DNA from: a virus | Taxonomy: Duplodnaviria; Caudoviricetes | Length of the DNA stretch: 64,000 nt | IMG/VR virus record: IMGVR_UViG_3300001528_000621 | Span: 64,001 to 128,000 of that record | Direction: 5' to 3' (one strand) | In this document: positions 1 through 64,000 of the stretch, piece by piece | Layout of the letters: each line of letters starts with the position of its first letter | Numbering within the stretch: position 1 is the first letter of the stretch | Translations under genes and position numbers: made by a program | Notes under the pieces: model-generated | Told to the model about the DNA's origin: nothing | The model's database searches: none | What the model saw: only the letters and a program-made list of their open reading frames with translations

Positions 1-291
1 GAAGCGTTTTTAAACTCATTTCAGGAACAGCTTGAACTTTTGAGTGCAAAAATGCTTGACTATGGTACTGGAAATATGAAAGCTGGTACTAACTTAGAAA
101 CAAAAGAGGATATTCGATTTGCTCTTGAAGGTGTGTGGTTTAGGTTGAATGATAAGGTTTCTCGTTGGAAGAATTTACTTAGACTTAATTCAGATCCATA
201 TAACGAAAGTCTGTATGACACCTTTATGGACATCGCTAACTATGCGATTATTGCAAAATTGATATCTAGAGGACTTTGGAAAGATAATTGA
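1..291 (+). CDS. DUF1599 / nucleotide-modification-associated domain protein (probably 5' partial)
   Basis: DYG..N, RLNDK..R, ES..DT..DIANYAII motifs; frame open from window start. Confidence 0.7.
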   Translation, partial: EAFLNSFQEQLELLSAKMLDYGTGNMKAGTNLETKEDIRFALEGVWFRLNDKVSRWKNLLRLNSDPYNESLYDTFMDIANYAIIAKLISRGLWKDN

Positions 292-1214
292 TGGGGAAAA
301 AGATACCTGAAAAAGTAAAGGAAATACAGGATTTCAAACTAAAACAAGAGGCTGGCTCTAAAAGCATAAGCTTTAGCCAGCTTTCTGTTTACTTGAATTG
401 TCCGAAATGCTGGGAAAGAGCATACCTAAGGAAAGAGCAAGTTTACCAACCAAGTATTCATACTTGCTTTGGTTCAGCCTTTCACGAAGTTTTACAGAAT
501 TGGCTTGGAGTTCTTTATAACGATACAGCTAAAGCAGCTGACAGTTGTCAATTAGATCAGCAACTTTTAGACTCAATAAAGACTCACTATGTAGTTGAGA
601 GAGCTAAAATTAAGCAAGATTTCTCAGACAGTGCAACACTTACTGAGTTTTATGAAGACGGTGTTGCTATTCTCGACTACATAAAAAAGCATAGGAGAGC
701 ATTGTTTCCTAGCAATAAAACAACCTGGCTTGTGGGTTGTGAAATTCCGATATATACAAAGTTAAGAGAAAAATTCTTCTTTAAAGGGTTTATTGATATC
801 TTGACCTATGAAGAGGATAGGGGTGTGTGGAAAATTTGGGATATAAAGACTTCAACAAGAGGATGGTCTGCAGAGAAGACAGACTTTGTTAAGACATCTC
901 AGGTCCTACTCTATAAAGAGTTCTTACACCGTCAATTCAATATACCGTTGGAGAAGATTGAGGTAGAATACTTCATAGTCAAACGTAAGATTATAGAGGA
1001 TGCAGAATTTGCAGCAATGCGTAAGAGAGTTCAGGAATTTGTGCCAAATGACGGACCTAGAATTCATAAGAAAGTTGTAGGGCAGGTAGAATCGTTCTTA
1101 GCAGAAGCTCTTGATATTGAAGGAGAATATGTAGATAAGGACTATCCAAAAAACCCTTCAGAAAAAAACTGCAAATGGTGCTTGTTTAAAGATACCTGTA
1201 GGACCCATGTATAG
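288..1214 (+). CDS. PD-(D/E)XK (RecB/Cas4-like) exonuclease
   Basis: SFSQL..Y..CP, GFIDIL, WDIKTS, C-terminal CKWC...C. Confidence 0.85.
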   Translation: MMGKKIPEKVKEIQDFKLKQEAGSKSISFSQLSVYLNCPKCWERAYLRKEQVYQPSIHTCFGSAFHEVLQNWLGVLYNDTAKAADSCQLDQQLLDSIKTHYVVERAKIKQDFSDSATLTEFYEDGVAILDYIKKHRRALFPSNKTTWLVGCEIPIYTKLREKFFFKGFIDILTYEEDRGVWKIWDIKTSTRGWSAEKTDFVKTSQVLLYKEFLHRQFNIPLEKIEVEYFIVKRKIIEDAEFAAMRKRVQEFVPNDGPRIHKKVVGQVESFLAEALDIEGEYVDKDYPKNPSEKNCKWCLFKDTCRTHV

Positions 1215-1275
1215 TCCTTGTAATCTCAAATAAAGTAACTATCTTTATATTATAAAAATTAGATAAAACAATTAT

Positions 1276-2724
1276 ATGTCAAATCTTAAAAAAGGATATG
1301 TGGAACCTGGATCTCGGAAAAAGATACTACTTCTATCTGATGATCTCAGGTTTCCATCCGGGGTTGGTACAATTAGTAAGGAGATAGTTCTAGGAACTTG
1401 TCACAAATATAACTGGGTACAGCTAGCAGCTGGAATAAACCACCCTGATCGAGGTAAAATTATAGATCTTAGTGAATCTGCTTCTAAAGATACAGGTGTA
1501 CCGGATCCTAATATTAAGCTTTTACCTTCGGATGGATACGGTAATCCAATACTTCTTCGACAAGTAATAGCTTCAGAAAAGCCAGACGCTATTATGATTT
1601 TTACAGATCCTAGATACTGGGTTTGGCTATTCAGTATGGAAAGGGAGATTAGGAGTCATATTCCTATCATATACCTAAACATTTGGGACGATCTTCCATA
1701 TCCAATGTATAACAAAAGCTACTACAGGTCTTGTGACGGTTTGTTTGGAATAAGTAAGCAGACAGTTAACATAAATCGAGTAGTTCTTGGAGATGAAGCT
1801 AATGAACATACAATTAAGTATCTTCCTCACGGAGTAAGTTCTCAGTTTAAACCTCTTTCTAAAGACGATCCGGAACTGAAGTCTTTTGTGGACAGCACAT
1901 TCGGAAATAATAAACCAGAGTTTACTCTTTTTTACAATGCTCGAAATTTAGGTAGAAAGAGAACATCAGACATCATCTTAGCTTGGAGTGAGTTCTGTAA
2001 GCAGATACCAAAAGAGAAAGCAGATAGATGTCTTTTGTATCTACATACGGATCTGGTGGACAATGCAGGTACAGACCTCGGAGCTGTAATTCGGGCTTTT
2101 TGCGATCCTAACTACTGTCACGTTCATGTAGACCAGAATAGATATGACACTAAGACTTTGAACCTACTCTACAATATGAGCGATGGAGTCATTTTGATAT
2201 CTTCAGCAGAAGGATGGGGTTTGTCTGCTACTGAAGCTCTCAGGACCGGAAAAATGATCATAGGTTCAGTAACAGGGGGTATTCAGGATCAGATGAGATT
2301 TGAAGATGAGAATGGAAATTGGATTGACTTCAATAAAGACTTTCCATCTAACCATACAGGTCTCTACAAAAAGCACGGAAACTGGTGTATTCCTATATAC
2401 CCGAACAACAGAGCTCTTGTAGGATCACCTCAGACTCCGTATATTTTCGACGATAGGGTATCGGTAGAGGATACCGTAGAAGCTATTCTTAAGCTTTATC
2501 AGATGCCTAAAGAGGATCGAGAAAAGTTTGGAGCTGAAGGAGAAAAATGGGCTACTTCTGATGAAGCCGGGTTTACTTCTGAAAAAATGTCCGAAAGGTT
2601 TATTGAAGCTACAGACGAGGTGCTTGAAAGATTTAAACCTAGAGCTAAATATGAGTTCATTAAGGTTGATACAGAAAGACCTTCTACTAAAGTTGACTAC
2701 AATCCAGTATATTATAGAAAATAA
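1276..2724 (+). CDS. GT-B glycosyltransferase (GT4-like)
   Basis: SGVG N-terminal loop, PHGV, RN.GRK, EGWGLSATEA. Confidence 0.85.
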   Translation: MSNLKKGYVEPGSRKKILLLSDDLRFPSGVGTISKEIVLGTCHKYNWVQLAAGINHPDRGKIIDLSESASKDTGVPDPNIKLLPSDGYGNPILLRQVIASEKPDAIMIFTDPRYWVWLFSMEREIRSHIPIIYLNIWDDLPYPMYNKSYYRSCDGLFGISKQTVNINRVVLGDEANEHTIKYLPHGVSSQFKPLSKDDPELKSFVDSTFGNNKPEFTLFYNARNLGRKRTSDIILAWSEFCKQIPKEKADRCLLYLHTDLVDNAGTDLGAVIRAFCDPNYCHVHVDQNRYDTKTLNLLYNMSDGVILISSAEGWGLSATEALRTGKMIIGSVTGGIQDQMRFEDENGNWIDFNKDFPSNHTGLYKKHGNWCIPIYPNNRALVGSPQTPYIFDDRVSVEDTVEAILKLYQMPKEDREKFGAEGEKWATSDEAGFTSEKMSERFIEATDEVLERFKPRAKYEFIKVDTERPSTKVDYNPVYYRK

Positions 2725-3983
2725 TGAGTAAGATAATTTGTTATATATCAGCTCCAGTTGATTCTTACAGTGGGTACGGACGTAGAGCTCTTGACCTTGT
2801 AGAACAGTTAATGATCATAAAGCCAGATTGGGATATCAGAATTCTTTCTCAGAGATGGGGAGATACCAGAATGGGATATCTTGAAGATCATGAGAAATGG
2901 GAGATCATTAGTAAGCTTGTACCTAACATAACAACAAAGCCAGATGTTTGGATTCAGGTTACAGTTCCGAACGAATTTCAGGCTGTAGGAAGATTTAACA
3001 TAGGCATAACAGCAGCTATAGAGACAACGCTTTGTGACGTAAGCTGGGTTGAGGGATGCAACAGGATGGATCTGGTCTTGACATCATCAGAACACGGAAA
3101 ACATTCTCTCATAGATACAAGATACATAAACAACAATACCGGCCAGGAAATCAAGGTGACAACGCCGGTAGAAGTTCTGTTTGAAGGAATAGATACGGAA
3201 ATCTTCTATAAGAAAGACGTACCGGAAAAGACAGAGGTTTTAGCTGGATTGAAGAATTCCTGGAACTTTATTTGTGTAGGACACTGGCTACAGGGTGTTT
3301 TTGGAGAAGATAGGAAAAATGTTGGATATACTCTAAAAGCGTTTCTAGAAGCATTTAAGGACACCGAAGGGCAGGTGCCGGGAATAATTCTAAAGACCTC
3401 TTCAGCTACAACGTCGTACATGGATCAGGAATCAATTCTCAACAAGATCTATGACATTGTAGAGTCTGTTCAGTATAAGAAGGGTATACCAAACATCTAT
3501 TTGCTTCATGGAGATCTGACAGAAAAGCAAATGAATGACGTTTATAATGATCCTAGAGTAAAGGCTATGGTTCTTTATACAAAAGGAGAAGGTTATGGAC
3601 GACCGTTCGCAGAATTTGCTACTATCGGAAAGCCGGTACTTACATCCGGTTGGTCTGGACACCGAGATTTCTTGGATGAAAAGATGACACCTATGATCGG
3701 TGGAACACTACAGAAGGTACATCCATCAGCTGTACAGCCGCATATGATTTTAGCAGAAGCATCTTGGTTTAAGCCGGATGATTCTCAAGCAGTTGCAGGT
3801 TGTCGAGAAGTATTCAAAAACTATACGTCTTGGTTGAAGAAAGCTGAAAGACAAGGGATGTCTCTATCTGTTATTAAGAACGTAGGAGCTATGGGAGATA
3901 GGCTGAACGATATTCTTACTGAATATGTACCGAAATTTCCAGAAAATGTCCATTTGAATCTACCAGAAGAACTATTAATTTAA
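2724..3983 (+). CDS. GT-B glycosyltransferase (GT4-like)
   Basis: SGYG, RKN, GEGYGRPFAEF, SGHRDF. Confidence 0.85.
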   Translation: MSKIICYISAPVDSYSGYGRRALDLVEQLMIIKPDWDIRILSQRWGDTRMGYLEDHEKWEIISKLVPNITTKPDVWIQVTVPNEFQAVGRFNIGITAAIETTLCDVSWVEGCNRMDLVLTSSEHGKHSLIDTRYINNNTGQEIKVTTPVEVLFEGIDTEIFYKKDVPEKTEVLAGLKNSWNFICVGHWLQGVFGEDRKNVGYTLKAFLEAFKDTEGQVPGIILKTSSATTSYMDQESILNKIYDIVESVQYKKGIPNIYLLHGDLTEKQMNDVYNDPRVKAMVLYTKGEGYGRPFAEFATIGKPVLTSGWSGHRDFLDEKMTPMIGGTLQKVHPSAVQPHMILAEASWFKPDDSQAVAGCREVFKNYTSWLKKAERQGMSLSVIKNVGAMGDRLNDILTEYVPKFPENVHLNLPEELLI

Positions 3984-3987
3984 GGAA

Positions 3988-4470
3988 ATGGAAGAAAAAT
4001 TTAACGAAACAGAACAAGAGGTTGTAAATTCATTTGTATGTTGTCCTCATTGCGGTAGCAGTCTTTGTTATCACCAAGATGAAGGTAATGGAGTAGAGTC
4101 GATGATATGTATGCAGTGTGGCTTTACTACTACAAATCAAATGCTAGAAGGTTCTGAAACAGAGAAAGCAGTAACAGCCAAGCATCCAACTCTTTACAAG
4201 GACCTTAAATTTAAGGATGTTCATGGTTTTATTTGGTACCCATCTGTAATAACAATACCGGGGGTAGGAATGGTTTACATCGACGGTTCATCTTCGGAGA
4301 ACTGGGAATGGACTTCAACGCCGATGAGGTCTTTGACTAGAAAAGAAAGAAGGTCTGGTAAGTACGGGAAAGAGCAATATATAGCTGTACCTTCTCAAAC
4401 TAAGCATTTCGGTAAAGATGGGTTTGTTCAAGCTCTTAATTCTTTAGGATTTTTTGGATATGAAAATTAG
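3988..4470 (+). CDS. hypothetical protein with N-terminal zinc ribbon
   Basis: CPHC...CMQC; tightly packed in operon. Confidence 0.7.
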   Translation: MEEKFNETEQEVVNSFVCCPHCGSSLCYHQDEGNGVESMICMQCGFTTTNQMLEGSETEKAVTAKHPTLYKDLKFKDVHGFIWYPSVITIPGVGMVYIDGSSSENWEWTSTPMRSLTRKERRSGKYGKEQYIAVPSQTKHFGKDGFVQALNSLGFFGYEN

Positions 4471-5116
4471 TTATGCTATAACAGTGTGTAACGAAGTTGA
4501 AGAGTTTAAAAGACTCTTTAACTTTCTTACATCAAACCAGTACTCTGTTCTAAAGGCTGGTGATGAAATTGTAGTTCTCGTAGATACTCCAAAACTTACA
4601 GCAGAATTGCAGATATTCTTGACATCTATTAAAGAAACTAAAAATGTTAAAGTTGTCTTTGATCAGGAAGGGTTTCAAGGGGATTTTGCTGCTTGGAAGA
4701 ATAAGCTGAACAAAGCTTGTAGCGGGGAGTTTATCTATCAGATCGATGCTGACGAGTACCCTAGTTTATCAACACTACAATATATTCATCAGGTTTTGGA
4801 CAAAAATCCAGATATAGAGCTTTTTGTTGTACCTAGAAGAAATACTGTAGAAGGACTAACTCAAGAGGACACACAAAATTGGAACTGGAAGGTTGAAGAG
4901 AAGGATGGACAGCAGCTTGTAAACTGGCCGGACTGGCAGTTCAGAATTTACAGGAACAACAGCTCTATTGTGTGGAAAGGTAAGGTGCATGAAAGGCCCG
5001 TAAACTACGAAAAGTTTGGATTCTTTCCAGATATGATGTGTCTTTATCATCCTAAGACTATCGAAAAGCAGCGTATGCAGAATCAGCTTTATTCTGAAAT
5101 TCAAAATGTACAGTAA
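4454..5116 (+). CDS. GT-A glycosyltransferase (GT2)
   Basis: ISYAITVCNE, IDADE, W.GKVHE. Confidence 0.85.
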   Translation: MDMKISYAITVCNEVEEFKRLFNFLTSNQYSVLKAGDEIVVLVDTPKLTAELQIFLTSIKETKNVKVVFDQEGFQGDFAAWKNKLNKACSGEFIYQIDADEYPSLSTLQYIHQVLDKNPDIELFVVPRRNTVEGLTQEDTQNWNWKVEEKDGQQLVNWPDWQFRIYRNNSSIVWKGKVHERPVNYEKFGFFPDMMCLYHPKTIEKQRMQNQLYSEIQNVQ

Positions 5117-6293
5117 TATCACAGCAGTTACAGCTTTCTACGGTCAATATGAAATGACCAGAGATTTTCTGTTAGAATTTAAAGAACGGTTTCCTAACAT
5201 AAAACTGGTTGCAGGAATGCTAGGAAACTCTTCTGAATTTCAGCAGAAAATTATGGATGAGTTCGGAAAGGAATCTCAGTTTACTTTTGTCACTGGAAAG
5301 AGAGACAAGAGAGTGTCTTTCTCAAAAAACTGGGATTCAGCTATAAACGAGGTACAAACAGAGCTTTTTGTGTTCATCCACAACGATATGTACATTCACC
5401 GGGATTTCTTTAAAGTCCTAGAAGAAAGACTTTATCGTCTTGGACCTAAAGCATTTACTCTCTACACAACGGTGGAACCTTTAGAAGTTGGAGGAATGCC
5501 TCGACCTGGAAAGCTCTTAGCCCCTTTTGGTCAAATAAGAGAAGAATTTAAGGAAGAAAAGTTTAATGCTTTTGCTGAAAAAGCTATAAAGCAGGGAGAC
5601 ATAGAAAGCCCTGGATACGGATTCTATTTAGCAGGGTATCTTAAATCTCTACAAGACACAGGAGGCTTCGATTACAAGACCTTCAATCCAGCTTTCTGTG
5701 AAGATGATGACCTCATACTTCGAATCAAGACTAGAGGGTACGGTATCGTTCTATCAAGGCAAGCTCTTGTGTATCATTTTGGATCTAAATCTAGCAGAAA
5801 GAAGGCAGGAGATCAGATGTCAGATAGTGAGATAGAATCTAATAGGAGGTTTGCTGCTAAGTGGGGAATGGAAGCTAGATACCTGTGGGAATGTGGGTAT
5901 GAAAGTGAAGACCAGATCTCGATAGGAGTAGAGACAGTGGTGTTCAGAGCAGAAGATTTTTTGACAGAATGGGAAGCTTACTGTATTGAACCTCTAATCG
6001 ATTGCTTTATGCAACTACCTTCTACATTCAAGTCAGAAACTTTTACTTACTTTTTAGAGAGAGGTAAGATTAATAGTGAATTTGCACCAGATATCGAAAT
6101 AGAACAAGTAGGTCCGTCTGACATTAATAATCTCCTATACCTTTTTGGTCATCTCAGGTATGGACATAAAAACTTAAAAGTAGGAAGTAAGGCCCAGATA
6201 GGACCCTACATAGTTACAATTCACAGTTTACGGGAACAAGATAGAGTAGACAATACAGACTATTTATCTTTGCTTAAATCTAAGGAGTTATGA
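5106..6293 (+). CDS. GT-A glycosyltransferase (GT2)
   Basis: FIHND, GGFD, EDDDL..R, VYHF. Confidence 0.8.
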   Translation: MYSNITAVTAFYGQYEMTRDFLLEFKERFPNIKLVAGMLGNSSEFQQKIMDEFGKESQFTFVTGKRDKRVSFSKNWDSAINEVQTELFVFIHNDMYIHRDFFKVLEERLYRLGPKAFTLYTTVEPLEVGGMPRPGKLLAPFGQIREEFKEEKFNAFAEKAIKQGDIESPGYGFYLAGYLKSLQDTGGFDYKTFNPAFCEDDDLILRIKTRGYGIVLSRQALVYHFGSKSSRKKAGDQMSDSEIESNRRFAAKWGMEARYLWECGYESEDQISIGVETVVFRAEDFLTEWEAYCIEPLIDCFMQLPSTFKSETFTYFLERGKINSEFAPDIEIEQVGPSDINNLLYLFGHLRYGHKNLKVGSKAQIGPYIVTIHSLREQDRVDNTDYLSLLKSKEL

Positions 6294-6691
6294 CAGTTAA
6301 AATGCTAGAAGAGACCATTAAGCAGGTAATTGTAGAGGCTACAAAAATACGTTTCGGGAAGTACAACTTCATTCTTAAGGTAGATACTAATGAAGATCCT
6401 AAAAAGAAAGGAGTAAAGATTCAATTCATTCCCACTGAGTTCGGTCAAATAAACTTTACAACCCAGAACGATATAGCTATTGAGTTGGAAAGTAGGCTTG
6501 AAAAAGGACTTGAACAGTTTGGACTTCGAGTAGAACGAGATAGAGGACTTAAGGATAAGACAATTATTGGATTTTTTATTTACGTAGAATATTTCGATCG
6601 GCTCATTAGAAAAGCTCTAGAAGGGCAGAATCCATCTAAAGTTTCGGTTGAACCTAAATCAACAGAAGAGAATGGAAACGAAGAGCTTTAA
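6290..6691 (+). CDS. hypothetical protein
   Basis: ORF overlapping upstream stop; CTATTTA upstream. Confidence 0.7.
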   Translation: MTVKMLEETIKQVIVEATKIRFGKYNFILKVDTNEDPKKKGVKIQFIPTEFGQINFTTQNDIAIELESRLEKGLEQFGLRVERDRGLKDKTIIGFFIYVEYFDRLIRKALEGQNPSKVSVEPKSTEENGNEEL

Positions 6692-6869
6692 AGTATGTGT
6701 CTTATGCGCAACAGATCGAATACGGGAACTTAGACAAGATTGTGAAAAGCATAGGGTGCCTGAACATATCCAAGACGGTTACGAAGATATTATAGACAAA
6801 CTACTAGGTCTTCTCGGAATTACAGAAAAGCAAAAAGAACTTTTTTGGACTTTAACAGATCCTGAATAA
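6672..6869 (+). CDS. hypothetical protein
   Basis: ATG in A-rich context; hairpin/T-run follows. Confidence 0.5.
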   Translation: METKSFKVCVLCATDRIRELRQDCEKHRVPEHIQDGYEDIIDKLLGLLGITEKQKELFWTLTDPE

Positions 6870-6905
6870 TTTCTCAGGATCTTTTTTTATCTTTAGCTTA
6901 CTAAA

Positions 6906-7340
6906 ATGAAAACAACAGGTATGATGAAAGAAGCGTTAGAAATGGTAAGATGCCCAAAGTGTGGTAAGCTTTTTCCAAAAGGTCGTAAAATGTTGGGATA
7001 CAATTATTGTATAGATTGTACTCCTCAAAGTATGATTAGGCCCGTAATAGAGGGACAGCTGGACGGAGAAGATGTTGTAACAACAGTAAGGCTTGTATCC
7101 CAACAGGAATATAATGCTATTCAGAGAAGCAAGAACGTAGCATATGGAGGACTTAGTGTAGATCCTGATATTGAGGAAGCACCGGATCTCTCAACATTTG
7201 AGCAGCAGGACGAAGAGATAAGACAGCTTAGTCCAGCAGATAGAGAAGCTGCATTACAGGCTGCAGAGAATGAACATCAAGGTATGAGTGAAAATGCTAT
7301 GGATGAACTAGAGCGGATGTCATACGAAAAAGATTTCTAA
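6906..7340 (+). CDS. hypothetical zinc-finger protein
   Basis: CPKC...CIDC; TATCTTTAG promoter motif at ~6888. Confidence 0.7.
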   Translation: MKTTGMMKEALEMVRCPKCGKLFPKGRKMLGYNYCIDCTPQSMIRPVIEGQLDGEDVVTTVRLVSQQEYNAIQRSKNVAYGGLSVDPDIEEAPDLSTFEQQDEEIRQLSPADREAALQAAENEHQGMSENAMDELERMSYEKDF

Positions 7341-8023
7341 TGAAAGGAGTGGTAGGAAGGCCAGCAAAGGTGCTGATGCGAGAAGACATAGAACGTGCAA
7401 TGAGGGTAACTCTGTCTAACAGGGCAGCAGCAAGGTACCTGCACGTTTCTTATCCTCTTTATAGGCAGTATGCGAAGCTTTTTAAGGACGAAAACGGTAT
7501 TACTCTTTTCGAAAAGCATAAAAATCCTAGTGGAAAAGGAATACCCAAATTTGCAACATCCTTTACATCTACTGGAAAAAAGAGCCGATTTCACAAAAAA
7601 GAACCACCCATTGCTGATATATTAGCAGGAAGAGTTTCAGCTGCACATTTTAATCCTCAGCAACTTAAGTATAAGCTCATCTCTTTAGGTCTTCTTGAAC
7701 CCAAATGTAGCAGGTGCGGGTATGATAAAGCTAGAATATTGGATGGAAGATCTCCTCTAATTCTACAGCATAAAGACGGAAATTCAAACAATTGGAATCT
7801 TGACAACCTTGAATTTGTCTGCTATAATTGTGCGTTTCTAGAAGGACCAAACTCAGCTGTAACAGATAAGATGGTAATAAATGCTGAAGACGGTGTTGAA
7901 AGAAATGGAGCTAAACTTGATGAAACGTACGAACTTGACGATTACCAGAGACAATTCTTAAGTGAACTGTTTAATGATGAACCAAAAGAAAGACCAGGAG
8001 AAGAGTACATCTCTAGATTCTAA
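7340..8023 (+). CDS. HNH endonuclease domain protein with N-terminal HTH-like region
   Basis: CSRC...HKDGNSNNWNLDNLEFVCYNC. Confidence 0.8.
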   Translation: MKGVVGRPAKVLMREDIERAMRVTLSNRAAARYLHVSYPLYRQYAKLFKDENGITLFEKHKNPSGKGIPKFATSFTSTGKKSRFHKKEPPIADILAGRVSAAHFNPQQLKYKLISLGLLEPKCSRCGYDKARILDGRSPLILQHKDGNSNNWNLDNLEFVCYNCAFLEGPNSAVTDKMVINAEDGVERNGAKLDETYELDDYQRQFLSELFNDEPKERPGEEYISRF

Positions 8024-8288
8024 GAAGATACCGAGATGGTTACAAGGAACTATATCGCCGGGACGAAGAGAGCTTGAAATAGACTACATCGAAGGAGACG
8101 GGACAGCAAAGAATATAACTAAGGGAGGAGTACCATTCAGGTGGAAAGTGTTCAAAAGAACACAGAGACGCATAGCTGAAATAGAAGAGCTTCATGAGTG
8201 GATTGAAAAGAAGCATGAAAACTCGTCAGGAAGTACAGAAGCTTATCTAGATAGTCTAGAAAAGACTTTAAACTCTATGGTAGAATAA
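7962..8288 (+). CDS. hypothetical protein
   Basis: ORF track; start uncertain. Confidence 0.55.
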   Translation: MNCLMMNQKKDQEKSTSLDSKKIPRWLQGTISPGRRELEIDYIEGDGTAKNITKGGVPFRWKVFKRTQRRIAEIEELHEWIEKKHENSSGSTEAYLDSLEKTLNSMVE

Positions 8289-8351
8289 AGGAGCTTAAAG
8301 GGAGATCAAAGAAAAGAATTATCTTTATATTTGATATTAAAACAGAGATTT

Positions 8352-8567
8352 ATGCAATTTTTACTAGTATATTTCGTTATCGGCTGTTTTGTAGGTTTGC
8401 TTGTAGAACTTACATGGCCTGATATAAGCCCTAATGAACCTTTAACGTTTGGAAGCAGACTTGTAGCTGTTTTCGGGTGGCCAGTAATCATAGTGATAAC
8501 TATCGGGTTTTTACTTTATACAGAGGACGGTGATGACAATAACCAACACTTAGGAGGAGCATATTAA
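8352..8567 (+). CDS. small membrane protein
   Basis: two hydrophobic segments. Confidence 0.6.
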   Translation: MQFLLVYFVIGCFVGLLVELTWPDISPNEPLTFGSRLVAVFGWPVIIVITIGFLLYTEDGDDNNQHLGGAY

Positions 8568-8568
8568 T

Positions 8569-9210
8569 ATGAGAAAACTACACATAGACTTAAAAGGAGA
8601 TCAGAAGCTGTTCTTTACTAGTGATTTACATGTAGGACATAAAAATGTTCTTAAGTTTTGTAATAGGCCTTTTCTAGATATCAAAGATATGTCTGCAGGT
8701 CTTATTGCAAACTGGAACAGTGTTGTAAGAGACTATGACATTGTGTTTGATCTCGGTGATATGTTCTGGTTTGATAGTCGTCATGAAGTTAGGAAATTTG
8801 TAAGCAAGTTGAATGGACGTATCTACAAAGTACCAGGCAATCATGATATGGATAGCAAAAAGCTCTTTGAACTTTGTGATCCAGGAAAAGTTGAGGTTTT
8901 AGACGATATTAATACTCTCTGGGTTACAGGACTTCTAGAAGGTAAGAAGTCTCTGGAGATTGTAGTGTGTCATTATCCTTTAGCAACATTTCCGCATTTT
9001 GAACATGCAATTCAGCTTTTTGGTCACATTCACAGCGGACCGTTGTCGGACAACGAAGTAGATATACCTGGAAAAGATTTGATCCTTAAAGAAGGAAAGC
9101 AGTACGACGTAGGTGTAGACAACAACGACTACCGTCCTGTAGAAATTCGAGAGATACTTAAAAAGCTTAACAAACCTGTGTACAATTTTGGAGTATCAGA
9201 AGATTTTTAG
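8569..9210 (+). CDS. calcineurin-like metallophosphoesterase
   Basis: SDLH, LGD, GNHD, HYP, GHIH, DVGVD. Confidence 0.9.
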   Translation: MRKLHIDLKGDQKLFFTSDLHVGHKNVLKFCNRPFLDIKDMSAGLIANWNSVVRDYDIVFDLGDMFWFDSRHEVRKFVSKLNGRIYKVPGNHDMDSKKLFELCDPGKVEVLDDINTLWVTGLLEGKKSLEIVVCHYPLATFPHFEHAIQLFGHIHSGPLSDNEVDIPGKDLILKEGKQYDVGVDNNDYRPVEIREILKKLNKPVYNFGVSEDF

Positions 9211-9242
9211 ATATTAAATCTTGAAGAAAATTAATAAAGTGT

Positions 9243-9746
9243 ATGGAAAAGTTAAGATACATCAGTACGCAGTTTAGAAAGAAAATCGTAGAAGCCTACA
9301 TTAAGGAATTTAATGTTCCGGTAGCTAGTGATAAAGAAGAAGCAGATGTAGAGGCTTTCTTGTTTGGTGATGATTTTAACCGTAGGCTGATTGATGTAGC
9401 TTTTGACCGGGCTGACCTAGAGGTAGACAGAGATAAGTATCAGCAACACTCTGACGAATACTTTAGAGACGTTGTAAGAGAGCTGCCTCAGTATCGGCCC
9501 ACGACCGTAATTACTTCATTGGACGGTCCTTGGACTGTAGACAGTAGCGACGACGTTAAAGTTGACCAGGTTAATTGGAATCTTCCGGACTTAATTTCAG
9601 TTCCTCTTGATAAGAAACAGTTAATCTATATAGGTGCTATGATTTTTTTAGCTACAAGAGGAGGAGTAATGGATCAGTCGGACGTAGCAAGAGCTTTTAC
9701 AGTGTCGTCAGATATCTACAAGAAGTTTGTAGAATCAGAAAATTAG
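9243..9746 (+). CDS. hypothetical protein
   Basis: 167-aa ORF. Confidence 0.7.
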   Translation: MEKLRYISTQFRKKIVEAYIKEFNVPVASDKEEADVEAFLFGDDFNRRLIDVAFDRADLEVDRDKYQQHSDEYFRDVVRELPQYRPTTVITSLDGPWTVDSSDDVKVDQVNWNLPDLISVPLDKKQLIYIGAMIFLATRGGVMDQSDVARAFTVSSDIYKKFVESEN

Positions 9747-9956
9747 ATATCTTTAGGATATTAGGTTTTTAGAAAATAGAGCCTATTTAATAACGTATAT
9801 TCACGATAGCTATGAAACAGAGTAATGATCTACATATTGACTTCAATCAGCCCGCAACAGCAGCGAAAGGTTGTGTGAAGTTTTATGCATCACTCTGGAC
9901 AGATAGACTAACGCCGTAGGTTTGGACGCTCTTTTTGGTTGTTTTCATTATATCTC

Positions 9957-9990
9957 ACCTCGGCACTAGAAATAGAGTCGAGGTTTTTTA
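9957..9990 (+). terminator. intrinsic terminator before the tRNA array
   Basis: ACCTCGGC...GTCGAGGT stem followed by a T-run. Confidence 0.65.
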
Positions 9991-10053
9991 ATAAAAGTTT
10001 TTGATTAAGCAAGAAAAGCTATTATCTTTAGCTTGTTGAAGAAAAATAGATAG

Positions 10054-10125
10054 GCCTTCTTAGTATAAAGGTCATTACAGCTGATTTGTAATCAGTTAAT
10101 GTCGGTTCGATTCCGGCAGAAGGCT
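10054..10125 (+). tRNA. tRNA-Thr(TGT)
   Basis: cloverleaf; GCTGA-TTTGTAA-TCAGT. Confidence 0.9.
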
Positions 10126-10252
10126 CAAAAAAAAAATAAAAATTATTTTTGATCAAGCAAGAAAAGTTACTATCTTTAGCTTATTAAGAATGGTAGATCA
10201 TTGATAAGTTTGAAAAACACTTACTACGGAATTGAGAAAGGAAGTAGTACAC

Positions 10253-10325
10253 GGACCCGTAGCTCTAATGGTAGAGCGGAGGCCTGAAGAGCCTCGCGTT
10301 GGTGGTTCGAGTCCGCCCGGGTCCA
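10253..10325 (+). tRNA. tRNA-Phe(GAA)
   Basis: GAGGC-CTGAAGA-GCCTC. Confidence 0.95.
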
Positions 10326-10340
10326 CAACTTTAGTAAAAA

Positions 10341-10473
10341 TAAAAGCGAGTTCTTAGTCTTGGTTCGAGTCCAAGCTGCGTCCTTCTCGAAAGGAATTCA
10401 AAAGCTTACAAAAATCAAATGTAGGTGGGGGCGTGGTAGTTTAGTTGTGTAGAGAACTGGGGACAAGTTTTTA
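10341..10473 (+). ncRNA. circularly permuted tRNA-like RNA (Y RNA/YrlA-like topology)
   Basis: long closing stem, then T-arm CTTGG-TTCGAGT-CCAAG, looped acceptor-like helix, then D-like arm. Confidence 0.6.
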
Positions 10474-10486
10474 GGAAAAATGGAAA

Positions 10487-10560
10487 GCACCTGTAGCTGA
10501 ATTGGTAAAGCACCAGCCTTTTAAGTTGTGTGATTGCGAGTTCGATCCTCGCCGGGTGCA
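10487..10560 (+). tRNA. tRNA-Lys(TTT)
   Basis: CAGC-CTTTTAA-GTTG. Confidence 0.85.
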
Positions 10561-10565
10561 CGAAA

Positions 10566-10640
10566 TCCTAGCTCTTGGGAGTTCGACTCTCCTTGCCGGC
10601 TTTCACGCCGATATTTACAGGACCGGTGCCTGTGCTAGGA
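10566..10640 (+). ncRNA. minimal circularly permuted tRNA-like RNA
   Basis: TCCTAGC/GCTAGGA closing stem, T-arm GGAG-TTCGACT-CTCC, capped acceptor-like hairpin, D-like arm ACAGG-ACCGGTG-CCTGT. Confidence 0.65.
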
Positions 10641-10643
10641 CAT

Positions 10644-10715
10644 GTCCGGATCATCTAATAGGTAGGATACTACCCTCTCAAGGTAGAAACCCGAGTTCGA
10701 TCCTCGGTCCGGATA
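10644..10715 (+). tRNA. tRNA-Glu(CTC)
   Basis: CTACC-CTCTCAA-GGTAG. Confidence 0.9.
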
Positions 10716-10719
10716 CAAT

Positions 10720-10795
10720 TTAGTCTTCGTTCAGTTGGTCAAGGACATTTCTTTTACAAAGAAAAGATTTAGCAGTTCGAATCTGCTAGACCCTA
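10720..10795 (+). tRNA. tRNA-Val(TAC), outer acceptor stem mismatched
   Basis: TTTCT-TTTACAA-AGAAA; acceptor TTAGTCT vs AGACCCT. Confidence 0.7.
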
Positions 10796-10800
10796 CAAAA

Positions 10801-10944
10801 GCTTTACTAGAGGTTAAGAGCTAGTCACTGGGGGACAAAAGAATAAGCTACGAAAAGAGTCGTCCGGAGACTCTAACAAGCTAGATCTTTTTTAGAACAG
10901 TGGCCGTAGACCTTTAATTCAACGTATGGTAAGAAAGGTAAAGC
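10801..10944 (+). ncRNA. structured ncRNA, unknown class
   Basis: terminal GCTTTAC/GTAAAGC; GTCACTG/CAGTGGC; AGAGTC/GACTCT hairpin. Confidence 0.5.
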
Positions 10945-10950
10945 TAATTT

Positions 10951-11038
10951 ACCCTGATGGTGAAACTGGTAGCCACCCTGGACTTAGGATCCAGTGCGAA
11001 GTAATAATAGCGTGAGGGTTCGAATCCCTCTCAGGGTA
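10951..11038 (+). tRNA. tRNA-Leu(TAG)
   Basis: CTGGA-CTTAGGA-TCCAG; long variable arm. Confidence 0.95.
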
Positions 11039-11146
11039 CAGCATCTAAAAGTAAATACTTTTGTGAATTAGCTACCTAGTTAGGAAGCTTCAGTAGCGTG
11101 GAAGATCGGAACGGCCGCCAGGCAACAGAAAGAGCCGCCGACACTT

Positions 11147-11235
11147 GGGAGTGCAGCGACGATGGCGGTGTCGTGCGAGACTGTAAATCTCGTCCTTAAC
11201 GGTAAACATTGCTGGTTCGAATCCAGCCGCTCCCA
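11147..11235 (+). tRNA. tRNA-Tyr(GTA)
   Basis: CGAGA-CTGTAAA-TCTCG; long variable arm. Confidence 0.9.
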
Positions 11236-11342
11236 CAAAGCTATTCTCGCGATACGTTGGTAATCATCTGAAATTGATGTTTCGTAACTACGTAAAGTGA
11301 GTGTGAAGAAGGGACGGTTGAAACAGTCCTAGTTTTTATGAA

Positions 11343-11999
11343 ATGAGATATTGTAAGTATTGTGGAAGGGAAATTGTAGAGGAGAAACACTACAAAGCCT
11401 GTCCTGAATGTAAAAACTATCTTAAGTTACCTTTGTATAGAAAATTAGGATTAGAAACAGGTTCGCTGAAGGAGAGGTATGAAAAATCTTTAGAGATACT
11501 AAAAGATTTGTATTTCAATCAAAAATTAAGTTCTCTAGATATTTGGAAAAGAACAGGAGTAAATTTTCGGACAATGCGTGATTTATTCCAGGAAAATGGA
11601 TTACATACAAGAAATTTTAGCGAGGGGGCTTTGACAGCAATAGCTGAGGGACGTTTACATCTTGGTTCAAATACGAAGTACAAGCACGGCTGGCATACGA
11701 CTTGGGAAGGAATTCAAGTCTACTATAGAAGTTCTTACGAATTAAAGTTTGCAAAGAAGCTTGATTCCGAAAAGATTCCGTATAGAATGGAATTTCTAAA
11801 AATTAAGTATTGGGACACAGAGAAGAATACAGAAAGGACAGCAATTCCGGACTTTTATCTACCAGATACAAAAGAGATTGTAGAGGTAAAGAGTTCTTAT
11901 ACATACAAAAAGCAGGAAATGAAAGATAAGTTTAGTTCATATAGAAAATTGGGATACAAACCCAAGCTACTATTAGGTTCCCAATTTGTTCCATTATAA
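11343..11999 (+). CDS. free-standing PD-(D/E)XK (TnsA-like) endonuclease, probable homing endonuclease
   Basis: YRSSYE, PDFYLP...IVEVKS; N-terminal CxxC pairs; lies within tRNA array. Confidence 0.7.
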   Translation: MRYCKYCGREIVEEKHYKACPECKNYLKLPLYRKLGLETGSLKERYEKSLEILKDLYFNQKLSSLDIWKRTGVNFRTMRDLFQENGLHTRNFSEGALTAIAEGRLHLGSNTKYKHGWHTTWEGIQVYYRSSYELKFAKKLDSEKIPYRMEFLKIKYWDTEKNTERTAIPDFYLPDTKEIVEVKSSYTYKKQEMKDKFSSYRKLGYKPKLLLGSQFVPL

Positions 12000-12004
12000 T
12001 ATTT

Positions 12005-12075
12005 GGTTCCGTAGTTCAAAGGAAGAACATGAGACTGTTAATCTTAAGATCGGATATCGTGATTCCGCGGGACCG
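12005..12075 (+). tRNA. tRNA-Asn(GTT), atypical T-loop
   Basis: TGAGA-CTGTTAA-TCTTA; T-loop ATCGTGA. Confidence 0.8.
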
Positions 12076-12107
12076 CACAACCGAACAAAATACAATATCA
12101 TTGGTGT

Positions 12108-12184
12108 AGCTCCATAGCTTAGCGGTTAGAGCTCAAGCTAGCATTTCCAAGTCCAGCGACGTAGGTTCGAATCTTACTGGAGCA
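12108..12184 (+). ncRNA. tRNA-like RNA with disrupted anticodon arm
   Basis: acceptor GCTCCA/TGGAGC with canonical D and T arms; anticodon arm does not pair normally. Confidence 0.6.
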
Positions 12185-12202
12185 GCTATTTTATTTTGGT
12201 TA

Positions 12203-12265
12203 GAAGTCATGCATGGATGCAGCCGGCCCAGATGCGCTGGTAGCGGGTTCGATTCCCAACACTTC
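12203..12265 (+). ncRNA. degenerate, miniaturised tRNA-like RNA
   Basis: GAAGT/ACTTC ends, GCCGGC/GCTGGT stem, GGG-TTCGATT-CCC. Confidence 0.45.
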
Positions 12266-12266
12266 G

Positions 12267-12337
12267 GACTCTATAGCTCAGTCAGGGCAGAGCAAGCACA
12301 GTTAGCTATGTCGTAGGTTCGAATCCTACTAGAGTCG
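12267..12337 (+). ncRNA. tRNA-like RNA with shortened anticodon stem
   Basis: perfect acceptor, D and T arms; AGC-ACAGTTA-GCT gives only 3 bp. Confidence 0.65.
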
Positions 12338-12344
12338 CTAAATT

Positions 12345-12416
12345 GGTTCCATAGGTCAACGGTTAGACTAAGTGCCTCTTAAGCATTGGATCCGGATTCG
12401 AATTCCGGTGGGACCA
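12345..12416 (+). tRNA. tRNA-Lys(CTT)
   Basis: AGTGC-CTCTTAA-GCATT. Confidence 0.9.
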
Positions 12417-12425
12417 CAAAATTTT

Positions 12426-12502
12426 GGTGCATGGGTCTGCATGGAGTGGACGCCTGACTGTCACTCAGGAGATACAGATGGGTTCAATTCCCATATGCAC
12501 CG
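12426..12502 (+). tRNA. tRNA-Asp(GTC)
   Basis: CCTGA-CTGTCAC-TCAGG. Confidence 0.9.
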
Positions 12503-12532
12503 CACATTTCGGGATACAGAATATATAAAATT

Positions 12533-12607
12533 CGAGAAGTGCGCCAGAGGTCTACGCGGCTGGTTTTGGGAACCAGATTTTCGTGAGTTCGAATCTCACC
12601 TTCTCGA
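12533..12607 (+). tRNA. tRNA-Pro(TGG)
   Basis: CTGGT-TTTGGGA-ACCAG. Confidence 0.9.
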
Positions 12608-12642
12608 CTATTTTTTCAAGAAAGCGGTTCGAGTTACTATTT

Positions 12643-12715
12643 GGGTCCTTAGTGATAACGGCCAGCACGGTAGCTTTGCAAGCTTCAGGTAGGAGTTCGA
12701 TTCTCCTAGGATCCA
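12643..12715 (+). tRNA. tRNA-Ala(TGC)
   Basis: loop TTTGCAA; G3:U70 present. Confidence 0.9.
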
Positions 12716-12722
12716 CAAAAAT

Positions 12723-12794
12723 GCCCGGTTGTTGTAACGGATAGCAGACAAGTCTTCGAAACTTAGGGTCCGGGTTCGAATCCTGGACCGGGCA
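12723..12794 (+). tRNA. tRNA-Arg(TCG)
   Basis: AAGT-CTTCGAA-ACTT. Confidence 0.9.
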
Positions 12795-12795
12795 C

Positions 12796-12915
12796 AAAGA
12801 CTACTAACTATGGATAACCGGGTTAGAGTTGCTGAAATCAGAAATCGAGGGCCCTTCTCGACATTAATACTTAAGGGTTTCATGGCGGTTGCGCCAGGTA
12901 GGTTGTGTAGTCTTT
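12796..12915 (+). ncRNA. long interrupted-hairpin ncRNA, unknown class
   Basis: nested AAGACTAC/GTAGTCTT, TAACCG/CGGTTG, TGAAATC/GGTTTCA, TCGAG/CTCGA. Confidence 0.5.
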
Positions 12916-12928
12916 TTTATTTTGAAAA

Positions 12929-13291
12929 ATGGTTGGGGAAATAAGGATATTTGCAGGAACTTCTATACCGGAAGGATGGCTTTTATGTGACGGAAGCTAC
13001 TTAGATTCAAACGCATATTTAGCTTTGTTTTCTGTAATTGGAAACACTTTTGGAGGAAAGTCTGGAAAATTTAGAATACCAGAACTTAAAGGCCCGGTTG
13101 ATGATGTTACAGCTAAGCTGAAGACTTCTGTAAACGGAATGGATGCTAATCACGACGTCGTTGTAACCCTAAATCAGAACAAAAATTTAAGATACATTAT
13201 ACAATTTAAGGAAGAGGGATTGAATGTTGTTCAAAAAGCAGAGGTTCAAGCAATGATTGATGCTTCCGCTCAGACAGTTCCTGAATCTTAG
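12929..13291 (+). CDS. phage tail collar domain protein
   Basis: GEIRIFAG...P.GWLLCDGS......Y.ALFSVIG.TFGG. Confidence 0.85.
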   Translation: MVGEIRIFAGTSIPEGWLLCDGSYLDSNAYLALFSVIGNTFGGKSGKFRIPELKGPVDDVTAKLKTSVNGMDANHDVVVTLNQNKNLRYIIQFKEEGLNVVQKAEVQAMIDASAQTVPES

Positions 13292-13299
13292 AAAAATAT

Positions 13300-13373
13300 G
13301 GTGGATGTGGCCGAACGGTTTAGGCACCACACTGTGGATGTGGTTCATGCGAGTTCGAATCTCGTCATTCACC
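13300..13373 (+). tRNA. tRNA-His(GTG)
   Basis: CCACA-CTGTGGA-TGTGG; encoded G-1 and C73. Confidence 0.95.
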
Positions 13374-13378
13374 CACTG

Positions 13379-13530
13379 CTACGCTATGTCCGTGTGAAAG
13401 GCGTAGGACCCTTGCGTGTTACGGGTACGGCGAAGGGTTCGGTGAGTTGAACAAGGCGTAAGCTCAGAAGAGCTGGGAAAACTCATGGTAGAGGTACCGA
13501 ACGTTTTTTGGCTGAAAGCCTCTACGACCG
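13379..13530 (+). ncRNA. multi-stem structured ncRNA, unknown class
   Basis: CTACGCT/GGCGTAG, GACCCTT/AAGGGTT, AGCTC/GAGCT, GTAGAGG/CCTCTAC stems between two tRNAs. Confidence 0.55.
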
Positions 13531-13602
13531 GCTGAGTTAGTTAAGTAGGAAGAACACTACTGTGGTATAGTAGAGACGCCAGTTCGATTCTGACACTCAG
13601 CT
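13531..13602 (+). tRNA. tRNA-Thr(GGT)
   Basis: CTACT-GTGGTAT-AGTAG. Confidence 0.85.
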
Positions 13603-13616
13603 CTAATTTAATATCT

Positions 13617-14438
13617 ATGGAACTTTGGGAAAGATTTTGGAATAGTTTTGTACAAAGTGGACCTGTTCAACATATGAAATTTCACGAATACGATCGAATA
13701 GGTAACTATTTTGGAGGAAATATACCAGAAGACGTGACAGAGTCTTTTTTTGCAGATAAATACGGAAGAAGGGACCTAGTTCTTGAAAATCTTCAAAGTC
13801 ACGATGCAAAAGGACTGGTTGAGAGAATTAAAGAGCTTTTAGGAAAAGAAACAATTCGGTACGTAGAATTTCCACATAGAACAGGAGAGAAGGTTTACAT
13901 TGAACTCACCATAGCTTCACCAGAGCTGGTAAAGAGTGTTGTTAGTTCTGAAAAGTTTCAAAAACTAATTAAGTTCTATAATTACACTTTAGATCAGGTA
14001 GCAGGATCAAAAATTTCTCTTGAACCTAATTTTCCTAAAGTTCTAGACATTCCTGACGGAGCTTGGATCTATCATCTCGTTTGGTCAAAAGCTGTAACAG
14101 GTACAAGACCTGGATCAATCTCAATGGTAGATTCAATATTGAAGAACGGGCTTAGACCCAAAGATCACAACCAGTACAGATCCTACGGGGATAGTAAGGT
14201 TTTTGGATGGTACTTTGGAACAACTAGAAGATTCGAGGTTCTTGAAAAACTTAGAAAAGGTAGCGAAGAGCTTGGATTTGAACAAGAACATTGGGACAAA
14301 AACGAGGTGATTGTTTTAGGTATTAGAAACAGTAGAAACTTCAAGTGGTACCAAGATTCAGCAATGTATTCAGAGGGAGCTTGTTTTTCATATGATTTTA
14401 TACCTCCGCAATTCATTTCAAAAGTCTATCCAAAATAG
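13617..14438 (+). CDS. putative ADP-ribosyltransferase/Tpt1(KptA)-fold protein, paralog 1
   Basis: IYH...ILKNGLRPK...WYQD...IPPQFI; shares ENLQSHD with 20628 and 21608. Confidence 0.5.
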   Translation: MELWERFWNSFVQSGPVQHMKFHEYDRIGNYFGGNIPEDVTESFFADKYGRRDLVLENLQSHDAKGLVERIKELLGKETIRYVEFPHRTGEKVYIELTIASPELVKSVVSSEKFQKLIKFYNYTLDQVAGSKISLEPNFPKVLDIPDGAWIYHLVWSKAVTGTRPGSISMVDSILKNGLRPKDHNQYRSYGDSKVFGWYFGTTRRFEVLEKLRKGSEELGFEQEHWDKNEVIVLGIRNSRNFKWYQDSAMYSEGACFSYDFIPPQFISKVYPK

Positions 14439-14446
14439 GTAAAAAA

Positions 14447-14519
14447 GCTCTTTTCGTCTAGTGGACTAGGACATCTCATTCGTAACGAGAAAACGACTTT
14501 TCGAGTAAGTCAAGGAGCT
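14447..14519 (+). tRNA. tRNA-Thr(CGT)
   Basis: TCTCA-TTCGTAA-CGAGA. Confidence 0.8.
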
Positions 14520-14579
14520 CTAAATCTAATTTGAATATTCAACTTCTCTAATTATCTTTAGAAAGAAGTTAGAAGATAT

Positions 14580-14651
14580 GCAGTGTTAGTATAACGGTTA
14601 GTACGCTAGCTTGCCATGCTAGAGATATCGGTTCGATTCTGGTACGCTGCT
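14580..14651 (+). tRNA. tRNA-Gly(GCC)
   Basis: CTAGC-TTGCCAT-GCTAG. Confidence 0.95.
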
Positions 14652-14708
14652 CTAAAAGTATACCTATAATTTTGAATAATAGGTTATTTTACCTATAATT
14701 TAGAAAAA

Positions 14709-14780
14709 GGCCGTGTTAGTGAGAGGTTTAGCTGCTGGTCTGCAAAACCAGTTACACCGGTTCGAATCCGGTCACGGCTT
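14709..14780 (+). tRNA. tRNA-Cys(GCA)
   Basis: CTGGT-CTGCAAA-ACCAG; U73. Confidence 0.95.
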
Positions 14781-14812
14781 CTCAGATACAGGAAACTATT
14801 TAAAAGTAATAA

Positions 14813-14884
14813 GCGGATATAGCACAATGGTTAGTGCTCAAGTCTTCCAAACTTGAGATGTTGGTTCGATTCCGATTATCCGCT
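14813..14884 (+). tRNA. tRNA-Gly(TCC)
   Basis: CAAGT-CTTCCAA-ACTTG. Confidence 0.95.
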
Positions 14885-14905
14885 CAAATTGAAATCAAAC
14901 TTACA

Positions 14906-15109
14906 ATGGATAAAAGTACCAGAAAGTTTCTTAAGGTTTTGACAATCTTTATTCTAGGATTTGTAGCTCTCGTTACTAATGTTGAAATTTGGAACGTAGC
15001 TTATCTAGGACATTCAGATGGTTTTCACGTGTTTATGTCTATCATAAATTTCCTTTTTGAAGGAACAGTAATTTATTTCATTGCTAAGTCGTGGCTACCG
15101 GACAAGTAG
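14906..15109 (+). CDS. small two-TM membrane protein
   Basis: ATG after tRNA-Gly; two hydrophobic segments. Confidence 0.65.
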   Translation: MDKSTRKFLKVLTIFILGFVALVTNVEIWNVAYLGHSDGFHVFMSIINFLFEGTVIYFIAKSWLPDK

Positions 15110-15121
15110 AAGATCTTTAAT

Positions 15122-15198
15122 AGGGTCGTATCTCCTCTGCCTGATAAGCAGTTGAAAGAGTAGTCGGTTACACGTGAGTTCAAATCTCACCGACCCTA
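15122..15198 (+). tRNA. non-canonical tRNA-Ile(GAT): no D-arm, D-loop-like segment 3' of the anticodon arm
   Basis: AGGGTCG/CGACCCT acceptor, A73, CTGC-CTGATAA-GCAG, GTGAG-TTCAAAT-CTCAC. Confidence 0.75.
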
Positions 15199-15240
15199 CT
15201 AACAACACACTGTATCGGAGTTGTCTTATATTTTTAGTTT

Positions 15241-15753
15241 ATGAAAAAGAAATATAGTTGTATAAATGGTGTTTCTTCGTGGAGCGAAGGTATAAAGAAC
15301 AACTCACCGGTAGGTATAGTGGTTAGTCCTAAAAAGACACTATTGTCTGAAGGAATTCAATTTGAACCTTCTTCAAACAAAAAAGGAGGGGTAATTGTTT
15401 TTTCTACGGACATAAATGCTGTAGAGCTTTCACCGAATAAACTTAGAAATTGGATCAAGCAAAAGATCTTTACACTCAGGAACAGGTTAAGAACTACAAA
15501 AATGCTTGATCTGATAGTAGGTAGAAGTTCGGATAGGATAGAAGGATGGACGATAGGACACTACTTTGATGGACGCTACAGAGCGAAGAATGGAAACACT
15601 TTTGGAGAAAAGTCTTTATCTCTTGAAATTATAGGTATTGAGTTTAATGCTCTACTTAAAATCGCAGAGGAGATTTGTAAGGAGTTTAAGCAAGAGAGTG
15701 TTCTTCTTCGAGATTTTTCAACAGGAAGAATTTTGTTTGTAGATCCTAATTAA
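15241..15753 (+). CDS. hypothetical protein
   Basis: 170-aa ORF; C-terminal FKQESVL. Confidence 0.7.
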   Translation: MKKKYSCINGVSSWSEGIKNNSPVGIVVSPKKTLLSEGIQFEPSSNKKGGVIVFSTDINAVELSPNKLRNWIKQKIFTLRNRLRTTKMLDLIVGRSSDRIEGWTIGHYFDGRYRAKNGNTFGEKSLSLEIIGIEFNALLKIAEEICKEFKQESVLLRDFSTGRILFVDPN

Positions 15754-15763
15754 AAGAATATAC

Positions 15764-15840
15764 GCGTCGGTATGCAAACTGGATAAGCGGATAGTCTCCA
15801 AAACTATTTTGTGTGGGTTCGAATCCTACCCGGCGTGCCA
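15764..15840 (+). tRNA. tRNA-Trp(CCA)
   Basis: ATAGT-CTCCAAA-ACTAT; encoded CCA end. Confidence 0.9.
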
Positions 15841-15846
15841 AATTAT

Positions 15847-15920
15847 TGCTCTCTGGTGTAACGGCTAACATACCACGCTCTGAACGTGCGAGACTTCAAG
15901 TTCGAATCTTGAGAGAGCAA
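15847..15920 (+). tRNA. tRNA-Gln(CTG)
   Basis: CACG-CTCTGAA-CGTG; U1:A72. Confidence 0.9.
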
Positions 15921-16091
15921 CTCACTATTTTCTATTTATTTCTATATTAGAGGAAAATGGAAAATTGTCAGAGATCAGTAGAAGATCAGATTATATTTCA
16001 ATTCTATAACATTAAAGAATATTCTTCAGGAAGTTTAGAAGAACATCAGAAATCTTCTATATCTTTATGTTGTTGAAATAAAAAGAACAAT

Positions 16092-16164
16092 TGAGGTGTC
16101 GTCCAACGGTTAGGACTTCAGACTTTGACTCTGGCAATGGCGTGTTCGAATCACCCCACCTCAA
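16092..16164 (+). tRNA. tRNA-Gln(TTG)
   Basis: TCAGA-CTTTGAC-TCTGG. Confidence 0.9.
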
Positions 16165-16176
16165 CTAAGAGTAAGC

Positions 16177-17162
16177 ATGAGAAATTCTTTACAAGAACAC
16201 ATACACATTACCTACCTACTAAGGGAGGTTGAAGAACGGTTTCTCACCGAAGAGCATGGTTATGTTCCGGAACTAGATAACTACCTTCAATGCTTTAGAG
16301 AAGCTTTACCCGAAAAATATACTCCTGGTAAAGTTTTTACGATTGAAGATAATGCTTTTCAGTCAATCTCGAATTTATTTTTTAAAGACATAACAATTCA
16401 GGTTGGAGTAACCTATTCAGAGAGTGCTACTAATACATTTCCTCAAGGAAGGTACTTAGCAGACAAAGCGTTCTTTTATAAAAAAGAAAAAAAGCTACTC
16501 TATCCGGTCATAGTTCTGCTATATGTTACAAACTCCGGAGCAGAAGTAGAGGATAAGTTGGTAGAATCATTTGCACATGAACTTACTCACTGTTACGAAG
16601 ATTATCAAAGAGGATTAAAAAACTCTGATTCGCTCAGCGACACAGTTACTCAAGGATATGCATCGTGCATACAGTACGGAAAAGATGCTCAACCTTCAGA
16701 AAAGATATTAAAAAGTATACTATATTTTCTAAATAAACAAGAACAGCATGCTTATGTTGGAGAATTAAAAGCTGCACTACAGAAAGGAACAGTAGAAGAG
16801 TTAAGAAGCTCTGAAGAAGTTTTTGATTTGCTAAAGAATTCATTTTTTACAAAAATTATAGAATTGTAGAAAAGTACATGGGTCGAATTCAAGCAGAGCA
16901 ATTTAAAGACAATACAAAGCATAACATGCTTCGAAAGTTTCAAGAAATTTATCCAAATAATAGGAAAATTAGGAACTTTCATGAACTTTCTAAACTGCTT
17001 GTTTCTATGTGGGAAAGATGGGATAGAAAATTTAAAAACTCTATCGGAAAAATAGCTTTCGATATTTATTCAGACAAAGTAGGTAAAGAAAAGATATACA
17101 AAGATCCAGGATTAGAAGATCTTCTTGAAAATTACTGGACCAATGTAATAGAAGTTGTGTAG
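16177..17162 (+). pseudogene. HExxH (zincin-like) protein split by a frameshift at a T6 run (16843-16848)
   Basis: FAHELTHCYE...EQHAY; one extra T joins ORFs 16177 and 16878 colinearly with paralog 17946. Confidence 0.7.
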
Positions 17163-17176
17163 TAGTTGTTTTTAAT

Positions 17177-17249
17177 GTCCGCGTCATCTAACTGGTTAGG
17201 ATCCGGGATTTTCAGTCCCGTTATCCCGGTTCGAATCCGGGCGTGGATA
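17177..17249 (+). tRNA. tRNA-Glu(TTC)
   Basis: CGGGA-TTTTCAG-TCCCG. Confidence 0.9.
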
Positions 17250-17261
17250 CAAATAGAGGAT

Positions 17262-17335
17262 GGCCTCGTGACGCAACAGGTAGACGTGTTTGATTCAAAA
17301 TCAAAATTTTGAGGGCTCGAATCCCTCCGAGACTA
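17262..17335 (+). tRNA. tRNA-Leu(CAA), short variable loop
   Basis: TTTGA-TTCAAAA-TCAAA; Leu-type D-loop, no long V-arm, T-loop CTCGAAT. Confidence 0.8.
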
Positions 17336-17348
17336 CAACATACAACAT

Positions 17349-17422
17349 TGCGGGATGGACAGGAGAGGTTCCTGCTCGGTCTCATAAGCCGAATGACGGG
17401 GGTTCGAATCCCTCTCCCGCAA
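17349..17422 (+). tRNA. tRNA-Met(CAT), initiator-like
   Basis: TGCGGGA/TCCCGCA; TCGGT-CTCATAA-GCCGA. Confidence 0.85.
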
Positions 17423-17759
17423 CAAGAAGAGGTCCGGCCGAAAAAAGGGCCGCCCAGGCCGGGTAGCTTCTTCGCCAATTACATTCTCTCTTAAAGGAGA
17501 AGATAGTTTTCCTTAGGTAAAACCAAGATTAAATCTTACCTTTAAGAAAGATATAAGAAATGTATTAGCCTTAGTTTTCCTAAGGATTTTTAGATTAGAA
17601 GGAGCTTGAGTATTTGGGTTGTTTTCGAAGAGAGCTTCGTCACTAGGTAAAGCTAACTTGGTGATTTTTGGATAGAAAGCATACAAAACTTTCGAATGCT
17701 GATGGTACCTAGCTTCGACGTGTAGGTAAGTTAGGGAGAGGCCTTTTAGCCTACAAAAC

Positions 17760-17846
17760 GGAGAGTAATGCTGAACGGTGACAGCAGCTGCCTGCTAAGC
17801 AGTTTGTACTCTTTTTAGGTATGTGGTTCGATCCCACTGCTCTCCG
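17760..17846 (+). tRNA. tRNA-Ser(GCT)
   Basis: GCTGC-CTGCTAA-GCAGT; long V-arm; G73. Confidence 0.9.
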
Positions 17847-17855
17847 CGCTCTTAA

Positions 17856-17943
17856 GGAAGTTAATTTACAGCGGCCTGTAAGCTGGTCTTGAAAACCAGT
17901 CGTACGTAAGCATTCGTATGGGGATCGACACCTCTGACTTCCA
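17856..17943 (+). tRNA. tRNA-Ser(TGA)
   Basis: CTGGT-CTTGAAA-ACCAG; long V-arm; T-loop ATCGACA. Confidence 0.85.
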
Positions 17944-17945
17944 CT

Positions 17946-18863
17946 ATGAATTTCTTTTTAGAGCATTTACAAGCTTCTCACTTATATGGACTTGATCCTT
18001 GGGATCAAAAAGAGAAGTGCCAGGTTCTTCAAGAGAGACACGGATATGTTTCTAACTTAGATCCAATTCTAGATAAGATTTGGAGAGATATTCTTGATTC
18101 TAACCAAAAGGAAGGTTCTCTTTCTTTAGACTCTTATGGACTTTCTTTTATTTCTTCAGGCACTATATGGTATAATATAGACTCTCAGTTAGTTCGGATG
18201 CGAGGTTCTAGCCCCGATCAATTTGTGGTTCGGGACGGAAAAGCTTGTAATATTAAAATTGAGGTAGAGGTTGGAGGCTCTTTTCTTTACGTTAGAGAGC
18301 GAAACTTTAAAGTAGCACTATTTCACGAACTTTTGCACACATATGAAATTGTTCGAAGGGTTATTGGTAAGAAAGAACCAGACTATACAAAGCAAAGAAT
18401 GTACTATAGAGATGTAATGGAGTACATCAACAATCCTAAAAAGTACTTCCAGGAAATAGGACGGTTTTTGTACTACGACAATGCATCGGAAAGAAATGCT
18501 TACGTAGGAGAACTTCGAGCAGAGTTAAAGTTTTACGCAGACGAACTGGGTAATTCCATCACAGCTTTACATAGAATAAAAGAAACAGAGGTTTTTAGAA
18601 GATATTGGGGAATAGAAACATACATTTCAAAACTAAAAGAGGAGATAGGAAGAAATAACGAAAAGGGTTTGCAGTATTTGGAGCTTTGGAATGCTCTCGT
18701 ACCAGAAAGGTATCAGCACGGGACTGCAAAAGCCTTATTGCAGGATTTAGAAAAAAGGTGGTACAAGTTTAGAAAAAAATTTTATACAGTTGCCGGAAAG
18801 GTTTGTTTTGATCTTTACAATGAAACAAAAGAAATAAGAAAAGGCTTACCTGTAGAATTATGA
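17946..18863 (+). CDS. HExxH (zincin-like) protein, intact paralog of 16177
   Basis: ERHGYV, LFHELLHTYE, SERNAYVGEL. Confidence 0.7.
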   Translation: MNFFLEHLQASHLYGLDPWDQKEKCQVLQERHGYVSNLDPILDKIWRDILDSNQKEGSLSLDSYGLSFISSGTIWYNIDSQLVRMRGSSPDQFVVRDGKACNIKIEVEVGGSFLYVRERNFKVALFHELLHTYEIVRRVIGKKEPDYTKQRMYYRDVMEYINNPKKYFQEIGRFLYYDNASERNAYVGELRAELKFYADELGNSITALHRIKETEVFRRYWGIETYISKLKEEIGRNNEKGLQYLELWNALVPERYQHGTAKALLQDLEKRWYKFRKKFYTVAGKVCFDLYNETKEIRKGLPVEL

Positions 18864-18871
18864 GTAATATA

Positions 18872-19048
18872 GGGTCTGTGGAGGTAGCTAACTCCCAGAA
18901 TCGAAAGCACGAACAGCCTCTACTGTATATAGCATGCTTAAAGGTTCGGTTGGATCGTTAGCCAATTCTCTGCTGCTCTCCAGAGAGTCGTTTATCAAGA
19001 GAGCTTTTGGCCAGCCTCGAAGAACATACTTCGGGGCTTTATTTTTTT
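18872..19048 (+). ncRNA. structured ncRNA ending in an intrinsic terminator
   Basis: GTGGAGG/CCTCTAC, GCTAAC/GTTAGC, GCTCTC/GAGAGC; terminator AGCCTCGAAG/CTTCGGGGCT plus T-run. Confidence 0.45.
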
Positions 19049-19100
19049 CTTTAAATATTCAGATAATTTATATATCTTTAGTTTAAGGTTTAAGAAGAGA

Positions 19101-19784
19101 ATGAGAGTGAATAGAAACATACTCATTGTAGTAGCTCATCCTGATGACGAATTACTACTAGCAGGAGGACTGATAAGCAAACAGCAATCAGAGAAGTCTT
19201 GTCAAATTTCTGTCTGTACGTTAGCTAGTAATGCTGGAGCTCGTAGTACTGGTTCGGGTCCAGAAAAGATAGCTAAAAAGCAGAAAGAGGTTTTTAACAT
19301 ACTCAATCTTAAAGCTTACAATTACGGAGGACAAGATTCAAACTTGACTATTGAAAACCATTTAAAGATGGTACAATTTATAGAGTCTGTCATCGTACAG
19401 GAATATCCAAGTCTGATCATAACTCACAGTCCTTACGATACTCATAAGGATCATCAGATAGTGTCGCAGCTTGTCTCTGAAGCGTTCAGATATTTTCAAA
19501 GACCTTCAGGGCTATTGTCAGGAATAAAGGAGCTTTGGTGGGGGGAAGTGCCGTCGTCTACAGACTGGTCTGTATCGGCTCAATTTTGTCCAAATGTATG
19601 GATACCGTTAGAGGCTCAAGATCTCTATAGGAAGATAGAAGGTCTTGCAACGTATGACAAGGTCTTAAGGCCTTCGCCACATCCGAGATCTAGAAAAAAC
19701 TTAGAAGCATTAGCAACGTTTAGAGGAGGCCAGTGTGGAAGTACGTACGCTGAAGCATTCCAGCAAGTTTTCAGAATAGTGTAG
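19101..19784 (+). CDS. PIG-L/LmbE family deacetylase
   Basis: VAHPDDE, ITH...DTHKDH, AEAF. Confidence 0.9.
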   Translation: MRVNRNILIVVAHPDDELLLAGGLISKQQSEKSCQISVCTLASNAGARSTGSGPEKIAKKQKEVFNILNLKAYNYGGQDSNLTIENHLKMVQFIESVIVQEYPSLIITHSPYDTHKDHQIVSQLVSEAFRYFQRPSGLLSGIKELWWGEVPSSTDWSVSAQFCPNVWIPLEAQDLYRKIEGLATYDKVLRPSPHPRSRKNLEALATFRGGQCGSTYAEAFQQVFRIV

Positions 19785-19787
19785 AGT

Positions 19788-20252
19788 ATGGAATTTTATA
19801 AGTTTGACGGAACTAAAGTAGATCTTGTAGAGTACGTAAACTCTCATCTTGAAAAGTATCCAGAAGATTCTATAGAGATCTTGGTTGGGACAGATTCTCA
19901 GATAAGAGGAAAAGAGACAGTGTTTTGCACTATTGTAGCAATGTACGATCTTGGACACGGAGCTCATTGTATATACAGGAGATGGAAAACACCTAGATTT
20001 CGGAAAGAGGAGATAGACAGACGATTGATGAAGGAAGTAGAAGCTTCAATAGATGTAGCTCAACTAATTAAGTTCAATTGCTGGGAAGATCCAAAATACA
20101 TCGATCTGGACATAAATCCAGGAGAAGAAGCTGGATCTAATATCGTCTATCAAGCTGCTTGCGGGTACGTTAAAGGTATGGGATATCAGTGTAGGTTTAA
20201 AACTCTTGGACCTCTTTGTACTACTTTAGCAGACTATGTTGTAAAACATTAA
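19788..20252 (+). CDS. RNase H-like YkuK (DUF458) family protein
   Basis: VGTDSQ, RL..EV..S, DLDIN, ADY. Confidence 0.8.
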   Translation: MEFYKFDGTKVDLVEYVNSHLEKYPEDSIEILVGTDSQIRGKETVFCTIVAMYDLGHGAHCIYRRWKTPRFRKEEIDRRLMKEVEASIDVAQLIKFNCWEDPKYIDLDINPGEEAGSNIVYQAACGYVKGMGYQCRFKTLGPLCTTLADYVVKH

Positions 20253-20302
20253 AGAGCATCAAAAAATCTTTTTATATTTAGCTTGTTAAGTTATTAAAAC
20301 TA

Positions 20303-20569
20303 ATGAATATCAAAGGAATGAGAGGCATCTCATTGGTACGTGAATGTAGGTACTCCGAGCCCAATAGAAAGGAGACTATCATGGTAAAATATCAGTTCAG
20401 AGCTAAGTGTAATGCAGCAATACCGCTTAGTCATAAGAATTTTCAGGACCAGTATCTGTCAGAAAGCTATGAAGCACCAAAGCTGCCGCCAGTTGTAAAA
20501 AAGCATAAGAACGGAAAAGGACAGCAGAAACCTTCAAAACTTCAGAAGCACAAAAACTCTTACGCATAA
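20303..20569 (+). CDS. small basic hypothetical protein
   Basis: promoter motif upstream; Lys-rich tail. Confidence 0.55.
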   Translation: MNIKGMRGISLVRECRYSEPNRKETIMVKYQFRAKCNAAIPLSHKNFQDQYLSESYEAPKLPPVVKKHKNGKGQQKPSKLQKHKNSYA

Positions 20570-20627
20570 AAGAAACGTATCAAGAAAGGTCCGGCTACAG
20601 TAGTCGGATCTTTCTATTTAATTCGGT

Positions 20628-21605
20628 ATGAATTGGGAAGAAAAATTTAATAGGTTTAAGAACAGTACTACAGCTGAATTGTATGAAGAGAAGTACGGTT
20701 CGGTTGTAGGCCCGTATCTCTATGAACTTGGAGAAAAAGATAAAGTTCATAGAAAGCAATCCTGGTTCGTAGAGCAGCGGTACAACAGGATTCAAGAGTT
20801 CTATGATTTTGATCCAGACGGCGTACCGGTTGAAATTCAAGAACAGTTTCTTAAGAACAATAGACTTAGCTTGGATGCTATCATTGATGAAAATTTACAA
20901 ACACATGATGCTGAAAAGCTACGAAAAGCTCTCGAAAAAAGGTTTGGACCTCAACCAAAATTTAAAAACGAACAAGGATACATAACTTGGATACCTACAG
21001 GAGGAACAGAAAAAGAGAAAGGTATTCAAATGTACGAAAGAACGAAAGAAGCTTTTGAACACTGGAAAGAAGGTACATTAGGAAGCTTTGAGGTTTTAGA
21101 GATAGCTCAATTTTATGGGTACTTTATAACGAGAGTATCTTGGGGCGAAATTGTTTTCGAAGCCAACAAACCGGAAGATGTAACGAAATACGTAGAAAAT
21201 ATATGCGGGGGATTTGCATATCATGTTGTTCCTGAGTTTTTTGCAGCAGATATCCAGAAGAACGGTCTTCGAGTAAAAAACGGAAATACTTGGAATCTTG
21301 ATTGGGATAAAAACGGTACACTGTATCGAGATACTTCATACAGAAACACGACAAAAGATCAGTACCGGTATTTTCCTAAAAGAGTTTACATGCATGCAAC
21401 TCCTTCAACCGGAGAAAAACTAGAAAGAGAACTAAGGTCAGTAGCTGCAATGGCAACGGGTATGTCCTATGAAGATGTAGCTGTCTTTAAAGCCTACGTC
21501 AAAGGATTGACTTTCTATAAAGATCCGGCAATGGTCGGTGAAGATGACTGTGCAGTGTTCACGTATCACTCAATACCTTCTCAAAACCTTAAAAGAGTGC
21601 ACTGA
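20628..21605 (+). CDS. putative ART/Tpt1-fold protein, paralog 2
   Basis: AYH.V....IQKNGLR...FPKRVY...FYKDP...FTYHSIP. Confidence 0.55.
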   Translation: MNWEEKFNRFKNSTTAELYEEKYGSVVGPYLYELGEKDKVHRKQSWFVEQRYNRIQEFYDFDPDGVPVEIQEQFLKNNRLSLDAIIDENLQTHDAEKLRKALEKRFGPQPKFKNEQGYITWIPTGGTEKEKGIQMYERTKEAFEHWKEGTLGSFEVLEIAQFYGYFITRVSWGEIVFEANKPEDVTKYVENICGGFAYHVVPEFFAADIQKNGLRVKNGNTWNLDWDKNGTLYRDTSYRNTTKDQYRYFPKRVYMHATPSTGEKLERELRSVAAMATGMSYEDVAVFKAYVKGLTFYKDPAMVGEDDCAVFTYHSIPSQNLKRVH

Positions 21606-21607
21606 CC

Positions 21608-22592
21608 GTGAATTGGGAAGAAAGATTTAAAGAATTTAAGAATGAAAAATCGAAAGATTTACTCTATGAAGAAAAATATGGACCGGTTGTAGGACCTTGG
21701 CTTCTTGAATTTAAAGAGAAGGATAAGTTTCATCTTCAAGCTTTTCGTAGAGCTAAAGAACGCTACGAAGGACTTCAGGAGTTCTTTAGAGCTTTTACAG
21801 ACGATGTACCTCAAACCATTCAAGAGGATTTTATAAAAGGTCTAAATTTCAACAAAAATTACATTCTTGAAAATCTTCAATCTCACGACTGGAAGAAAAT
21901 GTGGAGTCAAATTCAAACCTATTTCGGGAAGGAAATTGTAGGCCGAATGGAATCTTTAGGCGGAGAAGGAGGACTAAAATGTGTACAATGGTATCCTAAA
22001 ATTACACAAAAAGAACTAATTAGAGCTTTTTGGAGAGATATCAAAGACGAAAACTCTAAAGACGGAAAAGCTCTTCGGACAATTCTTAGGTTTTACGGAT
22101 ATTTTATTTCTCAAATAGAACAGTATAGCTACATTCTTTTAGAGCCAGAGTGGCCCGATAGTGCTTCTGATTTTGTTTTTAGGGAATGTAAAGAAGGGAC
22201 TATATACTGTATTATTCCTAGATGTAACGTAGATTTAATCTTAGAACGAGGATTTAAGTGTTCTAACGGAAATAAAATAGAGTGGAAAGAAGATTTCAAA
22301 AACAGGACTGGAAGATATCCAACCAAAGAGGAAACAAACAGTAATTTTATACCGTACAGGTTTTTTTCCAAAAAGGATCTACTTTTGTGCTTTTCCTTTT
22401 ACTGAAGTTGAATCAGAGTTAAGGAATATGACGAGAGAGCTTGAAAGGGACTGGACAGAAGTATCTATACTCAGAGCAGATTTGTCTGGCAGAAACATTA
22501 GCGTTTATCGAGATCCGGGTATGTTATCTAAAAATGCTTTCTTTACTTATGAGAATATTCCTAGACAACTAATTACTCTAATAAAAAGATAG
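21608..22592 (+). pseudogene. ART/Tpt1-fold paralog 3, frameshifted at a T7 run (22361-22367)
   Basis: removing one T gives YRFFPKRIYF...VYRDPGM...FTYENIP, colinear with 20628. Confidence 0.75.
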
Positions 22593-22645
22593 TTTTTATT
22601 TTTCATAAATTCTATTTATATTTAGCTTAGAAGATAAGAAGAAAT

Positions 22646-22717
22646 GCCTCGGTCGTTCAATGGACAGGACAGCAGTCTTCTAAACTGCTTACCGGAGTTC
22701 GAGTCTCCGCTGAGGTA
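22646..22717 (+). tRNA. tRNA-Arg(TCT)
   Basis: GCAGT-CTTCTAA-ACTGC. Confidence 0.95.
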
Positions 22718-22733
22718 CAAACTAAAAAAAGAC

Positions 22734-23105
22734 ATGAAAGATCAACTTTGAGAAAAGAAATTTGCTGAGTTTAAGAACGAAGGTACAGAAGCTAGTGACA
22801 TTCGTACGTACATTGAAGAGCATAAAGAGGAAATAATCAATGCTTTTGAGTACGATGATTCCGGAACAGACGTCTATCCTAGAGACTGCGTAGAAACTTT
22901 TACTCTCAATAAGAACATTACTGGTTGTGATCTTCGATTTACTCTAGAGTGTGTATCGGATCGAGACGGAGGCAATGAAGAGGAAGATGTTTTGGAATTC
23001 GAGATTAATGGACGAGATTGTCGAAACCCTAAACTCTATAGTGAAGAGGATAAGCTTGAAAGCTTGTTAGCGGACCTAGCATCTGAGCGACGATTTATTG
23101 AATAA
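22734..23105 (+). pseudogene. 123-codon acidic ORF with an in-frame TGA at codon 6
   Basis: MKDQL*EKKFAEFKN matches the W-E-x-[KR]-F-x-x-FKN N-termini of 20628 and 21608. Confidence 0.6.
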
Positions 23106-23209
23106 AGTAAGCTTTGAGTCTGTTCGAAAGGTAAAGAAATTCGACAGTCGTAGTTGAGAAGGCTTTACGATTCTCTCTACACGGTAGGTTAGCTTCACCT
23201 ACCAAATAC

Positions 23210-23280
23210 GTTCTTGTCGTCCAATGGAAGGACACATCTCTCCTAAAGATGAAATCTAGGTTCGAGTCCTAGCTAGAATA
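23210..23280 (+). tRNA. tRNA-Arg(CCT)
   Basis: CATCT-CTCCTAA-AGATG. Confidence 0.9.
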
Positions 23281-23287
23281 CAAAATT

Positions 23288-23372
23288 GCCTTGGTGATGG
23301 AAAGGTAGACATGGGGGACTTAAAATCCCTTGGGCAGCAATGCCCGTGTGGGTTCGAATCCCATCTGAGGCA
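23288..23372 (+). tRNA. tRNA-Leu(TAA)
   Basis: GGGGA-CTTAAAA-TCCCT; long V-arm. Confidence 0.95.
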
Positions 23373-23380
23373 CCGCGATA

Positions 23381-23570
23381 GGGTCGCAAACTTCGCCACA
23401 ATCTATGGTTGGGCATTGCAGACACTCGGATGAGCTCTTAGTACTGCAGCAAATCTCATCAAGATGTCTTACTTAGGTCTATAGAAACCGCGGAGTGAAA
23501 ACCTAAGAGTTGAGGAGCTCCTCATAGTAGAATAGCTTGTGCCTCCTTAAGGTAGTACGGTTTGCGATCC
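23381..23570 (+). ncRNA. ~190-nt structured ncRNA, possibly pseudoknotted
   Basis: 11-bp terminal helix GGGTCGCAAAC/GTTTGCGATCC; CTTAGGT/ACCTAAG; TGCAG/CTGCA crossing GATGAG/CTCATC. Confidence 0.6.
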
Positions 23571-23575
23571 GATAC

Positions 23576-23651
23576 AGGGGCGTATCCGCTCACTCTTATA
23601 CAGTGTTGAAACGGTAACGGTAACATAAGGGTTCAAATCCCTTCGCCCCTA
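23576..23651 (+). tRNA. non-canonical tRNA-Ile(TAT), same architecture as 15122
   Basis: AGGGGCG/CGCCCCT, A73, CACT-CTTATAC-AGTG, AAGGG-TTCAAAT-CCCTT. Confidence 0.75.
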
Positions 23652-23655
23652 CTAA

Positions 23656-24264
23656 ATGAACAAACTTTTATTCGATTTTGGACATGGAGAAGAAACTCCT
23701 GGAAAGCGTTCACCGGACGGACAGTTACGGGAATACGCGTATGTTCGAGAAATTGGAAACAGAGTTGCAGAATATTTTAGAACATATACAAATGTTCCTG
23801 TCAGCATAATAACTCCAGAAACATCAGACGTTTCTTTAAAAGAGCGAGTAGCTAGAGCTAATAGAACAGTAGATGCTGATCCTTCACAAAAGTGCTTATT
23901 TGTTTCTTTTCATGTAAATGCAGCTCCAGGAGAGGGATGGCAAAAAGCTAGGGGTTGGGAAGTGTACGTAGCTCGAACATCTTCTCAAGCAAGTAAAGAT
24001 TTAGCTAACACTTTGTATCAAGCTGCTAACGATTTAGGTTGTAAAACAAGACGACCCAAACCATCTCAGAATTACTGGTGCCAAAATTTTTACGTTCTTA
24101 AAAATACAAAATGTCCAGCGGTTTTGACAGAAAATTTCTTTCAGAACAATAAAGAGGATATGAAGTTTCTTCTTTCTGAAACAGGAAAAGAGACAGTCGT
24201 GAATATCCATATTTTAGGGTTATCTAGATACTTAAACATACCTTGCGCTGTAAAATTAGCGTAA
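23656..24264 (+). CDS. N-acetylmuramoyl-L-alanine amidase (Amidase_3), probable endolysin
   Basis: DFGHG, E, SFHVNA, PAVLTE. Confidence 0.9.
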   Translation: MNKLLFDFGHGEETPGKRSPDGQLREYAYVREIGNRVAEYFRTYTNVPVSIITPETSDVSLKERVARANRTVDADPSQKCLFVSFHVNAAPGEGWQKARGWEVYVARTSSQASKDLANTLYQAANDLGCKTRRPKPSQNYWCQNFYVLKNTKCPAVLTENFFQNNKEDMKFLLSETGKETVVNIHILGLSRYLNIPCAVKLA

Positions 24265-24371
24265 ACGAAATCCTGTAGAAAATAATCTGCAGGATTTTCT
24301 ATGTTTATTCAAGGAAGATTGCTATCTTTAGCTTGTTATTAAAAGAGTACAGTAAAACACAGAGAGTATAT

Positions 24372-24752
24372 ATGTCAACAGCAAAAAAAGAGTATTTGTT
24401 TAAGGATTTTGCAGATTTTGTAGAACACATGACAGGAAGTCTGGATTCAGAAGTGTTAGCAGCTGAATTCTCTCGTTTTAGTAAAGTACAGCGTGCAAAC
24501 TGGAACAGCCTAGAGTACATATGTGCAAGCATTTATCCTGCAAACATGTTTGACCGTACAGTTCAACTTCTTGCTTTGAGACTCGACGGTAAAGTCTATT
24601 ATCCGATTGTAGGGTGGAACCCAGATGCCAAACCGTCTTCACCTGCAGCAGATGGACAGAAAATATCTACAATGCGTAGGTGGCTTAACAGGCAGCCAAA
24701 ACGAGTTCTTCATTCTTCTCGTGAGAATAGAGATTACGTTCTTTACGGTTAA
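24372..24752 (+). CDS. hypothetical protein
   Basis: promoter motif upstream. Confidence 0.65.
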   Translation: MSTAKKEYLFKDFADFVEHMTGSLDSEVLAAEFSRFSKVQRANWNSLEYICASIYPANMFDRTVQLLALRLDGKVYYPIVGWNPDAKPSSPAADGQKISTMRRWLNRQPKRVLHSSRENRDYVLYG

Positions 24753-24771
24753 AAAGTAAAAGAAAAAAATT

Positions 24772-25575
24772 ATGAAATATTGCATTATTGGAGATCCTCA
24801 CGGGCGTACAAATTGGCAGCAGATTGATTTGTCCAGGTATGACCATCTCATAGTTATGGGAGATTATTTTGATCCATACTCTAATGTAGGGCATGAAGAT
24901 CTTTGGAATAATTTTGAAAAGATTGTAAACCTTAAACTAAACAATCCGGACAAGGTAACACTTCTTTTCGGTAACCACGATCATCACTATACAAAGTGGT
25001 GTACAGCTGTGGGTTCTAGATTAGATCCTGTTTTTAATGCTACGTATGGGATTGGCGGTACAGTTCAGGGTCTTATTGAAAATGGAACACTTCAACTAGC
25101 GTATGCTGTACCAAAAACAGACATTGTTTGTATACATGCTGGAATTTCTCAAGCTTGGTACAACATATATCTTCTTAAAAGATCTTATGAACAGTTTCTA
25201 ACAGAACCAGTCGTATCAGTTGAACCTGACGGAGTTGAAGATCTTGCTAAAAAGATGATTGAGTATGGAAAAGGACAAACACAGTCTCTAGGGTTTAATA
25301 CCGATACACGGGACTACTACGGGTACGATCCTCAACAAGGACCTCTCTGGTGGAGATGCCTAAATGACTACATTTACGGAGATTATGGTCTTCAGGAAAA
25401 AGATATGCTGCAGGGAATAACTCAAGTTATGGGACACACTCAAGTTAAGAATCTGGTAAAGATTAAAGGAAAGAATGTAACAGGAGTGTTTGTAGACGGC
25501 CTTGGATCTAATTGGTATACAGAGCTTGAGGTATCAGAAACCGGATATGAATTTAAGCAAGTAAAACTGAAATGA
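24772..25575 (+). CDS. metallophosphoesterase
   Basis: GDPHG, GDYFD, GNHD, HAG, GHT. Confidence 0.9.
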   Translation: MKYCIIGDPHGRTNWQQIDLSRYDHLIVMGDYFDPYSNVGHEDLWNNFEKIVNLKLNNPDKVTLLFGNHDHHYTKWCTAVGSRLDPVFNATYGIGGTVQGLIENGTLQLAYAVPKTDIVCIHAGISQAWYNIYLLKRSYEQFLTEPVVSVEPDGVEDLAKKMIEYGKGQTQSLGFNTDTRDYYGYDPQQGPLWWRCLNDYIYGDYGLQEKDMLQGITQVMGHTQVKNLVKIKGKNVTGVFVDGLGSNWYTELEVSETGYEFKQVKLK

Positions 25576-26228
25576 CAGAAATTAGTAATGTAAGGGTGTA
25601 CGATCTCTACGAAAGTATTATAGCTTGTAGGAATGCAATGAGGTTGGAACCTTCCAGCTTTGGTAAACTAACGGATATTGTAGAGGAGAAAGCAGAGCAG
25701 CAAGAAGATTGGGACAAATCTCTAGAAAGAGCAAAGAAGCTTGCACAAGCTCCAAACAACAGTGGTCATGCTAACTTTTTAACAGGTATAAGAGTGTCAT
25801 TTGATATCAAGTATCCAAACTATCTCTCACCAGAAATGCAAAGATATCATTTCTTTGACATCGTAACCTCTTCTAGCAAAATGCACACCCTAATTAAAGT
25901 AGCAGGAGATGCAAATAGATACAACAAATACGTTACAAGAGAGTCTATAGAGCAGATGAAGAAGTTACAGCTTTCGTACATAATGGCTTCTGAAACTGGG
26001 AGTAAAGAAGATGCTTATTTTGCATTTATGCAGCTTGTTTCAAACTGCCCTCAGGGTATAGAACTCTTTATGAGAGTTAGTACAAACTATATGCAACTTC
26101 GGACGATCTACCAGCAGAGAAAGCATCACAAGTTAGCAGAAGATTGGGGAGCAATTTGTGATATGATTCGGGATCTTCCATATGCAAAAGATTTTATAAC
26201 TTTAGAATCATCACCAAATGAGAACTAG
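25572..26228 (+). CDS. ThyX-like (flavin-dependent thymidylate synthase-related) phage protein
   Basis: E.QRYH, SSSKMH, NY.QLRTIY.QR..H.L..W. Confidence 0.55.
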   Translation: MTEISNVRVYDLYESIIACRNAMRLEPSSFGKLTDIVEEKAEQQEDWDKSLERAKKLAQAPNNSGHANFLTGIRVSFDIKYPNYLSPEMQRYHFFDIVTSSSKMHTLIKVAGDANRYNKYVTRESIEQMKKLQLSYIMASETGSKEDAYFAFMQLVSNCPQGIELFMRVSTNYMQLRTIYQQRKHHKLAEDWGAICDMIRDLPYAKDFITLESSPNEN

Positions 26229-26982
26229 ACCACTTACAGTTATACCTTTTAGTGATCTTCACGGATATCTTTTTGATACAAAAACACTACCAGAATGCGA
26301 TGTAGCTTGCTGTTGTGGAGATTTTGTACCACTTGAATATCAAAATGATGACGTTAGAAGTATCGCTTGGTTCTGTTTGGAATTCATACCTTGGGTAGAT
26401 AAGTTGCCTTGCAAACATTTCATCCTAGTAGCAGGCAATCATGACTTTTTTATGGAGCATATCATGCTTGGTCCTATTCGGGAAGACGGATCTCGAAAGT
26501 GTAGGACAGCATCAGAGGTTTTGAAAAAGCTGCTTCCTGGAGATAACAAAGGAAAGCATTCTAAACTTATCTATCTCAGGGACAATTCAACTACAATTGA
26601 AGGTATAACTTTCTACGGAACACCTTGGACGACCGGACTACCGGGTTGGGCTTTTAGTTGTACTGAAGAAGAGCTTGAAGGTCATTTAGAGCAAATGCCA
26701 AGAAAGGTAGATGTTCTTTTGACACATATGCCACCTACTTTAGGAAACGTAGGGACAGTTTGTCAGCAAAGGTGTTTTAATACTGGAATAGATTACAGTA
26801 GTGAAGCTCTTGCTAAAGCAATGATGTCTAGAGAAATTTCATACGCTTTTTGTGGACATGTTCATACAGGAAATCATTCGGGCTACGAATACAAGGAAGG
26901 GAGTTCTGTATGCAATGTTTCTGTCAAAGATGAAAACTATAGGGTAGTAACGCAGTACTTTCGAAAGTACGAAATTCTTTAA
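26218..26982 (+). CDS. metallophosphoesterase
   Basis: SDLHG, CGD, AGNHD, THMPP, GHVH. Confidence 0.9.
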   Translation: MRTRPLTVIPFSDLHGYLFDTKTLPECDVACCCGDFVPLEYQNDDVRSIAWFCLEFIPWVDKLPCKHFILVAGNHDFFMEHIMLGPIREDGSRKCRTASEVLKKLLPGDNKGKHSKLIYLRDNSTTIEGITFYGTPWTTGLPGWAFSCTEEELEGHLEQMPRKVDVLLTHMPPTLGNVGTVCQQRCFNTGIDYSSEALAKAMMSREISYAFCGHVHTGNHSGYEYKEGSSVCNVSVKDENYRVVTQYFRKYEIL

Positions 26983-26988
26983 AGCTAT

Positions 26989-27279
26989 ATGTTACGTAAA
27001 GCAGATTTAGGGTTAGCTATAGAAGTTCTTGTAGCTTATGAAACTGAATTTTATCCAAATTCTAGAGCAGAATCCGATATTCGAGACGGTCTCTTTTGGG
27101 ACGGGACAAAAGATTGCTTTTCAATGGACTTCGGTATGTGCCTGAGAGGAGAGACAGATGAGGTTCGAATTTACAAAGGTCCTAAAGACTGGCGAGAAAA
27201 CCGTAGGGACTTTGATACTGAACCTAAAACGGTAGTTTATGGGAACGTTTTATTCTTTTTGGAAGCTGTTACTGACTAA
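26989..27279 (+). CDS. hypothetical protein
   Basis: ORF in operon. Confidence 0.6.
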   Translation: MLRKADLGLAIEVLVAYETEFYPNSRAESDIRDGLFWDGTKDCFSMDFGMCLRGETDEVRIYKGPKDWRENRRDFDTEPKTVVYGNVLFFLEAVTD

Positions 27280-27599
27280 ACTACAGCCGGCAACGGTTCA
27301 TGGACCAGTTGAAGAGCCAAAACTACACTATAACGACGTTGAAGAAGTAGAGCCTGGAACGTTTCTGGTTCTTGTTAAGGTTCCGAACGGAATAAAATCT
27401 CTCTTTAAACGATATGTTAAAGAAAGAAAAGAACATGACCCGGATTGGCCAACAGCGTCGGTCTTTTTCGGTACTATGGACAGTCCTACAGAGTTTGAAC
27501 AATAGCTTTCTTCTATCGAAAGGAACAACAGGTATAACTAAGGCATCCTAAGGGAGAAATAAAGTCTAGATAATTCATAATATCTTTATATTTTTAGGT

Positions 27600-28085
27600 A
27601 TGAAAATTAAGGAGATTAAAGATTTGATGATGCATTTTGCAGAGTCAAAATACGATGACTACAATGTTGTTTTCTGGGACTACAGTCGACAGAAAAAGAT
27701 GGATGGACACTTTGGAGCTCTTTCTCATTCGGAAAAGGAGATATCAATACCAATTGGAGTGGTAGGAGACGATGTTTGGAAGATTGTTGAGGAAGGATAT
27801 GAACCGAATGGACTACCTAAAACTGTTAGTACAGTTGAAGGTCATGTAGCTGATCTTGTTGAGTCTAAGAAAAGTTTTGACAGCATTAGTCATTCAGCTT
27901 ATATGTATAGGGACAGAGAGACAGGTAAGGTCTTTTATACTAAGCTGTCAGAAGTATATACCATGTACCACTTCTATAAAGCGGAGACTGAACGTTATCG
28001 TAAGTTTATTAACAGGTACGGTATTGTCAAAACTCTTTGGAACGAAAGTATTACAGAGGAGGATGTTGTAGAGAAAGATGATTAA
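27600..28085 (+). CDS. hypothetical protein
   Basis: promoter-like motif upstream. Confidence 0.65.
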   Translation: MKIKEIKDLMMHFAESKYDDYNVVFWDYSRQKKMDGHFGALSHSEKEISIPIGVVGDDVWKIVEEGYEPNGLPKTVSTVEGHVADLVESKKSFDSISHSAYMYRDRETGKVFYTKLSEVYTMYHFYKAETERYRKFINRYGIVKTLWNESITEEDVVEKDD

Positions 28086-28248
28086 CTTAAAGCAACTTTT
28101 CTGCTTACATGAGTGGGAAGTCATGCATGAAGATCGGGTAGAATTATATAAGAACCCTAAACTAAAGAAACCGACAGGCTACAAGTACGTGGCTATTATG
28201 CGGTGTAAAAAGTGTGGAAAGTTAAAGAAGGTTGAAATTAAGTATTGA
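28078..28248 (+). CDS. small C.H...CxxC protein (not in ORF track)
   Basis: MINLKQLFCLHEW...RCKKCGK, 56 aa. Confidence 0.6.
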   Translation: MINLKQLFCLHEWEVMHEDRVELYKNPKLKKPTGYKYVAIMRCKKCGKLKKVEIKY

Positions 28249-28249
28249 T

Positions 28250-28735
28250 ATGAGGAAACACACAATAGCTGTAGATTTTGATGGAACTATTGTACAACAT
28301 AGATATCCGGAAATAGGAGAACCAGTACCGTGGGCATTAGAAACTCTTATTCAACTTAGAAAGAAAGGAATACCGGTTTTTCTCTGGACAATGAGAGGCC
28401 ATCCAAAAGCTCAAGAAAGAGATACTCTTCAGGAAGCTATAAACTTTTGTAAGGTAGCGGGTCTTGAGTTTGATGGAATTAATTATAGTCCAGTCCAGTT
28501 CTCTACTTCCAGTAAGCAATACGCTTCAATTTACATCGACGATGCAGCTATTGGATGTCCAATCAGGAACGACGGTTCTGTGGACTGGACTAAGGTCATT
28601 AAGGAGTTAATAATAAAAGGAATTTTAGTTCTTGATGATTGTTTAGAGATTTTTGGTACCGATAAGATGAACGATGTGTTCGACCATCTTAGTATCTATC
28701 ACGGACACACATATCCAAAGCCAAATGAACAATAA
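28250..28735 (+). CDS. HAD-superfamily phosphatase
   Basis: IAVDFDGTIV, LWTMR, YIDD. Confidence 0.85.
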   Translation: MRKHTIAVDFDGTIVQHRYPEIGEPVPWALETLIQLRKKGIPVFLWTMRGHPKAQERDTLQEAINFCKVAGLEFDGINYSPVQFSTSSKQYASIYIDDAAIGCPIRNDGSVDWTKVIKELIIKGILVLDDCLEIFGTDKMNDVFDHLSIYHGHTYPKPNEQ

Positions 28736-29753
28736 AAGCGTTATAATAACGGGAGTTGCTGGACTTCTTGGAAGTAACCTTGCAAGATGGATTCTGACCA
28801 ACAGGCCAGAATTTACTGTCTACGGTGTAGATAACTTAGAAGGAGGTCTTATAGAAAACGTTACTGAACTCGAAAGAAATTCTGATGGAGCTTTTAAGTT
28901 TGAACATTGTGACATAGTTGCAACGCCGGGAATGTTCGATCTTCTTGTTGAACAGTATAGGCCGGATTACATCTTTCATTTTGCAGCATTTGCAGCTGAA
29001 GGACTATCTCCGTTTACGAGAGGAAGGACATATGAAAGCAATCTTCTGGGCACATCTGCGGTTGTAAATGCTTGCATTAATTACGGTGTCAAAAAGCTGG
29101 TATATGCATCTAGTATGGCTGTGTACGGTAACGGAGCTGCTCCTTTCAAAGAGTACGATCTTTGTGTTCCTGTAGATCCATACGGAATAGCAAAGTATGC
29201 TTGTGAATTGGACATTGAGTCTGCAGAAGAGCAGTTTGAACTAAAAGCTGCTATTCTCAGATTTCATAATGTGTACGGACCTGGACAAAACATCTACGAC
29301 CCGTATAGAAATGTTTTGGGTATTTGGATGAACAGGATGAGGTTGAACAATCCTCTCCAAATCTACGGAAATGGACAACAAGTAAGAGCTTTTACATATG
29401 TTGAAGATCTTATGGAACCGATCTGGAATGCTGCTACGTCTCAGAGAAACCTAAAACTTAATATGTGTTCAACGCATCCGGTTAGCATTGAGACTGCTGC
29501 AAAGTTAGTAGCAGAGGAAGGAAAGAAAAGTGGATTCAATGTTGAGATAAAGAAAGTAGAAAAAAGAGCTGAAGTATATACAGCTTGGGTAGATGGTAAA
29601 GAGTCAGAAGAGATTTTAGGTTGCACTTACAAAACAAAATTAGAAGAAGGTATTGGTAAGATGTGGAAGTGGGTATTGACAATGCCAGTTAAGCCGATCC
29701 AAGTCTGTAACTATGAAATACCTAGCAAAGTTTACAGTTATTGGAAGTATTAA
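28725..29753 (+). CDS. NAD-dependent nucleotide-sugar epimerase/dehydratase
   Basis: TGVAGLLG, SSMAVYG, YGIAK, NVYGP. Confidence 0.9.
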   Translation: MNNKSVIITGVAGLLGSNLARWILTNRPEFTVYGVDNLEGGLIENVTELERNSDGAFKFEHCDIVATPGMFDLLVEQYRPDYIFHFAAFAAEGLSPFTRGRTYESNLLGTSAVVNACINYGVKKLVYASSMAVYGNGAAPFKEYDLCVPVDPYGIAKYACELDIESAEEQFELKAAILRFHNVYGPGQNIYDPYRNVLGIWMNRMRLNNPLQIYGNGQQVRAFTYVEDLMEPIWNAATSQRNLKLNMCSTHPVSIETAAKLVAEEGKKSGFNVEIKKVEKRAEVYTAWVDGKESEEILGCTYKTKLEEGIGKMWKWVLTMPVKPIQVCNYEIPSKVYSYWKY

Positions 29754-29804
29754 AGCTCAGTTTTTCTTTATATCTCTAGTTTAGAAGTTAAAAAAACAAA
29801 TAAA

Positions 29805-30527
29805 ATGCAGTGGTATAATAAGATTAATACTTGTTTTAGGAGAGATCTAGACAGGGAGTCTAAAACGTATAACCAGATTCTACCGGACGAGGAGCTTACA
29901 ACACCTGAGTTTGAGCTTCTTCGTAAATTGAATGCAAAGTGGGAAGCTACCGAAAAGGTAGATGGGGAATGTACAAGCATTCATCTTAAAGTAGATAACC
30001 TGACTGGGGATTATTGTGTGGAAGTGCACGGCAAGACTGACAAAGCTGTCATGCGACCAGAAGAGGTAAAGCTTTTGACAGAGATCGGAGATGTTGAGAA
30101 GCTCGTAGAAGTATTTACTCAAATTGATGCAGGTGGAAATAGGATTCTACCCGGAGATGAGTGTATTATCTTTGGAGAGACCTACGGAAGAGGTATGCAG
30201 AAGCCTGGTAGCAGATATTGTAGTACAAATCTTAAGTTCATTTGCTTTGATATTAAGATCGGAAACATATGGCTGAAGAGGGACGCTGTTGAGGACATCT
30301 GTAAGAAGCTCAACGTTGATGTAGTTCCATTTGTAGGAGAAATGACACTCAACGAAGCTATTGAGTATGTAAAGAAAGGATTTATGTCAACAGTGTCTGA
30401 AGATCCTACTCTTGAAGCAGAGGGTCTCGTACTTCGAGCTCCTCTTGGTCTTCTTGATAGGATGGGTCGAAGAATTATTACAAAGGTTAAGACGGTAGAT
30501 TTTAGAAAGCTTAAAGAAAATAACTAA
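29805..30527 (+). CDS. RNA ligase (Rnl2-like nucleotidyltransferase)
   Basis: TEKVDG, FGETYG, FDI, EGLVLR, K.K. Confidence 0.8.
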   Translation: MQWYNKINTCFRRDLDRESKTYNQILPDEELTTPEFELLRKLNAKWEATEKVDGECTSIHLKVDNLTGDYCVEVHGKTDKAVMRPEEVKLLTEIGDVEKLVEVFTQIDAGGNRILPGDECIIFGETYGRGMQKPGSRYCSTNLKFICFDIKIGNIWLKRDAVEDICKKLNVDVVPFVGEMTLNEAIEYVKKGFMSTVSEDPTLEAEGLVLRAPLGLLDRMGRRIITKVKTVDFRKLKENN

Positions 30528-30696
30528 TATGCAAACCCAAAAGCAAGACTTTCAAAAACTCCAAAAGCTGGAAGAGCAGAGGCGTAAAGGAAGGTTTGGA
30601 GAGCAAACTCGGGAATTTCAACGAGAGCTAGACATGTTGTACGAAACGAAGCATAACGAAGACAAGCTAGTCCGGTAAGTCAACTATTTACGAGAG

Positions 30697-30990
30697 ATGA
30701 AAAAGGTTTTATTAGCATTATTCGTCTCTCTTTTTTTATGTTCTTGCTCACCCAGCATTTACTACTTTTCTCGAGAGACTGATTGTCCACAATGCGTTGT
30801 TGACAGTCTTTTGGGTCCAAATACTTCTAACTATTTGGAATGGACTAACTTTCAAACAATGGGACTCTATCGAGAGGATTCTACTCTTATTTCAACTTAC
30901 GTTAATGTTCTTAGTAAAAAGCAAAGCGTTACCGTGGTTGAGTACGAGGTTAGTAAAAAATCAACAGTGTCTGAAAAACGTAGGAAGTAA
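30697..30990 (+). CDS. predicted lipoprotein
   Basis: signal peptide with LCSC lipobox. Confidence 0.65.
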   Translation: MKKVLLALFVSLFLCSCSPSIYYFSRETDCPQCVVDSLLGPNTSNYLEWTNFQTMGLYREDSTLISTYVNVLSKKQSVTVVEYEVSKKSTVSEKRRK

Positions 30991-30993
30991 TAA

Positions 30994-31581
30994 ATGTACA
31001 GTTTAGGTTGTGTACGAAGTCTTACTTTCGGTGTACCGTCGTATGCTCCAGCGGAGGGTACGATACCGGAAAAGTACGACATAAGGGACGAAATGAGATC
31101 TCCGATTGATCAAGGAAATAGAGGAATCTGTGTATCTGTCTGTGTTTCAGATATGCTCAGGTACAGGTACTTATTCAAAGGAGAAAAATACAAGCATCGA
31201 GATGATTTTTTCTACAACCACAGATCAGATAAGAGCGTTGATGGAATGTCACCTCGAAATGCATTTGAAATAGCTCGTTCGTATAGCTTTATTTCGTCTT
31301 ATGCTACTTTAAAGAATCTTCTTGCAATGAGAGTAGCTATAGCTGCGAATGGGCCAATTTTGGTTGCTTTACCGGTTTATAACTACGAAGGTGACTTTTG
31401 GAGGAAAACCTCGGGGAATATAATAGGATACCATGCAGTAACGTTAGTTAGCTATGACGATATTGCTCAACAGTTCTACCTAAGGAATTCTTGGGGACCC
31501 GCATGGGAATTGGGAGGCTTTACAATCTTTCCTTACTCTGGCGTAGACAGTATAATTGAAGCTTGGACAGTGTTTAGTTAA
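30994..31581 (+). CDS. papain-like C1 cysteine peptidase
   Basis: DQG..G.C, HAV, NSWG. Confidence 0.85.
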   Translation: MYSLGCVRSLTFGVPSYAPAEGTIPEKYDIRDEMRSPIDQGNRGICVSVCVSDMLRYRYLFKGEKYKHRDDFFYNHRSDKSVDGMSPRNAFEIARSYSFISSYATLKNLLAMRVAIAANGPILVALPVYNYEGDFWRKTSGNIIGYHAVTLVSYDDIAQQFYLRNSWGPAWELGGFTIFPYSGVDSIIEAWTVFS

Positions 31582-31639
31582 GTTTTTGAAAGCTCATCAT
31601 TTACTTTTATCTTTAGCTTAGAAGTTAAAAGAAAGAAAT

Positions 31640-31894
31640 ATGTCATATAATCAAAGGTATACAAACATTGGATGTACAGCAGCTCTTTTAATGTTTGTAA
31701 TAGCTATAGCGATGTGGTGTGTTACAGCCCTGGTAGTAAGCTTGCCAGTCTTGTGGCTCTGGAATTGGCTTGTACCGAGCATTTTTGGACTTAGGGCTAT
31801 TACTTGGATTGAAGCTCTTGGCTTTTCACTTTTATGTTCTTTCTTACTGAGAACAAACGTATCGGTAAACAATAACAAAAGTAACAACAACTAG
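31640..31894 (+). CDS. small membrane protein
   Basis: WLWNWL.P.IFGL..IT. Confidence 0.7.
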   Translation: MSYNQRYTNIGCTAALLMFVIAIAMWCVTALVVSLPVLWLWNWLVPSIFGLRAITWIEALGFSLLCSFLLRTNVSVNNNKSNNN

Positions 31895-31897
31895 TAT

Positions 31898-32470
31898 ATG
31901 GAATTTAGAGTACTTATTAGAGTAAACAAGGATCAGCCAGAAATTGCTGTAAAGGCTCTTGGCTACAAAGTAGTAGGTGACGTCAATGCTTTTTCAGAGG
32001 TTGATCTCGATTTCATCAGAAAGCAGGACTTCATTACAGCTGTGCCGATTGAGATAGCACTTACGCTGAAAGATAGGGTTGAAGCTCTTTATTCTCATCC
32101 AAATCTCAGATTTATTGTAACCGGTGTACCTGCTAGGAGAGTACCGAATCTCTACGATCTAGGATATACAGCTTTTGCACCTCTTACAGAAGGAGATCTC
32201 ATCCGGATCGTTTCAGAGAACAGCAATGAAGAGAAACCTAAAGACTGTGAAAAGGAGGTTGTGCCCGAGGCAGACGAGAATGTGGGAGATGAAAACCTAA
32301 TACCTAACAAGCCGGATGAGGACAATACAACTTCTATAGAGGAGAAGTACTACGTTAACGGTAGGGAAGTTGATAAGAAGCAATACAAGAACGCTGCTAA
32401 GGAGTTCGAAAACGACCTTAAGGAGCTTTCTAGTGAGTGTGAACACCTATTCGGGTTTTTTGATTTTTAA
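31898..32470 (+). CDS. hypothetical protein
   Basis: 190-aa ORF. Confidence 0.65.
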   Translation: MEFRVLIRVNKDQPEIAVKALGYKVVGDVNAFSEVDLDFIRKQDFITAVPIEIALTLKDRVEALYSHPNLRFIVTGVPARRVPNLYDLGYTAFAPLTEGDLIRIVSENSNEEKPKDCEKEVVPEADENVGDENLIPNKPDEDNTTSIEEKYYVNGREVDKKQYKNAAKEFENDLKELSSECEHLFGFFDF

Positions 32471-32499
32471 CCGGACCTAAACAAAGATAACACTTAACT

Positions 32500-32757
32500 A
32501 TGAACGAGGAAAAGGTTGACGTTTCTGTCAGCCTTTCCTTATTTATTTTAGTTATGAATGATACAAGAAATAAAGTACTGAAGATGGTAATGAGGTGCAA
32601 AAAGTACCGAAAACATAAACCTACTCCTGTACAGTTTCATGTTGTGCAGTTTGGAGGATTGGATGCACCTTTATTTCCGGAATCTGAAATAAAAGAAAAG
32701 AGATTTAGTTCTACAGATACTCTTGAATTACGAAACGTTCTTAGGTCTATGGAATAA
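32500..32757 (+). CDS. hypothetical protein
   Basis: ORF track. Confidence 0.5.
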   Translation: MNEEKVDVSVSLSLFILVMNDTRNKVLKMVMRCKKYRKHKPTPVQFHVVQFGGLDAPLFPESEIKEKRFSSTDTLELRNVLRSME

Positions 32758-32791
32758 AAGCTAATTATTTTTGATACGAGAATAATAACAC

Positions 32792-33445
32792 ATGCTATAC
32801 ACTTCAATGATTCTTCCTCTTCAGACAACCGCCGAGGGTCTCACATCAGAGCAAATTGGCAATGTTGTTGGACAGCTGTCTCAGTCTAGCATTGAGCTTG
32901 CTGAAGCCGCAGCTAACTTTGGTGCACTCAAAGTAATTTTTGGTATTTTTTTGGTTTTTGCTCTCATAATGGTACTGTTGTTTGTGTACCAGATGTTAGC
33001 AACGACTCGAAAGGTTTCTAAAATCTACGATACGACTAATAAAGTTACCAGAATTTTAGAAGAAACATCGAATAGAACTTTAGGACGATCTCAATCGTCA
33101 ATTCTCATACGAAGAAGTTTTAATGAATTAGCTCAGTCTATTAAGTATACAATATTACGAACAAGACTAGAGAACCACTTAGATCAGAGAGAGTACGTTG
33201 TAAGCAAGGTAGAGAAACTAATCAATCACGAATATCAGGAACTTAATAGTTTCTTAATGAATTACGAATGTGATGATAGGTCTCTAGCTGTACACATAAA
33301 CACAGAGGATTCTAAAATCATTTCTGAATTTATATTAGAGCAGGTATATTTAGACAGCTCTATCTTTACCATAGCTAGCATGGACCAAGCAGCAGACATA
33401 CTTATAAAGGGTTTGCGGCTAGAAGCACTTAAAGGAATAGAATAG
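32792..33445 (+). CDS. single-TM protein, possibly holin-like
   Basis: one TM helix followed by a helical domain. Confidence 0.5.
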   Translation: MLYTSMILPLQTTAEGLTSEQIGNVVGQLSQSSIELAEAAANFGALKVIFGIFLVFALIMVLLFVYQMLATTRKVSKIYDTTNKVTRILEETSNRTLGRSQSSILIRRSFNELAQSIKYTILRTRLENHLDQREYVVSKVEKLINHEYQELNSFLMNYECDDRSLAVHINTEDSKIISEFILEQVYLDSSIFTIASMDQAADILIKGLRLEALKGIE

Positions 33446-33446
33446 G

Positions 33447-33722
33447 ATGAAAATTCAGGTCCGAGGATGTACATTTGATTCTGATACCGGTATTTGGTCT
33501 ATTTGGATGAATAAACCTAAAGGACTAAATGTAGAGGATAAAAAACTCTACAACCGGTTTAATCAAGAGTGCTATCTAAAGAACATAAAAAATAAGAAAG
33601 GAGTTGAAATGTTAGTGCTGAAAGGTAAATTTGTAGGTACTCAACTCAATTCGTTCTTGATAGTAATGAGAGAGGACCTAACAACATACATAAATAAATT
33701 AAAGAAAACTGGAACTAAATAG
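33447..33722 (+). CDS. hypothetical protein
   Basis: ORF in operon. Confidence 0.6.
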   Translation: MKIQVRGCTFDSDTGIWSIWMNKPKGLNVEDKKLYNRFNQECYLKNIKNKKGVEMLVLKGKFVGTQLNSFLIVMREDLTTYINKLKKTGTK

Positions 33723-33773
33723 TTTCAGCTTTTTCTTTTAGTTTTAGCTTATTGAATCAAAACATATAAAGCT

Positions 33774-34751
33774 GTGGGAAAGAAAAAGAAAGGAAAATTT
33801 AAGAGTAATAGTGTCGAAAGTTTTTCTGTAGATTTGGTCGTACCGTTTGTAGATCCTTCAGACACTCAATGGCAAAAAGACCGAGAAGAGTGGGCAGAAA
33901 AATGTAAAGATCCTTCTCTGAATGAAGTTAGTTTGGCAGCTAATCAGGACTTCAGGTTTAGGGATTGGGGAATTTTTCCATACGTTTTCAGAAGCATTCA
34001 AGAGAACATACCTTGGATCAGAAAGATATTTTTAATCGTAGCTTCAGATACTCAGGTACCGGCTTGGCTAAATAGGGACACAGTTGAAATCGTTAAACAC
34101 TCTGACATTTTTGATGCAGATGAGCTTCCAGTCTTCTCTCCTACAATAATAGAAATGAAGTTAGGAAATATTAAAGGTCTTTCAGAGCACTTCATTTATG
34201 TGAACGACGATATGTTCTTTTTGAAGCCTTTGAAAAAGTCCGACTTCTTTACAGAGGGGGGGGGCCTACCAAAAATAGGGTTTGAAACATTCTCTGTGTT
34301 CGATGTAGAACACATTAACCCTTTCATTTACAATTACGGTTTTAGGCAAAAGTATTTATTCTCTGACGAATTTGATCTTAAAGGGGATAGGACTACGTAC
34401 GGGATTTATCACGGACCTCAACCAGTACTTAAGAGCGTAGTTAACTACATACAAAGGAAGTATGCTAAGGAGATAAAAGAAAATTCTTTTAGGTTTAGAA
34501 AAGCTGTTGACGACTATAATATTTACATCTACCATATCTACAGTATCTTATCTAAAAAATACGAAAAGGGACAATCAATAACTCAATACAGTTCCATTGA
34601 AAGCTTAGCAGACGTCCCAAAGACTGTGGAAGGAGACATGCTATGTATAAACGACTACATACAGTCAGAGGAAGAAGCTGGTCCTATTATTCAGCTTTGT
34701 CAATCAAGACTTGAATCTCTATTTCCTAACAAATCCAAATACGAATTATGA
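33774..34751 (+). CDS. Stealth family hexose-1-phosphate phosphotransferase
   Basis: DLVVPFVD, RFRDWG..RSI..N.PW, LSEHFIY.NDD, CIND, FP.KSKYE. Confidence 0.9.
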   Translation: MGKKKKGKFKSNSVESFSVDLVVPFVDPSDTQWQKDREEWAEKCKDPSLNEVSLAANQDFRFRDWGIFPYVFRSIQENIPWIRKIFLIVASDTQVPAWLNRDTVEIVKHSDIFDADELPVFSPTIIEMKLGNIKGLSEHFIYVNDDMFFLKPLKKSDFFTEGGGLPKIGFETFSVFDVEHINPFIYNYGFRQKYLFSDEFDLKGDRTTYGIYHGPQPVLKSVVNYIQRKYAKEIKENSFRFRKAVDDYNIYIYHIYSILSKKYEKGQSITQYSSIESLADVPKTVEGDMLCINDYIQSEEEAGPIIQLCQSRLESLFPNKSKYEL

Positions 34752-35482
34752 TGGTAAATAATTTCAAAAAAGTAGAACCGTATCTTACAGAAAGAGAAGG
34801 TTTCTATTACGTCATAGACATCGTATGTAGGCTAAAGGACACAAACCTTAGATTGCCTGAAGAAATCTATGGAGGTGTGAGGGTTAGAAGAGTAAAGTAC
34901 TATCTTATTAAAAGTGTATCCGATCTAAAGAACATTGAACCCGAAATTAAGCTTCTTTGTAGAGCTTTAGGAGCAAGAGCGTACATAGGACTAGTACCTA
35001 TAAACATGACGACGTTACTTCAGAAAATTGGGTGTCAAAGTTTGATGTTGTCTCTACAAGAGAACTGGGAGCAAAGGTTTATTGACATAGAAGGACTAGA
35101 ACTTCTTAATTTCGGACTTTTTGATGTCGAGGAAGGAGAGACAGAGCATCCTAAATATTCTGGATCTGAAATCTTTTTTAATTCTCTAGATACCCAATGC
35201 AAGTACCTCACATTCGATATAGATCGCCCAGAACTATTAGACAATCTTACAAAAAATTTAGATATTTTAGGAATAGGAGTTTGTGAAGAGGTACCGTCTG
35301 TTTGGGGAAAAACTCTAATAGTAAAGTTACCAGAGGACTACACTGAATCAACTTTGAAGTTTGAACAGTGGTGGAATATCCGAACTTATTACAAACTAAA
35401 AGATGTGTATCCCGGGCCGCATAAGTGGGGACCAGTAAACCTTTATGTGCCGGGAAAAAGACTTATAAGTACTGCAGTGTAG
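34748..35482 (+). CDS. hypothetical protein, AEP-like family (paralog of 40990)
   Basis: R.KD, LC....ARAY, FDID. Confidence 0.55.
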   Translation: MMVNNFKKVEPYLTEREGFYYVIDIVCRLKDTNLRLPEEIYGGVRVRRVKYYLIKSVSDLKNIEPEIKLLCRALGARAYIGLVPINMTTLLQKIGCQSLMLSLQENWEQRFIDIEGLELLNFGLFDVEEGETEHPKYSGSEIFFNSLDTQCKYLTFDIDRPELLDNLTKNLDILGIGVCEEVPSVWGKTLIVKLPEDYTESTLKFEQWWNIRTYYKLKDVYPGPHKWGPVNLYVPGKRLISTAV

Positions 35483-36231
35483 TGAGAGAAGCTATAAATA
35501 ATATTGAACAAGTAGCTAAATACTTGGAACCGGTAAAAGGCTGCAAGTACGCTGTGTTTACAGTATTGCGGCAAAAAGATTCAGGAATTCAATCTCAGTA
35601 CAATCTGGACCGTGCATGCTTTCCGGAGGATGATAATGTTTTTGGATCTATAGTTACAGCAGTGAACATATCTCTACGCAACGTGTGGGTTAAGGACGGA
35701 GAAGAGCTCCTCAAATACTCTGATGAGTTCGTATCTATTTGTGAATTTACCCGTAGCAGGCTTTACATTGTAGTGGAGCCAATATCAATTGAAAAGGTAA
35801 ATACAAACTTGCTCCAAAATATTTTACATTCGTTTTACAGTACGCCAGACAAGCTTTTACCAGAAGAAGTTCTACCTCGATATTTTTACTCTTTTTTCTC
35901 TTTACGTAAAAATGATATATGGATATCTGATGTAATTTGGAGAAAAAACGGATACACAACATTCGATGTAGACAACGTTGTAGGTAGGGGTATGCAAGAT
36001 GCTCAAAGAAATCTTAGATATCTTGAAAATCTTGGATATAGTTACGTAGACAGGTTTACTACTCCAAACGGGTTTCATATTTTGATGAAATCCCCTGTAC
36101 ACGGTAAGTTTACAGTAGAAGAAGAAGCAAGATGGTATAATCGTTACATTATGCCTCCGTTTTCTACTTTAGGTAATTATCTTGGAATTCATACAGATGG
36201 CTGCATTCTAGCATATGCTCCTCAACTTTAA
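35482..36231 (+). CDS. hypothetical protein, AEP-like family (paralog of 40990)
   Basis: RQKD, RLYI, FDVD, TPNGFH. Confidence 0.55.
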   Translation: MREAINNIEQVAKYLEPVKGCKYAVFTVLRQKDSGIQSQYNLDRACFPEDDNVFGSIVTAVNISLRNVWVKDGEELLKYSDEFVSICEFTRSRLYIVVEPISIEKVNTNLLQNILHSFYSTPDKLLPEEVLPRYFYSFFSLRKNDIWISDVIWRKNGYTTFDVDNVVGRGMQDAQRNLRYLENLGYSYVDRFTTPNGFHILMKSPVHGKFTVEEEARWYNRYIMPPFSTLGNYLGIHTDGCILAYAPQL

Positions 36232-36260
36232 TTTATATCTTTAGAGAAATAAAAAGAAAG

Positions 36261-36464
36261 ATGGGACTAGAGAAAGCAATAGCTTCTGGAAAAGAGCATA
36301 GAAAAGAGTATAAAGGAGCAAAGAGAGTTTCTCGTAGCTGTAGAAACAACGGGGGAGGACATAAACACTCGGAGTGCCCTTACTGTCAATCAAATCGAGA
36401 ACACAATAGTAGAGTTAAAGAAGAGAAAGCCAATTTTGATTTGTCAGAAAATATAGCTATTTAA
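36261..36464 (+). CDS. small basic Cys-containing phage protein
   Basis: KAI.SGKEHRK.Y...SCRN...CPYC. Confidence 0.65.
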   Translation: MGLEKAIASGKEHRKEYKGAKRVSRSCRNNGGGHKHSECPYCQSNREHNSRVKEEKANFDLSENIAI

Positions 36465-36475
36465 CAAAACATACA

Positions 36476-36521
36476 TCAGCAGTTCTGTGACGTATTCCTG
36501 CTGACTAAAAATTAAAACATA
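36476..36521 (+). promoter_or_regulatory. preQ1 class I riboswitch-like element
   Basis: P1 TCAGCAG/CTGCTGA; loop TTC-TGTG-ACGTATT-C; A-rich tail ending AACATA pairs with TGTG; upstream of a YhhQ-family gene. Confidence 0.7.
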
Positions 36522-36527
36522 AAGTCA

Positions 36528-37166
36528 ATGAAAAAAATTCTTATTTTAGTGACAGCTCTTCTGCTGTCCATCGGTGCATCCGCACAAACAGATCTTCATT
36601 ATCTTCCAGTTACATTTTCTACGAACGGAACAAGTACGGTTGGAAAGGTATTTACAGCTTTAACTCTCCCTACAGAAAATACCGTAACCTATGTGGAGGT
36701 TCTTAAAACTGTTCAGGATCCAGACTATTACATTCAATTCTTTCACGAACAGAAGTTTTGGGAAGCTCCAATTTACGTGCATGCTGAGTTCCGAGACCAG
36801 AGCTGGTCTGGGTATGGAGAGACAATGCTTATGGTTGGAGGAGCTTTTGACGTCTTTACAAAGAATGGAATGATTGCTTTTGAACCTCTTTTGAGAATAG
36901 ATGGTGAAAAAAGAGATTGGGGTCATTTTCAGCCAATGTTTTCTGTCGTTACGGGACACGATTGGGGTAAATTTAATCTAAATTCATTTTCAGACTTCTG
37001 GTATGATTCAAACTACCTGAATAACGGATTTAATTGGTACTCTGAAGCTTGGGCTTATTTCAAAGTTTGGGAACACTTTCAATTAGGAGCTGTATTTTCT
37101 GCAAGCTATAACGAAAGCGTTAAGTTTTCTGCATCGGTAGCACCAGGATTAAAGATTATATTCTAA
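36528..37166 (+). CDS. DUF5020-like outer-membrane beta-barrel (Tsx-like channel)
   Basis: signal peptide, KFWEAPI..H.E, aromatic-rich strands, C-terminal F. Confidence 0.65.
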   Translation: MKKILILVTALLLSIGASAQTDLHYLPVTFSTNGTSTVGKVFTALTLPTENTVTYVEVLKTVQDPDYYIQFFHEQKFWEAPIYVHAEFRDQSWSGYGETMLMVGGAFDVFTKNGMIAFEPLLRIDGEKRDWGHFQPMFSVVTGHDWGKFNLNSFSDFWYDSNYLNNGFNWYSEAWAYFKVWEHFQLGAVFSASYNESVKFSASVAPGLKIIF

Positions 37167-37186
37167 TTGTAAAGGATATTTGAAAT

Positions 37187-37915
37187 ATGGGATTTTTGAT
37201 GAGTAACGAGGCTTTGTTCCTTATCCAGCTTATTGTCTCTTTTGCAGGGGTAATATTTGCGTATAAATTTTTCGGAAAGACAGGACTTTTTGTATGGGCA
37301 GGACTAATAACTGTTTATGCTAATCTAGAAGTTAATTCTTTCTTGACAATGTTCGGTCTAGCTGTTAGTCTAGGAAATATTGGATTTTGTAGTCTAAGTT
37401 TTGCTCAAGACATTACGAATGAACAGTACGGTAAAGATGTAGCAAAAAAACTGGTAACGGTAGGACTATTTTCCTCTATTGCAATCCTGGTTGTAAGCCA
37501 GCTTAGTTGTTTCTTCAAATGCGATGGAGGTAACTATGAAGCATTTGAGAGTGTATTTGCAGCATTACTCCCGATACTGGTTTCTAGCTTAACATCATAC
37601 TTCTGCTCTAATAGGTTAAATGTATTTTTGTATAATTGGATTAGACAAAGAACAGATAAAGACTGGATAAAAACTCAAGTTAGTTCTCAGACAGCACAGC
37701 TTTTTGATACAGTGTTCTTTACGTCTCTTTGTGTAGGTTGGGAAATTTTAGCAACAAAGACAGGAGCTGGATTTCTTCATACGTATTTTCCAACAGACTT
37801 TGGAACGTTTGTAGAACTTATTGTAACTTCATATATCATTAAAGCTATAATTGTTCTAGCTGAGATTCCAGGAATGTACTTTATGAGAAAAGTTGGAGCA
37901 CCGAAAGAAGTTTAG
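37187..37915 (+). CDS. yhhQ: queuosine precursor transporter (YhhQ/Vut_1)
   Basis: multi-TM; GN, D...E.YGK..A, AQLFDT..F. Confidence 0.85.
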   Translation: MGFLMSNEALFLIQLIVSFAGVIFAYKFFGKTGLFVWAGLITVYANLEVNSFLTMFGLAVSLGNIGFCSLSFAQDITNEQYGKDVAKKLVTVGLFSSIAILVVSQLSCFFKCDGGNYEAFESVFAALLPILVSSLTSYFCSNRLNVFLYNWIRQRTDKDWIKTQVSSQTAQLFDTVFFTSLCVGWEILATKTGAGFLHTYFPTDFGTFVELIVTSYIIKAIIVLAEIPGMYFMRKVGAPKEV

Positions 37916-37966
37916 TCTTTAAAGTTCAATAGAAATTTTTATCTTTAGCTTAGAAATAGAAAAGAT

Positions 37967-38224
37967 ATGAAAAACATACTTTCACTGCCAGATATTCCAT
38001 TCTACAGAAGTACATGCCCGTTTTGCGGCTGTGAATTTGAATATACAGCAGACGAGGCAGATTACTTGGAGTATGACGGTTATGTAGTTGTTTGTCCACA
38101 TTGCTTTAAGACTTTGCGTGTTGAGGATCCAAAACTACAAACACCGTGGAGACACGAACATCCGGAAAGGCCTGGTACATCAAATTTACCTGGGACAGTA
38201 AACATATGGAACAAAGAGTGCTAA
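37967..38224 (+). CDS. small zinc-ribbon protein
   Basis: CPFC...CPHC. Confidence 0.65.
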   Translation: MKNILSLPDIPFYRSTCPFCGCEFEYTADEADYLEYDGYVVVCPHCFKTLRVEDPKLQTPWRHEHPERPGTSNLPGTVNIWNKEC

Positions 38225-38895
38225 TAACGGGAACATCCCAGGGTATCGGTCTTGCTACAGCTAAAAGGTTTCTAGAAAGATCAGGTACTTTCGTTTTTGG
38301 CTTTGACAAACAACCTTGTCCGGAAGAGCTGGAGGGTCATAAGAGGTACACTCACTTTAATATTTCTGTAACAGATATTGAAGAGTTTGTTATTCTCGAT
38401 AAACTAGATTATGTTATCTGTAATGCAGGTATTCAGACAGCCCCAGAAGCTGGTAATGTAATGATGACAAACTTTTGGGGAGTTGATAACATAATCAGAA
38501 TGTATGCTCTTCAATCTTGCTGCAAAGGCATTGTCATTGTAGGTTCAGTCTCAGGCATAACAGGAGCAGAGTTTGATGAGTATGTAGCAAGTAAAGGAGC
38601 TCTTATACCGTACACAAAAGCTATAGCTAATAAAGTAGCTCAGTGGGGAGGAGTTTGCAACTGCATTGCACCTGGAGGAGTAATGACAGAACTCAATGAA
38701 CCGGTAATGGACAATCCAAAGCTCTGGGATAGAATAATGAACCTGACACCTCTCAAACGTTGGGCAGAACCTTCAGAGATAGCAGATTGGATTTATTTTC
38801 TAGCTACTCAAAGGTTCTGTACAGGACAGACTATTATCGTTGATGGAGGAGAATCAATCAAATCTAACTTTGTTTGGCCTTCATTAGAGTTTTAA
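38206..38895 (+). CDS. short-chain dehydrogenase/reductase
   Basis: TGTSQGIG, NAG, YVASK, PG, GQ.I.VDGG. Confidence 0.9.
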   Translation: MEQRVLITGTSQGIGLATAKRFLERSGTFVFGFDKQPCPEELEGHKRYTHFNISVTDIEEFVILDKLDYVICNAGIQTAPEAGNVMMTNFWGVDNIIRMYALQSCCKGIVIVGSVSGITGAEFDEYVASKGALIPYTKAIANKVAQWGGVCNCIAPGGVMTELNEPVMDNPKLWDRIMNLTPLKRWAEPSEIADWIYFLATQRFCTGQTIIVDGGESIKSNFVWPSLEF

Positions 38896-39034
38896 GGAGA
38901 ACGTAGGATGCTTTAAGGGACCTTTAATTCAAATGTCTTCATAAAGAAAGATATAAATTAAAGGTCCTTTTCTTTTGCTCCTTCAAAAATAATAACTATC
39001 TTTAGCTTAGAAATTAAAAACAAATAAACAGCAT

Positions 39035-40042
39035 ATGCAATATTCTCTGGATGAGTACACCTTAATTCCCAAAAGGATATCTAAAATTAGTTCTAGAAGA
39101 GATGTTCAGGTTCTTGACGATAATGGGAAGCTTCCTGTGTTTGTAGCTCCTATGACTTGTATTTTAGACAGAAACAATTTTAGTACTTTCAATAAATCTC
39201 CTTTCATTCCGGTTTATCCGGTCTGGGCTGGTGAAAATCTTGCTTCAAGACAAGTAGTACCGGGTTGGGTAGCTGTTACTCTTAAGGAGTTTGAAGAGCA
39301 ATTTGTACCTGATGAAGGGTGGTTGAGGGACCGTAAACCTCACAAAATCTTGATAGACTGTGCAAACGGTCATATGGAAAAGATTTATGATTTAGTTAGG
39401 AAAGCTAAAGCTCGCCCGGGCAACGCAGGGTTGGAAGTAATGGTAGGTAATATAGCTAACCCAGAGACATACAAAGATTGCTGCATGGCCGGAATAGACT
39501 ATGTTAGAGTAGGTATTGGAGGAGGTTCTGGATGCACAACCTCTGTTCAGACAGGTTTTCATGCTGGGATGGGATGGCTTTTAACTGAAATAGAGTATTA
39601 CAGAAGAGATATTAAGAATAACTGGAAGTTTCAAGAACCGATGACAATTACAAAGGTTGTTGCTGATGGGGGAATTAACACTATCTCAAAAGCTGTAAAA
39701 GCCCTAGCTCTGGGTGCTGACTATGTGATGATGGGTAAAATCTTTGCTCAATGTGAAGAAGCTTGTGCATTGAAAATTTCAGAGGAACAACCCTTCAGAC
39801 AGTACTACGGACAGGCGTCAGAGCAGGGACAAATAGATAGGTTTGGAGAAGTGAGGAATAACCCGGAAGGTCTAGAAACTCTCGTACACATAGAACATAC
39901 TTTGGATTCCCTTGCAACTAAGTTTAAGGATGTACTAGCCAGTGCGTGTTCGTACGCTGGAGCTTCAAACTTAAAAGAATTTATTGGACAGGTGAGGTGG
40001 GACGTTATTTCAAAATCAGAATTTAATTCGTTTAACAAATAG
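39035..40042 (+). CDS. IMP dehydrogenase/GMP reductase family protein
   Basis: APM, IDCANGH, VGIGGGSGCTT, ADGGI, ALGAD.VM.G. Confidence 0.9.
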   Translation: MQYSLDEYTLIPKRISKISSRRDVQVLDDNGKLPVFVAPMTCILDRNNFSTFNKSPFIPVYPVWAGENLASRQVVPGWVAVTLKEFEEQFVPDEGWLRDRKPHKILIDCANGHMEKIYDLVRKAKARPGNAGLEVMVGNIANPETYKDCCMAGIDYVRVGIGGGSGCTTSVQTGFHAGMGWLLTEIEYYRRDIKNNWKFQEPMTITKVVADGGINTISKAVKALALGADYVMMGKIFAQCEEACALKISEEQPFRQYYGQASEQGQIDRFGEVRNNPEGLETLVHIEHTLDSLATKFKDVLASACSYAGASNLKEFIGQVRWDVISKSEFNSFNK

Positions 40043-40047
40043 GACAA

Positions 40048-40371
40048 ATGACAGGTTGGGAAAGACTAAAAGATGTACTCAATTCGTATCCGGAAGAGTC
40101 TCTTGTTACAAGACAGTCTCTACTTACGGACCTTTGTAATTTTTGGACTGAAAGTACTACAGATACCGTAAGGCGTCAGTTAGTCGTTTGCGGATTTCTT
40201 GCAGACACTAAATGTACAGGAGTTTACAAAGTAGTCGGTCACATTCCTTACGAACTCTCAATGAAAGGTCTTCGAAAAAGGTATGATGATATCATGCACC
40301 ATTTTGGCTATGTAGATGAAATTCAATGGTACGAGAAAAGTTGGAGTAAATTCTGTAAAATGGAGGTATAA
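40048..40371 (+). CDS. hypothetical protein
   Basis: ORF in operon. Confidence 0.6.
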   Translation: MTGWERLKDVLNSYPEESLVTRQSLLTDLCNFWTESTTDTVRRQLVVCGFLADTKCTGVYKVVGHIPYELSMKGLRKRYDDIMHHFGYVDEIQWYEKSWSKFCKMEV

Positions 40372-40800
40372 ATGAAAGTAGCAAATAAGAAGGTTTGGCA
40401 AGATTTCTTGAACGAAAATCTTTGTAAGGAGCTTCGAAAGAACGGGATTGACTTTAAAGATGCTAAGTACGTTTGTATTAATAATCAAATACTCTTTAAG
40501 TCTGACGTAGAAAACGTAGAGGAGAGAGTAGAAAAAGGAGAAGGTTTTTATACCTATACCTTGCCAGAACTTTTGTATAAGCTGCCGGAGTGGATTGAAG
40601 ACCCCAATCTTCATCTGAAAGGTTCATTTTTATCTTTCTGGAAAGATGCTCCGTTTTATTCTTTTTGTTATGAGTCCCCGAACGGATGTTCGGTATCTTC
40701 CCGAGTAGCAGAATACCCGATAGAAGCTGCTGCTTTTCTACTAATTGCGTGTATGGAACGAGGGATAGGGTGCATAGAGGATATAAGCGGTAAGGAATAG
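40372..40800 (+). CDS. hypothetical protein
   Basis: ORF in operon. Confidence 0.65.
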   Translation: MKVANKKVWQDFLNENLCKELRKNGIDFKDAKYVCINNQILFKSDVENVEERVEKGEGFYTYTLPELLYKLPEWIEDPNLHLKGSFLSFWKDAPFYSFCYESPNGCSVSSRVAEYPIEAAAFLLIACMERGIGCIEDISGKE

Positions 40801-40989
40801 TATCAAAAATTAAAAGAAATATGGAAGAGATTAAAGCAACTGAAATAATGGAAGCGTACAACAAGAGGTATGCACCGGAAACAGTCACACTGGAAGAGGT
40901 GAAAGACTATTTGAATACCCACGCATTTTTTAATTTGCACCCAGATGTTGCAGCGGCAATTATGCACCAGACCCTAAAGAAGAATAAAG

Positions 40990-41628
40990 ATGATTAGAGA
41001 AGTAAACAACTTTGAACAAATAAAGAATTTTATAAAGTTTGACACCGACGACCAATTTTACTTTGTTCAAATTCTCCAGAGAAAGAAAGACGGTCTAGCA
41101 GCAGACGGTTCTATTGTCTCCGGTACAAACAATAAATCAAGAGCAATTAAAAGTTACTGCGTTACGAGTCGTGAATATCTTGAACAGCACGAATTTGAAA
41201 TTAAGCAGCTGTGTCGTCTCTTTAATGCAAGAGCTTATTTTTCTCCGGCAAGAAAGTCCTTTAAACAGGTTGCGTTGGCTAACCTTGTTAACTTGTCTAA
41301 ACATATAGCGGATGAAAACTTTTCTCACGCTAAAACGGATTACTGGGGTGCTTGCGGACAGTCTGGAATAGAAAAGCTTTATCTTGTAGACATCGATGAA
41401 AATCACAATAATCTTACAGACCTATATAAAATTGAAGGGGATTTACAGCAAGTCGTACGTTCTGAAGTTCCGGGATTTGAAAGAATAGTTCTAACGATAC
41501 CTACAGTCCACGGAAAGCACTTTATATGCAAACCGTTCGACGTAAATGCTTTCAAGCAGATGTGGCCGGACATCGACGTTCATAGAAACAACCCTACCCT
41601 GCTTTATAAAGCCGCTACTGAAGAATAA
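40990..41628 (+). CDS. hypothetical protein with AEP-like DxD / T..G.H motifs
   Basis: QRKKD, ARAY, LVDID, PTVHGKH. Confidence 0.6.
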   Translation: MIREVNNFEQIKNFIKFDTDDQFYFVQILQRKKDGLAADGSIVSGTNNKSRAIKSYCVTSREYLEQHEFEIKQLCRLFNARAYFSPARKSFKQVALANLVNLSKHIADENFSHAKTDYWGACGQSGIEKLYLVDIDENHNNLTDLYKIEGDLQQVVRSEVPGFERIVLTIPTVHGKHFICKPFDVNAFKQMWPDIDVHRNNPTLLYKAATEE

Positions 41629-42788
41629 AATCGAATTTTTTATAAAAAAAATTTATTAGCTGGAATCCTATAAGATTTCAGCTTTTTCTATTATTTTTAG
41701 CTTAAAGATTAAGAGATGAAAGATTTTATTATTGGATTACACATATCGTTTGCTGTTATTGTAATAATAGCTCTGATAGGATTGTGTACAGGAATTATTC
41801 CAGAGTTTTGGGGAATGTTGATGTTAGTGGGAATAGTGCTGTACTGTATAAGTGGAGAAATAATGAGAGTAACTGAAGAAAATCAAAACAAAAAAAAATA
41901 AGTAATTATGGAAGAAAAATTAGATCTTTGTGAAATTCTAAAAAACTGTCCGATAGGAACGAGACTGTACAGTGTTATTCACGGAACAGTAGAGTTCGGA
42001 GGTATGGATAAGTTTAATGCTATCTGTCCTATCTGCATTAAGGTTGGACCTGGATTTAATATAACTATGTGGCTTACAAGAGACGGAAGGTATATGAACA
42101 AATATGAAGGTGGAGAGTGTATTCTTTTTCCATCAAAATACACACGTACTTGGTCTAATTGGGTAATTTTGTCAGAACTAGAACTCGAAGATAGGTACGA
42201 TCCGAGTACTTTAGGTCCATTTGACAGAATTCTTGTACACAGTGGCATAGAAGGGGATAGGTGGAATTGTGCTCTTTTTAATCGAAAGAGAAGGTTTAGT
42301 CGAGAAATCTTTACGACAGACGGAAGAATGTTCACAAGAGTTATTCCTTACTGTGAAGGTACAAAATTCTTACTCGGAACGACTAAAGATGCTCCAAAGT
42401 TCTACAGATGGTGGGAAGTAGATAATATTAAGAAACAGTAAACAAACGAAGAATAGTTATGAGAACAGTAATACACTATATGCTGTGCAGCGGAGGCTTC
42501 ATTAATATTCTTCGTAAGCTGGAGAAGGAAGTCATGGAAGATGGAAGCGAACACGGATACCTAACTACAATGATCGTAGATGCAGAGGTTCCGGCGTATG
42601 TGGTGTCACGGTACGATGATTACGATAAGATGATATCTCTATTTGTCAATAGTGATGACGGTCAGATAGACATTAGTAAGGATGAATGGGAGGAGTGGAT
42701 GAATGAGTTCATTGAAATAATTAGGAAAACATTAAAGTAATCAAGAAAAGCTATTATCTTTAGAGCAGAAATTAAAAACAAAAGAATC

Positions 42789-43159
42789 ATGGAACAATTT
42801 ACAGTAGAAGAGTATTTGAAAAATCCGAACAGAGAAGTTGTAACAAGGACCGGTAAACCTGTACGAATCCTGTGTGTGTGGATGCAGAATTGGACTGGAA
42901 CGATAGTCCAGTAGTAGCGTTGGTAGAGAAAAGAGTACTATGTTTTACTTCATCAGGAAATCTCTATAGCACCGATGAGTCTATATTTGACCTTTTCTTT
43001 AAGCCGGTAAAATATGTTCGTTACGCAAATGTTTACCTCTATAACAACGGCAAGGACAGGTACCTTGGAAAGTCTTATGGTTCCGAAGAGGAAGCGAAGA
43101 ACGGTAAGGATACCAACAGGCGTTGTGTTGCTACGGTAAAAATAGAGTGGGAGGAGTAG
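42789..43159 (+). pseudogene. paralog of 50151, frameshifted at (TG)5 42871-42880
   Basis: MEQFTVEEYLKNPNREVV...RILC joins ORF 42872 if one TG unit is removed. Confidence 0.7.
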
Positions 43160-44082
43160 TATATGGTATCGAAGACAGACAGAAACGAGGTTTGGGACAG
43201 AAACCGACGATACCTAGACGATTCGGAAACGGTAGAAGATTTGCAACCAATCTGTAAGAGGATTTGCAAACTATCAGATAGTCTCGTAGATCCGAAAACA
43301 GGAGAGTGGTGCAAGCGTCAAAATGAGTGTCCAGCATTCCAGCTTTGGTTGTCGAATGAAAGTTTAGAGTGGTCAATGGACAGCATATTATATTAGTTTT
43401 GGTATGAACGCAACAACACTAGACAAAGCATACGGGGCTTTACAAAGTCTTACAAAGGTTTTGAGCTTTGAAGAGTATCAAGCAATTAAGGACTGTTTAG
43501 ACTACGCAGACGATGCATATGTAGCAGCTGCAGAGGAAGCAGCAACAGCTTTCATTTTGGGCAGCGACCAGTGTAGTTGTTGTGAATCGTACAGTAAAGA
43601 GTCTTGCTTAGATTGTATGTTTAATCCACACAATAGTAGTAAAAAAGATGAATAATAACTTTATTGAGGTAACAAGATACTCTGGAGATAAAATTTACGT
43701 AAATCTGTCTCTTATTAAGTTCCTTCATCCTTCACGAGAGATGAAAACAGGATGCATACTATACTATACAGATGGAACAGACATTTTGCTTCGGGAAAGC
43801 ATGGAAGAAATTAAGAAAAAAATCTTAAATCAAGAGTGAAAGTAAGGATAAATCCGACAGTCGGAATTCGTCGATGGTACCACAAGCTGAACGAGCACAT
43901 CGTTAGAGCAGTTTCTGGTATTAATCACAAACACGATTTTCATCTTGTAGATACTCATCGAATGTTTATAGAAGATTCTAGTCACGACATAGTTTATCGG
44001 AAGCGTTTTGATTTGTACCGATGTAAAAAATGCGAGGCTATAAGAACCGGGGAAACGGTTGAAAAAGATTAATTTTTAGAAA

Positions 44083-44133
44083 GCAAGAAAAGCTATTATC
44101 TTTAGCTTAGAAATTAAAAACAAAAGAATTATG
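44083..44133 (+). promoter_or_regulatory. representative copy of the repeated promoter/TIR cassette GCAAGAAAAGCTATTATCTTTAGCTTAGAAATTAAAAACAAAAGAATTATG
   Basis: near-identical copies with TATCTTTAG core at ~42755, 44097, 47025, 48451, 49474, 50119; core motif occurs more than 25 times in the window. Confidence 0.85.
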
Positions 44134-45863
44134 GAAAAAGTTGTAAAATCTAATTGGGTACATCTGGGAGTTTATATGCTTATAAATGAAGCTCCTATCA
44201 AAGCTTTCAAGTTCAGAACAAAGACTACACATCCACTACTGTACTTAGCTTCCATTGATACTAGAAAAGGGTTTACGTACCGAACGCCCGGTAAAGAAGA
44301 AACAGTGCCTGTTCACGAGGCTGTTACCTTGAACCTACTTAATCCCAAGCAGTTCGTAAATACAGGATTGTCACCAGAACCGTCAATATCGTCCTATAGG
44401 GTCAGGGAATCTCGACAAGCGGACATAGAATCGGGAAAAAATATGGTTGGATATGTCTACCTGGACGATATGAAATTTCTCGGCACTGCAGATAATCTTC
44501 CTATTTCAGAGAACCCTTACAGCAGATTACTGTCTCCTGCAGTTCGGAGAACTACTTTCAGAATATGGGAAAAGTATGCAATCGAGACTGGACAGTTTGT
44601 GCTGAAAGAAAACCCGGAATTTAAGAAATCGCCTCTCAAAGCAAAAGATTTCTTTGGAAACGAACTAAAAATTGGGGACACCATTGTATACAAAGTGTCC
44701 TACGTCCAGAAATTCTTGATAGGGAAAATAACGAACATAACAGACAAAAACGTAGTTATAGGCAGAAAAATCTCAACCCCTCCTAACTGTACTATAAAAT
44801 GTCCAGAAGGGAGTCTTCATAAATCATAATTACTTTTTTTTCAAGGGGACTCGAAAGAGTCCTCATCTTTTTTGCATATCTTTAGCTTGTAGAAAATAAA
44901 ATAACTATGCTTGATTTATTTGGGATAAAGAAACGAAAACTAGCAAAATTCAAAAAGCTGGAAAGTCATAGAAACCTTTTAATTAAAGTAAGGAAGAATG
45001 TCATAATACCCTATCTGGACGAGAAAAAATTTTTATATAGAACAAAATGTAAAGAACTACAGAGAGCGGAGGAAGAGCGAGTAGGCCTCTGTAACTCTTC
45101 TTGTCCGAATTGTGGAGGCTCTAACGTGATTAACAAATTCGTTCTAGGCAAGGGAAACCTCTTTGGACAAATCAGAACTTCTCCTATGCTTAAAGTCGGG
45201 GGAACTATAAAAGGTTCTTACGATACGCTACCAGTCAACGAGTGTGCAGATTGCGGCAATCAGTGGGAAAAAGCTACAGTTTCGTATAACTGTAAAGAAG
45301 AGTATCCATATGACCCGTATCCTTATTCTAAAATGTGGTACATTGTTCGAAGACTCTTAGATTTTGTAGAAACAGAAAAGACATTGAATATTTTTGACAT
45401 TTACAAAATCCATTTCAGGGATACTCCAAGAGAAGTTATGGAGTATTTAATATACCAAACCATTAAAAACACTTATTTGTCCACTACAGCACAAAGATGC
45501 TTAACGTCTCTGAGCGCAAAGTACGACACAAATATACATTCAGAGTACTATAATGATAATGAGTTTCTTTGGACACTAAAAGACTCTCTTTGGGAGCATT
45601 TCAAAAATACAGTAAATGAAAAAACGTCAAATGAAAAGAAAAAGGACAGCGAAACTAACTGAGTTTGGATATATTAAAGGTTCGAAAGAAGAGGAAGAAA
45701 CTAAAAGCTTTAAGAAACTCCCAAAAGAGGAACAATACAAAGCGTACTTCGATTTTTTGGACGGTCTCAAAAACAAAATAAATAAATAAAATTAGCTGGA
45801 GTCTAGTTAGATTTCAGCTTTTTCTATTATCTTTAGCTTAGAGATTAAAAGATAGGAGTAATT

Positions 45864-46997
45864 ATGTTAAAACAATTTACAACACTCTACAATAAAGACC
45901 AGAACAACAACATACGGTACTGGTACATGGAGCAGGACGAGAACAAATATAGGAGTAGGTCTGGAATTGTAGGACGAGTCAATACGTCTGAAGTAATCTC
46001 AGATTGGACAGTAGTTTCTGAAGGTACCAATATTGGAAAAATAAATGAACGAAACCCCGCTCAGCAGACCCTTTTCATCATCAATAGGATGTACACAGTC
46101 CGAAAAGAACAGGGCTTTGCTGAAAAGGTAGAAGATGCTGGAAAGAAATTTTTTCAACCGATGCTAGCTAGTAAGTGGGATGTAGTTAAGTCTAAAGTTA
46201 CGTATCCTGTCTATGTACAATCTAAGTTGGACGGAATCCGTCTAATTTGTGATATTGATGGAATGCATTCAAGGCACGGAAAAGATGTCATATCCGCTCC
46301 TCATATTCGAAAAGCTCTTGATAGGGTCTTTGAGGAAAATCCGGAACTGATACTAGACGGGGAGCTATATTGTCACGACTTGAATGAAGACTTTAATAGA
46401 ATTATTAGTCTAGTTAGGAAATCAAAACCCACTCCAGAGGACTTAGCCGAAAGTGAGAGAACAATACGGTACTGGGTATACGATATTCCGAGCGTTCTAG
46501 GTACAAACAAAGAACGAGACCAGGCTAGAAAAAGGTTCTTTGAAAAGTACATTTACGGTACGGAGCTTGAAAAATACTTCGTCTATGTTCCTTCAATCGT
46601 AGCTAACTCCGAAGAGGAAGTAAACATTCTCCTAGAACTTAATCTTGAACAAGGATTTGAGGGAGCTATAGTCCGAATACCTTCAGGAGAGTATGAAAAC
46701 AAGCGTAGTAAGAACCTCTTAAAGTATAAGAAGTTTCTAGACGAAGAGTTTCTTATAGAAGACTTTGAGGAAGGTAAAGGAAATCTTTCCGGAAAAGTAG
46801 GAAGAGTTGTATGCAGAACGAAAGAAGGTAAAAGGTTTTCGGCCGGAATGAAGTTCTCTCACGACGATGCTAGAGAATTGTGGAACCGTAAGGAGGATTA
46901 TATCGGAAAGAAACACTGTACAGTAAAGTATTTTCAGCTTACTCCGGACGGTCTTCCTAGATTTCCGAAATGTATAGCTATTAGGGACTATGAATAA
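45864..46997 (+). CDS. ATP-dependent DNA ligase
   Basis: PMLA, KLDGIR, LDGELY, EGAIVR, KYK, PRFP. Confidence 0.95.
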   Translation: MLKQFTTLYNKDQNNNIRYWYMEQDENKYRSRSGIVGRVNTSEVISDWTVVSEGTNIGKINERNPAQQTLFIINRMYTVRKEQGFAEKVEDAGKKFFQPMLASKWDVVKSKVTYPVYVQSKLDGIRLICDIDGMHSRHGKDVISAPHIRKALDRVFEENPELILDGELYCHDLNEDFNRIISLVRKSKPTPEDLAESERTIRYWVYDIPSVLGTNKERDQARKRFFEKYIYGTELEKYFVYVPSIVANSEEEVNILLELNLEQGFEGAIVRIPSGEYENKRSKNLLKYKKFLDEEFLIEDFEEGKGNLSGKVGRVVCRTKEGKRFSAGMKFSHDDARELWNRKEDYIGKKHCTVKYFQLTPDGLPRFPKCIAIRDYE

Positions 46998-47065
46998 AAT
47001 TTCATAAAGCTCATAAAAAGCTATTATCTTTAGCTTAGAAATTAGAAATTAAAGAGAAATTAAAA

Positions 47066-50000
47066 ATGAGAGAGTTTCCAATACAAAAGTTTTGGTATGG
47101 AAAAGGAGCAGCGTGCAAGGACATAGAAGAACTAATAGAGAAAAACGTTACTTGGTTCGTTTGGGCAGTTGAGAATTTTCAGGATGTAACACCGAAACAA
47201 GCTCAACACTTCAAAGAGGTCTGGAAGATGGACCTACCAAAACAAGTAGTTACTTCCCAAAAACTTTTAGACGAAATTAATGAAGGTCTTCCATATGAAC
47301 ACAAAAAGAAGGATACCGAAGACGTTTATAAGGAGCTTTGCCGTAAATACGCTGACGCTACAGGACAGAAATGGAATGAGTGGTTGTCAGAGGGTTGCGG
47401 AGAAGCAAAAATATAAATAAAAATTAGCTGGAATTTTTATAATCTTCAGCTTTTCCTATTATTTTTAGCTTAGAAATTAAAAAAACAAAAGAATTATGAA
47501 AATTTACGTAGCAACAGTCTTGATTGAATCAAATCAAGGGAACTCAGCTTACTCAAAGGTTGTAAGCACAAACTCCGAAAATGATAAGGACCTGTTCAGA
47601 AGTTGGATAGAAGTAGAGATGGAATCTATTCTTGCTGAATGGAACGAGTTTAACTATCCTGAAAAGAGCTCGATTATAAGCGCTGATGATGACAGATACG
47701 ACGGTATGTTGGGAGAGTATGTAGATGAACAGCGTCCGTTGCACATAACAATTGACATTGAACCAAAACGCATATGCATATGAAAAAGTATGTCGTTAAA
47801 GGTGTTGATGGAGTTAAGTACGAAATCGAAATAGGAGGAGAATACTTCTACCACGGAAACGATGTAGAGGTTGTAGCTGTTGACAGCATCGTAGTATTTA
47901 ACTACCTAACAGGAGAGTGTACCGGAGAAGAAGATTGCTGTAGCGTAGATGAATTCGTTTACCAAAATCCGGAATGTGAAATTAGTGAGGAGGACTAAAT
48001 ATGCAGAACATAAAAACAATACAATACTATACGAACGCGTTTCCAAATCAGGTTCAGGAAATGATAGACGACATTATGGACAATTTCGATTTTGAAAAAG
48101 TTCACGATGTAATGGAACACTTAGGGTGGAGCTGGGTAGTTCCGGGAAGCAACCCTGAAGTACCGGACATCGGCACCATTAGGCGTGTAGCTAGAAAGTG
48201 TCTCAGAGACGTTACTTTCAATCTTTCAAACTCAATAGGGGCTAAGGGTGTACAGAACTGTGAAGTAGATTTTGGTGGATTAGTAACTGTCTGTGAAGTG
48301 TGTAACATTCCGGACGAAGATGACCAAAAGAAAAACTACGTAGACGATGCAGCTAATCAGCTCTATATAAATCTTTCGTTTAAATTGACAGACTGGACTG
48401 GATGGTGTATTGAAAGCTAAATTAAATTTTTAAGCAGCAAGAAAAGCTATTATCTTTAGCTTAGAATTAAAACAAAAGAATTATGGAACAGAGAACAACA
48501 CACGACGTTAATGAACTTAATCGCGGACTTCTTCTAAAGGACGTCAAAACGATTATTACATTCAGAACACAGCAGTTACTTGATTTGTGGGTAAATGAAA
48601 TGTCTGGACAGATTTCAGACGGAATGTGGGAAAATTCTAGGAACACAGAATGGATTTGGAATAATGTTCTAGTCCGACTTGGGGATAAAACAGAGGTTAC
48701 GGTTCGGCCTACGTTCGGTGGCGCAAGACGTACACATTATCCACTTACTGCAGAGCTTTGGAATGTTGTCGGAGATAGAATTTTGGCTGAAAACGGATTC
48801 GCCAGCAAAAAGGAAGCTTATGCAGCGTGGAGAGAAATAGCCGAAGCTATCAGGAATTTTAAGACATTCTCCGACGAAGACGCAAAGATGGTCGTGGACT
48901 CAGAAAAAGAGATAGAGAGACAAAAAAAGATACTTAGAGTAGAACTATTCAGAGAAGGAGCAGAGGTTTTGGGTGTAGATAGTTACGGAAACTTAAATTC
49001 TCTTTCAATCTATGACGAGAATAAAAAGTGGGTAGGCAGTATTTATTGCTATACGTACGTTTCAGGTAATCTAAGTGCTTGCTGGAAAATTCAGCTACTA
49101 GATAAGCTCAACTTTATTGCAGGTTTAGGACACTTGGCTGAAGCTCTCGAATTTGCTAAAGATGCGGCACTTAAAATGCGGAAGTTTGGTGAAGTGAGGA
49201 GAGTTGGTTGTTGATTTGTTTTCATAATTTTTTTGGTTTTTGGGGGAAAGGGCCGCAGTGATGTGTCCCTTTTCTTTTTCTGTTTTCTCAAAGCTAAACT
49301 CCTAGATAAGACTAAAAGCGTACATCAAGGAGAGTATAGATTCCCTTAAGGGAGACAAAAAGGAAGATTATTTTAATATAATATATTACTTAGCTCTTTA
49401 ACTTAGGGATACCTAAGGGATTTAATTCACAAAATTTCTTAAGTTTTTCTATTTGAAAATCATAAAAAGCTATTATCTTTAGAGCAGAAATTAAAAACAA
49501 AAGAATTATGTTTGTAGAACTTATTGACAGACTCAGAACCACAGAAGGTGTAGAGAAAATGGTACCCGTTGATAACGGAGCTATAGCAGTCTACGTAGAA
49601 ACTCAAGACGGTGTACCAGCCGTACTTGCAGAAATTGCGTCAACAATGCTTGAGTACGGATACGATGAAGACTTTCAGATTACTACAAATAAAAAGGATT
49701 TGGTAGTATACATCGACCTGCTAGAAAACGACTACGAGGAAGAGTATGATGAAGAAACCGATGAAGAGGAGTAGGCTATGACAGTACAAGAAATCGTTGA
49801 TAAGGTAAATTCCGGAAAGTATCCAAGCCTTTGGAATGTAATGGATGACCTCAACCTTAATTATGTCGGTCCGTACACTGTATACAAAAACGGAACTATC
49901 CAGACCTTTACAGAGAATCATCGATGGTACAGTGTTGAGGGAGATATCTATGCAGCAGAGGACGGACTTGTAGCTATTATAGGAGTGGAAAAACTATATT

Positions 50001-51596
50001 CAGAAAAAATGTCGTACAAAGATTGTGAATTCTACTGCAAAGCTTTTGAGGTATTTCGGACCGAAGTACTCTCGTACGTTTATATGAAGAAAAGTTTTTA
50101 GAAAGCAAGAAAAGCTATTATCTTTAGCTTAGAATTAAAACAAAAGAATTATGGAAAGATTTAGTCTAGAAAAGTATTTGAAGAATCCAAACAGAGAGGT
50201 TGTCTACGGAGAAGGTAAAACTCCAGCTAGAATACTTTGTACGGACCTTAAAGGTAGAACTCATCCGATCGTAGTAGCTGTCACGAACATTAAGGGAGAT
50301 GAGGAATTTACATACACCTGTTCAGAGAACGGCGAATGGAACGGCAGTCCTGTTCTGTTCTTCAAACCAGAAAAACGCTATGTTAACTTTTGGAGGTTTG
50401 GCAAAGACGGAGAGTGGCAAGTAGAAAGAGGAACATACGGGACTGCAGACGAAGCCAATGAAGCTGTTCAGGAAAAGTTTGATAGACTTGCAAAAAGTTA
50501 CTTAGACTGGGATTCGGTTTCGGTAAAGACGGTACCGGTTGAAATTTCTGAAGATTAACGGAATCGTCCGAAAGAAGTCTAGAAAATGGGGAGAGTGTTT
50601 CGAAAATATTCGGAAGCACTGTTCCTGTTAAATCAAAAAATGGGTATGGTTTTCTGCAAAAAATGGGTAGGTTTTATTTATATGAAAACTACATATGGAA
50701 CAGACAGTACGACCTATTCGGAGAGCTCCTTCTCTCGTACTAGAAGACATAGCTATGGTACGTAGAAGATTAGAGGAAGCTACATCGGAACGAAATAGAC
50801 ACAACCTCGAAATATGGTTAAAGTCTCTTGAAAAGGAACTATTTACAGCTAATAAATATCGATATGGAAAGAAATGAACCGACTAAATTGACCCTAAAAC
50901 ACTACAATGAGATGTCTTGGGAAGGTCCTTGGGATGCAAACCTAGGCGATTTGATGACTGCGTTTGTAGGGTGTCTGAGAGGTGTAGGATTTGGTGAATG
51001 GGTAGTAAGGTCTATCCGAGACTGGTGTAATGAACAGCTACCGGAAGAGGACGTAGAAGAGTAATATCTAAGTCGTCACTAAAGAGTTACTAGAGGTTGA
51101 GAACTAAAATTTCTCAGCCTTTTTCTATATCTAACTTACAAGGGTAATAGAAGAAGAGTAATAAGAGCTTTATAGGAGAACTTGAGTATCCCTTAAAAGT
51201 AAAAGCTAAGTAATATAATCATATATGAAAGAAAATAACTAAGGAGAATCAAAGTTCTCCTAAAGATAGAATATAAAAGAAAACTAAAATAATTTCTATT
51301 ATGTTCAAAGATTTATACTATCTTTAGGTATGGAAAAAAAGAAGAAGAAAAAGAAAGTAGATGAGGTACCGGTAGAGGTTTTTGAACTTCATCAATTGTG
51401 GGAAATCATATACAGGGAGGATAGGTATAGGACAGGACAATACTTAGCTATTCGTATGGAACATAAAGGGTTTCCTAAAATTGAAAAGGTCTTGGAACAA
51501 ATAAAATTAGCATCGGGACATACGTTCCCTGACTTAGTAAAAATTGAATTGGTTCAAGAGGGTTGGAAAAGTCTCACCAAGGAGAAAGTAGTGTAG
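47066..51596 (+). other. block of small early-type hypothetical genes (47066, 47496, 47780, 48001, 48483, 49508, 49778, 50151, 50695, 50864, 51330)
   Basis: many preceded by the repeated promoter/translation-start cassette. Confidence 0.65.
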
Positions 51597-52085
51597 AGAG
51601 GAAGGTATAATAATTCAGAGATGAAAGATAAAAGAAATAATAATAGAAAATATGACAGTATATTCTCAGTCCCCTTTATGTGGGAAAAGTAAATATATTT
51701 AGATGTATTAAAGAGAAAGAAGTAGAACTAGAGTGAAAAGAACTATTAGAAATTACAATAGAAAAAGAATGCAAAGGAAAGAATAATAAGGAGAAATAAA
51801 AGAGATAAGAGGTAAAGTGGAGAAGAAGGAGAAAATAAGGAAATAAGGTGTAAAAGAAGTGTGTATTTAATATAATGGAAGGAGAGGATAGAAAAAGGAA
51901 CCGGGTATTATCTTGAGAATCTATAACTTATCAGGAATTTTTCTTTATAATCCCCGACACCCTCTCAATGAGTTACCCGAATCCTTTTAACGGAATCCTG
52001 CATAAGACAGTTACAAAAAGTTACAGTATCTTTTAGGTTTCCTCAACCTCAGCCTATTTATAGTTGTACTGAGGAGTTCCTCTAA

Positions 52086-52508
52086 GGTTGAAAAGACATA
52101 TAAGAGAAACTAGGAGAGTAAATAAACCTTACGAATCCAAGAAGTCTCAGGAATAAAGGGAACACGGTTGTCTAGATGGCATTTACGAAACCACCCCGAG
52201 GGGTTAAAAGGAGTAGACGAAATCACTTACATTCAGGAGACATTATTAGATTAAGGGTTAAGTTAAATCCCAGGATTATCTTAGTTGGAAAGAATATAAT
52301 AGAGTTTCAGTTATTGGTTATCCGAGAAAAAGGATATTAACTAACAGGCTCGGCCGTATGGGAGTCCGGAGTTAGACAGCTGAAAACGTTTATGTTTTAG
52401 TTAGTTACAGTTCTACCTCTTAGGTGCAGACTATGTGAAAGTCTCAGACCTAGCTACCGAGGTAGGAATCCCTATGTAATAACCTTTAGTGGGTCTTAAT
52501 CTTTCAGC
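52086..52508 (+). ncRNA. candidate large (~420 nt) structured ncRNA
   Basis: no ORF; closing GTTGAAA/TTTCAGC plus AGAC/GTCT; many internal helices; CTATTTA upstream. Confidence 0.45.
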
Positions 52509-52631
52509 ATTTATTATTATCTTTAGGTATGGAAAGAAAGAGAGATATAACATTTCCCGGATATCGAGGAAACCCCACTAACAAAGGAAAGGACATACCT
52601 CCTTTCATACTGTCCCCTTACAAAGAGATAG

Positions 52632-53099
52632 ATGTTAGAAAATACAAACCAGTCTCGTAAAGGTCCTTTATCGGTTTTTAAAGCAGGGAAGTATGTAGGC
52701 AATCGCATAGAGGATATCATAAAGAAAGACCCGTACTACTTTATATGGGCTGTAAAGGAGTGGTTAAATGTATCCCCAGAGCAGGCGTCCCTCTTTGAAG
52801 AGGTAACGAATGGAGGAATTATACCAGAAAAGTACATTGTAAGTCCTACTAGAAAAGAGGAACCTTTAGTAGACATTCCTTATTTATCTTGGGGACCAGA
52901 AGGGGTATGTGAGGTAAAGAATCCAGTGTACTATATTCCTAATTACGATTTTGACCCTGACCTGGCTCCTGATTTTTGGAAAGAATTCAAGAAAGCTTTA
53001 ACACCGGAAATGGGTGAAGCTGAGAGAGGAAACCTTTTTAGAAGACTCCAGGACGAATACAACAAGAAATGCTTAGCTCTCTACTTAGATGAAAAGTAA
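52632..53099 (+). CDS. hypothetical protein with GKY.G..I..I...DP.YF.W domain (related to 47066)
   Basis: N-terminal motif shared with 47066. Confidence 0.65.
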   Translation: MLENTNQSRKGPLSVFKAGKYVGNRIEDIIKKDPYYFIWAVKEWLNVSPEQASLFEEVTNGGIIPEKYIVSPTRKEEPLVDIPYLSWGPEGVCEVKNPVYYIPNYDFDPDLAPDFWKEFKKALTPEMGEAERGNLFRRLQDEYNKKCLALYLDEK

Positions 53100-53511
53100 A
53101 GATTACGTTAAGGTTGTTTGGAATAAAAGAAACATATGTCCTTCTCTTACTACGTTTCTAGAAAAAGTTTCTAATAGTAAGATAGAAAAGCTCAGACTAG
53201 AAGCACAGCAAGGAAACGCTTACAGATGGGCCTTAGAAGGTATTAAGGATGTAAGCTGGACGTCCTGGGCTAGTAGAGAAGCTAACACCCTCTTTAAAGC
53301 TCTCAGGTGGCCTCTTTATGAAGCTTTTGGCGATGATCTCATAGCTGTGGCTTCAGAAAACGGTACCCTTAATATCTTACTAAAAGGAGAGGAGTCCCTC
53401 TTCCGTAAAGTAAAAATTAATAAAAAGGTTCAATTAAACCGTATTGTAGGTAAGCCTCCTGTTCCATACTATATCCTTGTTTCTTACCCTAAAGATAAGA
53501 CAAAAGCGTGA
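53089..53511 (+). CDS. hypothetical protein
   Basis: ORF followed by a terminator. Confidence 0.6.
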   Translation: MKSKDYVKVVWNKRNICPSLTTFLEKVSNSKIEKLRLEAQQGNAYRWALEGIKDVSWTSWASREANTLFKALRWPLYEAFGDDLIAVASENGTLNILLKGEESLFRKVKINKKVQLNRIVGKPPVPYYILVSYPKDKTKA

Positions 53512-53719
53512 AAGACCTGCTAAAAAGCAGGTTATTTTTTTATGTTTTGGTTTTAAAGACTCACAAAAGACAGCTATCTTTAGGTTAGGAATTAACAGAT
53601 ATAGAAACAGAGAGGAAATAAAAGTCCAAAATTAAAATAGAAAGCCTTTTATCACTCACAAAAACATCTTATCTTTAGCTTAGAAATTAAAAACAAATAA
53701 TAATTAAAACCAAAGAATT

Positions 53720-54091
53720 ATGACGTATAACAAAATTGACAAGAAGACGGCCAAGGGTCTGAATCTCAAGCAGACAGTTCTCATCGAGACTATTACTGAG
53801 AACGAGAAGACAATCACTAATATCTACCTTAATAACTCCAGAAAGAGAAGTGAGGCCTTCTACGAGATGTTCAAGGACGAGGAGAAAGAATTTAAGTTCT
53901 CAAAGAAGAAAGATCCGGTACAGAAGAGCTACCGACTCCTAAAATTTCAGAAAGCTCTCGACGAAGTCGGGAATAAGGGGGCTAAGGAAGGGGTAAGCTT
54001 CTATCAGAGCGAAACCTACAAAGAAAACCCAGTAAAGGAGACTCCAAAGGAAGAGGCTGAGACACTTGTAGTAGAGAAGATCGAAGAGTAG
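53720..54091 (+). CDS. early protein, paralog of 58782
   Basis: KQTVLIETI...YLNNS..RSEA.Y.MFKDE...FSKKKD.VQKSYRLLKF. Confidence 0.8.
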   Translation: MTYNKIDKKTAKGLNLKQTVLIETITENEKTITNIYLNNSRKRSEAFYEMFKDEEKEFKFSKKKDPVQKSYRLLKFQKALDEVGNKGAKEGVSFYQSETYKENPVKETPKEEAETLVVEKIEE

Positions 54092-54201
54092 GAAAAAAAA
54101 ATGAATAAAGAGCTCTAAAAATGTAGGGCTCTTTTTCTATTTTTCTTTTTAAGACTCACAAAAAGCTATTATCTTTAGGTCAGAAATTAAAAATAAAAAT
54201 T

Positions 54202-54429
54202 ATGCAAAAGACCTACAAAATACTTTACAGTCACCAAGATAGGTGTCACAAATATGAGGGAACAATAGAACATCTCGTAGAGCACGTATTTGGATATACA
54301 TTAGAATGTGGGCATAGTTGGAATAGTAAAATTCCTCTTAAACCAAAAACAGCCAAATCCTTGGTAAAAGCTCTCAACGACAGTGCAGAGGTATGTAGGC
54401 ATTATTCTGATTATTATAAACTAGGGTAA
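54202..54429 (+). CDS. hypothetical protein
   Basis: FGYTLECG.SW; promoter upstream. Confidence 0.7.
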   Translation: MQKTYKILYSHQDRCHKYEGTIEHLVEHVFGYTLECGHSWNSKIPLKPKTAKSLVKALNDSAEVCRHYSDYYKLG

Positions 54430-54435
54430 GCATAT

Positions 54436-55296
54436 ATGGAAAATAGTGTAATGGTAACGTTTAATAGCCAGAGCTTGGCTACGCAGTTTCTCAACGAAAA
54501 TGAGATAAGGAGGAGGTGTCCCCTAGCGTATGTGGACTCTCCTACAAACGAAAAGGTGAGTGACAAGTACGTTTTAGCTAATACAGCTACAGTAATCTCT
54601 GATATGGAGAGACTTGGTTGGGAGGTTGTAGAAGCAAAGCAGAGGAAAACTCATAAAGACTCATCAGGAAGGTTTAGCTTCCATATGGTAGTTTTTCAGA
54701 ATCCTCAACTCAAGATAACGAAAACTACGGAGGAAGGAGAAGTCATAGATTGTTATCCTAGACTCATACTTACCAACTCTCACGACGGACTTAATTGCTT
54801 CAAGTTTATGGTTGGTCTCTTCAGACTGGTCTGCAGTAACGGACTTATTATAGCGACCGATGAGTTTATGGACCTGAAAATAAGGCACATATACTACAAC
54901 TTCGATGAGCTCAGAAACATTCTGGAAGAAGCAATCCAGCAAGTAGCTTTTAAGGTTGAAAGGATGACTCTTGCAGCAGGAAAGATACTTACTGTAGAGG
55001 AGAGATATGAACTCGCAACCAGAGCTATAGCTATTAGGAAGGGCTGTGAGGAAAATGAGGTCCACCTTTCTCAGGAAACCCTAGATGAAATCTTGACACC
55101 GTTGAGGAAAGAAGATGAAGGAAACAGCTTATGGAAGACTTTCAACGTTATCCAGGAAAAGACTATTAAAGGAGGGTTCTCAATGGAAAACGCTAAAGGG
55201 AAGGTACAGAAGGTTAGAAAAATCACCTCTTTTGTAAAAGATCTGGACATAAATACACAGCTCTGGAGAGCAATGGAAGAATTTCTTGTAGAGTAA
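54436..55296 (+). CDS. DUF932/DUF945 family protein
   Basis: NSHDG, GLFRLVCSNGL, R.ED....LW.TFN.IQE. Confidence 0.85.
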   Translation: MENSVMVTFNSQSLATQFLNENEIRRRCPLAYVDSPTNEKVSDKYVLANTATVISDMERLGWEVVEAKQRKTHKDSSGRFSFHMVVFQNPQLKITKTTEEGEVIDCYPRLILTNSHDGLNCFKFMVGLFRLVCSNGLIIATDEFMDLKIRHIYYNFDELRNILEEAIQQVAFKVERMTLAAGKILTVEERYELATRAIAIRKGCEENEVHLSQETLDEILTPLRKEDEGNSLWKTFNVIQEKTIKGGFSMENAKGKVQKVRKITSFVKDLDINTQLWRAMEEFLVE

Positions 55297-55360
55297 CAAT
55301 GAATACTCACAAATTCTATTTATCTTTAGGTCAGAAATTAAAAATAAAAGATATAGATAA

Positions 55361-56995
55361 ATGGATAAGCGAGCTATAATTTATGCCTTGAAGGAGTGCA
55401 ACTTAACAGCTAAAGATATTTCTTCTATTGAGGACGGAGATACTAAAGCTAAAATTTATCTTCAGAGAGGAAAAGGATGTATTTACGTAGAGCAGATTAC
55501 AACAGTTTTCAGAAGAAAGAAACAGCCAGATGGACGAATGAGCATGTATATAACACATCCAGACAACCTATACAAATATAGGTACAATGCAGGAAAATGG
55601 GCCTCATTTGAACTCTGAATCTCTTAAATCATCATACACTTATGAAGGTTGTATATTCTAAGATTATCCCGTTCAAGGGTTACCTAGCAATAAACCTGTT
55701 CGGGGTAATCTTTGTCAGAGCAGAAAGAAGAGAAGCTATTGAGAAGCATCCAGGATGGTTCACCCGCACTTGGACCCATGAATCTATTCATACAGAGCAG
55801 ATGAAGGAGACCTTCTACATCGGTTTCTACATTCTTTATCTCTTATTCTGGATTTTTAGGCTTCTTACTCCTCCAATGAATACTGCTTACAAAGATATCT
55901 CATTCGAGCAAGAAGCATATCTTAATGAGGACAACCCCGACTACATCAAGACAAGAAAGCCGTACGCTTGGATGCAATATCAGTTAAAAAGCTACAGAAA
56001 AAGCTTAGAAGATCAGAAAAAATAGCTATCTTTAGCTTAGAAAGAAAGATGAACAAGAAAGAGATAGAAAGACTAAAGAACACAGGCTATAGAGAAAGAG
56101 AAGGTCTAGATAGAAGAGACTACAATAGAGCTATATTAGACAAGCTTAAAAGGATAGTAGAAGAGTACCCTGACCAGAGGTTTGGGCAAATTATAGCTAA
56201 CTATGTACTCCCTAATTATAGAAACAAAGACATCTTCTTTGAAGAGTCTAAAGAAACATACAAAACAGTTAAAACGTTATGTGGCTAGAAGAAAAAGAAG
56301 AATACTGGAAGAAGAGGAAAGAAAGAACATCCTTTAATGTCCCTTCTTTAGGTGAAGAGATATATACGTCAACAGGAATGGTCTTGGTACCAGAAACAGG
56401 ACCTAAGATGCCTGAAGAGCTTCAAGTAAAGATGATAAACACCCTTAGGTGGTTTTTTAGCTCAGGTGTACGCATAGAAGTCTTTACTGAGAATGAATCA
56501 GTGAGATTTAGAGTGCTATCAGGTTATAATCCAAAATTGATTGCAATCTTTTCAGACGTCTCTAACATAGAAAAGGACCTATCAGAACTAAGGAAGAGAA
56601 TAAATGACGAAGACAGTAAATTCAAGAAATGTAAACTCTTCTTTCTCAAATATGATTGTGAACCAGAAATGAACTCGTTCAACATAGTGTTCAACGCTAA
56701 TTGGAGAAAGTATGAAAACTACGAGATTCTTTTCAGGTCTAAAACTCAGCTAAGAAGAGCTAGAGAATATTAAAATAACAACAACACTATTTATCTTTAG
56801 CTTATGACAGATATAAAATCAGCTAAAGAAGTAGCTATCCAGAACGGATGCACTTACGAAGAGCTATATTATGCCGCAGCTTACGGAACATTAAAAGGTA
56901 AGCTAGAGGGTATCATCGATTATGGTAAGAGCTATGAGACAGCTGAAGAACTCTACAATTTCATCCTAAAAACTTGCAAGGATGTTATCAAGTAG
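55361..56995 (+). other. small hypothetical genes (55361, 55642 with HExxH, 56049, 56279, 56804)
   Basis: ORF track; 55642 contains HESIH..Q and FEQEAY. Confidence 0.6.
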
Positions 56996-57138
56996 TGTAA
57001 GTCCATAATTTTTAATTGTTAATGATGGGGAAAGGAGTCCGCCGCGATGGTGTGCTCCTTTTTTTTTGTTTAACTTTTAGTATTAAAACTCACAAAAATA
57101 TGCTATCTTTAGCTTAGAAATTAAAAATAAAAGAACAC

Positions 57139-57699
57139 ATGGGTATTAAAAAGACAGTAATCCCCCTAATAGGAGCACTTACATTGGGATTAATTTCAGT
57201 CTATGAATTAGGGGAACGTCAAGGCAAAGTGTCCCAGCAAAGGCTATATCAGGACGAACTAGCAATACAGCAAGAAATCATCGTAGAGCTACAGAAGTGG
57301 CAGAAAGATAGTCTGGATGAATGGATGATGTTAGAGATGGCTATAATGATGACAGAAAGTAGATACAATCCAAACGCTGTAGGAAAAAGTAAAGACCAGG
57401 GCGTGTTTCAGCAGACTCCGATTTACGTTAAGGAGGTTAATAGGATACTAGAAAAGGTAGGTGTTTCTCAAAGATACACTCACGAAGATTCTTTCAACAT
57501 AAAGAAGTCTATCGAGATGTTTAACATAATCCAGAACTACTACAATCCCCAGCACTCCCCTTCAGTAGCTATACAAAAGCAGAATCCCGGAGGAGAATCT
57601 ATAGGATATTCAAAGAAGGTATACGAGAATCTCATCTTTATTGAGAGAATGGAGACAGCTAGAAGAGAATTGATAAATTACCACAAAGAGAGACATTAA
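57139..57699 (+). CDS. membrane-anchored lysozyme/SLT-like transglycosylase domain protein
   Basis: N-terminal TM; AIM.TES.YNPNA...G.FQ. Confidence 0.6.
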   Translation: MGIKKTVIPLIGALTLGLISVYELGERQGKVSQQRLYQDELAIQQEIIVELQKWQKDSLDEWMMLEMAIMMTESRYNPNAVGKSKDQGVFQQTPIYVKEVNRILEKVGVSQRYTHEDSFNIKKSIEMFNIIQNYYNPQHSPSVAIQKQNPGGESIGYSKKVYENLIFIERMETARRELINYHKERH

Positions 57700-57794
57700 G
57701 GAGAAGCTAGGTATCCTTTAGGAAGATTAAAGTAAATATGCTCTTAATATAATTTATTATAAGAGAGATCTAATTAAAGAATACCTGAGGAAAG

Positions 57795-58352
57795 ATGATG
57801 AAAAAGACTTTAGTGATTCATCCAAAAGACCCGACAACGGACGTACTTTGTGAGATATATAGGGACAGGGCTTGGACTATCATCCGAGACCCCGAAACCT
57901 CTATGAATGAAATAAAGAGACAGATACGTCTTCACGACAGAATCATAATGTTGGGTCACGGAACACCTCAAGGTCTTTTAGCTAGTCATCAGGAAGGAGA
58001 GAAGTATACTCAATTCTACAGATTCATCATCAATAGTGATTTGGAATATGAACTGAGAAATAAAGAAACACTCTCTATTTGGTGTAATTCAGATGCTTTC
58101 TTTCGTAAGCTAGGCTTGAAAGGCCTTCACACCGGGATGATTATCAGTGAGGTTCAAGAAGAAATGTATGTGTTAGGTAAAGAGATATTAACGAAAGAAG
58201 AGATGTATGAGAATATGAAAAGATTTAGTGAAGCTTTTAGAAAGAATATTGATGAGGAAGATGTAGAAGAAATGAAAAGAAAAATATTGGAGGAATATAC
58301 AGGAAAGGATGAGGTGACAAAACACAATAGGGAAAAAATAATTATTATTTAA
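57795..58352 (+). CDS. hypothetical protein
   Basis: LVIHP.D.TT, LGHG...GL, IWC. Confidence 0.7.
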   Translation: MMKKTLVIHPKDPTTDVLCEIYRDRAWTIIRDPETSMNEIKRQIRLHDRIIMLGHGTPQGLLASHQEGEKYTQFYRFIINSDLEYELRNKETLSIWCNSDAFFRKLGLKGLHTGMIISEVQEEMYVLGKEILTKEEMYENMKRFSEAFRKNIDEEDVEEMKRKILEEYTGKDEVTKHNREKIIII

Positions 58353-58449
58353 TCTATTAAAAGTCTCAATAAATTAAAGCGTTGAACTTTTATTTTATAA
58401 ACCACAAAAACACCTTATCTTTAGGTTAGAAATTAAAAACAAAACAATT

Positions 58450-58623
58450 ATGGCACCAATAGACATCATTACTGATCTTTTGAATCAACAAGCTGAAATT
58501 TCTCTACAGAATATGGAGAATGTTACCTACAATTCAGATGCATACCACTATTATAGAGGAGAGGTAGGAGCTCTCAGAGAAGCAATAGACAATCTTAGAA
58601 ATTTGGAAAAGCTTTTTAGATAG
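58450..58623 (+). CDS. small hypothetical protein (not in ORF track)
   Basis: promoter/TIR cassette directly upstream; 57 aa. Confidence 0.6.
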   Translation: MAPIDIITDLLNQQAEISLQNMENVTYNSDAYHYYRGEVGALREAIDNLRNLEKLFR

Positions 58624-58781
58624 ACTCACGAAAGTCTATTATCTTTAGAGCAGAAGAAAAAAGATAAACAAATCGAATAAAAAATAAAAGAAAAAAGATT
58701 TAGAACATTCACAAAATTCGATTATCTTTAGGTTAGAAATTAAAAACAAAAGCATATTAACAATTAAAAACCAAAAACATT

Positions 58782-59219
58782 ATGGCACAGTACAACAACA
58801 TCAGTAAGAAGGACGCAAAGGCTCTCAACAACAAGCAGACAGTTCTTATCGAGACTATCGAGTATCAGAAAGAGCTGAAAGACGGCACCAAGAAAACGGT
58901 AAAAGAGGTAAATGTATATCTCAACAATTCAAAGAGAAGGAGTGAAGCTTACTACGGAATGTTCAAAGACGAAGACAAGAACTTTGCATTCTCAAAGAAG
59001 AAGGACCTAGTCCAGAAAAGCTACAGACTTCTGAAATTCTTTAGAGCTCTCGAAGAAATCGGAGAAGCAGGAGCAAAGGAAGGAGTAAAGTTCTTTAAGA
59101 GTGAGAATTACGTAGAAGATGTAGTAGTAGAGGAGAAGAAGGAAGAAACTCTTGAGACGCCAGCTGAAGAGGTGGAGGTTGAGATACCTAAACAAACAGA
59201 AGAGAAAATAGAGGCATAA
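58782..59219 (+). CDS. early protein, paralog of 53720
   Basis: high identity to 53720 over ~100 aa; acidic tail. Confidence 0.8.
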   Translation: MAQYNNISKKDAKALNNKQTVLIETIEYQKELKDGTKKTVKEVNVYLNNSKRRSEAYYGMFKDEDKNFAFSKKKDLVQKSYRLLKFFRALEEIGEAGAKEGVKFFKSENYVEDVVVEEKKEETLETPAEEVEVEIPKQTEEKIEA

Positions 59220-59340
59220 AAAGAATAAAAAAGAAGAAGCTGGCCACGAAAAGGTCAGCTTTTCTTATTATTTTTAGCTTAGAAGAAAAGAAATAAAACA
59301 ATAACAGAACACATTATTAACAAAAGTCGTCACCAAGGTT

Positions 59341-59586
59341 ATGAAAAAGCAAACAAAAAGATCAAGACCATTCTTCAGCACAACACAAGAAAAAGTAGCA
59401 GCTATTATCTGGGTAAGTTGGATAGGTCTTCTCACAATACTTCTCATTCTAAACAAAGTATCGGATAATTCATACTTGTTTCATTGCTTAGTGGCATCTC
59501 TTATCTGTACATTGATAGCTGAAAGCAAAAGTGAGAACTTTGAGAAAAGTGTAGATGAATTGCTAGAAGAAGAAAATAGAAGATAA
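59341..59586 (+). CDS. small membrane protein
   Basis: two TM segments. Confidence 0.55.
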   Translation: MKKQTKRSRPFFSTTQEKVAAIIWVSWIGLLTILLILNKVSDNSYLFHCLVASLICTLIAESKSENFEKSVDELLEEENRR

Positions 59587-59657
59587 TAATGCCTAGTAGT
59601 CTTTTAGAACACACAAAATTATATTATCTTTAGCTTAGAAGAAAAGAAATAAAAGAT

Positions 59658-59837
59658 ATGTCAGGCAACAAAAAAGAAGTACATTATCTCACTCCTTACG
59701 AGGCAGGTGCTAGGGATGCTAAAGCAGGCATATATGATAAGTGGTATAGATGGCACAATAGGGGTGAGGAGTATGATAAGGGTTGGAAAGAGAACAAGGA
59801 TGAGACTCTAGACTATAAGGTGATTGAGGGTTACTAG
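59658..59837 (+). CDS. small hypothetical protein (not in ORF track)
   Basis: promoter upstream; 59 aa. Confidence 0.55.
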   Translation: MSGNKKEVHYLTPYEAGARDAKAGIYDKWYRWHNRGEEYDKGWKENKDETLDYKVIEGY

Positions 59838-59854
59838 ACCAAAGCTCTTCTGAG

Positions 59855-60005
59855 ACTTAAAGGTGACGTCGTCGTACTGAAACCTCTGACCTCAAGGTTA
59901 GGTAAAGGTGAGATCAAGGTGACGTCACGGTTGTCTCAAGGTTAGGTCACATTGACGGTTATTTTCACTAAAGGGGGGAAACCGTTAGGAGGTCGCAAGG
60001 TTAGT
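59855..60005. repeat. short direct-repeat cluster (AAGGTGACGTC x2, CTCAAGGTTAGGT x2, further AAGGT units)
   Basis: seen directly in non-coding DNA. Confidence 0.75.
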
Positions 60006-60273
60006 AGGTCCTGATTCTCCTATATTTTTTCAAGGCCTGCCCCGATTTCATTGAAACTCAACTAGTTATGCCTAAATTACCAAATTTTAAGAAAGTTTTG
60101 CTAACTCCAAAGTTCAACCAAGTCACCCCGCCCTAAAGAATCTATATTTCAGAGCCTCGACTTAGTGTAATTTCGCCCGGACTTGAAAATTTTTTTGGGC
60201 CAAAAATTCTTTAATATACTGAGCGTAACTAATTATCTAAAGAAATTATTTTTACATAAGATATAACAATACT

Positions 60274-60708
60274 ATGCAATCAACTAAGTTTGTATTAGAA
60301 GACTATTCGGCTAAGAAGGACCAAACAATGGAAGCTCTTAAGAAAGCTTTAGTCGGTTCTCCTTGGAATCCTAGAGACGTCGTTGACTGGGTTCAAGAGC
60401 AATTTGCGAATAGAGCTGAAGAGTCTGGACCTTCTGACCATTATTGTGATTTTTCTTCTGATAGATACGGAATCGAGTATGAGGATGGAAGTCAAGATTT
60501 CGACGTAGATGCTGACCTTGAAGAAGAAGGATACTATCTTCATCTCGAGGGTCACGGCAATGCTACGGTTTCTGGAGTAGAACCTGCTACATATGACTAT
60601 CCTGGATATGCTGGAGATATCGACTATGTTATAGGAGACGCTACTCTGTCTATCTATGATCCGGACGATAAGGAAACTACTCTCGACATTACTTCAATTG
60701 TAGAATAA
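60274..60708 (+). CDS. acidic hypothetical protein
   Basis: 144-aa ORF; PATYDYPG. Confidence 0.7.
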   Translation: MQSTKFVLEDYSAKKDQTMEALKKALVGSPWNPRDVVDWVQEQFANRAEESGPSDHYCDFSSDRYGIEYEDGSQDFDVDADLEEEGYYLHLEGHGNATVSGVEPATYDYPGYAGDIDYVIGDATLSIYDPDDKETTLDITSIVE

Positions 60709-60714
60709 ATCAAT

Positions 60715-61272
60715 ATGGCAGAAAAAAAGACAACTAGGACACCAAAAAAGACAGCTGCAATAGCTGAGCTTGAAAAAACTATTAAGGTTACTAAGAAAGA
60801 AATTACTGAAGATACTGAAACCAGAGAGGAAATCGCTGCCCCTTCTGTAGAGGAAATTACTCAACCTAAGGAGGAAATTACTGTTTCTGAGGATCTCGCA
60901 AAACCTTCGGTTAAGTCTCCTGAAGAAGTCACTGAAGTCCCTGAAATTAAAGAGGAAATCGCCGAAATTGCTACTCCTTCTGTAGAAGAAATCGCTGAAC
61001 CTAAATGCGGTAAGGAGATTGAAGCTACTGCTATTGACACTTCTGAATCTTACAAAAAATTCATAAAAGACCTCTCTAAAGTTGTAGTAGACCTTAAAAA
61101 AGCTAATCCGAATCTTTCGGACGACAAGAGTAAATGGTCTGTAGAAATTGTTAAGGACAATAAACGACATTTAATCTTCAAAGGAGGATATGCTAAAGCT
61201 TTAAGGTGGGCTGAGAATTACTGTAAAGAACATAACATCCCTGAATCGGATATTAGAAAAATAAAGAAATAG
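60715..61272 (+). CDS. Glu/Pro-rich repeat protein
   Basis: PSVEEI..PK repeats. Confidence 0.7.
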   Translation: MAEKKTTRTPKKTAAIAELEKTIKVTKKEITEDTETREEIAAPSVEEITQPKEEITVSEDLAKPSVKSPEEVTEVPEIKEEIAEIATPSVEEIAEPKCGKEIEATAIDTSESYKKFIKDLSKVVVDLKKANPNLSDDKSKWSVEIVKDNKRHLIFKGGYAKALRWAENYCKEHNIPESDIRKIKK

Positions 61273-61274
61273 TA

Positions 61275-62666
61275 ATGAAACTAAAACTAAACCAAGTCGG
61301 TGAAAAATATCGACTTCGAACCGAACAAGGCGGATCTCTTCGACAAATGGGACCTAGAAAACTCTCTAAAAATGTTGCTGAGTATCGTCTCGCTGTTCTT
61401 ACTGGCGAGGAGCCTTATGATTATGTAGATGACCCTACTTCTCCTGAAGAAGCTGCAGCAATCGATGCAGCTATTGAAAAATACATTGCTAGTGTACAAA
61501 GGAGCATTGATAATGCAAATACTCAAATAGCTTCTTACGAACAAAAGATAGCTGCAAGTCAAGCAATCATAGACAATCCGGACTCTACTGAGGAACAAAA
61601 AGAGCAAGCTGCTAAGAACATTGCAATTTACGAAACGTCCATTGCTTCTTACAAGAGCATGATAGTTACCTATGAAGATAACATTAAGAACGCAGCTTCT
61701 AATGTAAATTATGTAACTATCGAGGAAATTCCGGAAGTTCTTACCTTAGGTGATTCCAAGTGTAAATTCACAATTAAGGGAGATTTTGCAGCTAACGAAA
61801 TCACTACAATTCAAGCTAACGAGAAGTTATCTAAACCCTTAACTTTGAACAATACCGGAAATGCTGCTAATCTTGTACTAGATTTAGGTAACTCTGATGC
61901 TGTTCTTTCTGGAAATTGGAACGAAATCTCTATTAAATCTGTAGCTAATCTCAAGATTAATAGCTTTGCTCATGTTGAGAAACTTACCATTTCTAGAGGA
62001 AATGCTCTCGTAAATAACGCTTATGTTGACGATTGCGTCACCGAAGTCGTAGAAGAAGGTGGTTCTGTTGAAGCTAACGCTCCTGTTGAAGCTTCTGATG
62101 TTAAGTCCTTTACTGCTCTTCCTAGAGTCGTTCGGGTAAACAAAGAAATAAATCTTACTCAAATTAAATTAAGTTATTCTAATTCTGGACACCATGTCTA
62201 CGAAAATAACGGAAGAGTTAATTCTGATTACAAGGACGGAGCTCTTCAAGTTTTAGGTATAGCTAAGGTTGACTTTAAGGGACAAGGAGAATGGCATAGT
62301 AATTCCAATCCTACTATCTGGATAGCTAACGTAGATGCTGTAGCTAATGTGTACGACGGTAAATTCTATAACGACGCAAATGAAGCTGAAACGATTTATG
62401 CTGAAAAGGGTACTATCAATATTTACGGAGGAGAATTCCACAATGTTCCTAAAGAAGGAGCTAAGAACTATCTTCTAAACTGTAAGGACGACCAATACAA
62501 GGCTGGAAAGGCTAATATCATCGTTTACGGAGGTAAGTTCTACGAATTCAACCCTGCAGCTAATGGTGCTGAATCTTCTGACGACTCTACCAACTTTGTT
62601 GCTGAAGGATATAAGTCCATCTTCAACGAAGAGGGAGGATATTATGAAGTTGTTAAGGATGAATAG
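61275..62666 (+). CDS. coiled-coil plus beta-repeat protein, possibly virion/surface-associated
   Basis: coiled coil ~aa70-140; repeated I/V-YGG-x-F; FNPA...TNFVAEGY. Confidence 0.6.
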   Translation: MKLKLNQVGEKYRLRTEQGGSLRQMGPRKLSKNVAEYRLAVLTGEEPYDYVDDPTSPEEAAAIDAAIEKYIASVQRSIDNANTQIASYEQKIAASQAIIDNPDSTEEQKEQAAKNIAIYETSIASYKSMIVTYEDNIKNAASNVNYVTIEEIPEVLTLGDSKCKFTIKGDFAANEITTIQANEKLSKPLTLNNTGNAANLVLDLGNSDAVLSGNWNEISIKSVANLKINSFAHVEKLTISRGNALVNNAYVDDCVTEVVEEGGSVEANAPVEASDVKSFTALPRVVRVNKEINLTQIKLSYSNSGHHVYENNGRVNSDYKDGALQVLGIAKVDFKGQGEWHSNSNPTIWIANVDAVANVYDGKFYNDANEAETIYAEKGTINIYGGEFHNVPKEGAKNYLLNCKDDQYKAGKANIIVYGGKFYEFNPAANGAESSDDSTNFVAEGYKSIFNEEGGYYEVVKDE

Positions 62667-62725
62667 AGGAAAACTAAGGAGAAACTTAAGTAAAAACCTC
62701 AAATAATAAAAGATATTACTTCTAG

Positions 62726-62950
62726 TTAAACTAAGGTGTCACCTGCGGATGCCTTAGTTTTCCCTTTGTCTCTAGAATGACGTATGACTTTTCTAATCAA
62801 AGCTACTGGAAGAAACAACAAAACCCAAAGCTCCAACGCAGCTAACATTAGGGGAAAGCATACAATGATTAGTGCTATTTTGAGCCAGAACCACGTCACA
62901 CCTGGTAGTGTGTCCACCCACTCTGTAAAATCGTAACCTAGAATTGTCAT
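62726..62950 (-). CDS. small membrane protein
   Basis: minus-strand TATCTTTAG motif upstream (CTAAAGATA at ~62974); hydrophobic. Confidence 0.6.
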   Translation of the reverse strand: MTILGYDFTEWVDTLPGVTWFWLKIALIIVCFPLMLAALELWVLLFLPVALIRKVIRHSRDKGKTKASAGDTLV

Positions 62951-62992
62951 TTTGCTCCTATTTTTTTCTTGACCTAAAGATATTTAAAGTTT

Positions 62993-63337
62993 TTGACAGT
63001 TTCTATGACTTTTTTGGATTATTTAGTAGAATTTCTTGAAACAGGACGATGTGAACTTCCTGGAAAACAACGAGTTGAAGAAGATTATTTTCTTCGCGCT
63101 GCTTTCGCTTGTTCCATTTTTGAGCGAGAAGTTTACAAGAGGCTTGGTAACGTTTCTGAAAGTTCATATAAAAGATTTTATCATAGTCTTATTTTACTGT
63201 TACATTCGCATCTGAATGATATTTCTTCTTTAGATCTTAAATCAAGAAACGTCTTACTTCGTAATCTAGATTCGGCGGCTGAACTTTTACCTGAATTTTC
63301 TGTTGAAATTTCTATAATCTCTAAATCTCTCCTTTAG
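62993..63337 (+). CDS. hypothetical protein
   Basis: ORF track; start uncertain. Confidence 0.45.
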   Translation: MTVSMTFLDYLVEFLETGRCELPGKQRVEEDYFLRAAFACSIFEREVYKRLGNVSESSYKRFYHSLILLLHSHLNDISSLDLKSRNVLLRNLDSAAELLPEFSVEISIISKSLL

Positions 63338-63477
63338 ATTTGGAATAATCATTATATTGATTTATCTTATCTCTAGATATTTAAGAAGATCTTTAGGCGG
63401 ACTTAATATATCTTCTTACTATGTCTTTCTTTTCTTTCTAAATCTTTAAGGTCAATTTATAAAGTTATAGAAACATT

Positions 63478-64000
63478 ATGACAAATTTAACTGCAGAAGC
63501 TATAGAGAAAAACTACAACCAGTTCATTAACATTATCGAAAAATGTATTTCTAGTCCTCGTAAGGAGAAAATACTGGAAATGATGGAAAAGATAGGTGAT
63601 GAAATGGCTGTCTGTCCTGCTTCTGGGAGAGTCTGGTATCACGGGGCTTATTCTGGTGGATACCTTGTTCACGTTCTCAAGGTCGTAACTGCTGCTATGA
63701 AAGTCAAGAAGCTTTATGAAAGCATAGGCGGTGAGATAGATTTTACGGATGAAGAACTCATCTTTTCAGCTCTGTTCCACGATTTAGGTAAGATAGGAGA
63801 TGGAAATAAACCCAACTATGTACCTCAAGACTCTGAGTGGCACAAAAAGAACCAAGGTATTATCTTCAAGAACAATCCTGAGATAGACTTTATGCTTGTT
63901 CCTCAGCGGTCTCTTTTCGTTCTTCAGAAATTCGGAATTCCTATAAACCAGAAAGAGTATCTTGCTATCTTAACTCACGATGGACTTTACGAAGAGACTA
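63478..64000 (+). CDS. HD-domain phosphohydrolase (3' partial)
   Basis: PAS....YHGAYSGG...H, ALFHDLGKIG, AILTHDG; runs off the window. Confidence 0.85.
   Translation, partial: MTNLTAEAIEKNYNQFINIIEKCISSPRKEKILEMMEKIGDEMAVCPASGRVWYHGAYSGGYLVHVLKVVTAAMKVKKLYESIGGEIDFTDEELIFSALFHDLGKIGDGNKPNYVPQDSEWHKKNQGIIFKNNPEIDFMLVPQRSLFVLQKFGIPINQKEYLAILTHDGLYEET

What the first reader, a model, noticed from the sequence alone, without database searches (positions are those of the whole stretch)
10341..10473. Second, larger permuted tRNA-like RNA with a long terminal stem (Y RNA-like)
Seen: TAAAAGC-GA-GTTCTTAGT pairs with ACTGGGGAC-AA-GTTTTTA (16 bp including wobbles, with a 2x2 internal loop). Inside are a perfect T-arm CTTGG-TTCGAGT-CCAAG, an acceptor-like helix CTGCGTCC/GGGCGTGG closed by a ~40-nt insert containing a hairpin, and a D-like segment. 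It shares topology but not sequence with 10566-10640. Inference: either a Y RNA analogue whose long stem binds a protein, or a permuted pre-tRNA matured by ligation; an RNA ligase gene lies at 29805.
Basis: partly seen in the sequence, partly recalled or inferred. Interest (0 to 1): 0.72.

Follow-up and report, generated by a model that had tools for sequence, protein, structure and literature searches.

The report
Back-to-front tRNA look-alike in phage
A 133-base stretch between two tRNA genes of an uncultured large phage can fold like a tRNA whose acceptor end is sealed and whose anticodon arm is replaced by a long stem; the fold is far from chance, but I found it in only two near-identical phages, with no partner protein, so its function is unproven.

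Summary
With the T arm fixed and the flanks shuffled, an equally good acceptor plus closing stem arose 3 times in 20,000. Re-joined in normal order, ARAGORN calls it a tRNA.

It is not a catalogued family. Rfam gives no match, YrlA included. The phage has no Ro60/TROVE gene, and the YrlA Ro-binding motif is absent. It cannot form an anticodon loop, so a permuted pre-tRNA is very unlikely.

I found only one homologue, in a 98%-related phage. There it differs at 5 of 133 bases, a spacer-like rate. Six more distant syntenic relatives carry other tRNA-like RNAs in the same slot after tRNA-Phe.

The best reading is a lineage-specific, tRNA-derived, non-decoding tRNA mimic of YrlA design. It is probably co-transcribed with the tRNAs and cut out by tRNA-processing enzymes. 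The main rival is a functionless rearrangement relic.

This scan has noted the same design before on other phage DNA, including the sibling at 10566-10640.

The parts
10149..10182 (+). Promoter-like 34-nt phage motif upstream of tRNA-Phe. It is the probable start of the transcript that carries tRNA-Phe, the element, tRNA-Lys, the sibling and tRNA-Glu.
   Evidence: The motif has four copies in the window (10001, 10149, 44075, 50097) against 0 expected. No terminator-like site lies between it and the element. Its promoter function is inferred.
10253..10326 (+). tRNA-Phe(GAA), the upstream neighbour. Its 3' processing would set the element's 5' end.
   Evidence: ARAGORN and Rfam.
10341..10347 (+). 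Outer closing stem, 5' strand (TAAAAGC). It pairs with 10467-10473.
   Evidence: One pair (G10346.U10468) becomes G.G in the related phage.
10348..10349 (+). 5' side of the 2x2 internal loop (GA opposite AA at 10465-10466).
10350..10355 (+). Inner closing stem, 5' strand. 10351-10355 is the anticodon-stem 3' strand equivalent (positions 39-43). It pairs with 10459-10464.
   Evidence: G10462.U10352 becomes A-U in L105.
10356..10358 (+). Variable-loop equivalent (AGT).
   Evidence: The two registers compete and I cannot resolve them without covariation.
10359..10375 (+). T arm CTTGG-TTCGAGT-CCAAG, with G53-C61 and T54/A58.
   Evidence: The T loop changes only at positions 59/60 in L105.
10376..10383 (+). 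Acceptor 3' strand (CTGCGTC) plus the discriminator-position C.
10384..10428 (+). 45-nt insert that closes the acceptor helix. It holds a hairpin at 10404-10410/10420-10426.
10429..10436 (+). A G opposite the discriminator (a G-1:C73-like pair) plus the acceptor 5' strand GGCGTGG. The predicted RNase P site lies 5' of 10430 or 10429.
   Evidence: Pairing. The cleavage is inferred from M. smegmatis YrlA (PMC4201824).
10437..10458 (+). U8, A9 and the D arm, followed by position 26. The D stem is GTTT 10439-42 / GAAC 10454-57. The 11-nt loop has A14, G15 and A21, but G18/G19 are split by a U.
   Evidence: ARAGORN drawing of the re-joined sequence.
10459..10473 (+). 3' strands of the inner closing stem (10459-10464) and the outer closing stem (10467-10473), with AA of the internal loop between them.
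10487..10561 (+). tRNA-Lys(UUU), the downstream neighbour. RNase P cleavage at its 5' end would set the element's 3' end.
10566..10640 (+). Sibling miniature element of the same T-arm-first design, with a 4-bp closed acceptor and a D arm that has GG.

Best explanation
The element is a tRNA-derived gene whose parts lie in circularly permuted order. It encodes a non-decoding, tRNA-shaped small RNA of the YrlA design.

Shown: it has a T arm. Directly after the T arm comes a 7-8 bp acceptor helix closed by a 45-nt insert. A D arm follows, and a 16-bp two-part stem stands where the anticodon arm would be.

Inferred: it is transcribed from the phage promoter-like motif at 10149-10182, together with tRNA-Phe and tRNA-Lys. 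It is freed by the enzymes that mature those tRNAs. It folds into an L shape without an anticodon. Its 7-bp acceptor stacked on the T arm would make it a substrate for RNase P (cut 5' of G10430) and for 3' trimming with CCA addition, as happens with M. smegmatis YrlA. That would give two halves held together by the long stem.

Speculative: its job would be to occupy or recruit a protein that recognises the tRNA elbow and acceptor. That protein could be a host tRNA-targeting factor or a processing or modification enzyme. It would not decode, and no phage-encoded Ro60 would be involved.
For: Architecture beyond chance: 3 of 20,000 flank shuffles reach it. It is the only strict hit in the genome, with 0 in shuffled genomes.

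tRNA numbering fits, and the re-joined sequence is called a tRNA by ARAGORN at the default threshold.

The 23 core pairs have 7 G.U and no mismatch, against 9.8% G.U in the phage's tRNAs. This pattern is expected if pairing is kept while the sequence drifts.

The homologue in a second phage keeps all core helices. One of its changes turns G.U into A-U.

The element lies inside a tRNA operon behind a repeated promoter-like motif, with no terminator between.

A sibling of the same design lies 93 nt downstream, and a third, unrelated in sequence, lies in a related phage (L109:15118-15193).

All six distant syntenic relatives hold some tRNA-like non-coding RNA in the slot after tRNA-Phe.

Against: I found the element in only two near-identical phages.

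Between them it diverges 3.8%, like the spacers (3.0% pooled) and more than most tRNAs. One change breaks a pair of the outer stem.

The D loop lacks an intact GG, and the 15:48 pair would be G.U, so the elbow may be weak.

The tRNA-like fold is 10 kcal/mol above the MFE.

No partner protein was found: no TROVE, and neither DUF7873 nor RtcB in the family lists returned for 165 ORFs. In one search two of 27 families were not shown.

The ARAGORN re-joining test has a 5-8% false-positive rate.

There are no expression data.
Confidence: 0.45

Rival explanations
1. It is a relic of tRNA gene rearrangement, for example two tandem copies that each lost their outer half. It is still transcribed as spacer in the tRNA operon but has no function of its own.
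For: Its divergence from the only homologue is spacer-like: 5/133, and 3/75 for the sibling. Its distribution is restricted to one lineage, and relatives have other RNAs in the slot. The D loop is degraded and many pairs are G.U. Tandem odd tRNAs in a relative show how a permuted look can arise (L102:3651-3925).
Against: There is no room in the flanks for the missing halves, and no parent tRNA exists in this phage or its relatives. A tandem-copy origin gives only the 5-bp anticodon stem for free, not the further G-C pair plus 7 bp. Seven G.U pairs and no mismatch in 23 fixed-geometry pairs is unlikely under neutral decay, roughly (1/2)^7 if transitions dominate (inference). A second element of the same design lies right next to it.
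Confidence: 0.35
2. It is a Y RNA analogue that binds the host's Ro60/Rsr protein through its long stem, using the tRNA-like module as in YrlA.
For: It has the same module order as YrlA (PMC4201824). The stem carries a purine-rich 2x2 internal loop. The nearest cultured relative infects Flavobacterium. One Bacteroidota control genome carries TROVE.
Against: There is no TROVE gene in the complete phage genome. There is no GNCGAAN0-1G motif: the element has AGCGAGU. There is no Rfam YrlA match at E<=10. The 'ACAGCAA' handle noted elsewhere in this scan is absent. The outer stem is not conserved even in the 98%-related phage. The host is unknown.
Confidence: 0.1
3. It is a true circularly permuted pre-tRNA. 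Its ends are joined by the phage ligase and the insert is removed, giving a decoding tRNA.
For: The 3' half precedes the 5' half, and the acceptor strands are joined by an insert. A protein with the Pfam RNA_ligase domain (PF09414) and phosphoesterases are encoded in the window.
Against: The residues next to the 5-bp anticodon-stem equivalent pair with each other. They offer no 7-nt loop with U33 and R37. There is no bulge-helix-bulge motif, and no splicing endonuclease family appeared in the Pfam scans. The phage already has 31-32 tRNAs.
Confidence: 0.03
4. It is a chance arrangement of helices around a stray T-arm-like hairpin.
For: The RNAfold z-score is modest, -2.4. Relaxed versions of my scanner give many false hits at ordinary T arms.
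Against: Only 3 of 20,000 shuffles match the architecture. tRNA-specific single residues sit at the right places. A sibling element lies next to it.
Confidence: 0.02

Closest known systems
YrlA (Y RNA-like A, Rfam RF02553; Chen et al. 2014, PMC4201824), especially the M. smegmatis form
   Same: The order is T arm, then a stem-loop in the acceptor position, then the D arm, with the RNA's own ends closing the module where the anticodon arm would be. Like M. smegmatis YrlA, it has a full 7-bp acceptor helix. In that RNA the helix is cut by RNase P and receives CCA.
   Different: There is no Ro60/TROVE gene within 4 kb or anywhere in the phage. There is no GNCGAAN0-1G motif, no V stem-loop and no match to the Rfam model. 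The D loop has no intact GG. The closing insert is 45 nt long. The element sits inside a phage tRNA array between two real tRNAs.
Circularly permuted tRNA genes of Cyanidioschyzon merolae and other algae and archaea (my own knowledge: Soma et al. 2007)
   Same: The 3' half (T arm, acceptor 3' strand) lies upstream of the 5' half (acceptor 5' strand, D arm), with an intervening sequence between the acceptor strands.
   Different: Those genes carry a bulge-helix-bulge motif. After circularisation they yield a normal anticodon loop, and they need the archaeal/eukaryal splicing endonuclease. Here there is no such motif, no possible anticodon loop, and the setting is a bacterial phage.
Two-piece (permuted) tmRNA genes of alphaproteobacteria and cyanobacteria (my own knowledge: Keiler et al. 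2000)
   Same: The gene order is permuted, with the T arm and acceptor 3' strand first. An intervening segment is removed by processing, and the two pieces are held together by pairing.
   Different: There is no tag reading frame and no pseudoknots; only 37 nt follow the acceptor 5' strand. There is no G3:U70. ARAGORN and Rfam tmRNA models give nothing.
Sibling element at 10566-10640 and the T-arm-first element in a related phage (L109:15118-15193); earlier notes of this scan on phage 'rotated tRNA mimics'
   Same: The same T-arm-first, closed-acceptor, D-arm, closing-stem design inside phage tRNA arrays.
   Different: They are unrelated in sequence and smaller, with 4-5 bp acceptor hairpins that RNase P should not cut. 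The families noted elsewhere in the scan travel with a Ro60-shaped protein or DUF7873, and neither was found here.

Membership tests
YrlA / bacterial Y RNA (RF02553) | tRNA-like module in the order T arm, acceptor-position stem-loop, D arm, closed by the RNA's terminal stem | tested here: met
YrlA / bacterial Y RNA (RF02553) | GNCGAAN0-1G motif near the 5' end (probable Rsr contact; PMC4201824) | tested here: not met
   The 5' strand reads AAGCGAGUU. No GNCGAAG lies inside 10341-10473.
YrlA / bacterial Y RNA (RF02553) | Encoded within about 4 kb of, and on the same strand as, a Ro60/TROVE gene | tested here: not met
   PF05731 has no match in the complete 187,848-bp genome, while the control genomes ring. 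No TROVE appears in the Pfam family lists returned for 165 ORFs.
YrlA / bacterial Y RNA (RF02553) | Match to the Rfam covariance model | tested here: not met
   No hit at the gathering score or at E<=10 on 10300-10960.
YrlA / bacterial Y RNA (RF02553) | tRNA tertiary-interaction nucleotides conserved (8:14, 15:48, G18G19 with the T loop, 54:58) | tested here: inconclusive
   U8, A14, A21, T54, A58 and G53-C61 are present. G18/G19 are split by a U, and 15:48 would be G.U.
YrlA / bacterial Y RNA (RF02553) | Bound by Rsr; modified by TruB/DusA | not testable with these tools
   Needs immunoprecipitation and modification mapping.
Circularly permuted tRNA gene | 3' half upstream of the 5' half, with the acceptor strands linked by an intervening sequence | tested here: met
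   The re-joined halves are called a tRNA by ARAGORN.
Circularly permuted tRNA gene | Termini form a bulge-helix-bulge motif, and joining them yields a 7-nt anticodon loop (U33, R37) | tested here: not met
   The termini form a continuous helix with a 2x2 loop. The residues beside the 5-bp stem are G10350 and C10464, paired to each other, followed by GA/AA.
Circularly permuted tRNA gene | tRNA splicing endonuclease available | tested here: inconclusive
   No such family appears in the Pfam lists returned for the phage ORFs, though 2 of 27 families were not displayed. The host is unknown, and bacteria generally lack the enzyme (my own knowledge).
Two-piece (permuted) tmRNA | Tag reading frame and pseudoknots downstream of the acceptor 5' strand; alanine identity pair G3:U70 | tested here: not met
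   Only 37 nt follow the acceptor 5' strand. Pair 3:70 is C-G in the 7-bp register. ARAGORN and Rfam tmRNA models give no call.
Canonical tRNA (RF00005) | Detected as a tRNA in its native order, with an anticodon loop | tested here: not met
   ARAGORN and Rfam do not call it. It is detected only after artificial re-joining with filler bases.

The most novel reading that the evidence does not exclude
After RNase P and 3' trimming the element becomes a two-piece, CCA-tailed, anticodon-less tRNA body. Its acceptor end carries a G-1:C73-like pair (G10429:C10383), as the phage's own tRNA-His does. This body would be recognised, perhaps even charged, by an acceptor-reading enzyme. Alternatively it would serve as a decoy against a host factor that attacks tRNA acceptor or elbow regions. 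The rapid turnover of different tRNA-like RNAs (A/B versus X/Y/Z) in the same slot of related phages would then reflect an arms race.
Probability: 0.1. Interest if true: 0.75.

Novelty: new variant of a known kind. Interest (0 to 1): 0.42.

Why it matters
If it is functional, this would be a YrlA-style tRNA mimic that works without a phage Ro60 gene and sits inside a phage tRNA operon. That would widen what 'Y-like' tRNA mimics can be, and it would add to the case that large phage tRNA arrays also carry non-decoding tRNA look-alikes.

Related phages always keep some tRNA-like non-coding RNA after tRNA-Phe, but they swap which one. That points to a fast-evolving function, possibly decoys against host tRNA-directed factors. 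It could be tested with a cultured relative such as the Flavobacterium 'immuto' group.

If it is only a relic, it still shows how permuted tRNA-like genes arise.

Tried and rejected
**Searches for homologues**
- blastn of the element and of 9000-13000 against 50,697 phage records found nothing. Distant blastn of 10040-10800 hit only ordinary tRNAs.
- Exact 22-mers from the T arm/acceptor and from the D arm were absent from viral and metagenome collections.
- A single-sequence covariance model (R1) found no hit in the Flavobacterium phage immuto or in 30 IMG/VR relatives by capsid protein. It gave only weak, probably spurious hits (E 0.06-4) in six syntenic relatives.
- Relatives sought through protein 9243-9746, the capsid protein alone and the array-embedded paralogues were not useful.

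**Partner proteins**
- I tested a lead from earlier notes, that DUF7873 or a Ro60-like protein is the partner. Neither appeared in the Pfam family lists returned for 165 ORFs, and there is no TROVE. The family name 'DUF7873' was not accepted by the genome search.

**Ancestry**
- No tRNA of this phage or of 200 tRNAs from relatives matches both halves.
- The variable-loop plus T-arm 23-mer pattern is mostly tRNA-Gln in metagenomes. In genomes it occurs in Planctomycetota, Omnitrophota and Patescibacteria, not Bacteroidota. Ancestry and host mimicry stay unresolved.
- Similarity of the insert to families X and Y is not significant: z 0.5-3.2, with 'AAAAATCAAA.T.TAGG' shared with Y.

**Other**
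- The tandem-copy artefact, seen in a relative at L102:3651-3925, does not apply here because the flanks have no room.
- The genome search 'relatives' is not available for virus records.

Full report
**Context**

The window is bases 64001-128000 of a complete 187,848-bp uncultured phage with direct terminal repeats. The phage has a T4-type portal, capsid protein and terminase, and a family A DNA polymerase. Its nearest cultured relative is Flavobacterium phage vB_FspM_immuto, with best-segment capsid identity of 68%. The host is therefore probably a member of Bacteroidota (inference).

All genes run on the + strand. The window holds 31 ARAGORN tRNAs plus one seen only by Rfam. The element at 10341-10473 fills most of the 160-nt gap between tRNA-Phe (10253-10326) and tRNA-Lys(UUU) (10487-10561). 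The sibling at 10566-10640 fills the gap between tRNA-Lys and tRNA-Glu.

RNAfold keeps both closing stems, the acceptor-like helix and the insert hairpin. The MFE is -37 kcal/mol, z = -2.4.

The parts also fit standard tRNA numbering:
- The acceptor 5' strand is GGCGTGG (10430-36) and its 3' strand is CTGCGTC (10376-82).
- The discriminator-position C10383 pairs with G10429.
- U8 is 10437 and G10 is 10439.
- The D stem is GTTT/GAAC (10439-42/10454-57). Its 11-nt loop starts A14-G15 and ends A21.
- A 5-bp anticodon-stem equivalent is 10459-63/10351-55.
- A 3-nt variable loop follows, then a T arm with T54, T55, C56, G57, A58 and G53-C61.

Where a tRNA has its anticodon loop, the helix simply continues: one G-C pair, a 2x2 GA/AA loop and seven more pairs. 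There is no anticodon.

I re-joined the halves in normal order with five filler bases. ARAGORN then called a tRNA at its default threshold and drew exactly this cloverleaf. That test is lenient: 18 of 380 chimeric tRNAs and 25 of 300 versions with a shuffled 5' half were also called.

A stricter test held the T arm and shuffled the flanks 20,000 times. An acceptor helix of at least 8 bp together with a closing helix of at least 13 bp arose only 3 times. The observed values are 10 and 9+7. My strict scanner finds only this element in the genome and none in 20 shuffled genomes.

There are weak points:
- The D loop has G-U-G instead of GG.
- The 15:48 pair would be G.U.

**What it is not**

ARAGORN and Rfam call nothing here, either at gathering scores or at E<=10. 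That includes YrlA and tmRNA.

Chen et al. 2014 define YrlA by three features: the T/acceptor-stem/D module, a GNCGAAN0-1G motif near the 5' end, and a position within 4 kb of a Ro60 gene. Only the first is met:
- The 5' strand reads AAGCGAGUU, and no GNCGAAG lies in the element.
- The complete phage has no TROVE match, although the control genomes ring.
- Pfam scans of 165 ORFs of at least 90 aa returned no TROVE, RtcB or DUF7873. DUF7873 is the partner noted elsewhere in this scan. In one search two of 27 families were not displayed.
- The 'ACAGCAA' handle reported elsewhere in the scan is also absent.

A true permuted pre-tRNA is very unlikely. The residues flanking the 5-bp stem pair with each other, no loop with U33/R37 can be made, and there is no bulge-helix-bulge motif. 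The RNA ligase at 29805 is real, but it lies 19 kb away.

**Relatives**

No sequence homologue exists in 50,697 phage records. Exact-word scans of the viral and metagenome collections found none. Neither immuto nor 30 IMG/VR relatives by capsid protein have one. Those relatives carry only 2-6 tRNAs.

The metallophosphoesterase-like protein (Pfam PF00149 in its homologues) just upstream (8569-9210) gave a graded series of syntenic relatives.

One is a near-identical phage (98% protein identity; L105). It has the element at L105:11096-11228 with five substitutions:
- Two fall at T-loop positions 59/60.
- One falls in the junction before the acceptor 5' strand.
- One turns G.U into A-U in the inner stem.
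- One breaks a G.U of the outer stem.

That is 3.8% divergence. The sibling shows 4.0%, the pooled spacers 3.0%, and most tRNAs 0-2.7%. Two-genome conservation therefore gives no evidence of constraint.

Six more distant relatives (65-74% identity; L107, L109, L111, L113, L114, L117) keep the array order Leu-Thr-Phe but have no homologue of the element. In the same slot they carry other RNAs:
- Family X is in all six. It is about 145 nt in normal order, with a covarying acceptor and T arm, a long insert and a conserved GTTACTTCGAAAGGT.
- Family Y is in four. It is 170-250 nt, running GGGGATA...TATCCCC then G and CCA or a near variant, with a D arm and a long-range stem.
- L109 and L111 each have a hairpin ending in GCCA.

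None of these is in the window's phage. One relative has another T-arm-first element at a different slot (L109:15118-15193).

So the design recurs, and the slot always holds some tRNA-like non-coding RNA. The occupant, however, turns over.

**Origin**

No tRNA of this phage, and none of 200 tRNAs from relatives, matches both halves. The D arm reads like the common UAGCUCAGUUGGUAGAGCAC with C-to-U changes and one inserted U (my reading). The variable-loop plus T-arm pattern is mostly tRNA-Gln in metagenomes (53 of 75). In genomes it occurs in Planctomycetota, Omnitrophota and Patescibacteria, not Bacteroidota. The element is clearly tRNA-derived, but its parent is unknown.

A relative shows how tandem odd tRNAs can fake a permuted hit (L102:3651-3925). 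That does not apply here: the flanks have no room for the missing halves, and the closing stem extends 8 bp beyond what a tandem origin gives for free.

The 23 pairs of the core helices include 7 G.U and no mismatch, against 9.8% G.U in the phage's tRNAs. Under neutral decay, transitions should give A.C mismatches as often as G.U pairs. This pattern therefore hints that pairing has been kept (inference).

**How it most likely works**

A 34-nt motif occurs four times in the window against none expected. Two copies lie just upstream of tRNA-Thr and tRNA-Phe. No terminator-like site follows before the element. I infer one transcript carrying Phe, the element, Lys, the sibling and Glu. The element's ends would be set by 3' maturation of tRNA-Phe and by RNase P at tRNA-Lys.

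M. smegmatis YrlA has a 7-bp acceptor stem. It is cut by RNase P in vitro, and its in-vivo halves match that cut and carry added CCA. YrlAs with shorter stems are not cut. By that precedent I predict cleavage 5' of G10430, or of G10429. The G10429:C10383 pair mimics the G-1:C73 of the phage's own tRNA-His. Removal of the 45-nt insert would follow. The product would be two halves held together by the 16-bp stem.

What it then does is not shown. The most likely role is a non-decoding tRNA mimic that occupies or recruits a tRNA-binding protein (confidence 0.45). The main rival is a transcribed relic (0.35). A Y RNA for a host Ro60 gets 0.1, and a permuted pre-tRNA 0.03.

**Novelty and score**

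The design is known from YrlA, including in mycobacteriophages that encode Ro60. This scan has repeatedly noted the same design in other phages, and the sibling in this window was already followed up.

What differs here:
- No Ro60 gene and no Ro-binding motif.
- A full-length acceptor helix closed by a long insert.
- A position between real tRNAs.
- A restriction to one lineage, in a slot where relatives carry other tRNA-like RNAs.

I rate it a new variant of a known kind, with moderate interest (0.42).

Noticed in passing
L107:12479-12633, L109:12159-12302, L111:11470-11611, L113:11751-11890 and 14357-14490, L114:11843-11983, L117:12198-12339: Family X is a roughly 145-nt RNA in normal order. 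It has a covarying 7-bp acceptor and T arm, a roughly 70-nt insert after the acceptor 5' strand, a conserved GTTACTTCGAAAGGT, and an anticodon-like arm whose loop varies. It is in all six distant syntenic relatives, in the slot after tRNA-Phe, and absent from the window's phage. Neither ARAGORN nor Rfam calls it as a full-length tRNA. Its 3' two-thirds resembles tRNA-Gly(UCC).
   Followed up: partly
L107:12636-12851, L113:11496-11746, L114:11622-11838, L117:12365-12536: Family Y is a 170-250-nt RNA running GGGGATA...TATCCCC followed by G and CCA or a near variant. It has a D arm (GGCA-AGGT-TGCC), a long-range stem, a variable middle and a T arm. The layout is tmRNA-like, but ARAGORN reports no tmRNA in any of them, and Rfam (run only on the L113 copy) gives no tmRNA match.
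   Followed up: partly
L109:12303-12355 and L111:11625-11709: Long hairpins ending in GCCAAT lie directly before the next tRNA, in relatives that lack family Y.
   Followed up: no
L109:15118-15193: Another T-arm-first, closed-acceptor tRNA mimic lies in a related phage, between tRNA-Gly(UCC) and tRNA-Cys. It has a 6-bp closing stem in the fold (up to 7 by eye), a 5-bp acceptor hairpin and a D arm with GG. It is unrelated in sequence to the window's elements.
   Followed up: partly
window 10001-10034, 10149-10182, 44075-44108, 50097-50130: A 34-nt motif (AAGCAAGAAAAGCTATTATCTTTAGCTT core) has four copies against none expected, each upstream of a tRNA or an ORF. It is probably a phage promoter.
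   Followed up: partly
window 10797-10950 versus 10717-10796: Between the window's phage and its 98% relative (L105), the 154-nt non-coding stretch after tRNA-Val has no change at all. tRNA-Val itself differs at 9 of 80 positions, including indels.
   Followed up: no
window 13617-14438 and 16177-16869: These two ORFs inside the tRNA array have no counterpart among the called genes of the near-identical phage L105. The array changes by gene-sized insertions and deletions.
   Followed up: no
L109:18299-18370, L111:19177-19248, L113:19978-20049: Related phages carry a tRNA with anticodon CUA (ARAGORN labels it 'Pyl'), a possible amber suppressor. ARAGORN called none in the window.
   Followed up: no
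L102:3651-3743 and 3800-3925 (IMG/VR relative G006): Two tandem tRNA-like genes share the acceptor AGTCAGG/CCTGACT and carry long inserts in the anticodon region. Together they mimic a permuted tRNA in topology scans.
   Followed up: partly
window 13429-13435: GGCGAAG, the YrlA-type GNCGAAG motif, lies inside the GC-rich structured stretch between tRNA-His and tRNA-Thr. The motif's count in the window is at chance level.
   Followed up: no

What the first reader, a model, noticed from the sequence alone, without database searches (positions are those of the whole stretch)
10566..10640. Minimal circularly permuted tRNA mimic (T-arm, capped acceptor, D-arm; open at the anticodon position)
Seen: a perfect 7-bp closing stem TCCTAGC/GCTAGGA encloses, in order, a T-arm (GGAG-TTCGACT-CTCC), an acceptor-like hairpin closed by a loop (TGCCGGC-TTTCAC-GCCGATA) and a D-like arm with GG in its loop (ACAGG-ACCGGTG-CCTGT). 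It sits tightly between tRNA-Lys and tRNA-Glu, so their processing would release it. Knowledge: this order is a tRNA opened at the anticodon loop, as in the tRNA-like domain of bacterial YrlA Y RNAs. Inference: an unchargeable, anticodon-less elbow mimic that could act as a decoy for tRNA-targeting defence nucleases or as a protein scaffold.
Basis: partly seen in the sequence, partly recalled or inferred. Interest (0 to 1): 0.8.

Follow-up and report, generated by a model that had tools for sequence, protein, structure and literature searches.

The report
Back-to-front tRNA look-alike in phage
A 75-base stretch between two tRNA genes of an uncultured phage folds like a tRNA cut open at the anticodon and closed at the acceptor end; the design recurs in related phages, but whether this copy works as a decoy RNA or is a rearrangement leftover is undecided.

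Summary
Window 10566-10640 folds as a four-way junction. A perfect 7-bp closing stem encloses a canonical T-arm, a loop-capped acceptor-like helix (6 of 7 pairs) and a D-like hairpin with GG. It fills the gap between tRNA-Lys(UUU) and tRNA-Glu(CUC) of a 31-tRNA array in a complete 188-kb myovirus genome.

The T-arm shows descent from a tRNA. When the two halves are put back in normal order with an artificial anticodon loop, ARAGORN calls the result a tRNA.

[quoted passage not shown] There is no hit to the YrlA model, no Ro60/TROVE, RtcB or DUF7873 gene, and no Ro-binding motif.

Orthologues exist only in two near-identical phages. They differ at four positions, about the background rate, and one change breaks a pair.

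Unrelated sequences with the same topology occur in other phage tRNA arrays. The neighbouring element (10341-10473) shows real covariation.

Best reading, about 40%: a tRNA-processing-released mimic of a tRNA body or nicked tRNA. Main rival, about 33%: a leftover of tandem-tRNA rearrangement.

This scan has already reported the same design on many other genomes.

The parts
10487..10561 (+). tRNA-Lys(UUU), upstream neighbour. Its 3' maturation would define the 5' end of the element. No CCA is encoded.
   Evidence: ARAGORN; Rfam tRNA 61.5 bits
10562..10565 (+). 4-nt 5' spacer GAAA
   Evidence: sequence
10566..10572 (+). Closing stem, 5' strand TCCTAGC. Corresponds to tRNA positions 38-44, the 3' strand of the anticodon stem.
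   Evidence: invariant in three phage variants
10573..10576 (+). Variable-loop-like linker TCTT
10577..10593 (+). T-arm: GGGAG / TTCGACT / CTCCT, with G53-C61 and a canonical T-loop
   Evidence: The only change in relatives is G57 to A, purine to purine.
10594..10613 (+). Acceptor-like hairpin: 3' strand TGCCGGC, 6-nt cap TTTCAC, 5' strand GCCGATA. Six of seven positions pair. It abuts the T stem directly, as in tRNA.
   Evidence: Three of the four substitutions seen in relatives fall here.
10614..10616 (+). Linker TTT (position-8/9-like, U8 kept)
10617..10633 (+). D-like hairpin: 5-bp stem (6 with a flanking U.G) and a 7-nt loop ACCGGTG containing GG
   Evidence: invariant in relatives
10634..10640 (+). 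Closing stem, 3' strand GCTAGGA (tRNA positions 26-32)
10641..10643 (+). 3-nt 3' spacer CAT
10644..10716 (+). tRNA-Glu(CUC), downstream neighbour. RNase P cleavage at its 5' end would define the 3' end of the element.

Best explanation
The element is a tRNA-derived, circularly permuted, anticodon-loop-less cloverleaf.

Proposed working, all inferred:
1. It is transcribed as part of the polycistronic tRNA array.
2. It is released as an RNA of about 80 nt when RNase P cuts at tRNA-Glu and tRNA-Lys is 3'-matured.
3. It then presents a tRNA 'body': the T-loop/D-loop elbow plus a 12-bp acceptor/T minihelix, with no anticodon. This is the same shape as a laboratory 'nicked tRNA' mimic.
4. It most likely binds a protein that recognises tRNA shape, such as a host tRNA-targeting defence or repair factor, or a processing or modifying enzyme. 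It would act as a decoy or scaffold.
5. Its seven-position acceptor-like helix may additionally be opened by RNase P, giving two base-paired 'halves'.

Shown: the fold, its tRNA ancestry, its packing between tRNAs, and recurrence of the design. Inferred: expression, release, elbow formation and any binding partner.
For: Structure and tRNA ancestry:
- The fold and its helices are real.
- The T-arm motif is exclusive to the tRNA array (28 on the + strand, 0 elsewhere).
- Re-ordering the halves around a synthetic anticodon loop gives a tRNA call by ARAGORN.
- U8, a GG-bearing D-loop, a canonical T-loop, and a 7-position acceptor helix directly abutting a 5-bp T stem are all kept.

Age and integrity:
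- All helices are intact, yet neither half resembles any of 136 tRNAs of this phage and its relatives beyond the T-arm. It is therefore not a fresh duplicate.

Transcription context:
- No promoter-like or terminator-like site on the + strand lies between the flanking tRNAs.

Recurrence of the design, with unrelated sequences, in other phage tRNA arrays:
- L016:14963-15038, flush between tRNA-Gly-CCA and tRNA-Cys.
- L035:12146-12233.
- L034:12068-12200.
- L019:~5283-5390.
- With caps of 16 nt or less the strict detector found 3 orphan T-arms of this kind and 0 of 498 control T-arms.

The neighbour is under selection:
- The neighbouring permuted element at 10341-10473 is 91% conserved in phages whose adjacent protein is only about 49% identical. 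It has three doubly compensated pairs and none broken in its closing and acceptor-like stems; one predicted T-stem pair is broken in two sequences.

Precedents in print:
- YrlA RNAs are described as resembling circularly permuted tRNAs with closed acceptor stems (10.1101/312249).
- An engineered permuted tRNA mimics a nicked tRNA and binds RtcR (PMC10159003).
Against: - Orthologues were found only in two near-identical phages. They carry 4 substitutions in 82 nt, about the background rate of 3-4%, whereas most neighbouring tRNAs have 0-1. One substitution breaks a G-C pair in an acceptor-like helix that is already imperfect.
- The syntenic relative L016 has no such element after its tRNA-Lys(UUU).
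- No partner gene was found: no TROVE, RtcB, Rnl1, Tpt1, CCA-adding enzyme or DUF7873.
- The D-arm is non-canonical. A14 and the 15-48 pair are replaced by extra stem pairs, so elbow formation is only plausible.
- There is no expression data.
Confidence: 0.4

Rival explanations
1. Non-functional by-product. A tandem pair of one tRNA gene lost its two outer halves during the rapid, homing-endonuclease-driven turnover of the array. The surviving '3' half - spacer - 5' half' still folds only because both halves came from the same tRNA.
For: - The 6-nt cap (discriminator plus 5 nt) has the length of the ordinary inter-tRNA spacers of this array, which are 3-12 nt.
- The array is interspersed with DUF7487 endonuclease-like genes and differs by replacements and indels even between genomes 96-97% identical.
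- A published case shows the homing endonuclease SegB cutting at the T-loop-coding motif inside tRNA genes and driving tandem amplification (PMC13096335).
- Substitutions accumulate at the background rate and one breaks a pair.
- The element is absent from the syntenic relative L016.
- The YrlA authors note that dimeric tRNAs imitate this layout.
Against: - Two deletions ending exactly at the anticodon stem, leaving only 3-4 nt to each neighbouring tRNA, are an unlikely accident, and the same tight packing recurs in L016.
- No parent tRNA is recognisable, yet 23 of 24 pairs are intact. That is unexpected for an old unselected relic.
- Sibling elements of the same design show covariation.
Confidence: 0.33
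2. A true permuted tRNA gene. After release, the 5'-phosphate and 3'-OH ends are joined, for example by the phage's Rnl2-like ligase, to make an anticodon loop. RNase P and 3' trimming then open the cap, giving a working tRNA.
For: - The phage encodes a stand-alone RNA-ligase domain of the Rnl2 family at window 29805-30527 (PF09414 58 bits; TIGR02307 30.7 bits, far below its 197-bit cut-off).
- The look-alike in L016 ends in CUUAC, which reads like positions 32-36 of a tRNA-Val(UAC) anticodon loop.
- The phage lacks tRNA-Ser(UGA) and has only one CAU tRNA.
Against: - Joining the natural flanks gives an 8-10-nt loop without U33, and ARAGORN rejects it.
- The variable region is short, so it cannot be a bacterial tRNA-Ser.
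- Other members of the class (L035, L034, 10341-10473) replace the anticodon end by a 9-16-bp rod.
- No bulge-helix-bulge motif is present, and bacteria have no splicing endonuclease.
Confidence: 0.05
3. A minimal Y RNA that works with a Ro60/Rsr protein supplied by the host, or with a phage Ro-shaped protein too divergent for the TROVE model.
For: - The module order is the same as in YrlA.
- Other agents of this scan report Ro-shaped proteins beside such RNAs in phage tRNA clusters (untested here).
Against: - No YrlA model hit.
- No TROVE gene in the complete genome.
- The terminal stem is only 7 bp, with no G-N-CGAA-type motif.
- The T and D stem sequences differ from the conserved YrlA ones shown.
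Confidence: 0.07
4. A cis-acting spacer. The folded module only keeps the neighbouring tRNAs apart and correctly folded, so that RNase P and 3' processing work efficiently in a tightly packed precursor.
For: - It folds independently inside the three-unit precursor.
- Many other gaps of this array also hold structured spacers.
Against: - Many tRNAs in the same array are processed with spacers of only 3-12 nt, so a 75-nt tRNA-shaped spacer is not needed.
- A plain hairpin would do the job; keeping a T-loop and a GG loop is unexplained.
Confidence: 0.08

Closest known systems
YrlA (Y RNA-like A, Rfam RF02553), tRNA-like domain; S. Typhimurium structure and M. smegmatis form (PMC4201824; bioRxiv 10.1101/312249)
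   Same: - Same order of modules: variable region, T-arm, loop-closed acceptor stem, D-arm, and an 'anticodon' stem made by the 5' and 3' ends.
- Canonical T-loop and GG D-loop.
- Seven acceptor positions, as in the M. smegmatis form that RNase P opens.
- A proposed origin from dimeric tRNA precursors.
   Different: - No score against the family model.
- No Ro60 gene and no Ro-binding helix.
- About 75 nt against about 114 model positions.
- T and D stem sequences are not the conserved YrlA ones.
- Embedded as a unit inside a phage tRNA array and bounded by tRNA processing sites rather than by its own promoter and terminator.
Circularly permuted tRNA genes of Cyanidioschyzon merolae, other algae and Thermofilum (PMC3978253)
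   Same: The 3' half is encoded upstream of the 5' half, the acceptor ends are joined by a short linker, and the termini pair as the anticodon stem.
   Different: - No bulge-helix-bulge motif.
- No complete anticodon loop can be rebuilt from the flanks.
- Bacterial/phage setting without a splicing endonuclease.
Engineered circularly permuted 'nicked tRNA' mimic (PMC10159003)
   Same: Identical design: the acceptor end is closed by a small loop and the RNA begins and ends at the anticodon end. In vitro it is a ligand for RtcR and a substrate for RtcB.
   Different: [quoted passage not shown]
- The natural element would carry 5'-phosphate and 3'-OH ends after RNase P/Z-type processing.
Partner-less and DUF7873-linked permuted tRNA mimics reported earlier by this scan (for example e1-3263978, e1-3598349)
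   Same: Capped acceptor, T-arm and D-arm on a terminal stem, in phages, often inside tRNA clusters. The relative L019 carries one just downstream of a DUF7873 gene.
   Different: The present element has a single head, is much shorter, and its genome has no DUF7873.

Membership tests
YrlA / bacterial Y RNA (RF02553) | Score at or above the family's gathering threshold (69 bits) | tested here: not met
   No match over 10300-10960 at E<=10. A whole-genome search puts the best hit (24.9 bits) on a dimeric tRNA junction at window 12287-12398, not on this element.
YrlA / bacterial Y RNA (RF02553) | Module order T-arm, closed acceptor stem-loop, D-arm, with a terminal stem made by the two ends | tested here: met
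   layout as described in PMC4201824 and 10.1101/312249.
YrlA / bacterial Y RNA (RF02553) | A Ro60/Rsr (TROVE) gene adjacent or in the same genome | tested here: not met
   PF05731 finds nothing in the complete 187,848-bp genome, while the controls ring.
YrlA / bacterial Y RNA (RF02553) | A Ro-binding helix with the conserved G-N-CGAA-(N)-G motif in the terminal stem | tested here: not met
   The terminal stem is a plain 7-bp helix. The only CGAA (10561-10564) lies outside it and lacks the flanking G residues.
YrlA / bacterial Y RNA (RF02553) | tRNA tertiary-interaction nucleotides (U8-A14, R15-Y48, G18G19 with the T-loop) | tested here: inconclusive
   U8, GG and the TTCGA T-loop are present. 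A14 and position 15 are taken up by two extra D-stem pairs. No 3-D test was possible.
Circularly permuted tRNA gene | The 3' half lies upstream of the 5' half, and both halves are complementary in the acceptor and anticodon stems | tested here: met
   ARAGORN calls a tRNA after re-ordering the halves around a synthetic loop.
Circularly permuted tRNA gene | Joining the termini rebuilds a normal 7-nt anticodon loop with U33 | tested here: not met
   The natural flanks CAT plus (C)GAAA give no tRNA call.
Circularly permuted tRNA gene | A bulge-helix-bulge motif at the termini and a splicing endonuclease | tested here: not met
   Only 3-4 nt separate the stem from the neighbouring tRNAs, leaving no room for the motif. 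That bacteria lack the enzyme is established knowledge.
Canonical tRNA (RF00005) | Detected as a tRNA in its native order | tested here: not met
   Not reported by ARAGORN or by the Rfam tRNA model at E<=10.
DUF7873-associated two-headed tRNA-mimic RNA (class described only in this scan) | A DUF7873 gene next to the RNA | tested here: not met
   PF25283 finds nothing in the genome at E<=1. tblastn with the L019 DUF7873 protein finds nothing.

The most novel reading that the evidence does not exclude
Phages with large tRNA arrays carry a Ro-independent family of genes for 'pre-cut', anticodon-less tRNA bodies. These are released by the host's own tRNA processing. They would act as product or shape mimics that blunt tRNA-targeting immunity, or mislead sensors of nicked tRNA. 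This 75-nt element would be the smallest member.
Probability: 0.15. Interest if true: 0.8.

Novelty: new variant of a known kind. Interest (0 to 1): 0.5.

Why it matters
If functional, this would be the smallest natural tRNA-shape mimic. It would work without Ro60, be built into a phage tRNA operon, and be matured by the cell's own tRNA-processing enzymes. That would link phage tRNA arrays to decoy strategies against tRNA-cleaving or tRNA-sensing host systems, and not only to the supply of replacement tRNAs. If it is a relic, it still documents how permuted tRNA-like RNAs such as Y RNAs can arise from tandem tRNA genes in fast-evolving arrays.

Tried and rejected
Searches for relatives that found nothing:
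- Megablast of 3 kb against cultured phages: no match.
- Distant blastn: only generic tRNA hits.
- Exact or degenerate element patterns in IMG/VR and in JGI metagenomes: none.
- The search for related loci with two neighbouring proteins: none.
- The tail sheath found only four distant or short contigs.

RNA model searches:
- The covariance model R1, built from the two nearly identical copies, recovered only near-identical copies plus one weak hit in L034 (22.7 bits). It did not find the L016 or L035 look-alikes, so homology among class members is not shown.

A motif shared with L034:
- The pattern of T-loop plus CGGC, six bases, GCCG gave 11 IMG/VR hits. Four are ordinary tandem tRNAs and one is a tRNA followed by an uncalled tRNA-like gene. 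Three are G+C-rich YrlA-like elements in contigs with no TROVE match, one of which (G003) is rated complete. One is a further permuted look-alike (L062). One is L034 itself.

Proteins:
- The idea that three array-embedded paralogues are Tpt1/ART enzymes found no support. There is no Pfam or NCBIfam hit, PF01885 is absent, and the AlphaFold model had mean pLDDT 44.8, too poor to search with.

Reading rejected:
- tRNA-Ser(UGA) or tRNA-Met made by joining the ends.

Full report
**Setting**

The window is bases 64001-128000 of a complete IMG/VR virus record: 187,848 bp, direct terminal repeats, about 38% G+C. The genome encodes a tail sheath, baseplate proteins, a portal, a DNA polymerase and an anaerobic ribonucleotide reductase, so it is a large myovirus. 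Its closest cultured relatives share under 40% protein identity in the DNA ligase. ARAGORN finds 31 tRNA genes, all on the + strand, between 10054 and 23374.

**The observation**

RNAfold returns the four-way junction both for the isolated 75 nt (-27 kcal/mol, z = -2.2) and within the three-unit precursor. The acceptor-like helix is the weak arm. Its four G-C pairs form in the minimum-energy fold, and the three lower positions are U-A, G.U and a C.A mismatch. Only short spurious ORFs overlap the element. No promoter-like or terminator-like site on the + strand separates it from its neighbours.

**tRNA ancestry**

- A strict T-arm motif (5-bp stem closed by G-C, loop TTCRANY) occurs 28 times on the + strand of the genome. 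All 28 lie in the array, and there are none on the - strand.
- Four of these T-arms are not in ARAGORN tRNAs: this element, its neighbour at 10359, and two odd tRNA-Ile genes treated elsewhere in this scan.
- Placing the 5' half (10607-10640) before the 3' half (10566-10600), around a synthetic anticodon loop, makes ARAGORN call a tRNA. Using the natural flanks as the loop does not.
- Neither half resembles any of 136 tRNAs of this phage and its relatives beyond the T-arm.
- With the T-arm fixed and the flanks randomised, an arrangement of equal quality arose in 0.44% of 20,000 trials.

**Family tests**

- The literature confirms that the YrlA tRNA-like domain has the order V, T, closed acceptor stem-loop, D, with an 'anticodon' stem formed by the RNA ends. 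[quoted passage not shown] The M. smegmatis form, which has a 7-bp acceptor stem, is opened by RNase P and receives CCA.
- The Rfam YrlA model gives no hit on the element even at E<=10. Its best hit in the genome is a dimeric tRNA junction, a false-positive type the YrlA authors warn about.
- TROVE, RtcB, Rnl1, Tpt1, the CCA-adding enzyme and DUF7873 are all absent from this complete genome.
- The only RNA-repair-type gene is a 240-aa stand-alone domain distantly related to Rnl2, at 29805-30527.

**Relatives**

- Two near-identical phages were found through the upstream protein: L012 (ENA, 189,780-bp contig, 96-97% identical) and L053.
- Together they show four changes in the element: T-loop G57 to A, cap C to T, acceptor C2 to U (which keeps a G.U pair), and acceptor G4 to A (which makes an A.C mismatch). 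The closing stem, T stem and D arm do not change.
- The four-way fold survives in both variants.
- The rate, 3 changes in 75 nt against L012, equals the regional background of 3-4% and exceeds that of most tRNAs. These data neither show nor exclude constraint.
- More distant syntenic phages were reached through the DUF7487 protein that sits in the array. None carries an orthologue at the same place. In L016 the 87-nt gap after tRNA-Lys(UUU) is a plain rod.

**A recurring design**

Scanning the related arrays for T-arms outside called tRNAs turned up the same topology with unrelated sequences.

- L016:14963-15038 is a 76-nt unit flush between the CCA of tRNA-Gly and the first base of tRNA-Cys. 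It has a 6-bp closing stem, a T-arm, a 7-position acceptor helix with a 6-nt cap, the linker UA, a fully canonical D-arm, and a CUUAC tail.
- L035:12146-12233 has a 9-bp closing stem, a perfect 7-bp acceptor helix, a 16-nt cap and a 5-bp D hairpin with loop UUGG (z = -3.1).
- L034:12068-12200 adds an extra hairpin before the T-arm. Its acceptor hairpin and T-loop resemble this element (22.7 bits with model R1).
- L019:~5283-5390 has a 28-nt A-rich cap and lies just downstream of a DUF7873 gene.
- With a strict detector, 9 of 143 distinct orphan T-arms gave a solution, against 5 of 498 T-arms inside ordinary tRNAs (the 'tandem tRNA junction' control). With caps of 16 nt or less the counts are 3 against 0.
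- All four compact members keep a U at the first linker position and GG in the D-like loop.

**The neighbour**

The element at 10341-10473, just upstream of the same tRNA-Lys(UUU), has homologues in L012, L019, L020 and L021. It is again upstream of tRNA-Lys(UUU) in L012, L019 and L020. It is 91% identical across phages whose adjacent protein is about 49% identical. Its outer stem and T stem show doubly compensated pairs, and its 10-bp acceptor-like stem shows six one-sided G.U/Watson-Crick exchanges with none broken. So at least one permuted tRNA-like RNA in this array is clearly under selection.

**Mechanism**

- By established knowledge of bacterial tRNA maturation, RNase P cleavage at G10644 and 3' maturation of tRNA-Lys would release an RNA of about 80 nt with 5'-phosphate and 3'-OH ends.
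- Its shape is that of the laboratory 'circularly permuted nicked tRNA', which binds the RtcR sensor and is sealed by RtcB.
- My preferred reading (about 0.4) is therefore a mimic of a tRNA body or nicked tRNA that occupies a tRNA-shape-recognising protein.
- The main rival (about 0.33) is a relic of a tandem tRNA pair. A homing endonuclease is known to cut tRNA genes at the T-loop motif and to drive tandem amplification, the cap has the length of the local spacers, and the array turns over quickly.
- A permuted tRNA matured by ligation is unlikely for this copy, because the joined flanks give no proper anticodon loop.
- A Y RNA using a host Ro60, or a purely cis-acting spacer, cannot be excluded.

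**Novelty**

I found no paper in the searchable library that describes Ro-independent permuted tRNA mimics inside phage tRNA arrays. The design itself is known from YrlA and from algal permuted tRNA genes. This scan has already reported it on many other genomes.

Noticed in passing
window 10341-10473: A second, larger permuted tRNA-like RNA directly upstream of tRNA-Lys(UUU). It is conserved at 91% in L019, L020 and L021 and lies upstream of tRNA-Lys(UUU) again in L012, L019 and L020. It has compensatory changes in the outer stem, the T stem and a 10-bp acceptor-like stem, and an invariant insert of about 40 nt. No Rfam match.
   Followed up: partly
L016:14963-15038: A 76-nt permuted tRNA-like unit flush between tRNA-Gly-CCA and tRNA-Cys. 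Its 3' tail CUUAC reads like positions 32-36 of a tRNA-Val(UAC) anticodon loop. If the upstream A were included, joining the ends would give CUUACAC. This could be a genuine permuted tRNA gene.
   Followed up: partly
window 29805-30527: A 240-aa stand-alone RNA-ligase nucleotidyltransferase domain, distantly Rnl2-like, with no C-terminal domain and no kinase or phosphatase partner nearby.
   Followed up: partly
L054:~3860-4126 (also L057, L058): Two tandem G+C-rich YrlA-like permuted tRNA modules in IMG/VR phage contigs with no TROVE match, one of which (G003, holding L058) is rated complete. The cap loop varies while the stems are kept. One module scores 28.6 bits with the YrlA model.
   Followed up: partly
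L019:4246-5390 and L020:3511-4638: A DUF7873 gene followed, about 250 nt downstream, by a permuted tRNA-like module with an A-rich cap. This matches the DUF7873-RNA pairing reported elsewhere in this scan.
   Followed up: partly
window 12182-12345 versus L012:12866-12951: Between genomes 96-97% identical, the block holding the odd 'Ala(AGC)' and 'Cys(ACA)' tRNA-like genes is replaced or rearranged, and tRNA-Lys(CUU) differs at 22 of 73 positions. This is a hot spot of array turnover.
   Followed up: no
L014:1502-1709 and L016:10845-10994: tRNA-like genes with a normal acceptor and T-arm but an insertion of about 70 nt in the D/anticodon region. ARAGORN does not call them.
   Followed up: no

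What the first reader, a model, noticed from the sequence alone, without database searches (positions are those of the whole stretch)
15122..23651. Both Ile tRNAs have a rearranged, non-cloverleaf fold: no D-arm, and a D-loop-like GG segment after the anticodon arm
Seen: 15122-15198 = AGGGTCG TAT CTC CT CTGC [CTGATAA] GCAG TTGAAA GAG TAGTCGGTTACAC GTGAG TTCAAAT CTCAC CGACCCT A; 23576-23651 = AGGGGCG TAT CCG CT CACT [CTTATAC] AGTG TTGAAA CGG TAACGGTAACAT AAGGG TTCAAAT CCCTT CGCCCCT A. Acceptor, anticodon and T stems are perfectly paired yet differ in sequence. An extra helix covaries (CTC/GAG vs CCG/CGG), while the linkers TAT, CT, TTGAAA and CGGT.ACA are conserved. Both have A73 and Ile anticodons (GAU, UAU), and they are the only Ile decoders in an array covering all 20 amino acids. 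Knowledge: the tRNA elbow needs D-loop G18G19 contacts with the T-loop, and most bacteria read AUA with lysidine-modified CAU rather than UAU. Inference: a maintained tRNA class that rebuilds the L-shape with different strand connectivity, possibly evading anticodon nucleases and bypassing TilS.
Basis: partly seen in the sequence, partly recalled or inferred. Interest (0 to 1): 0.92.

Follow-up and report, generated by a model that had tools for sequence, protein, structure and literature searches.

The report
Rewired-core phage isoleucine tRNAs
The two odd genes are very probably this phage's only isoleucine tRNAs; their D-arm is not missing but split and re-joined around the anticodon arm, a non-cloverleaf layout shared by more than a hundred phage tRNA genes that gene finders miss and that I could not find described in any paper.

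Summary
Window 15122-15198 (anticodon GAU) and 23576-23651 (UAU) have perfect acceptor, anticodon and T stems. A 3-bp helix encloses the anticodon arm, and a GG-containing segment follows it.

They are not D-armless. The extra helix takes the place of the D-stem, and the segment after it is a complete D-loop (A14 R15 YY G18 G19 N20 N A21), then a base that covaries with R15 like Y48.

Pattern scans found about 108 distinct phage genes of this build. In a 98-sequence alignment the extra helix pairs in 100% of sequences, with 24-42 double changes per pair. ARAGORN finds none of 106.

The class is not Ile-specific. Anticodons are Ile (GAU, UAU), CAU and six Arg, plus one UAC. The base after GG is A in all 53 Arg-type genes and U in 41 of 45 Ile/CAU-type genes, matching canonical identity rules.

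Arrays with a rewired GAU gene almost never also hold a canonical GAU tRNA (1/23 against 25/44).

This complete 187.8-kb phage has no canonical tRNA-Ile, IleRS, TilS or CCA enzyme, and 22 per 1000 codons are AUA.

Function as host-charged decoders is inferred; there are no RNA data. Nuclease evasion is untested.

This scan has already noted the same class on other DNA (at least 38 genomes).

The parts
15122..15198 (+). Rewired-core tRNA-Ile(GAU), 77 nt, no encoded CCA
   Evidence: Sequence. Family model R1 scores 92.9 bits. RF00005 scores 34.2 bits with the D-arm deleted. Missed by ARAGORN.
15122..15128 (+). Copy 1, acceptor 5' strand. It pairs 7/7 with 15191-15197. A73 is at 15198.
15129..15131 (+). 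Copy 1, U8 A9 U linker (TAT). Not required by the search pattern, yet T8 and A9 are invariant and T10 is at least 90% conserved in the family.
15132..15134 (+). Copy 1, 5' strand of the D-stem-like helix (CTC). It pairs with GAG at 15158-15160 and encloses the anticodon arm.
   Evidence: Alignment columns 11-13/37-39 are 100% paired in 98 sequences, with 24-42 double changes per pair. RNAalifold predicts the helix independently.
15137..15151 (+). Copy 1, anticodon arm: stem CTGC/GCAG, loop CTGATAA, anticodon GAT at 15143-15145. The flanking T15136 and T15152 may form a U-U fifth layer.
15152..15157 (+). Copy 1, TTGAAA linker between the anticodon stem and the 3' helix strand.
   Evidence: Its invariance in alignment A1 is imposed by the search pattern. 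Relatives found by the model alone carry TAGAAA and other linkers.
15158..15160 (+). Copy 1, 3' strand of the D-stem-like helix (GAG).
15161..15173 (+). Copy 1, displaced D-loop and connector: T13 A14 G15 T C G18 G19 T20 T A21, then C A C. The last C covaries with G15 in the manner of the 15-48 Levitt pair.
   Evidence: Columns 42/52 are A-U in 74 sequences and G-C in 14. The same loop sequences occur in canonical D-loops of neighbouring tRNAs. The base after GG tracks the anticodon.
15174..15190 (+). Copy 1, T-arm: GTGAG / TTCAAAT / CTCAC.
23576..23651 (+). Rewired-core tRNA-Ile(UAU), 76 nt, no encoded CCA. Its end lies 4 nt before the amidase gene at 23656-24264.
   Evidence: Sequence. R1 scores 85.0 bits. 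RF00005 scores 25.7-31.9 bits. Missed by ARAGORN. Amidase_3 match.
23586..23588 (+). Copy 2, 5' strand of the D-stem-like helix (CCG). It pairs with CGG at 23612-23614.
23591..23605 (+). Copy 2, anticodon arm: CACT / CTTATAC / AGTG, anticodon TAT at 23597-23599.
23606..23614 (+). Copy 2, TTGAAA linker followed by the 3' helix strand CGG.
23615..23626 (+). Copy 2, displaced D-loop and connector (T A A C G G T A A C A T). The loop is one base shorter than in copy 1. A15 pairs with the final T.
23627..23643 (+). Copy 2, T-arm: AAGGG / TTCAAAT / CCCTT.
10054..23374 (+). Surrounding tRNA array: 31 ARAGORN tRNAs for 19 amino acids and no Ile. Interspersed ORFs are all on the + strand.

Best explanation
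Both loci are working isoleucine tRNA genes of a complete 188-kb phage. One reads AUU/AUC (GAU) and one reads AUA (UAU). They belong to a widespread phage-borne tRNA class with a rewired core.

In standard numbering the gene order is 1-9, then 22-45, then 10-21, then about 46-76. After U8 A9, one strand of a 3-bp D-stem-like helix leads straight into the anticodon arm. The return strand of that helix comes after the anticodon arm and a TTGAAA linker. A complete D-loop follows, and a short connector ending in the Y48 equivalent leads into the T-arm.

The anticodon arm is therefore nested inside the D-stem, and the D-loop hangs from the correct end of the strand equivalent to 10-13. From there G18G19 can still reach the T-loop and R15 can still pair with Y48. 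The three re-joined junctions (9|10, 21|22 and within the variable loop) all lie together in the core of a normal tRNA, so an L-shape should be retained.

Shown here: the helices, their covariation, the D-loop identity, the identity-linked base after GG, and the replacement of canonical isoacceptors.

Inferred: the L-shaped fold; 5' and 3' processing and CCA addition by host enzymes, which read the intact acceptor/T half; charging by host IleRS through GAU/UAU, A37, A73 and U20; and use in translation to serve the phage's 64 Ile codons per 1000, of which 22 are AUA.
For: 1. Structure.
- In 98 distinct family members found by a pattern that did not demand any pairing, 98.5% of cells pair.
- The extra helix pairs in 100% of sequences, with four Watson-Crick types at each position and no G-U.
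- Sliding the 3' partners by 1-3 columns drops pairing to 35-44%.
- RNAalifold finds the same four helices unaided.
- Within this genome, 20 of the 24 differences between the two copies are compensatory.

2. The segment after the helix is a true D-loop.
- Canonical tRNAs in the same phage loci have D-loops AATTGGTCA (Ile) and AATGGATA/AATGGACA (Arg). These are the same strings as in rewired genes of the same anticodon class.
- R15 covaries with the last connector base: A-U 74, G-C 14.

3. Identity logic.
- The base after GG is A in 53/53 genes with C35 (Arg). It is U in 41, C in 3 and A in 1 of the genes with A35.
- Among 982 canonical tRNAs of the same loci, that base is A in 57/62 Arg, 1/42 Ile and 1/52 Met.
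- A20 is the main ArgRS determinant and U20/A73 are listed for bacterial Ile (PMC9976931).
- All 45 A35 genes have A73.

4. Replacement.
- Arrays with a rewired GAU hold a canonical GAU in 1/23 cases, against 25/44 for other arrays (Fisher p = 1.2e-5).
- For ACG the figures are 0/18 against 11/49. Pooled p = 1.9e-5.
- A 96%-complete crAss-like contig (L005) has 20 canonical tRNAs, no Ile, and the same rewired GAU+UAU pair.
- Kehishuvirus tikkala pairs a rewired GAU with a canonical UAU.

5. This genome.
- It is complete, with direct terminal repeats and a CheckV completeness of 100%.
- It has no match to the IleRS family, the CCA-adding enzyme or TilS, and no canonical tRNA-Ile.
- Codon use per 1000 is ATT 30.3, ATC 11.3, ATA 22.1.

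6. Plausibility. The E. coli synthetase, EF-Tu and ribosome accept even a fully D-armless tRNA without adaptation (PMC11551756).
Against: - There are no expression, end-mapping, modification or aminoacylation data for any member. No RNA run could be listed for this phage.
- The 3D fold is inferred from conservation only.
- The anticodon stem has only 4 Watson-Crick pairs plus a conserved U-U.
- The E. coli minor Ile determinants C4-G69 and U12-A23 are absent from both copies.
- The invariance of TTGAAA, TA, GG, ACA and TTC.A.T in my alignment is imposed by the search pattern.
- The replacement test used partial loci of at most about 15 kb, and contigs that are partly related to each other.
- The single CAU tRNA in the window could be a tRNA-Ile2, so 'no other Ile decoder' is not absolute.
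Confidence: 0.78

Rival explanations
1. These are tRNA-like RNAs that do not decode. For example, they could be decoys or sponges for tRNA-directed host nucleases or modification enzymes, processing punctuation in the array transcript, or primers. They would keep the acceptor/T half and an anticodon-like hairpin for recognition only.
For: No direct evidence of charging or ribosomal use exists. Standard finders reject them. Phage arrays do hold tRNA look-alikes; another 75-nt tRNA-like element sits at 10566-10640.
Against: A decoy would be expected in addition to the matching canonical tRNA, not instead of it. Yet canonical tRNAs with the same anticodon are nearly always absent. Synthetase identity bases (A20 or U20, A73 or G73) track the anticodon. 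The anticodon loops keep U33 and A37. This complete genome would otherwise cover 19 amino acids and leave out one that makes up 6.4% of its codons.
Confidence: 0.12
2. These are precursors that are cut and re-ligated, by splicing-like or repair-like processing, into an ordinary cloverleaf tRNA.
For: Permuted tRNA genes that are repaired at the RNA level exist in the red alga Cyanidioschyzon (own knowledge). I did not test that beyond Pfam, which found no family for these ORFs.
Against: Restoring the canonical order would need a transposition of two internal segments, meaning three cuts and three ordered ligations. A circular intermediate would not do it, because the acceptor ends are already in place. 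No intron-like insertion or bulge-helix-bulge motif is visible. The helix that only exists in the unrearranged RNA covaries perfectly, so selection acts on that form. The genes also occur in phages of Streptomyces, Microbacterium and Bacteroides with no shared accessory gene nearby; only homing endonucleases recur.
Confidence: 0.03
3. These are decayed or recombination-scrambled tRNA pseudogenes, or a chance resemblance.
For: Homing endonucleases are common in these arrays and could scramble genes.
Against: About 108 of 110 distinct pattern matches in viral contigs show the complete architecture with all stems paired. There is extensive compensatory change. The family model separates the two genes by about 60 bits from everything else in the window. 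The same design occurs in phages of unrelated hosts.
Confidence: 0.02

Closest known systems
Canonical bacterial and phage tRNA-Ile(GAU) and tRNA-Ile(UAU) (Rfam RF00005)
   Same: 7-bp acceptor stem, A73, a 7-nt anticodon loop with U33/A37, a T-arm with a TTCRANT loop, and a D-loop of the same sequence type (A R Y Y G G U N A) as canonical phage tRNA-Ile in the same arrays. Overall length is also the same (76-77 nt).
   Different: The D-stem does not close the D-loop. Its two strands flank the anticodon arm, and the D-loop lies 3' of it. There is a 6-nt linker where the variable loop starts. The anticodon stem has 4 Watson-Crick pairs plus U-U. RF00005 must delete the D-arm to align them.
D-armless mitochondrial tRNAs (mammalian mt-tRNA-Ser(AGY), nematode mt-tRNAs) and the engineered mini HisT of E. 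coli (PMC7609411, PMC11551756)
   Same: There is no hairpin D-arm between the acceptor and anticodon stems. They show that translation can use non-cloverleaf tRNAs.
   Different: Those tRNAs are truncated to about 55-62 nt. They have lost the D-loop and the D-loop/T-loop elbow contact, and they fold into altered shapes. The genes here are full length and keep a complete D-loop with GG, a D-stem-like helix and a 15-48-type covarying pair. The arm is rearranged, not lost.
Circularly permuted tRNA genes of Cyanidioschyzon merolae (own knowledge)
   Same: The order of tRNA segments in the gene differs from the canonical order.
   Different: There the 3' half precedes the 5' half, and RNA processing through a circular intermediate restores a normal cloverleaf. 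Here the acceptor ends are in place, only internal segments are swapped, and covariation supports the unrearranged RNA as the selected form.
allo-tRNAs with 8/4 or 9/3 acceptor/T branches (Mukai et al., PMC5389517)
   Same: They are non-standard tRNA architectures found by mining genomes, metagenomes and phages, and they are missed or mis-scored by standard tools.
   Different: allo-tRNAs keep the cloverleaf topology and change stem lengths. This class keeps the stem lengths of the acceptor/T branch (7/5) and changes topology. The window also holds an allo-tRNA-like gene at 17856-17942.

Membership tests
Canonical tRNA (Rfam RF00005 cloverleaf) | 7-bp acceptor stem, discriminator base, and a 5-bp T-stem with a 7-nt T-loop | tested here: met
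   Both copies have 7/7 and 5/5 pairs and a TTCAAAT loop.
Canonical tRNA (Rfam RF00005 cloverleaf) | D-arm hairpin (stem 10-13/22-25 closing the D-loop) between position 9 and the anticodon arm | tested here: not met
   Infernal replaces 15 model positions with 4 nt and inserts 17-18 nt after the anticodon arm.
Canonical tRNA (Rfam RF00005 cloverleaf) | Score at or above the gathering score (29 bits) | tested here: inconclusive
   Copy 1 scores 34.2 bits. Copy 2 scores 31.9 or 25.7 bits, depending on the stretch searched. None of 21 relatives in 20 loci was listed at E <= 0.01, while canonical neighbours scored 40-75 bits.
Rewired-core phage tRNA class (model R1, built here) | 3-bp Watson-Crick helix whose strands flank the anticodon arm | tested here: met
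   CTC/GAG and CCG/CGG in the two copies. The family pairs in 100% of sequences with rich covariation.
Rewired-core phage tRNA class (model R1, built here) | Complete D-loop motif (T A R Y(Y) G G N N A) directly 3' of the helix, then a connector whose last base covaries with R15 | tested here: met
   Copy 1 has G15 with C. Copy 2 has A15 with T.
Rewired-core phage tRNA class (model R1, built here) | High score with the family covariance model | tested here: met
   92.9 and 85.0 bits; the next hit in the window is 27.7 bits. Both sequences are part of the model's seed, so the score is partly by construction.
Bacterial isoleucine identity (Giege and Eriani 2023, PMC9976931) | A35 U36 with G34 (or a modified wobble base), A37, A73 | tested here: met
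   GAT and TAT anticodons, A37 and A73 in both copies. A38 is present in copy 1 and is C38 in copy 2.
Bacterial isoleucine identity (Giege and Eriani 2023, PMC9976931) | U20 in the D-loop | tested here: met
   T follows GG in both copies. In the family it is T in 41 of 45 A35 genes, against A in 53 of 53 Arg genes.
Bacterial isoleucine identity (Giege and Eriani 2023, PMC9976931) | E. coli minor determinants C4-G69 and U12-A23 | tested here: not met
   Both copies have G4-C69. The helix pair equivalent to 12-23 is G-C in both. These determinants come from E. coli and may not apply to the unknown host.
Bacterial isoleucine identity (Giege and Eriani 2023, PMC9976931) | Actual aminoacylation with isoleucine | not testable with these tools
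   This needs biochemistry or charged-tRNA sequencing.
D-armless mitochondrial-type tRNA | D-arm replaced by a short connector, loss of the D-loop GG/T-loop contact, and a shortened molecule | tested here: not met
   The genes are full length (76-77 nt), with a complete D-loop including GG and a D-stem-like helix.
Circularly permuted tRNA gene | The 3' half is encoded upstream of the 5' half, so the acceptor ends are internal to the gene | tested here: not met
   The acceptor strands are at the two ends of the gene and pair 7/7.

The most novel reading that the evidence does not exclude
The cloverleaf is not the only tRNA topology used in bacterial cytoplasmic translation. On this reading a natural, horizontally mobile scaffold with a transposed D-segment serves IleRS, MetRS and ArgRS in many phages. 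It would be kept because the altered D-arm connectivity makes these tRNAs poor substrates for host, or phage-inflicted, tRNA-directed nucleases, decay or modification enzymes that read the D-arm, while synthetase, EF-Tu and ribosome still accept them.
Probability: 0.2. Interest if true: 0.92.

Novelty: new variant of a known kind. Interest (0 to 1): 0.85.

Why it matters
[quoted passage not shown] If these genes are charged and used, several things follow.

- They would be a natural counter-example, present in more than a hundred phage lineages and on mobile elements of cultured bacteria.
- They would show which parts of the tRNA core are topologically negotiable for class Ia synthetases, EF-Tu, RNase P, the CCA enzyme and the ribosome.
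- They would give a natural scaffold for orthogonal tRNA engineering.
- They would correct phage annotations. This phage, crAss-like phages and Streptomyces and Microbacterium phages are currently credited with incomplete tRNA sets, because ARAGORN finds none of these genes and the general Infernal model scores them at the threshold.
- Codon-usage arguments about why phages carry tRNAs are affected, since Ile and Arg decoders are systematically undercounted.

Tried and rejected
- RNA evidence: a search for public RNA runs holding window 14001-24000 listed no RNA holder. Nothing can be said about expression, and read laying was therefore not used.
- Literature: eight full-text searches and four papers read found no description of this layout. 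Subscription journals are not covered, so this is not proof of novelty.
- Accessory protein: I looked for a dedicated synthetase, CCA enzyme or TilS in the genome and found none. I also looked for any protein family recurrently next to rewired genes in 106 loci. Only HNH and other homing-type endonucleases recur. I did not compare this with arrays lacking rewired genes, so no inference is drawn.
- Pfam scan of 18 ORFs in and around the array found nothing tRNA-related.
- Host and relatives: a tblastn search with the DNA ligase found no cultured phage above 39% identity, so the host stays unknown. The nearest rewired GAU genes are in crAss-like gut contigs.
- Single-sequence folding is uninformative for copy 2: the minimum-energy fold is an alternative structure and z is only about -2. 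The comparative fold was needed.
- Rejected readings: Ile-specific class (Arg dominates); truly D-armless fold (D-loop and helix are present); chance match (2 of 110 pattern hits were chance and the rest are full members).

Full report
**1. The observation**

- Copy 1 is 15122-15198, 77 nt, anticodon GAT.
- Copy 2 is 23576-23651, 76 nt, anticodon TAT.
- Each has a 7/7 acceptor stem, a 4/4 anticodon stem with a canonical 7-nt loop (C U NNN A N), a 5/5 T-stem with loop TTCAAAT, and A73. Neither has an encoded CCA.
- Between TAT (U8 A9 U) and the anticodon stem lie three bases (CTC; CCG). They pair with three bases after the anticodon stem and a TTGAAA linker (GAG; CGG).
- A 12-13-nt segment with GG follows.

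ARAGORN misses both, in the window and in the whole genome. Rfam's general tRNA model can align them only by deleting the D-arm (15 model positions replaced by 4 nt) and inserting 17-18 nt after the anticodon arm. It gives 34.2 and 25.7-31.9 bits, around the gathering score of 29.

The two copies are 53/77 identical. Of their 24 differing columns, 20 form ten fully compensatory pairs spread over all helices, including two pairs of the extra helix. The remaining four are the wobble base, position 38, a 1-nt loop indel and one loop base. That alone is far from chance.

**2. A large family**

A blastn search of cultured phages found the same build, unannotated, in two places:
- inside the tRNA array of the crAss-like Kehishuvirus tikkala, with anticodon GAT;
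- in Streptomyces phages Stanimal and Yaboi, with anticodon CCT, an arginine anticodon.

A second query found it in 48 Streptomyces and Microbacterium phage records. Forty-seven had no annotated feature under the match, and one weak match lay under an HNH endonuclease gene.

Two degenerate patterns fixed only the linker, TA, GG, ACA and the T-loop, and demanded no base pairing.
- Of 110 distinct matches, 108 show the complete architecture with all stems paired. Two are chance hits.
- ARAGORN calls none of 106.
- I aligned 98 well-paired members (A1) and built a covariance model (R1).
- In the window R1 finds only the two genes (92.9 and 85.0 bits). The next hit is a canonical tRNA at 27.7 bits.

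Caveat: the invariance of TTGAAA, TA, GG, ACA and TTC.A.T in A1 is imposed by the pattern. T8 A9, the usual T10, and C14 T15 were not imposed and are still conserved. Members found by the model alone carry other linkers such as TAGAAA, and other lengths. The real family is therefore broader than the pattern.

**3. Structure**

On A1, 98.5% of all pair cells are standard pairs. This compares with 58.8% in column shuffles and 35-44% when the 3' partners are slid by 1-3 columns.

The extra helix (columns 11-13 with 37-39) pairs in 100% of sequences. Each pair has all four Watson-Crick types, 24-42 double changes and no G-U. RNAalifold predicts the same four helices without being told.

Column 42 (third base after the helix, A or G) covaries with column 52 (last base before the T-stem): A-U 74, G-C 14, other 8. 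This matches the composition of the R15-Y48 Levitt pair of ordinary tRNAs.

Reading the segment after the helix in standard numbering gives T13 A14 R15 Y Y G18 G19 N20 N A21. As a control I parsed the D-arms of the 982 canonical tRNAs that ARAGORN finds in the same loci. Their D-loops are AATTGGTCA and similar for Ile, and AATGGATA, AATGGACA and AACGGATA for Arg. The same strings occur in rewired genes of the same anticodon class.

So the D-arm is not absent. Its loop is intact, and its stem is formed by two strands that now flank the anticodon arm.

**4. How the rewiring can keep the L-shape (inference)**

The 5' helix strand runs continuously into the 5' strand of the anticodon stem. In a coaxial stack it therefore occupies the place of 23-25, and the 3' helix strand occupies the place of 10-12. 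From there the chain continues into A14 as in every tRNA.

In standard numbers the gene order is 1-9 | 22-45 | 10-21 | about 46-76. This is a swap of two adjacent internal segments.

In the classical tRNA-Phe structure (own knowledge), position 9 docks on 12-23, 45 on 10-25, 46 on 13-22, and 21 on 8-14. The three junctions that must be re-joined therefore lie next to each other in the core. Short connectors could bridge them: the extra T after U8 A9, the GAAA of the linker, and the C A before Y48.

The acceptor/T half is untouched. RNase P, RNase Z, the CCA enzyme and EF-Tu mainly read that half.

**5. Evidence that they decode**

*(a) Anticodons.* Only ten anticodons occur among the 98 genes of alignment A1:

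| Anticodon | Count |
|---|---|
| GAT | 23 |
| ACG | 22 |
| TCT | 21 |
| TAT | 14 |
| CCT | 7 |
| CAT | 7 |
| GCG, TCG, CCG, TAC | 1 each |

Apart from the one TAC, these are all Ile, Met/Ile2 and Arg, the clients of three class Ia synthetases that rely on the anticodon.

*(b) Identity bases.* The strongest non-helix covariation in the alignment links the middle anticodon base to the base after GG.
- C35 goes with A in 53/53 genes. A35 goes with U in 41, C in 3 and A in 1.
- In the canonical controls, that base is A in 57/62 tRNA-Arg but in 1/42 Ile and 1/52 Met.
- A20 is the principal ArgRS determinant, and U20 and A73 are listed for bacterial Ile (PMC9976931).
- All 45 A35 genes have A73. 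Arg-type genes have G73 (30), A73 (19) or U73 (4).

*(c) Replacement of canonical isoacceptors.* The test used loci with at least five canonical tRNAs.
- A rewired GAT gene coexists with a canonical GAT tRNA in 1/23 cases, against 25/44 in arrays whose rewired gene has another anticodon (Fisher p = 1.2e-5).
- For ACG the figures are 0/18 against 11/49 (p = 0.02). Pooled over non-CAT anticodons, p = 1.9e-5.
- The loci are partial, and some contigs are related to each other, so the p-values are optimistic. The effect is large all the same.
- Whole records agree. A 96%-complete crAss-like contig (L005) has 20 canonical tRNAs, none for Ile, and a rewired GAT plus a rewired TAT, as here. Kehishuvirus tikkala has a rewired GAT beside a canonical TAT.

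*(d) Lineage coherence.* A tree built without the anticodon loop, N20 and N73 clusters genes by identity class: 13 changes against 40.7 in shuffles. The window's two genes are each closer to genes of other phages than to each other (69%). Copy 1 is 85% identical to a crAss-like GAT gene and copy 2 is 83% identical to another TAT gene. They are two long-maintained lineages, not a recent duplicate.

**6. This phage**

- The genome is a complete IMG/VR record of 187,848 bp with direct terminal repeats. It is 38% G+C, and all 175 ORFs of at least 100 aa lie on one strand.
- All 31 ARAGORN tRNAs lie in the window and cover 19 amino acids.
- Ile makes up 6.4% of codons. ATA alone is 22.1 per 1000, a third of all Ile codons.
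- No match to the IleRS family, the CCA-adding enzyme or TilS is encoded. Processing, CCA addition and charging must therefore be done by the host.
- The host is unknown. The best cultured relative of the DNA ligase is 39% identical. The nearest rewired GAU genes are in crAss-like gut contigs.
- The single CAU tRNA (17349-17423) has a 1-72 base pair and lacks the three G-C pairs of initiators (hand parse). It is probably elongator Met, but a lysidine-type Ile2 cannot be excluded.

**7. Distribution outside phages**

The same pattern scanned over one genome for each of 185,579 prokaryote species gave 59 loci. Twenty of them hold 21 strong members at 84 bits or more.
- Most are MAG contigs with phage-like tRNA arrays. 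One 'Paceibacterota' contig has the same length (362,763 bp) as an IMG/VR viral contig that holds the same rewired GAU gene.
- Three Cytophagales genomes carry a 96-97.5% identical rewired tRNA-Ile(UAU) in non-syntenic surroundings. They are isolates Chryseolinea sp. H1M3-3 and Chryseosolibacter indicus, and a closed Chryseolinea MAG chromosome.
- In H1M3-3 the gene sits in a 10-tRNA array next to ParA-like and MobA/VirD2 relaxase genes. It is therefore on a mobilisable island rather than a native core gene.

**8.

'Bypassing TilS' follows from the UAU anticodon, not from the fold. Canonical UAU tRNAs are present in 16 of 60 comparison arrays.

'Evading anticodon nucleases' has no support here. 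The anticodon loops are fully canonical, and I found no associated defence or counter-defence gene. Resistance to enzymes that read the D-arm remains possible and is stated as the novel case.

A simpler account is a single origin followed by anticodon switching among synthetases that tolerate the scaffold. Spread could be through the mobile, endonuclease-rich tRNA arrays.

**9. Comparison with what is known**

- The class is not a member of the canonical cloverleaf family in the structural sense, because the D-arm hairpin test fails.
- It is not like mitochondrial D-armless tRNAs or the engineered mini HisT, which are truncated and lose the elbow contact (PMC7609411, PMC11551756).
- It is not a circularly permuted gene, because the acceptor ends are terminal.
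- I found no paper describing the layout in eight full-text searches. A 2024 paper states that all known bacterial tRNAs are cloverleaves.
- Earlier agents of this scan noted the same class on other DNA: 43 notes in at least 38 genomes, first as an Arg(UCU) gene of Felix O1-like phages. I reached the same reading before consulting them and re-derived the evidence independently.

**10. Verdict**

The secondary structure is as secure as comparative analysis can make it. Function as host-charged Ile decoders is strongly suggested by identity logic and by replacement of canonical isoacceptors, but no RNA-level data support it yet.

Noticed in passing
window 17856-17942 (+): An 87-nt tRNA missed by ARAGORN, directly after tRNA-Ser(GCU). 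It has an 8-bp acceptor stem, a 6-bp D-stem with a 4-nt loop, a 6-bp anticodon stem, loop CUUGAAA (anticodon UGA, Ser) and a long variable arm. This is an allo-tRNA- or tRNA-Sec-like build. The Rfam tRNA-Sec model scores it 47.8 bits.
   Followed up: partly
window 10566-10640 (+): A 75-nt element between tRNA-Lys and tRNA-Glu. A 7-bp closing stem encloses a T-arm-like hairpin (loop UUCGACU) and two further hairpins. Folding z-score is -2.2. No tRNA finder or Rfam family claims it. Another first-reader note calls it a permuted tRNA mimic.
   Followed up: partly
window 12108-12186 and 12267-12338 (+): Two odd canonical-type calls. One is a 79-nt 'tRNA-Ala(AGC)' with only 34.5 bits on RF00005 and a poor anticodon arm in the single-sequence fold. 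The other is a tRNA-Cys with anticodon ACA beside a normal tRNA-Cys(GCA).
   Followed up: no
window 17349-17423 (+): By hand parse, the only CAU tRNA seems to have four rather than two bases between the acceptor and D stems. It has a paired 1-72 and no initiator-type G-C run, so it is probably elongator Met. It scores 44.6 bits on RF00005.
   Followed up: partly
L221 (Chryseolinea sp. H1M3-3, contig 1, 1541000-1560999), L222, L223, L210: A rewired tRNA-Ile(UAU) that is 96-97.5% identical occurs in three Cytophagales genomes with non-syntenic flanks. In the isolate H1M3-3 it lies in a 10-tRNA array beside ParA-like and MobA/VirD2 relaxase genes. This suggests a mobilisable island and gives a cultured, phage-free system for testing the class.
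   Followed up: partly
L126:5182-5262 and 5269-5347; L097:4368-4457, 4872-4949, 5086-5165; L161:7210-7286; L180:4553-4629; L160:1190-1266: Divergent relatives scoring 33-58 bits with R1. They have other linkers (TAGAAC, TACTTA, TAAAAC and others) and longer connectors, again with only Ile, CAU or Arg anticodons. The rewired design seems to be a superfamily with several sub-architectures.
   Followed up: partly
loci L033-L153, within 2.5 kb of rewired genes; window 11343-11999: HNH endonucleases (32 loci) and a second endonuclease family (12 loci) recur next to rewired tRNA genes. The window's array also holds an endonuclease-like ORF (DUF7487/Phage_endo_I). No comparison was made with arrays lacking rewired genes.
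   Followed up: partly
window 13617-14438, 17946-18863, 20628-21605, 21608-22405 (+): Four ORFs of 265-325 aa inside the tRNA array have no Pfam match at E <= 0.01. Another first-reader note suspects ART/Tpt1-like folds. That was not tested by structure here.
   Followed up: no
L041:981-1183 (-): A group I intron (RF00028, 65.3 bits) lies within a viral tRNA array that also carries a rewired CAU gene.
   Followed up: no
L201:1341-1412 (+): A suppressor-type tRNA with anticodon TTA (reads UAA) in the tRNA array of a contig binned as Rhodoferax. The contig also holds a rewired Arg(UCU) gene.
   Followed up: no

Follow-up and report, generated by a model that had tools for sequence, protein, structure and literature searches.

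The closest described relatives of the leader RNA analysed here are the class I preQ1 riboswitches (preQ1-I). In type I, the roles of the UUC and UC loop bases have been described (PMC11625349, PMC8752633). The leader of Escherichia coli yhhQ is a type III element, the smallest and most stringent, with AC at the specificity position and a buried AAGG Shine-Dalgarno sequence (PMC10622847). On the uptake side, the transporter families named as previously known were only QPTR/COG1738 and QrtT/QueT, and further candidates were tested (PMC11130926).

The window analysed here is a stretch of 64,000 nt (positions 64,001 to 128,000 of IMGVR_UViG_3300001528_000621) from the complete 188-kb genome of a phage of Bacteroidales. 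Judging from the comparison of related loci, a leader RNA in this window very probably belongs with the bacterial preQ1 riboswitches as a stretched relative, with putative ligand binding. The module that follows it is conserved and has three parts, an outer-membrane channel, a YhhQ importer and a reductase, for scavenging the precursor of the tRNA base queuosine; the transport and ligand roles are putative.

Organization of the leader

The leader comprised the following parts:

36476–36482, + strand: 5′ strand of P1 (TCAGCAG, 7 nt), the last base being the invariant closing G; read from the sequence
36483–36497, + strand: loop of 15 nt with TTC at its start and C at its end; read from the sequence
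36488–36491, + strand: 5′ strand of P2 (UGAC), within the loop; from fixed-register pairing and compensatory changes
36498–36504, + strand: 3′ strand of P1 (CTGCTGA); from the sequence and covariation
36505–36523, + strand: A-rich L3 tail with a conserved AAAAC-A-Y-AAA block and a conserved C at 36518; from the comparison of copies
36524–36527, + strand: 3′ strand of P2 (GUCA), abutting the start codon; from pairing and covariation tests

The stem, the TTC...C loop and the A-rich tail with AACATA 6 nt before the ATG, as listed in the first-pass annotation, were all in place. The whole A-rich tail (36505–36527) was 23 nt long, with AACATA at 36516–36521 and the ATG at 36528, and the leader measured 55 nt, of which 52 nt ran from P1 to the AUG. 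By position, the UUC at the loop start corresponded to U6, U7, and C8 of preQ1-I type I and the UC at the loop end to U16 and C17, the putative specificity C being 36497.

The same annotation had proposed a pseudoknot between loop and tail. A pseudoknot of this kind is supported by covariation, but the proposed UGUG/CAUA pairing was the weaker one, and the covarying pair was UGAC (36488–36491) with GUCA (36524–36527). As P2, UGUG/CAUA paired in 67% of cells, failed at its third pair in 10 of 16 copies and overlapped the covarying P2; it was retained as a possible alternative contact. An alternative hairpin of UGACU (in the 3′ strand of P1) with AGUCA was rejected as a conserved feature, as it occurred only in the window and the near-identical L004 and was missing in the other three phage-type copies.

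The minimum free energy of the hairpin was −8.4 kcal/mol (z = −0.98). Among 200 shuffled sequences, 31 folded equally well. Energy alone was thus at chance level; the window hairpin stands out from chance because it is conserved and covaries elsewhere.

Conservation and covariation

Homologous genes were preceded by an equivalent leader in phage-like contigs and in Bacteroidales MAGs, with 13 distinct sequences in all. The motif preceded barrel or Vut_1 homologs in L002, L003, L004, L071, L072, L073, and L191–L196, and it was also present in the Bacteroidales MAG loci L010–L017. The upstream genes differed among these loci, and the motif travelled with the downstream gene. A model built from the bacterial copies only (R1) scored the window site at 30.4 bits, which was the top match in the 188-kb phage genome, where the motif occurred as a single copy.

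In an alignment (A6) that had been fitted to P1, 99% of the P1 cells were paired among 16 aligned copies, and compensatory changes were found in six of the seven pairs. The P1 covariation value was reached by none of 500 shuffles, and the closing G-C was invariant in 13 distinct helices. The UUC and UC loop bases were kept in 13 of 14 copies. For P2 in its fixed register, 26 of 28 positions paired, with seven distinct types; permuted tails paired at 16.4 positions on average and reached 26 in a fraction of 0.002, and slid registers gave 6–13. Compensatory changes were formally counted in three of the four P2 pairs, and the covariation counts overstate the number of independent events, since several of the only 13 distinct sequences are closely related. 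Loop-tail complementarity in free register was not significant (fraction 0.07).

Among the bacterial copies, the A-rich tail block was invariant, and the adjoining barrel proteins were just 68–75% identical. In these loci the 5–6-nt linker after P1 varied freely while the RNA core was identical. A core that is fixed while the barrel proteins diverge suggests that selection acts on the RNA itself, and we counted this for the riboswitch reading.

The motif was rare (1 of 151 sampled Bacteroidales genomes), and many SDR-Vut_1 pairs occurred without it, both being points against the riboswitch reading. Its distribution so far covers Bacteroidales MAGs and large phage-like contigs only; it was absent from 80 viral QueC loci. 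Of two pattern scans of IMG/VR for the motif, one returned chance matches that were removed by P1 pairing and the other returned none. Other pattern-scan candidates were discarded: L090, L092, and a second R1 match in the window were tRNA T-arms, and L086 and L087 were random matches.

Relation to preQ1-I riboswitches

A search with the Rfam PreQ1 model, which had been suggested as a check, did not detect the element. RF00522 gave no match at its gathering threshold of 39 bits and none at E ≤ 10 in the 221-nt slice holding the site, and in the whole genome the site was not among the matches down to 8.6 bits. The leader also departed from the minimal preQ1-I size (~34 nt). On the other hand, covariation indicated an H-type pseudoknot, in which the P1 hairpin is joined by a P2 pairing of loop and 3′ tail. 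The type I pocket bases were present by position (closing G-C, UU, UC, and an A-rich L3 with AC) in the window and in 13 of 14 copies, and the A-rich tail resembled the consensus tail of Rfam PreQ1.

The motif was located 5′ of Vut_1/YhhQ units, including the barrel-YhhQ-SDR operons, and also 5′ of QueF-QueC (L085) and QueC-QueD (L091). These queF, queC, queD, and Vut_1 contexts indicate a preQ1 regulon. When RF00522 was run on elements upstream of Vut_1 genes in related contigs, L196b reached 21.3 bits and L191a 12.7 bits. They appear to form a graded link between the leader and canonical forms, which was counted for the riboswitch reading as well. In L196a, the 3′ strand of P2 sits in GGAG. 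Among 151 Bacteroidota genomes, canonical Rfam PreQ1 gave one sub-threshold match, on the opposite strand inside a large ORF. Conservation, covariation and gene context thus back the core of the original proposal, in which a preQ1 class I-like pseudoknot stands before an uptake unit for queuosine precursors that spans the outer and inner membranes and has a linked SDR.

Genes of the putative uptake unit

The leader was followed by these features:

36528–37166, + strand: secreted 12-stranded β-barrel with a signal peptide, candidate outer-membrane channel (AlphaFold2, Foldseek)
37187–37915, + strand: queuosine-precursor transporter of the YhhQ/COG1738 family, Vut_1 (PF02592, TIGR00697)
37940–37948, + strand: phage promoter-like motif TATCTTTAG inside the unit (motif count)
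37967–38224, + strand: small zinc-ribbon protein, in phage copies only (weak zinc-ribbon matches)
38206–38895, + strand: classical SDR oxidoreductase (PF13561, PF00106)
38918–38976, + strand: terminator-like hairpin with a 12-bp stem, a long loop and a following T-run, closing the unit (sequence)

The barrel was predicted by AlphaFold2 with a pLDDT of 91.4 and a pTM of 0.82. Foldseek matched it at a probability of 1.00 to PcoB, Tsx, NanC, and KdgM, with query TM-scores (TMq) of 0.57–0.66 (Tsx 0.66). At the level of the fold, it combined a signal peptide with a closed antiparallel barrel, as expected of a 12-strand channel. The model makes it a candidate Tsx/NanC-like outer-membrane channel, in a putative sense. 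The gene had been described as DUF5020-like. The channel fold was borne out by prediction, but the link to DUF5020 was weakly supported: the window barrel gave no match to PF16412 (gathering threshold 36.7 bits) at E ≤ 0.01, and 5 of 10 barrel relatives tested matched at E values of 4e-7 to 6e-3, all below the cut-off. Kinship between the barrel and DUF5020 is distant at most. Barrel homologs adjoined Vut_1; distant homologs in 14 of 401 Bacteroidota genomes had no motif, YhhQ or SDR nearby.

The assignment of the second gene to the YhhQ family was confirmed by TIGR00697 (115.7 bits against a cut-off of 50.95) and PF02592 (95.1 against 27.2), whereas the E. coli-type equivalog NF008406 gave just 35.7 against 252. 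The promoter motif reported behind it, followed by the zinc-ribbon and SDR genes, was likewise found, and TATCTTTAG occurred 37 times in the window, where 1.6 occurrences were expected. Homologs of the zinc-ribbon protein occupied the matching slot in L191 and L195, and none was found in the bacterial operons. The SDR scored above the cut-offs of PF13561 (81.3 bits) and PF00106 (67.6 bits), and no specific equivalog reached its cut-off; among solved structures only generic FabG-like relatives were found, without a clue to the substrate. In each of the related loci, the SDR next to Vut_1 shared 46–77% identity with it. A survey of SDR and yhhQ neighbourhoods, proposed earlier, placed the SDR beside its Vut_1 subfamily in every context examined. 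A simple terminator scan missed the hairpin at 38918–38976 because of its long loop.

The unit found no match by blastn among 50,697 phage records, and scans of IMG/VR for close homologs with the barrel and YhhQ as queries found none.

Phage and host context

The phage carries tRNA-Tyr (GTA), tRNA-Asn (GTT), tRNA-Asp (GTC), and tRNA-His (GTG), so the full set of GUN tRNAs noticed at first is indeed present. No TGT/DpdA, QueC, QueD or QueF was found in the complete phage genome, which makes the suggested 7-deazaguanine modification of DNA unlikely and tRNA queuosine via the host Tgt the likelier use of the precursor. In four operon-bearing Bacteroidales MAGs, Tgt was present in three, and no true QueC and no QueF were found; this need for salvage was counted for the riboswitch reading. 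From these gene contents, gut Bacteroidales carrying the module appear to be queuosine-precursor auxotrophs, and the lack of QueF fits a need for preQ1 itself.

Proposed mechanism and alternatives

We consider it likely that the leader before the barrel gene is a translational OFF riboswitch of the preQ1-I lineage, sensing preQ1 or the closely related preQ0. The 7-deazaguanine would stack on the closing G-C pair of P1 and pair with the loop-closing C (36497). With ligand bound, the A-rich tail would be fixed in the groove of P1 and the P2 helix would be clamped over positions −1 to −4, so that ribosomes would lose their unstructured A-rich landing site. Bacteroidota ribosomes need such a site, since the mRNAs concerned have no Shine-Dalgarno sequence. 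With enough precursor in the cell, translation of the outer-membrane channel would drop, and that of the YhhQ importer would drop too, by coupling.

Two other explanations were proposed to account for a conserved leader at this position. The first, which seems unlikely, is that the preQ1-I scaffold is tuned to another ligand, such as queuine, a different 7-deazaguanine or guanine-like base, or a compound that the SDR consumes or produces. All described types have a smaller pocket region, the Rfam model fails to score the leader, an SDR of unassigned substrate always lies beside this Vut_1 subfamily, and riboswitch variants of altered specificity are an established phenomenon (PMC11625349). However, the closing G, the UU and UC bases and the specificity C are all kept, copies 5′ of queF, queC, and queD form the classical preQ1 regulon, and the lack of QueF in the operon-bearing MAGs is consistent with a need for preQ1 itself.

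The second is a structured leader that senses no metabolite and serves instead as a protein or small RNA site, as an element that affects mRNA stability or enhances translation, or as a thermometer. Covariation demonstrates structure and not ligand binding, the folding energy is unremarkable on its own, and the family has other control modes as well, since an intrinsic terminator follows a related motif in L191 and L195. Such a leader is nevertheless improbable, as it would leave unexplained why every ligand-contacting base of type I is retained, why the motif recurs before queC, queD, queF, and Vut_1, which are unrelated families within a single pathway, and why a canonical-looking preQ1-I element precedes the paralogous Vut_1 in L196. 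A chance hairpin, or a terminator of the upstream 67-codon ORF, is hardly credible: it would suit a fold z of only −0.98 and a hairpin beginning 12 nt past the upstream stop codon, but no U-run follows, the hairpin keeps to the downstream gene behind different upstream genes, the stem covaries, and a model built without phage copies (R1) picks the window site first in the genome.

With the preQ1-sensing riboswitch goes the view that the module is a host-type salvage operon carried by the phage, one that probably increases the queuosine of GUN tRNAs, both host and phage, via the host Tgt. A bolder proposal, which we favour only tentatively, would make the RNA an expanded, fourth type within the class I preQ1 riboswitches, suited to leaders without a Shine-Dalgarno sequence. 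Its genes would then form a salvage route of three components, so far undescribed, in Bacteroidales and the phages that infect them, consisting of a dedicated Tsx-like 7-deazaguanine channel, YhhQ and the SDR as the missing salvage enzyme, which might turn an imported precursor into the Tgt substrate where QueF and QueC are absent.

If binding is confirmed, the preQ1-I family would gain a larger type overlooked by standard models, and a pseudoknot riboswitch would be seen to shut translation in Bacteroidota without Shine-Dalgarno pairing. The leader marks two unannotated partners of YhhQ, the outer-membrane channel and the SDR, which lie outside current accounts of queuosine salvage. The phage has the whole regulated module and the four GUN tRNAs and lacks a transglycosylase, which points to manipulation of the queuosine of tRNA rather than of DNA.

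Comparison with known systems

Tsx passes nucleosides. The barrel shares with Tsx, NanC/KdgM, and PcoB a signal peptide and the 12-stranded monomeric fold, which is predicted here. In contrast, its sequence identity to them is merely 8–10%, its gene sits in a queuosine-precursor import operon, and the window protein belongs to no Pfam family.

Like preQ1-I type I (RF00522; Carnobacterium antarcticum structure, PMC8752633; review, PMC11625349), the leader forms an H-type pseudoknot with a G-C-closed P1. Common to both are UU(C) right after the 5′ strand of P1, UC with the specificity C right before the 3′ strand of P1, an A-rich L3 with a conserved AC, a P2 over the translation start region and a position 5′ of yhhQ, queC, queD, and queF. 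The two differ in size: P1 has 7 bp here (6–9 across copies) and 5 in type I, the loop 15–17 nt against 12 (type I L1 being 2–3 nt), and L3, with its conserved AUUAAAAC-A-Y-AAA block, ~19–25 nt against ~8. Even the longest preQ1-I type described is ~20 nt shorter than the leader. With 3 extra nt from the UUC to P2 and 5–6 extra nt from the tail C to P2, solved structures are no direct template for its pocket. The leader has no Shine-Dalgarno sequence, its P2 covers the bases next to the AUG, and the Rfam model misses it (<8.6 bits). Compared with the type III leader of E. coli yhhQ (PMC10622847), the present one carries UC, lacks a Shine-Dalgarno sequence and is much larger; in both, a preQ1 riboswitch, putative in our case, stands 5′ of a YhhQ importer and acts by translational control.

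Organization of the Unit

The virus record is complete (187,848 bp, with terminal repeats), and the window, with a G+C content of 38%, spans its bases 64001–128000. The stem, the UUC...C loop, the A-rich tail and the downstream genes were all found where the first-pass annotation had placed them:

36476–36482 and 36498–36504: P1 stem, 7 bp, read from the sequence
Between the P1 strands: loop, 15 nt, UUC at its start and UC at its end, read from the sequence
Up to the ATG at 36528: A-rich tail, 23 nt, read from the sequence
36528–37166: barrel gene, first in the unit; 212 aa, secreted, no Pfam match
37187–37915: Vut_1/YhhQ gene, second in the unit; TIGR00697 115.7 bits (cut-off 51)
After the Vut_1/YhhQ gene, third in order: promoter-like motif TATCTTTAG
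37967–38224: small zinc-ribbon ORF
38206–38895: SDR gene
38918–38976: terminator-like hairpin, after the SDR gene

The promoter motif noticed earlier ahead of the zinc-ribbon ORF and SDR is TATCTTTAG, which occurred 37 times in the window against 1.6 expected (sites include 36236, 37940, and 38997). Nearly all copies lay on the + strand ahead of genes, and the motif is likely a phage promoter element. Just past the unit, a GMP-reductase/IMPDH-like gene (39035–40042; NF003966 120.7 bits, under that model's cut-off) had its own TATCTTTAG. In the phage-like contig L002, its homolog instead preceded the barrel gene by ~3 kb.

Detection and Distribution of the Leader

The folding energy of the leader hairpin was unremarkable taken alone (z -0.98). 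The search with the Rfam PreQ1 model (RF00522, 45 positions, gathering score 39 bits), proposed in the first-pass annotation, failed: the site was not reported at the gathering threshold or at E<=10 on a 221-nt slice, and it was not among the whole-genome matches listed down to 8.6 bits. No other Rfam family fitted the leader. A covariance model built from the bacterial copies only (P1 plus sequence) scored the window site at 30.4 bits, its top match and single occurrence in the whole phage genome.

An exhaustive protein search returned only 35 relatives of the barrel. Leader-bearing loci, gathered via these relatives, the SDR and a DNA pattern, comprised phage-like contigs (L002, L003, L004, L071, L072, L073, and L191–L196), Bacteroidales MAG loci (L010–L017) and metagenome contigs (L083, L084, L088, and L089). 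The motif was rare, being found in one of 151 sampled Bacteroidales genomes. The genes upstream varied from locus to locus, and the leader kept company with the downstream gene. Barrel proteins from the different bacterial loci were 68–75% identical and the RNA core was identical, with only the 5–6 nt after P1 variable, as would be expected for an RNA under selection.

Contig L013, from a MAG labelled Anaeromicropila (a Firmicute), carried a motif-barrel-Vut_1-SDR operon including the outer-membrane barrel, and the MAG also contained QueC and QueF. This contig may have been mis-binned or horizontally acquired.

Pseudoknot Structure and Proposed Mechanism

P1 was paired in 99% of the alignment cells, with both-sided changes at six of seven pairs and a closing G-C that was invariant across 13 distinct helices. 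None of 500 shuffles reached the observed covariation, in an alignment that had been fitted to P1. The pseudoknot helix P2 joined four loop bases 6 nt before the loop end with four tail bases 6–9 nt past the conserved tail C, in the versions UGAC/GUCA (window type), UGAC/GUUA, GCCU/GGGC, GACU/GGUC, GCUU/GAGC, GGA/UCC, and GCC/GGU. In this fixed register 26 of 28 positions paired (permuted tails, mean 16.4; a fraction of 0.002 reached 26), compared with 6–13 in slid registers, and compensatory change was counted formally at three of four pairs. Motif copy L196a paired in the same register as CUC/GAG, within a GGAG. A free-register test was not significant, so the evidence for P2 comes from the fixed register. 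P2 ended 0–5 nt before the start codon among the copies and abutted it in the window.

The UGUG/CAUA pseudoknot proposed earlier paired in 67% of cells, its third pair failed in 10 of 16 copies, and it overlapped P2. The overall interpretation, a preQ1-I-like riboswitch heading a queuosine-precursor uptake unit, was supported, and its pseudoknot was corrected. An alternative hairpin, UGACU (P1′)/AGUCA, was rejected; it occurred only in the window and the near-identical L004 and was missing from the other three phage-type copies.

The ligand would stack on the closing G-C pair and pair with C36497, stabilizing P2 and the contacts between the tail and P1. This fold would bury positions -1 to -4 and the A-rich initiation region, which has no Shine-Dalgarno sequence. 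Bacteroidota start translation on unstructured A-rich leaders, so the predicted outcome is translational repression. Some relatives may act at the level of transcription, since an intrinsic terminator stands behind a shorter motif variant in both L191 and L195.

At L191:2131–2334, the short variant, a 16-codon ORF, the terminator and then the expanded motif stood in tandem before Vut_1. At L195:900–1061, the short variant and terminator were immediately ahead of Vut_1. At L193:924–983, P1 was broken and Vut_1 was split into two ORFs.

Barrel and SDR Partners

The barrel model (pLDDT 91.4) was roughly 12-stranded behind a signal peptide, and it matched PcoB, Tsx (TMq 0.66), NanC, and KdgM. The earlier label "DUF5020-like" was only weakly borne out, as the window protein had no Pfam match. 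More distant relatives stood in other gene contexts. One such homolog (34% identical; L075:83–4013) was located downstream of a uracil phosphoribosyltransferase and a TonB-dependent receptor, a hint that the family has a more general role in nucleobase uptake.

By sequence, the SDR was a generic classical SDR. The neighborhood analysis with yhhQ suggested earlier found it adjoining this Vut_1 subfamily at all of the loci examined, in three gene orders, and a functional link is likely. These loci included two NCBI assemblies (L197:2752–4154 and L198:3501–4953), where the SDR homologs (49% identical) adjoined Vut_1 with neither barrel nor motif; therefore, the SDR-Vut_1 pair is broader than the riboswitch.

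Use by Phage and Host

Two uses had been suggested. The complete phage genome encoded no TGT/DpdA, QueC, QueD, or QueF, and therefore 7-deazaguanine writing into DNA is unlikely. The phage did encode all four GUN tRNAs, as had been noted, and NAU codons made up 55–68% of the relevant codon pairs. Among four operon-bearing Bacteroidales MAGs, Tgt was present in three, and true QueC and QueF in none; this pattern is suggestive only, because the MAGs are incomplete. The module looks like host-type preQ1 salvage brought along by the phage, and we infer that the phage uses it to keep tRNA queuosine up.

Comparison with Known preQ1 Riboswitches

Phage-encoded YhhQ (PMC6884629) and preQ1 control of yhhQ (PMC10622847) were already known. 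The expanded preQ1-I type, its occurrence in Bacteroidales, and the barrel and SDR partners were not found in Rfam or the literature searched.

Gene association is the strongest argument for what the leader would sense. The identical motif preceded a QueF-like gene and then QueC in locus L085, and it preceded QueC and then QueD in L091, where it stood behind TATCTTTAG, the nonamer promoter motif used by the phage. The 166-kb phage-like contig L196 (640–4675) had the order formyltransferase, expanded motif, Vut_1, amidase, canonical-looking preQ1-I (RF00522 21.3 bits), second Vut_1 and SDR, so two YhhQ paralogs each lay behind their own preQ1-type leader.

The preQ1-I type I is defined by the closing G-C, UU after the 5′ strand of P1, and UC before its 3′ strand, with the C of UC as the specificity base and a conserved AC in the A-rich tail (PMC11625349; PMC8752633). 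All type-defining bases were in place in the leader, their equivalence being one of position. More canonical forms occurred upstream of Vut_1 genes on related contigs, namely L196b (RF00522 21.3 bits, with a typical ACUAGGAG tail) and L191a (12.7 bits). Compared with type I, the leader is extended in P1 and in the loop, carries three additional bases separating UUC from P2, and is greatly lengthened in L3. Short insertions account for most of the difference between its tail and the Rfam PreQ1 consensus tail. The shared bases and the canonical forms support reading the leader as a putative expanded descendant of preQ1-I type I.
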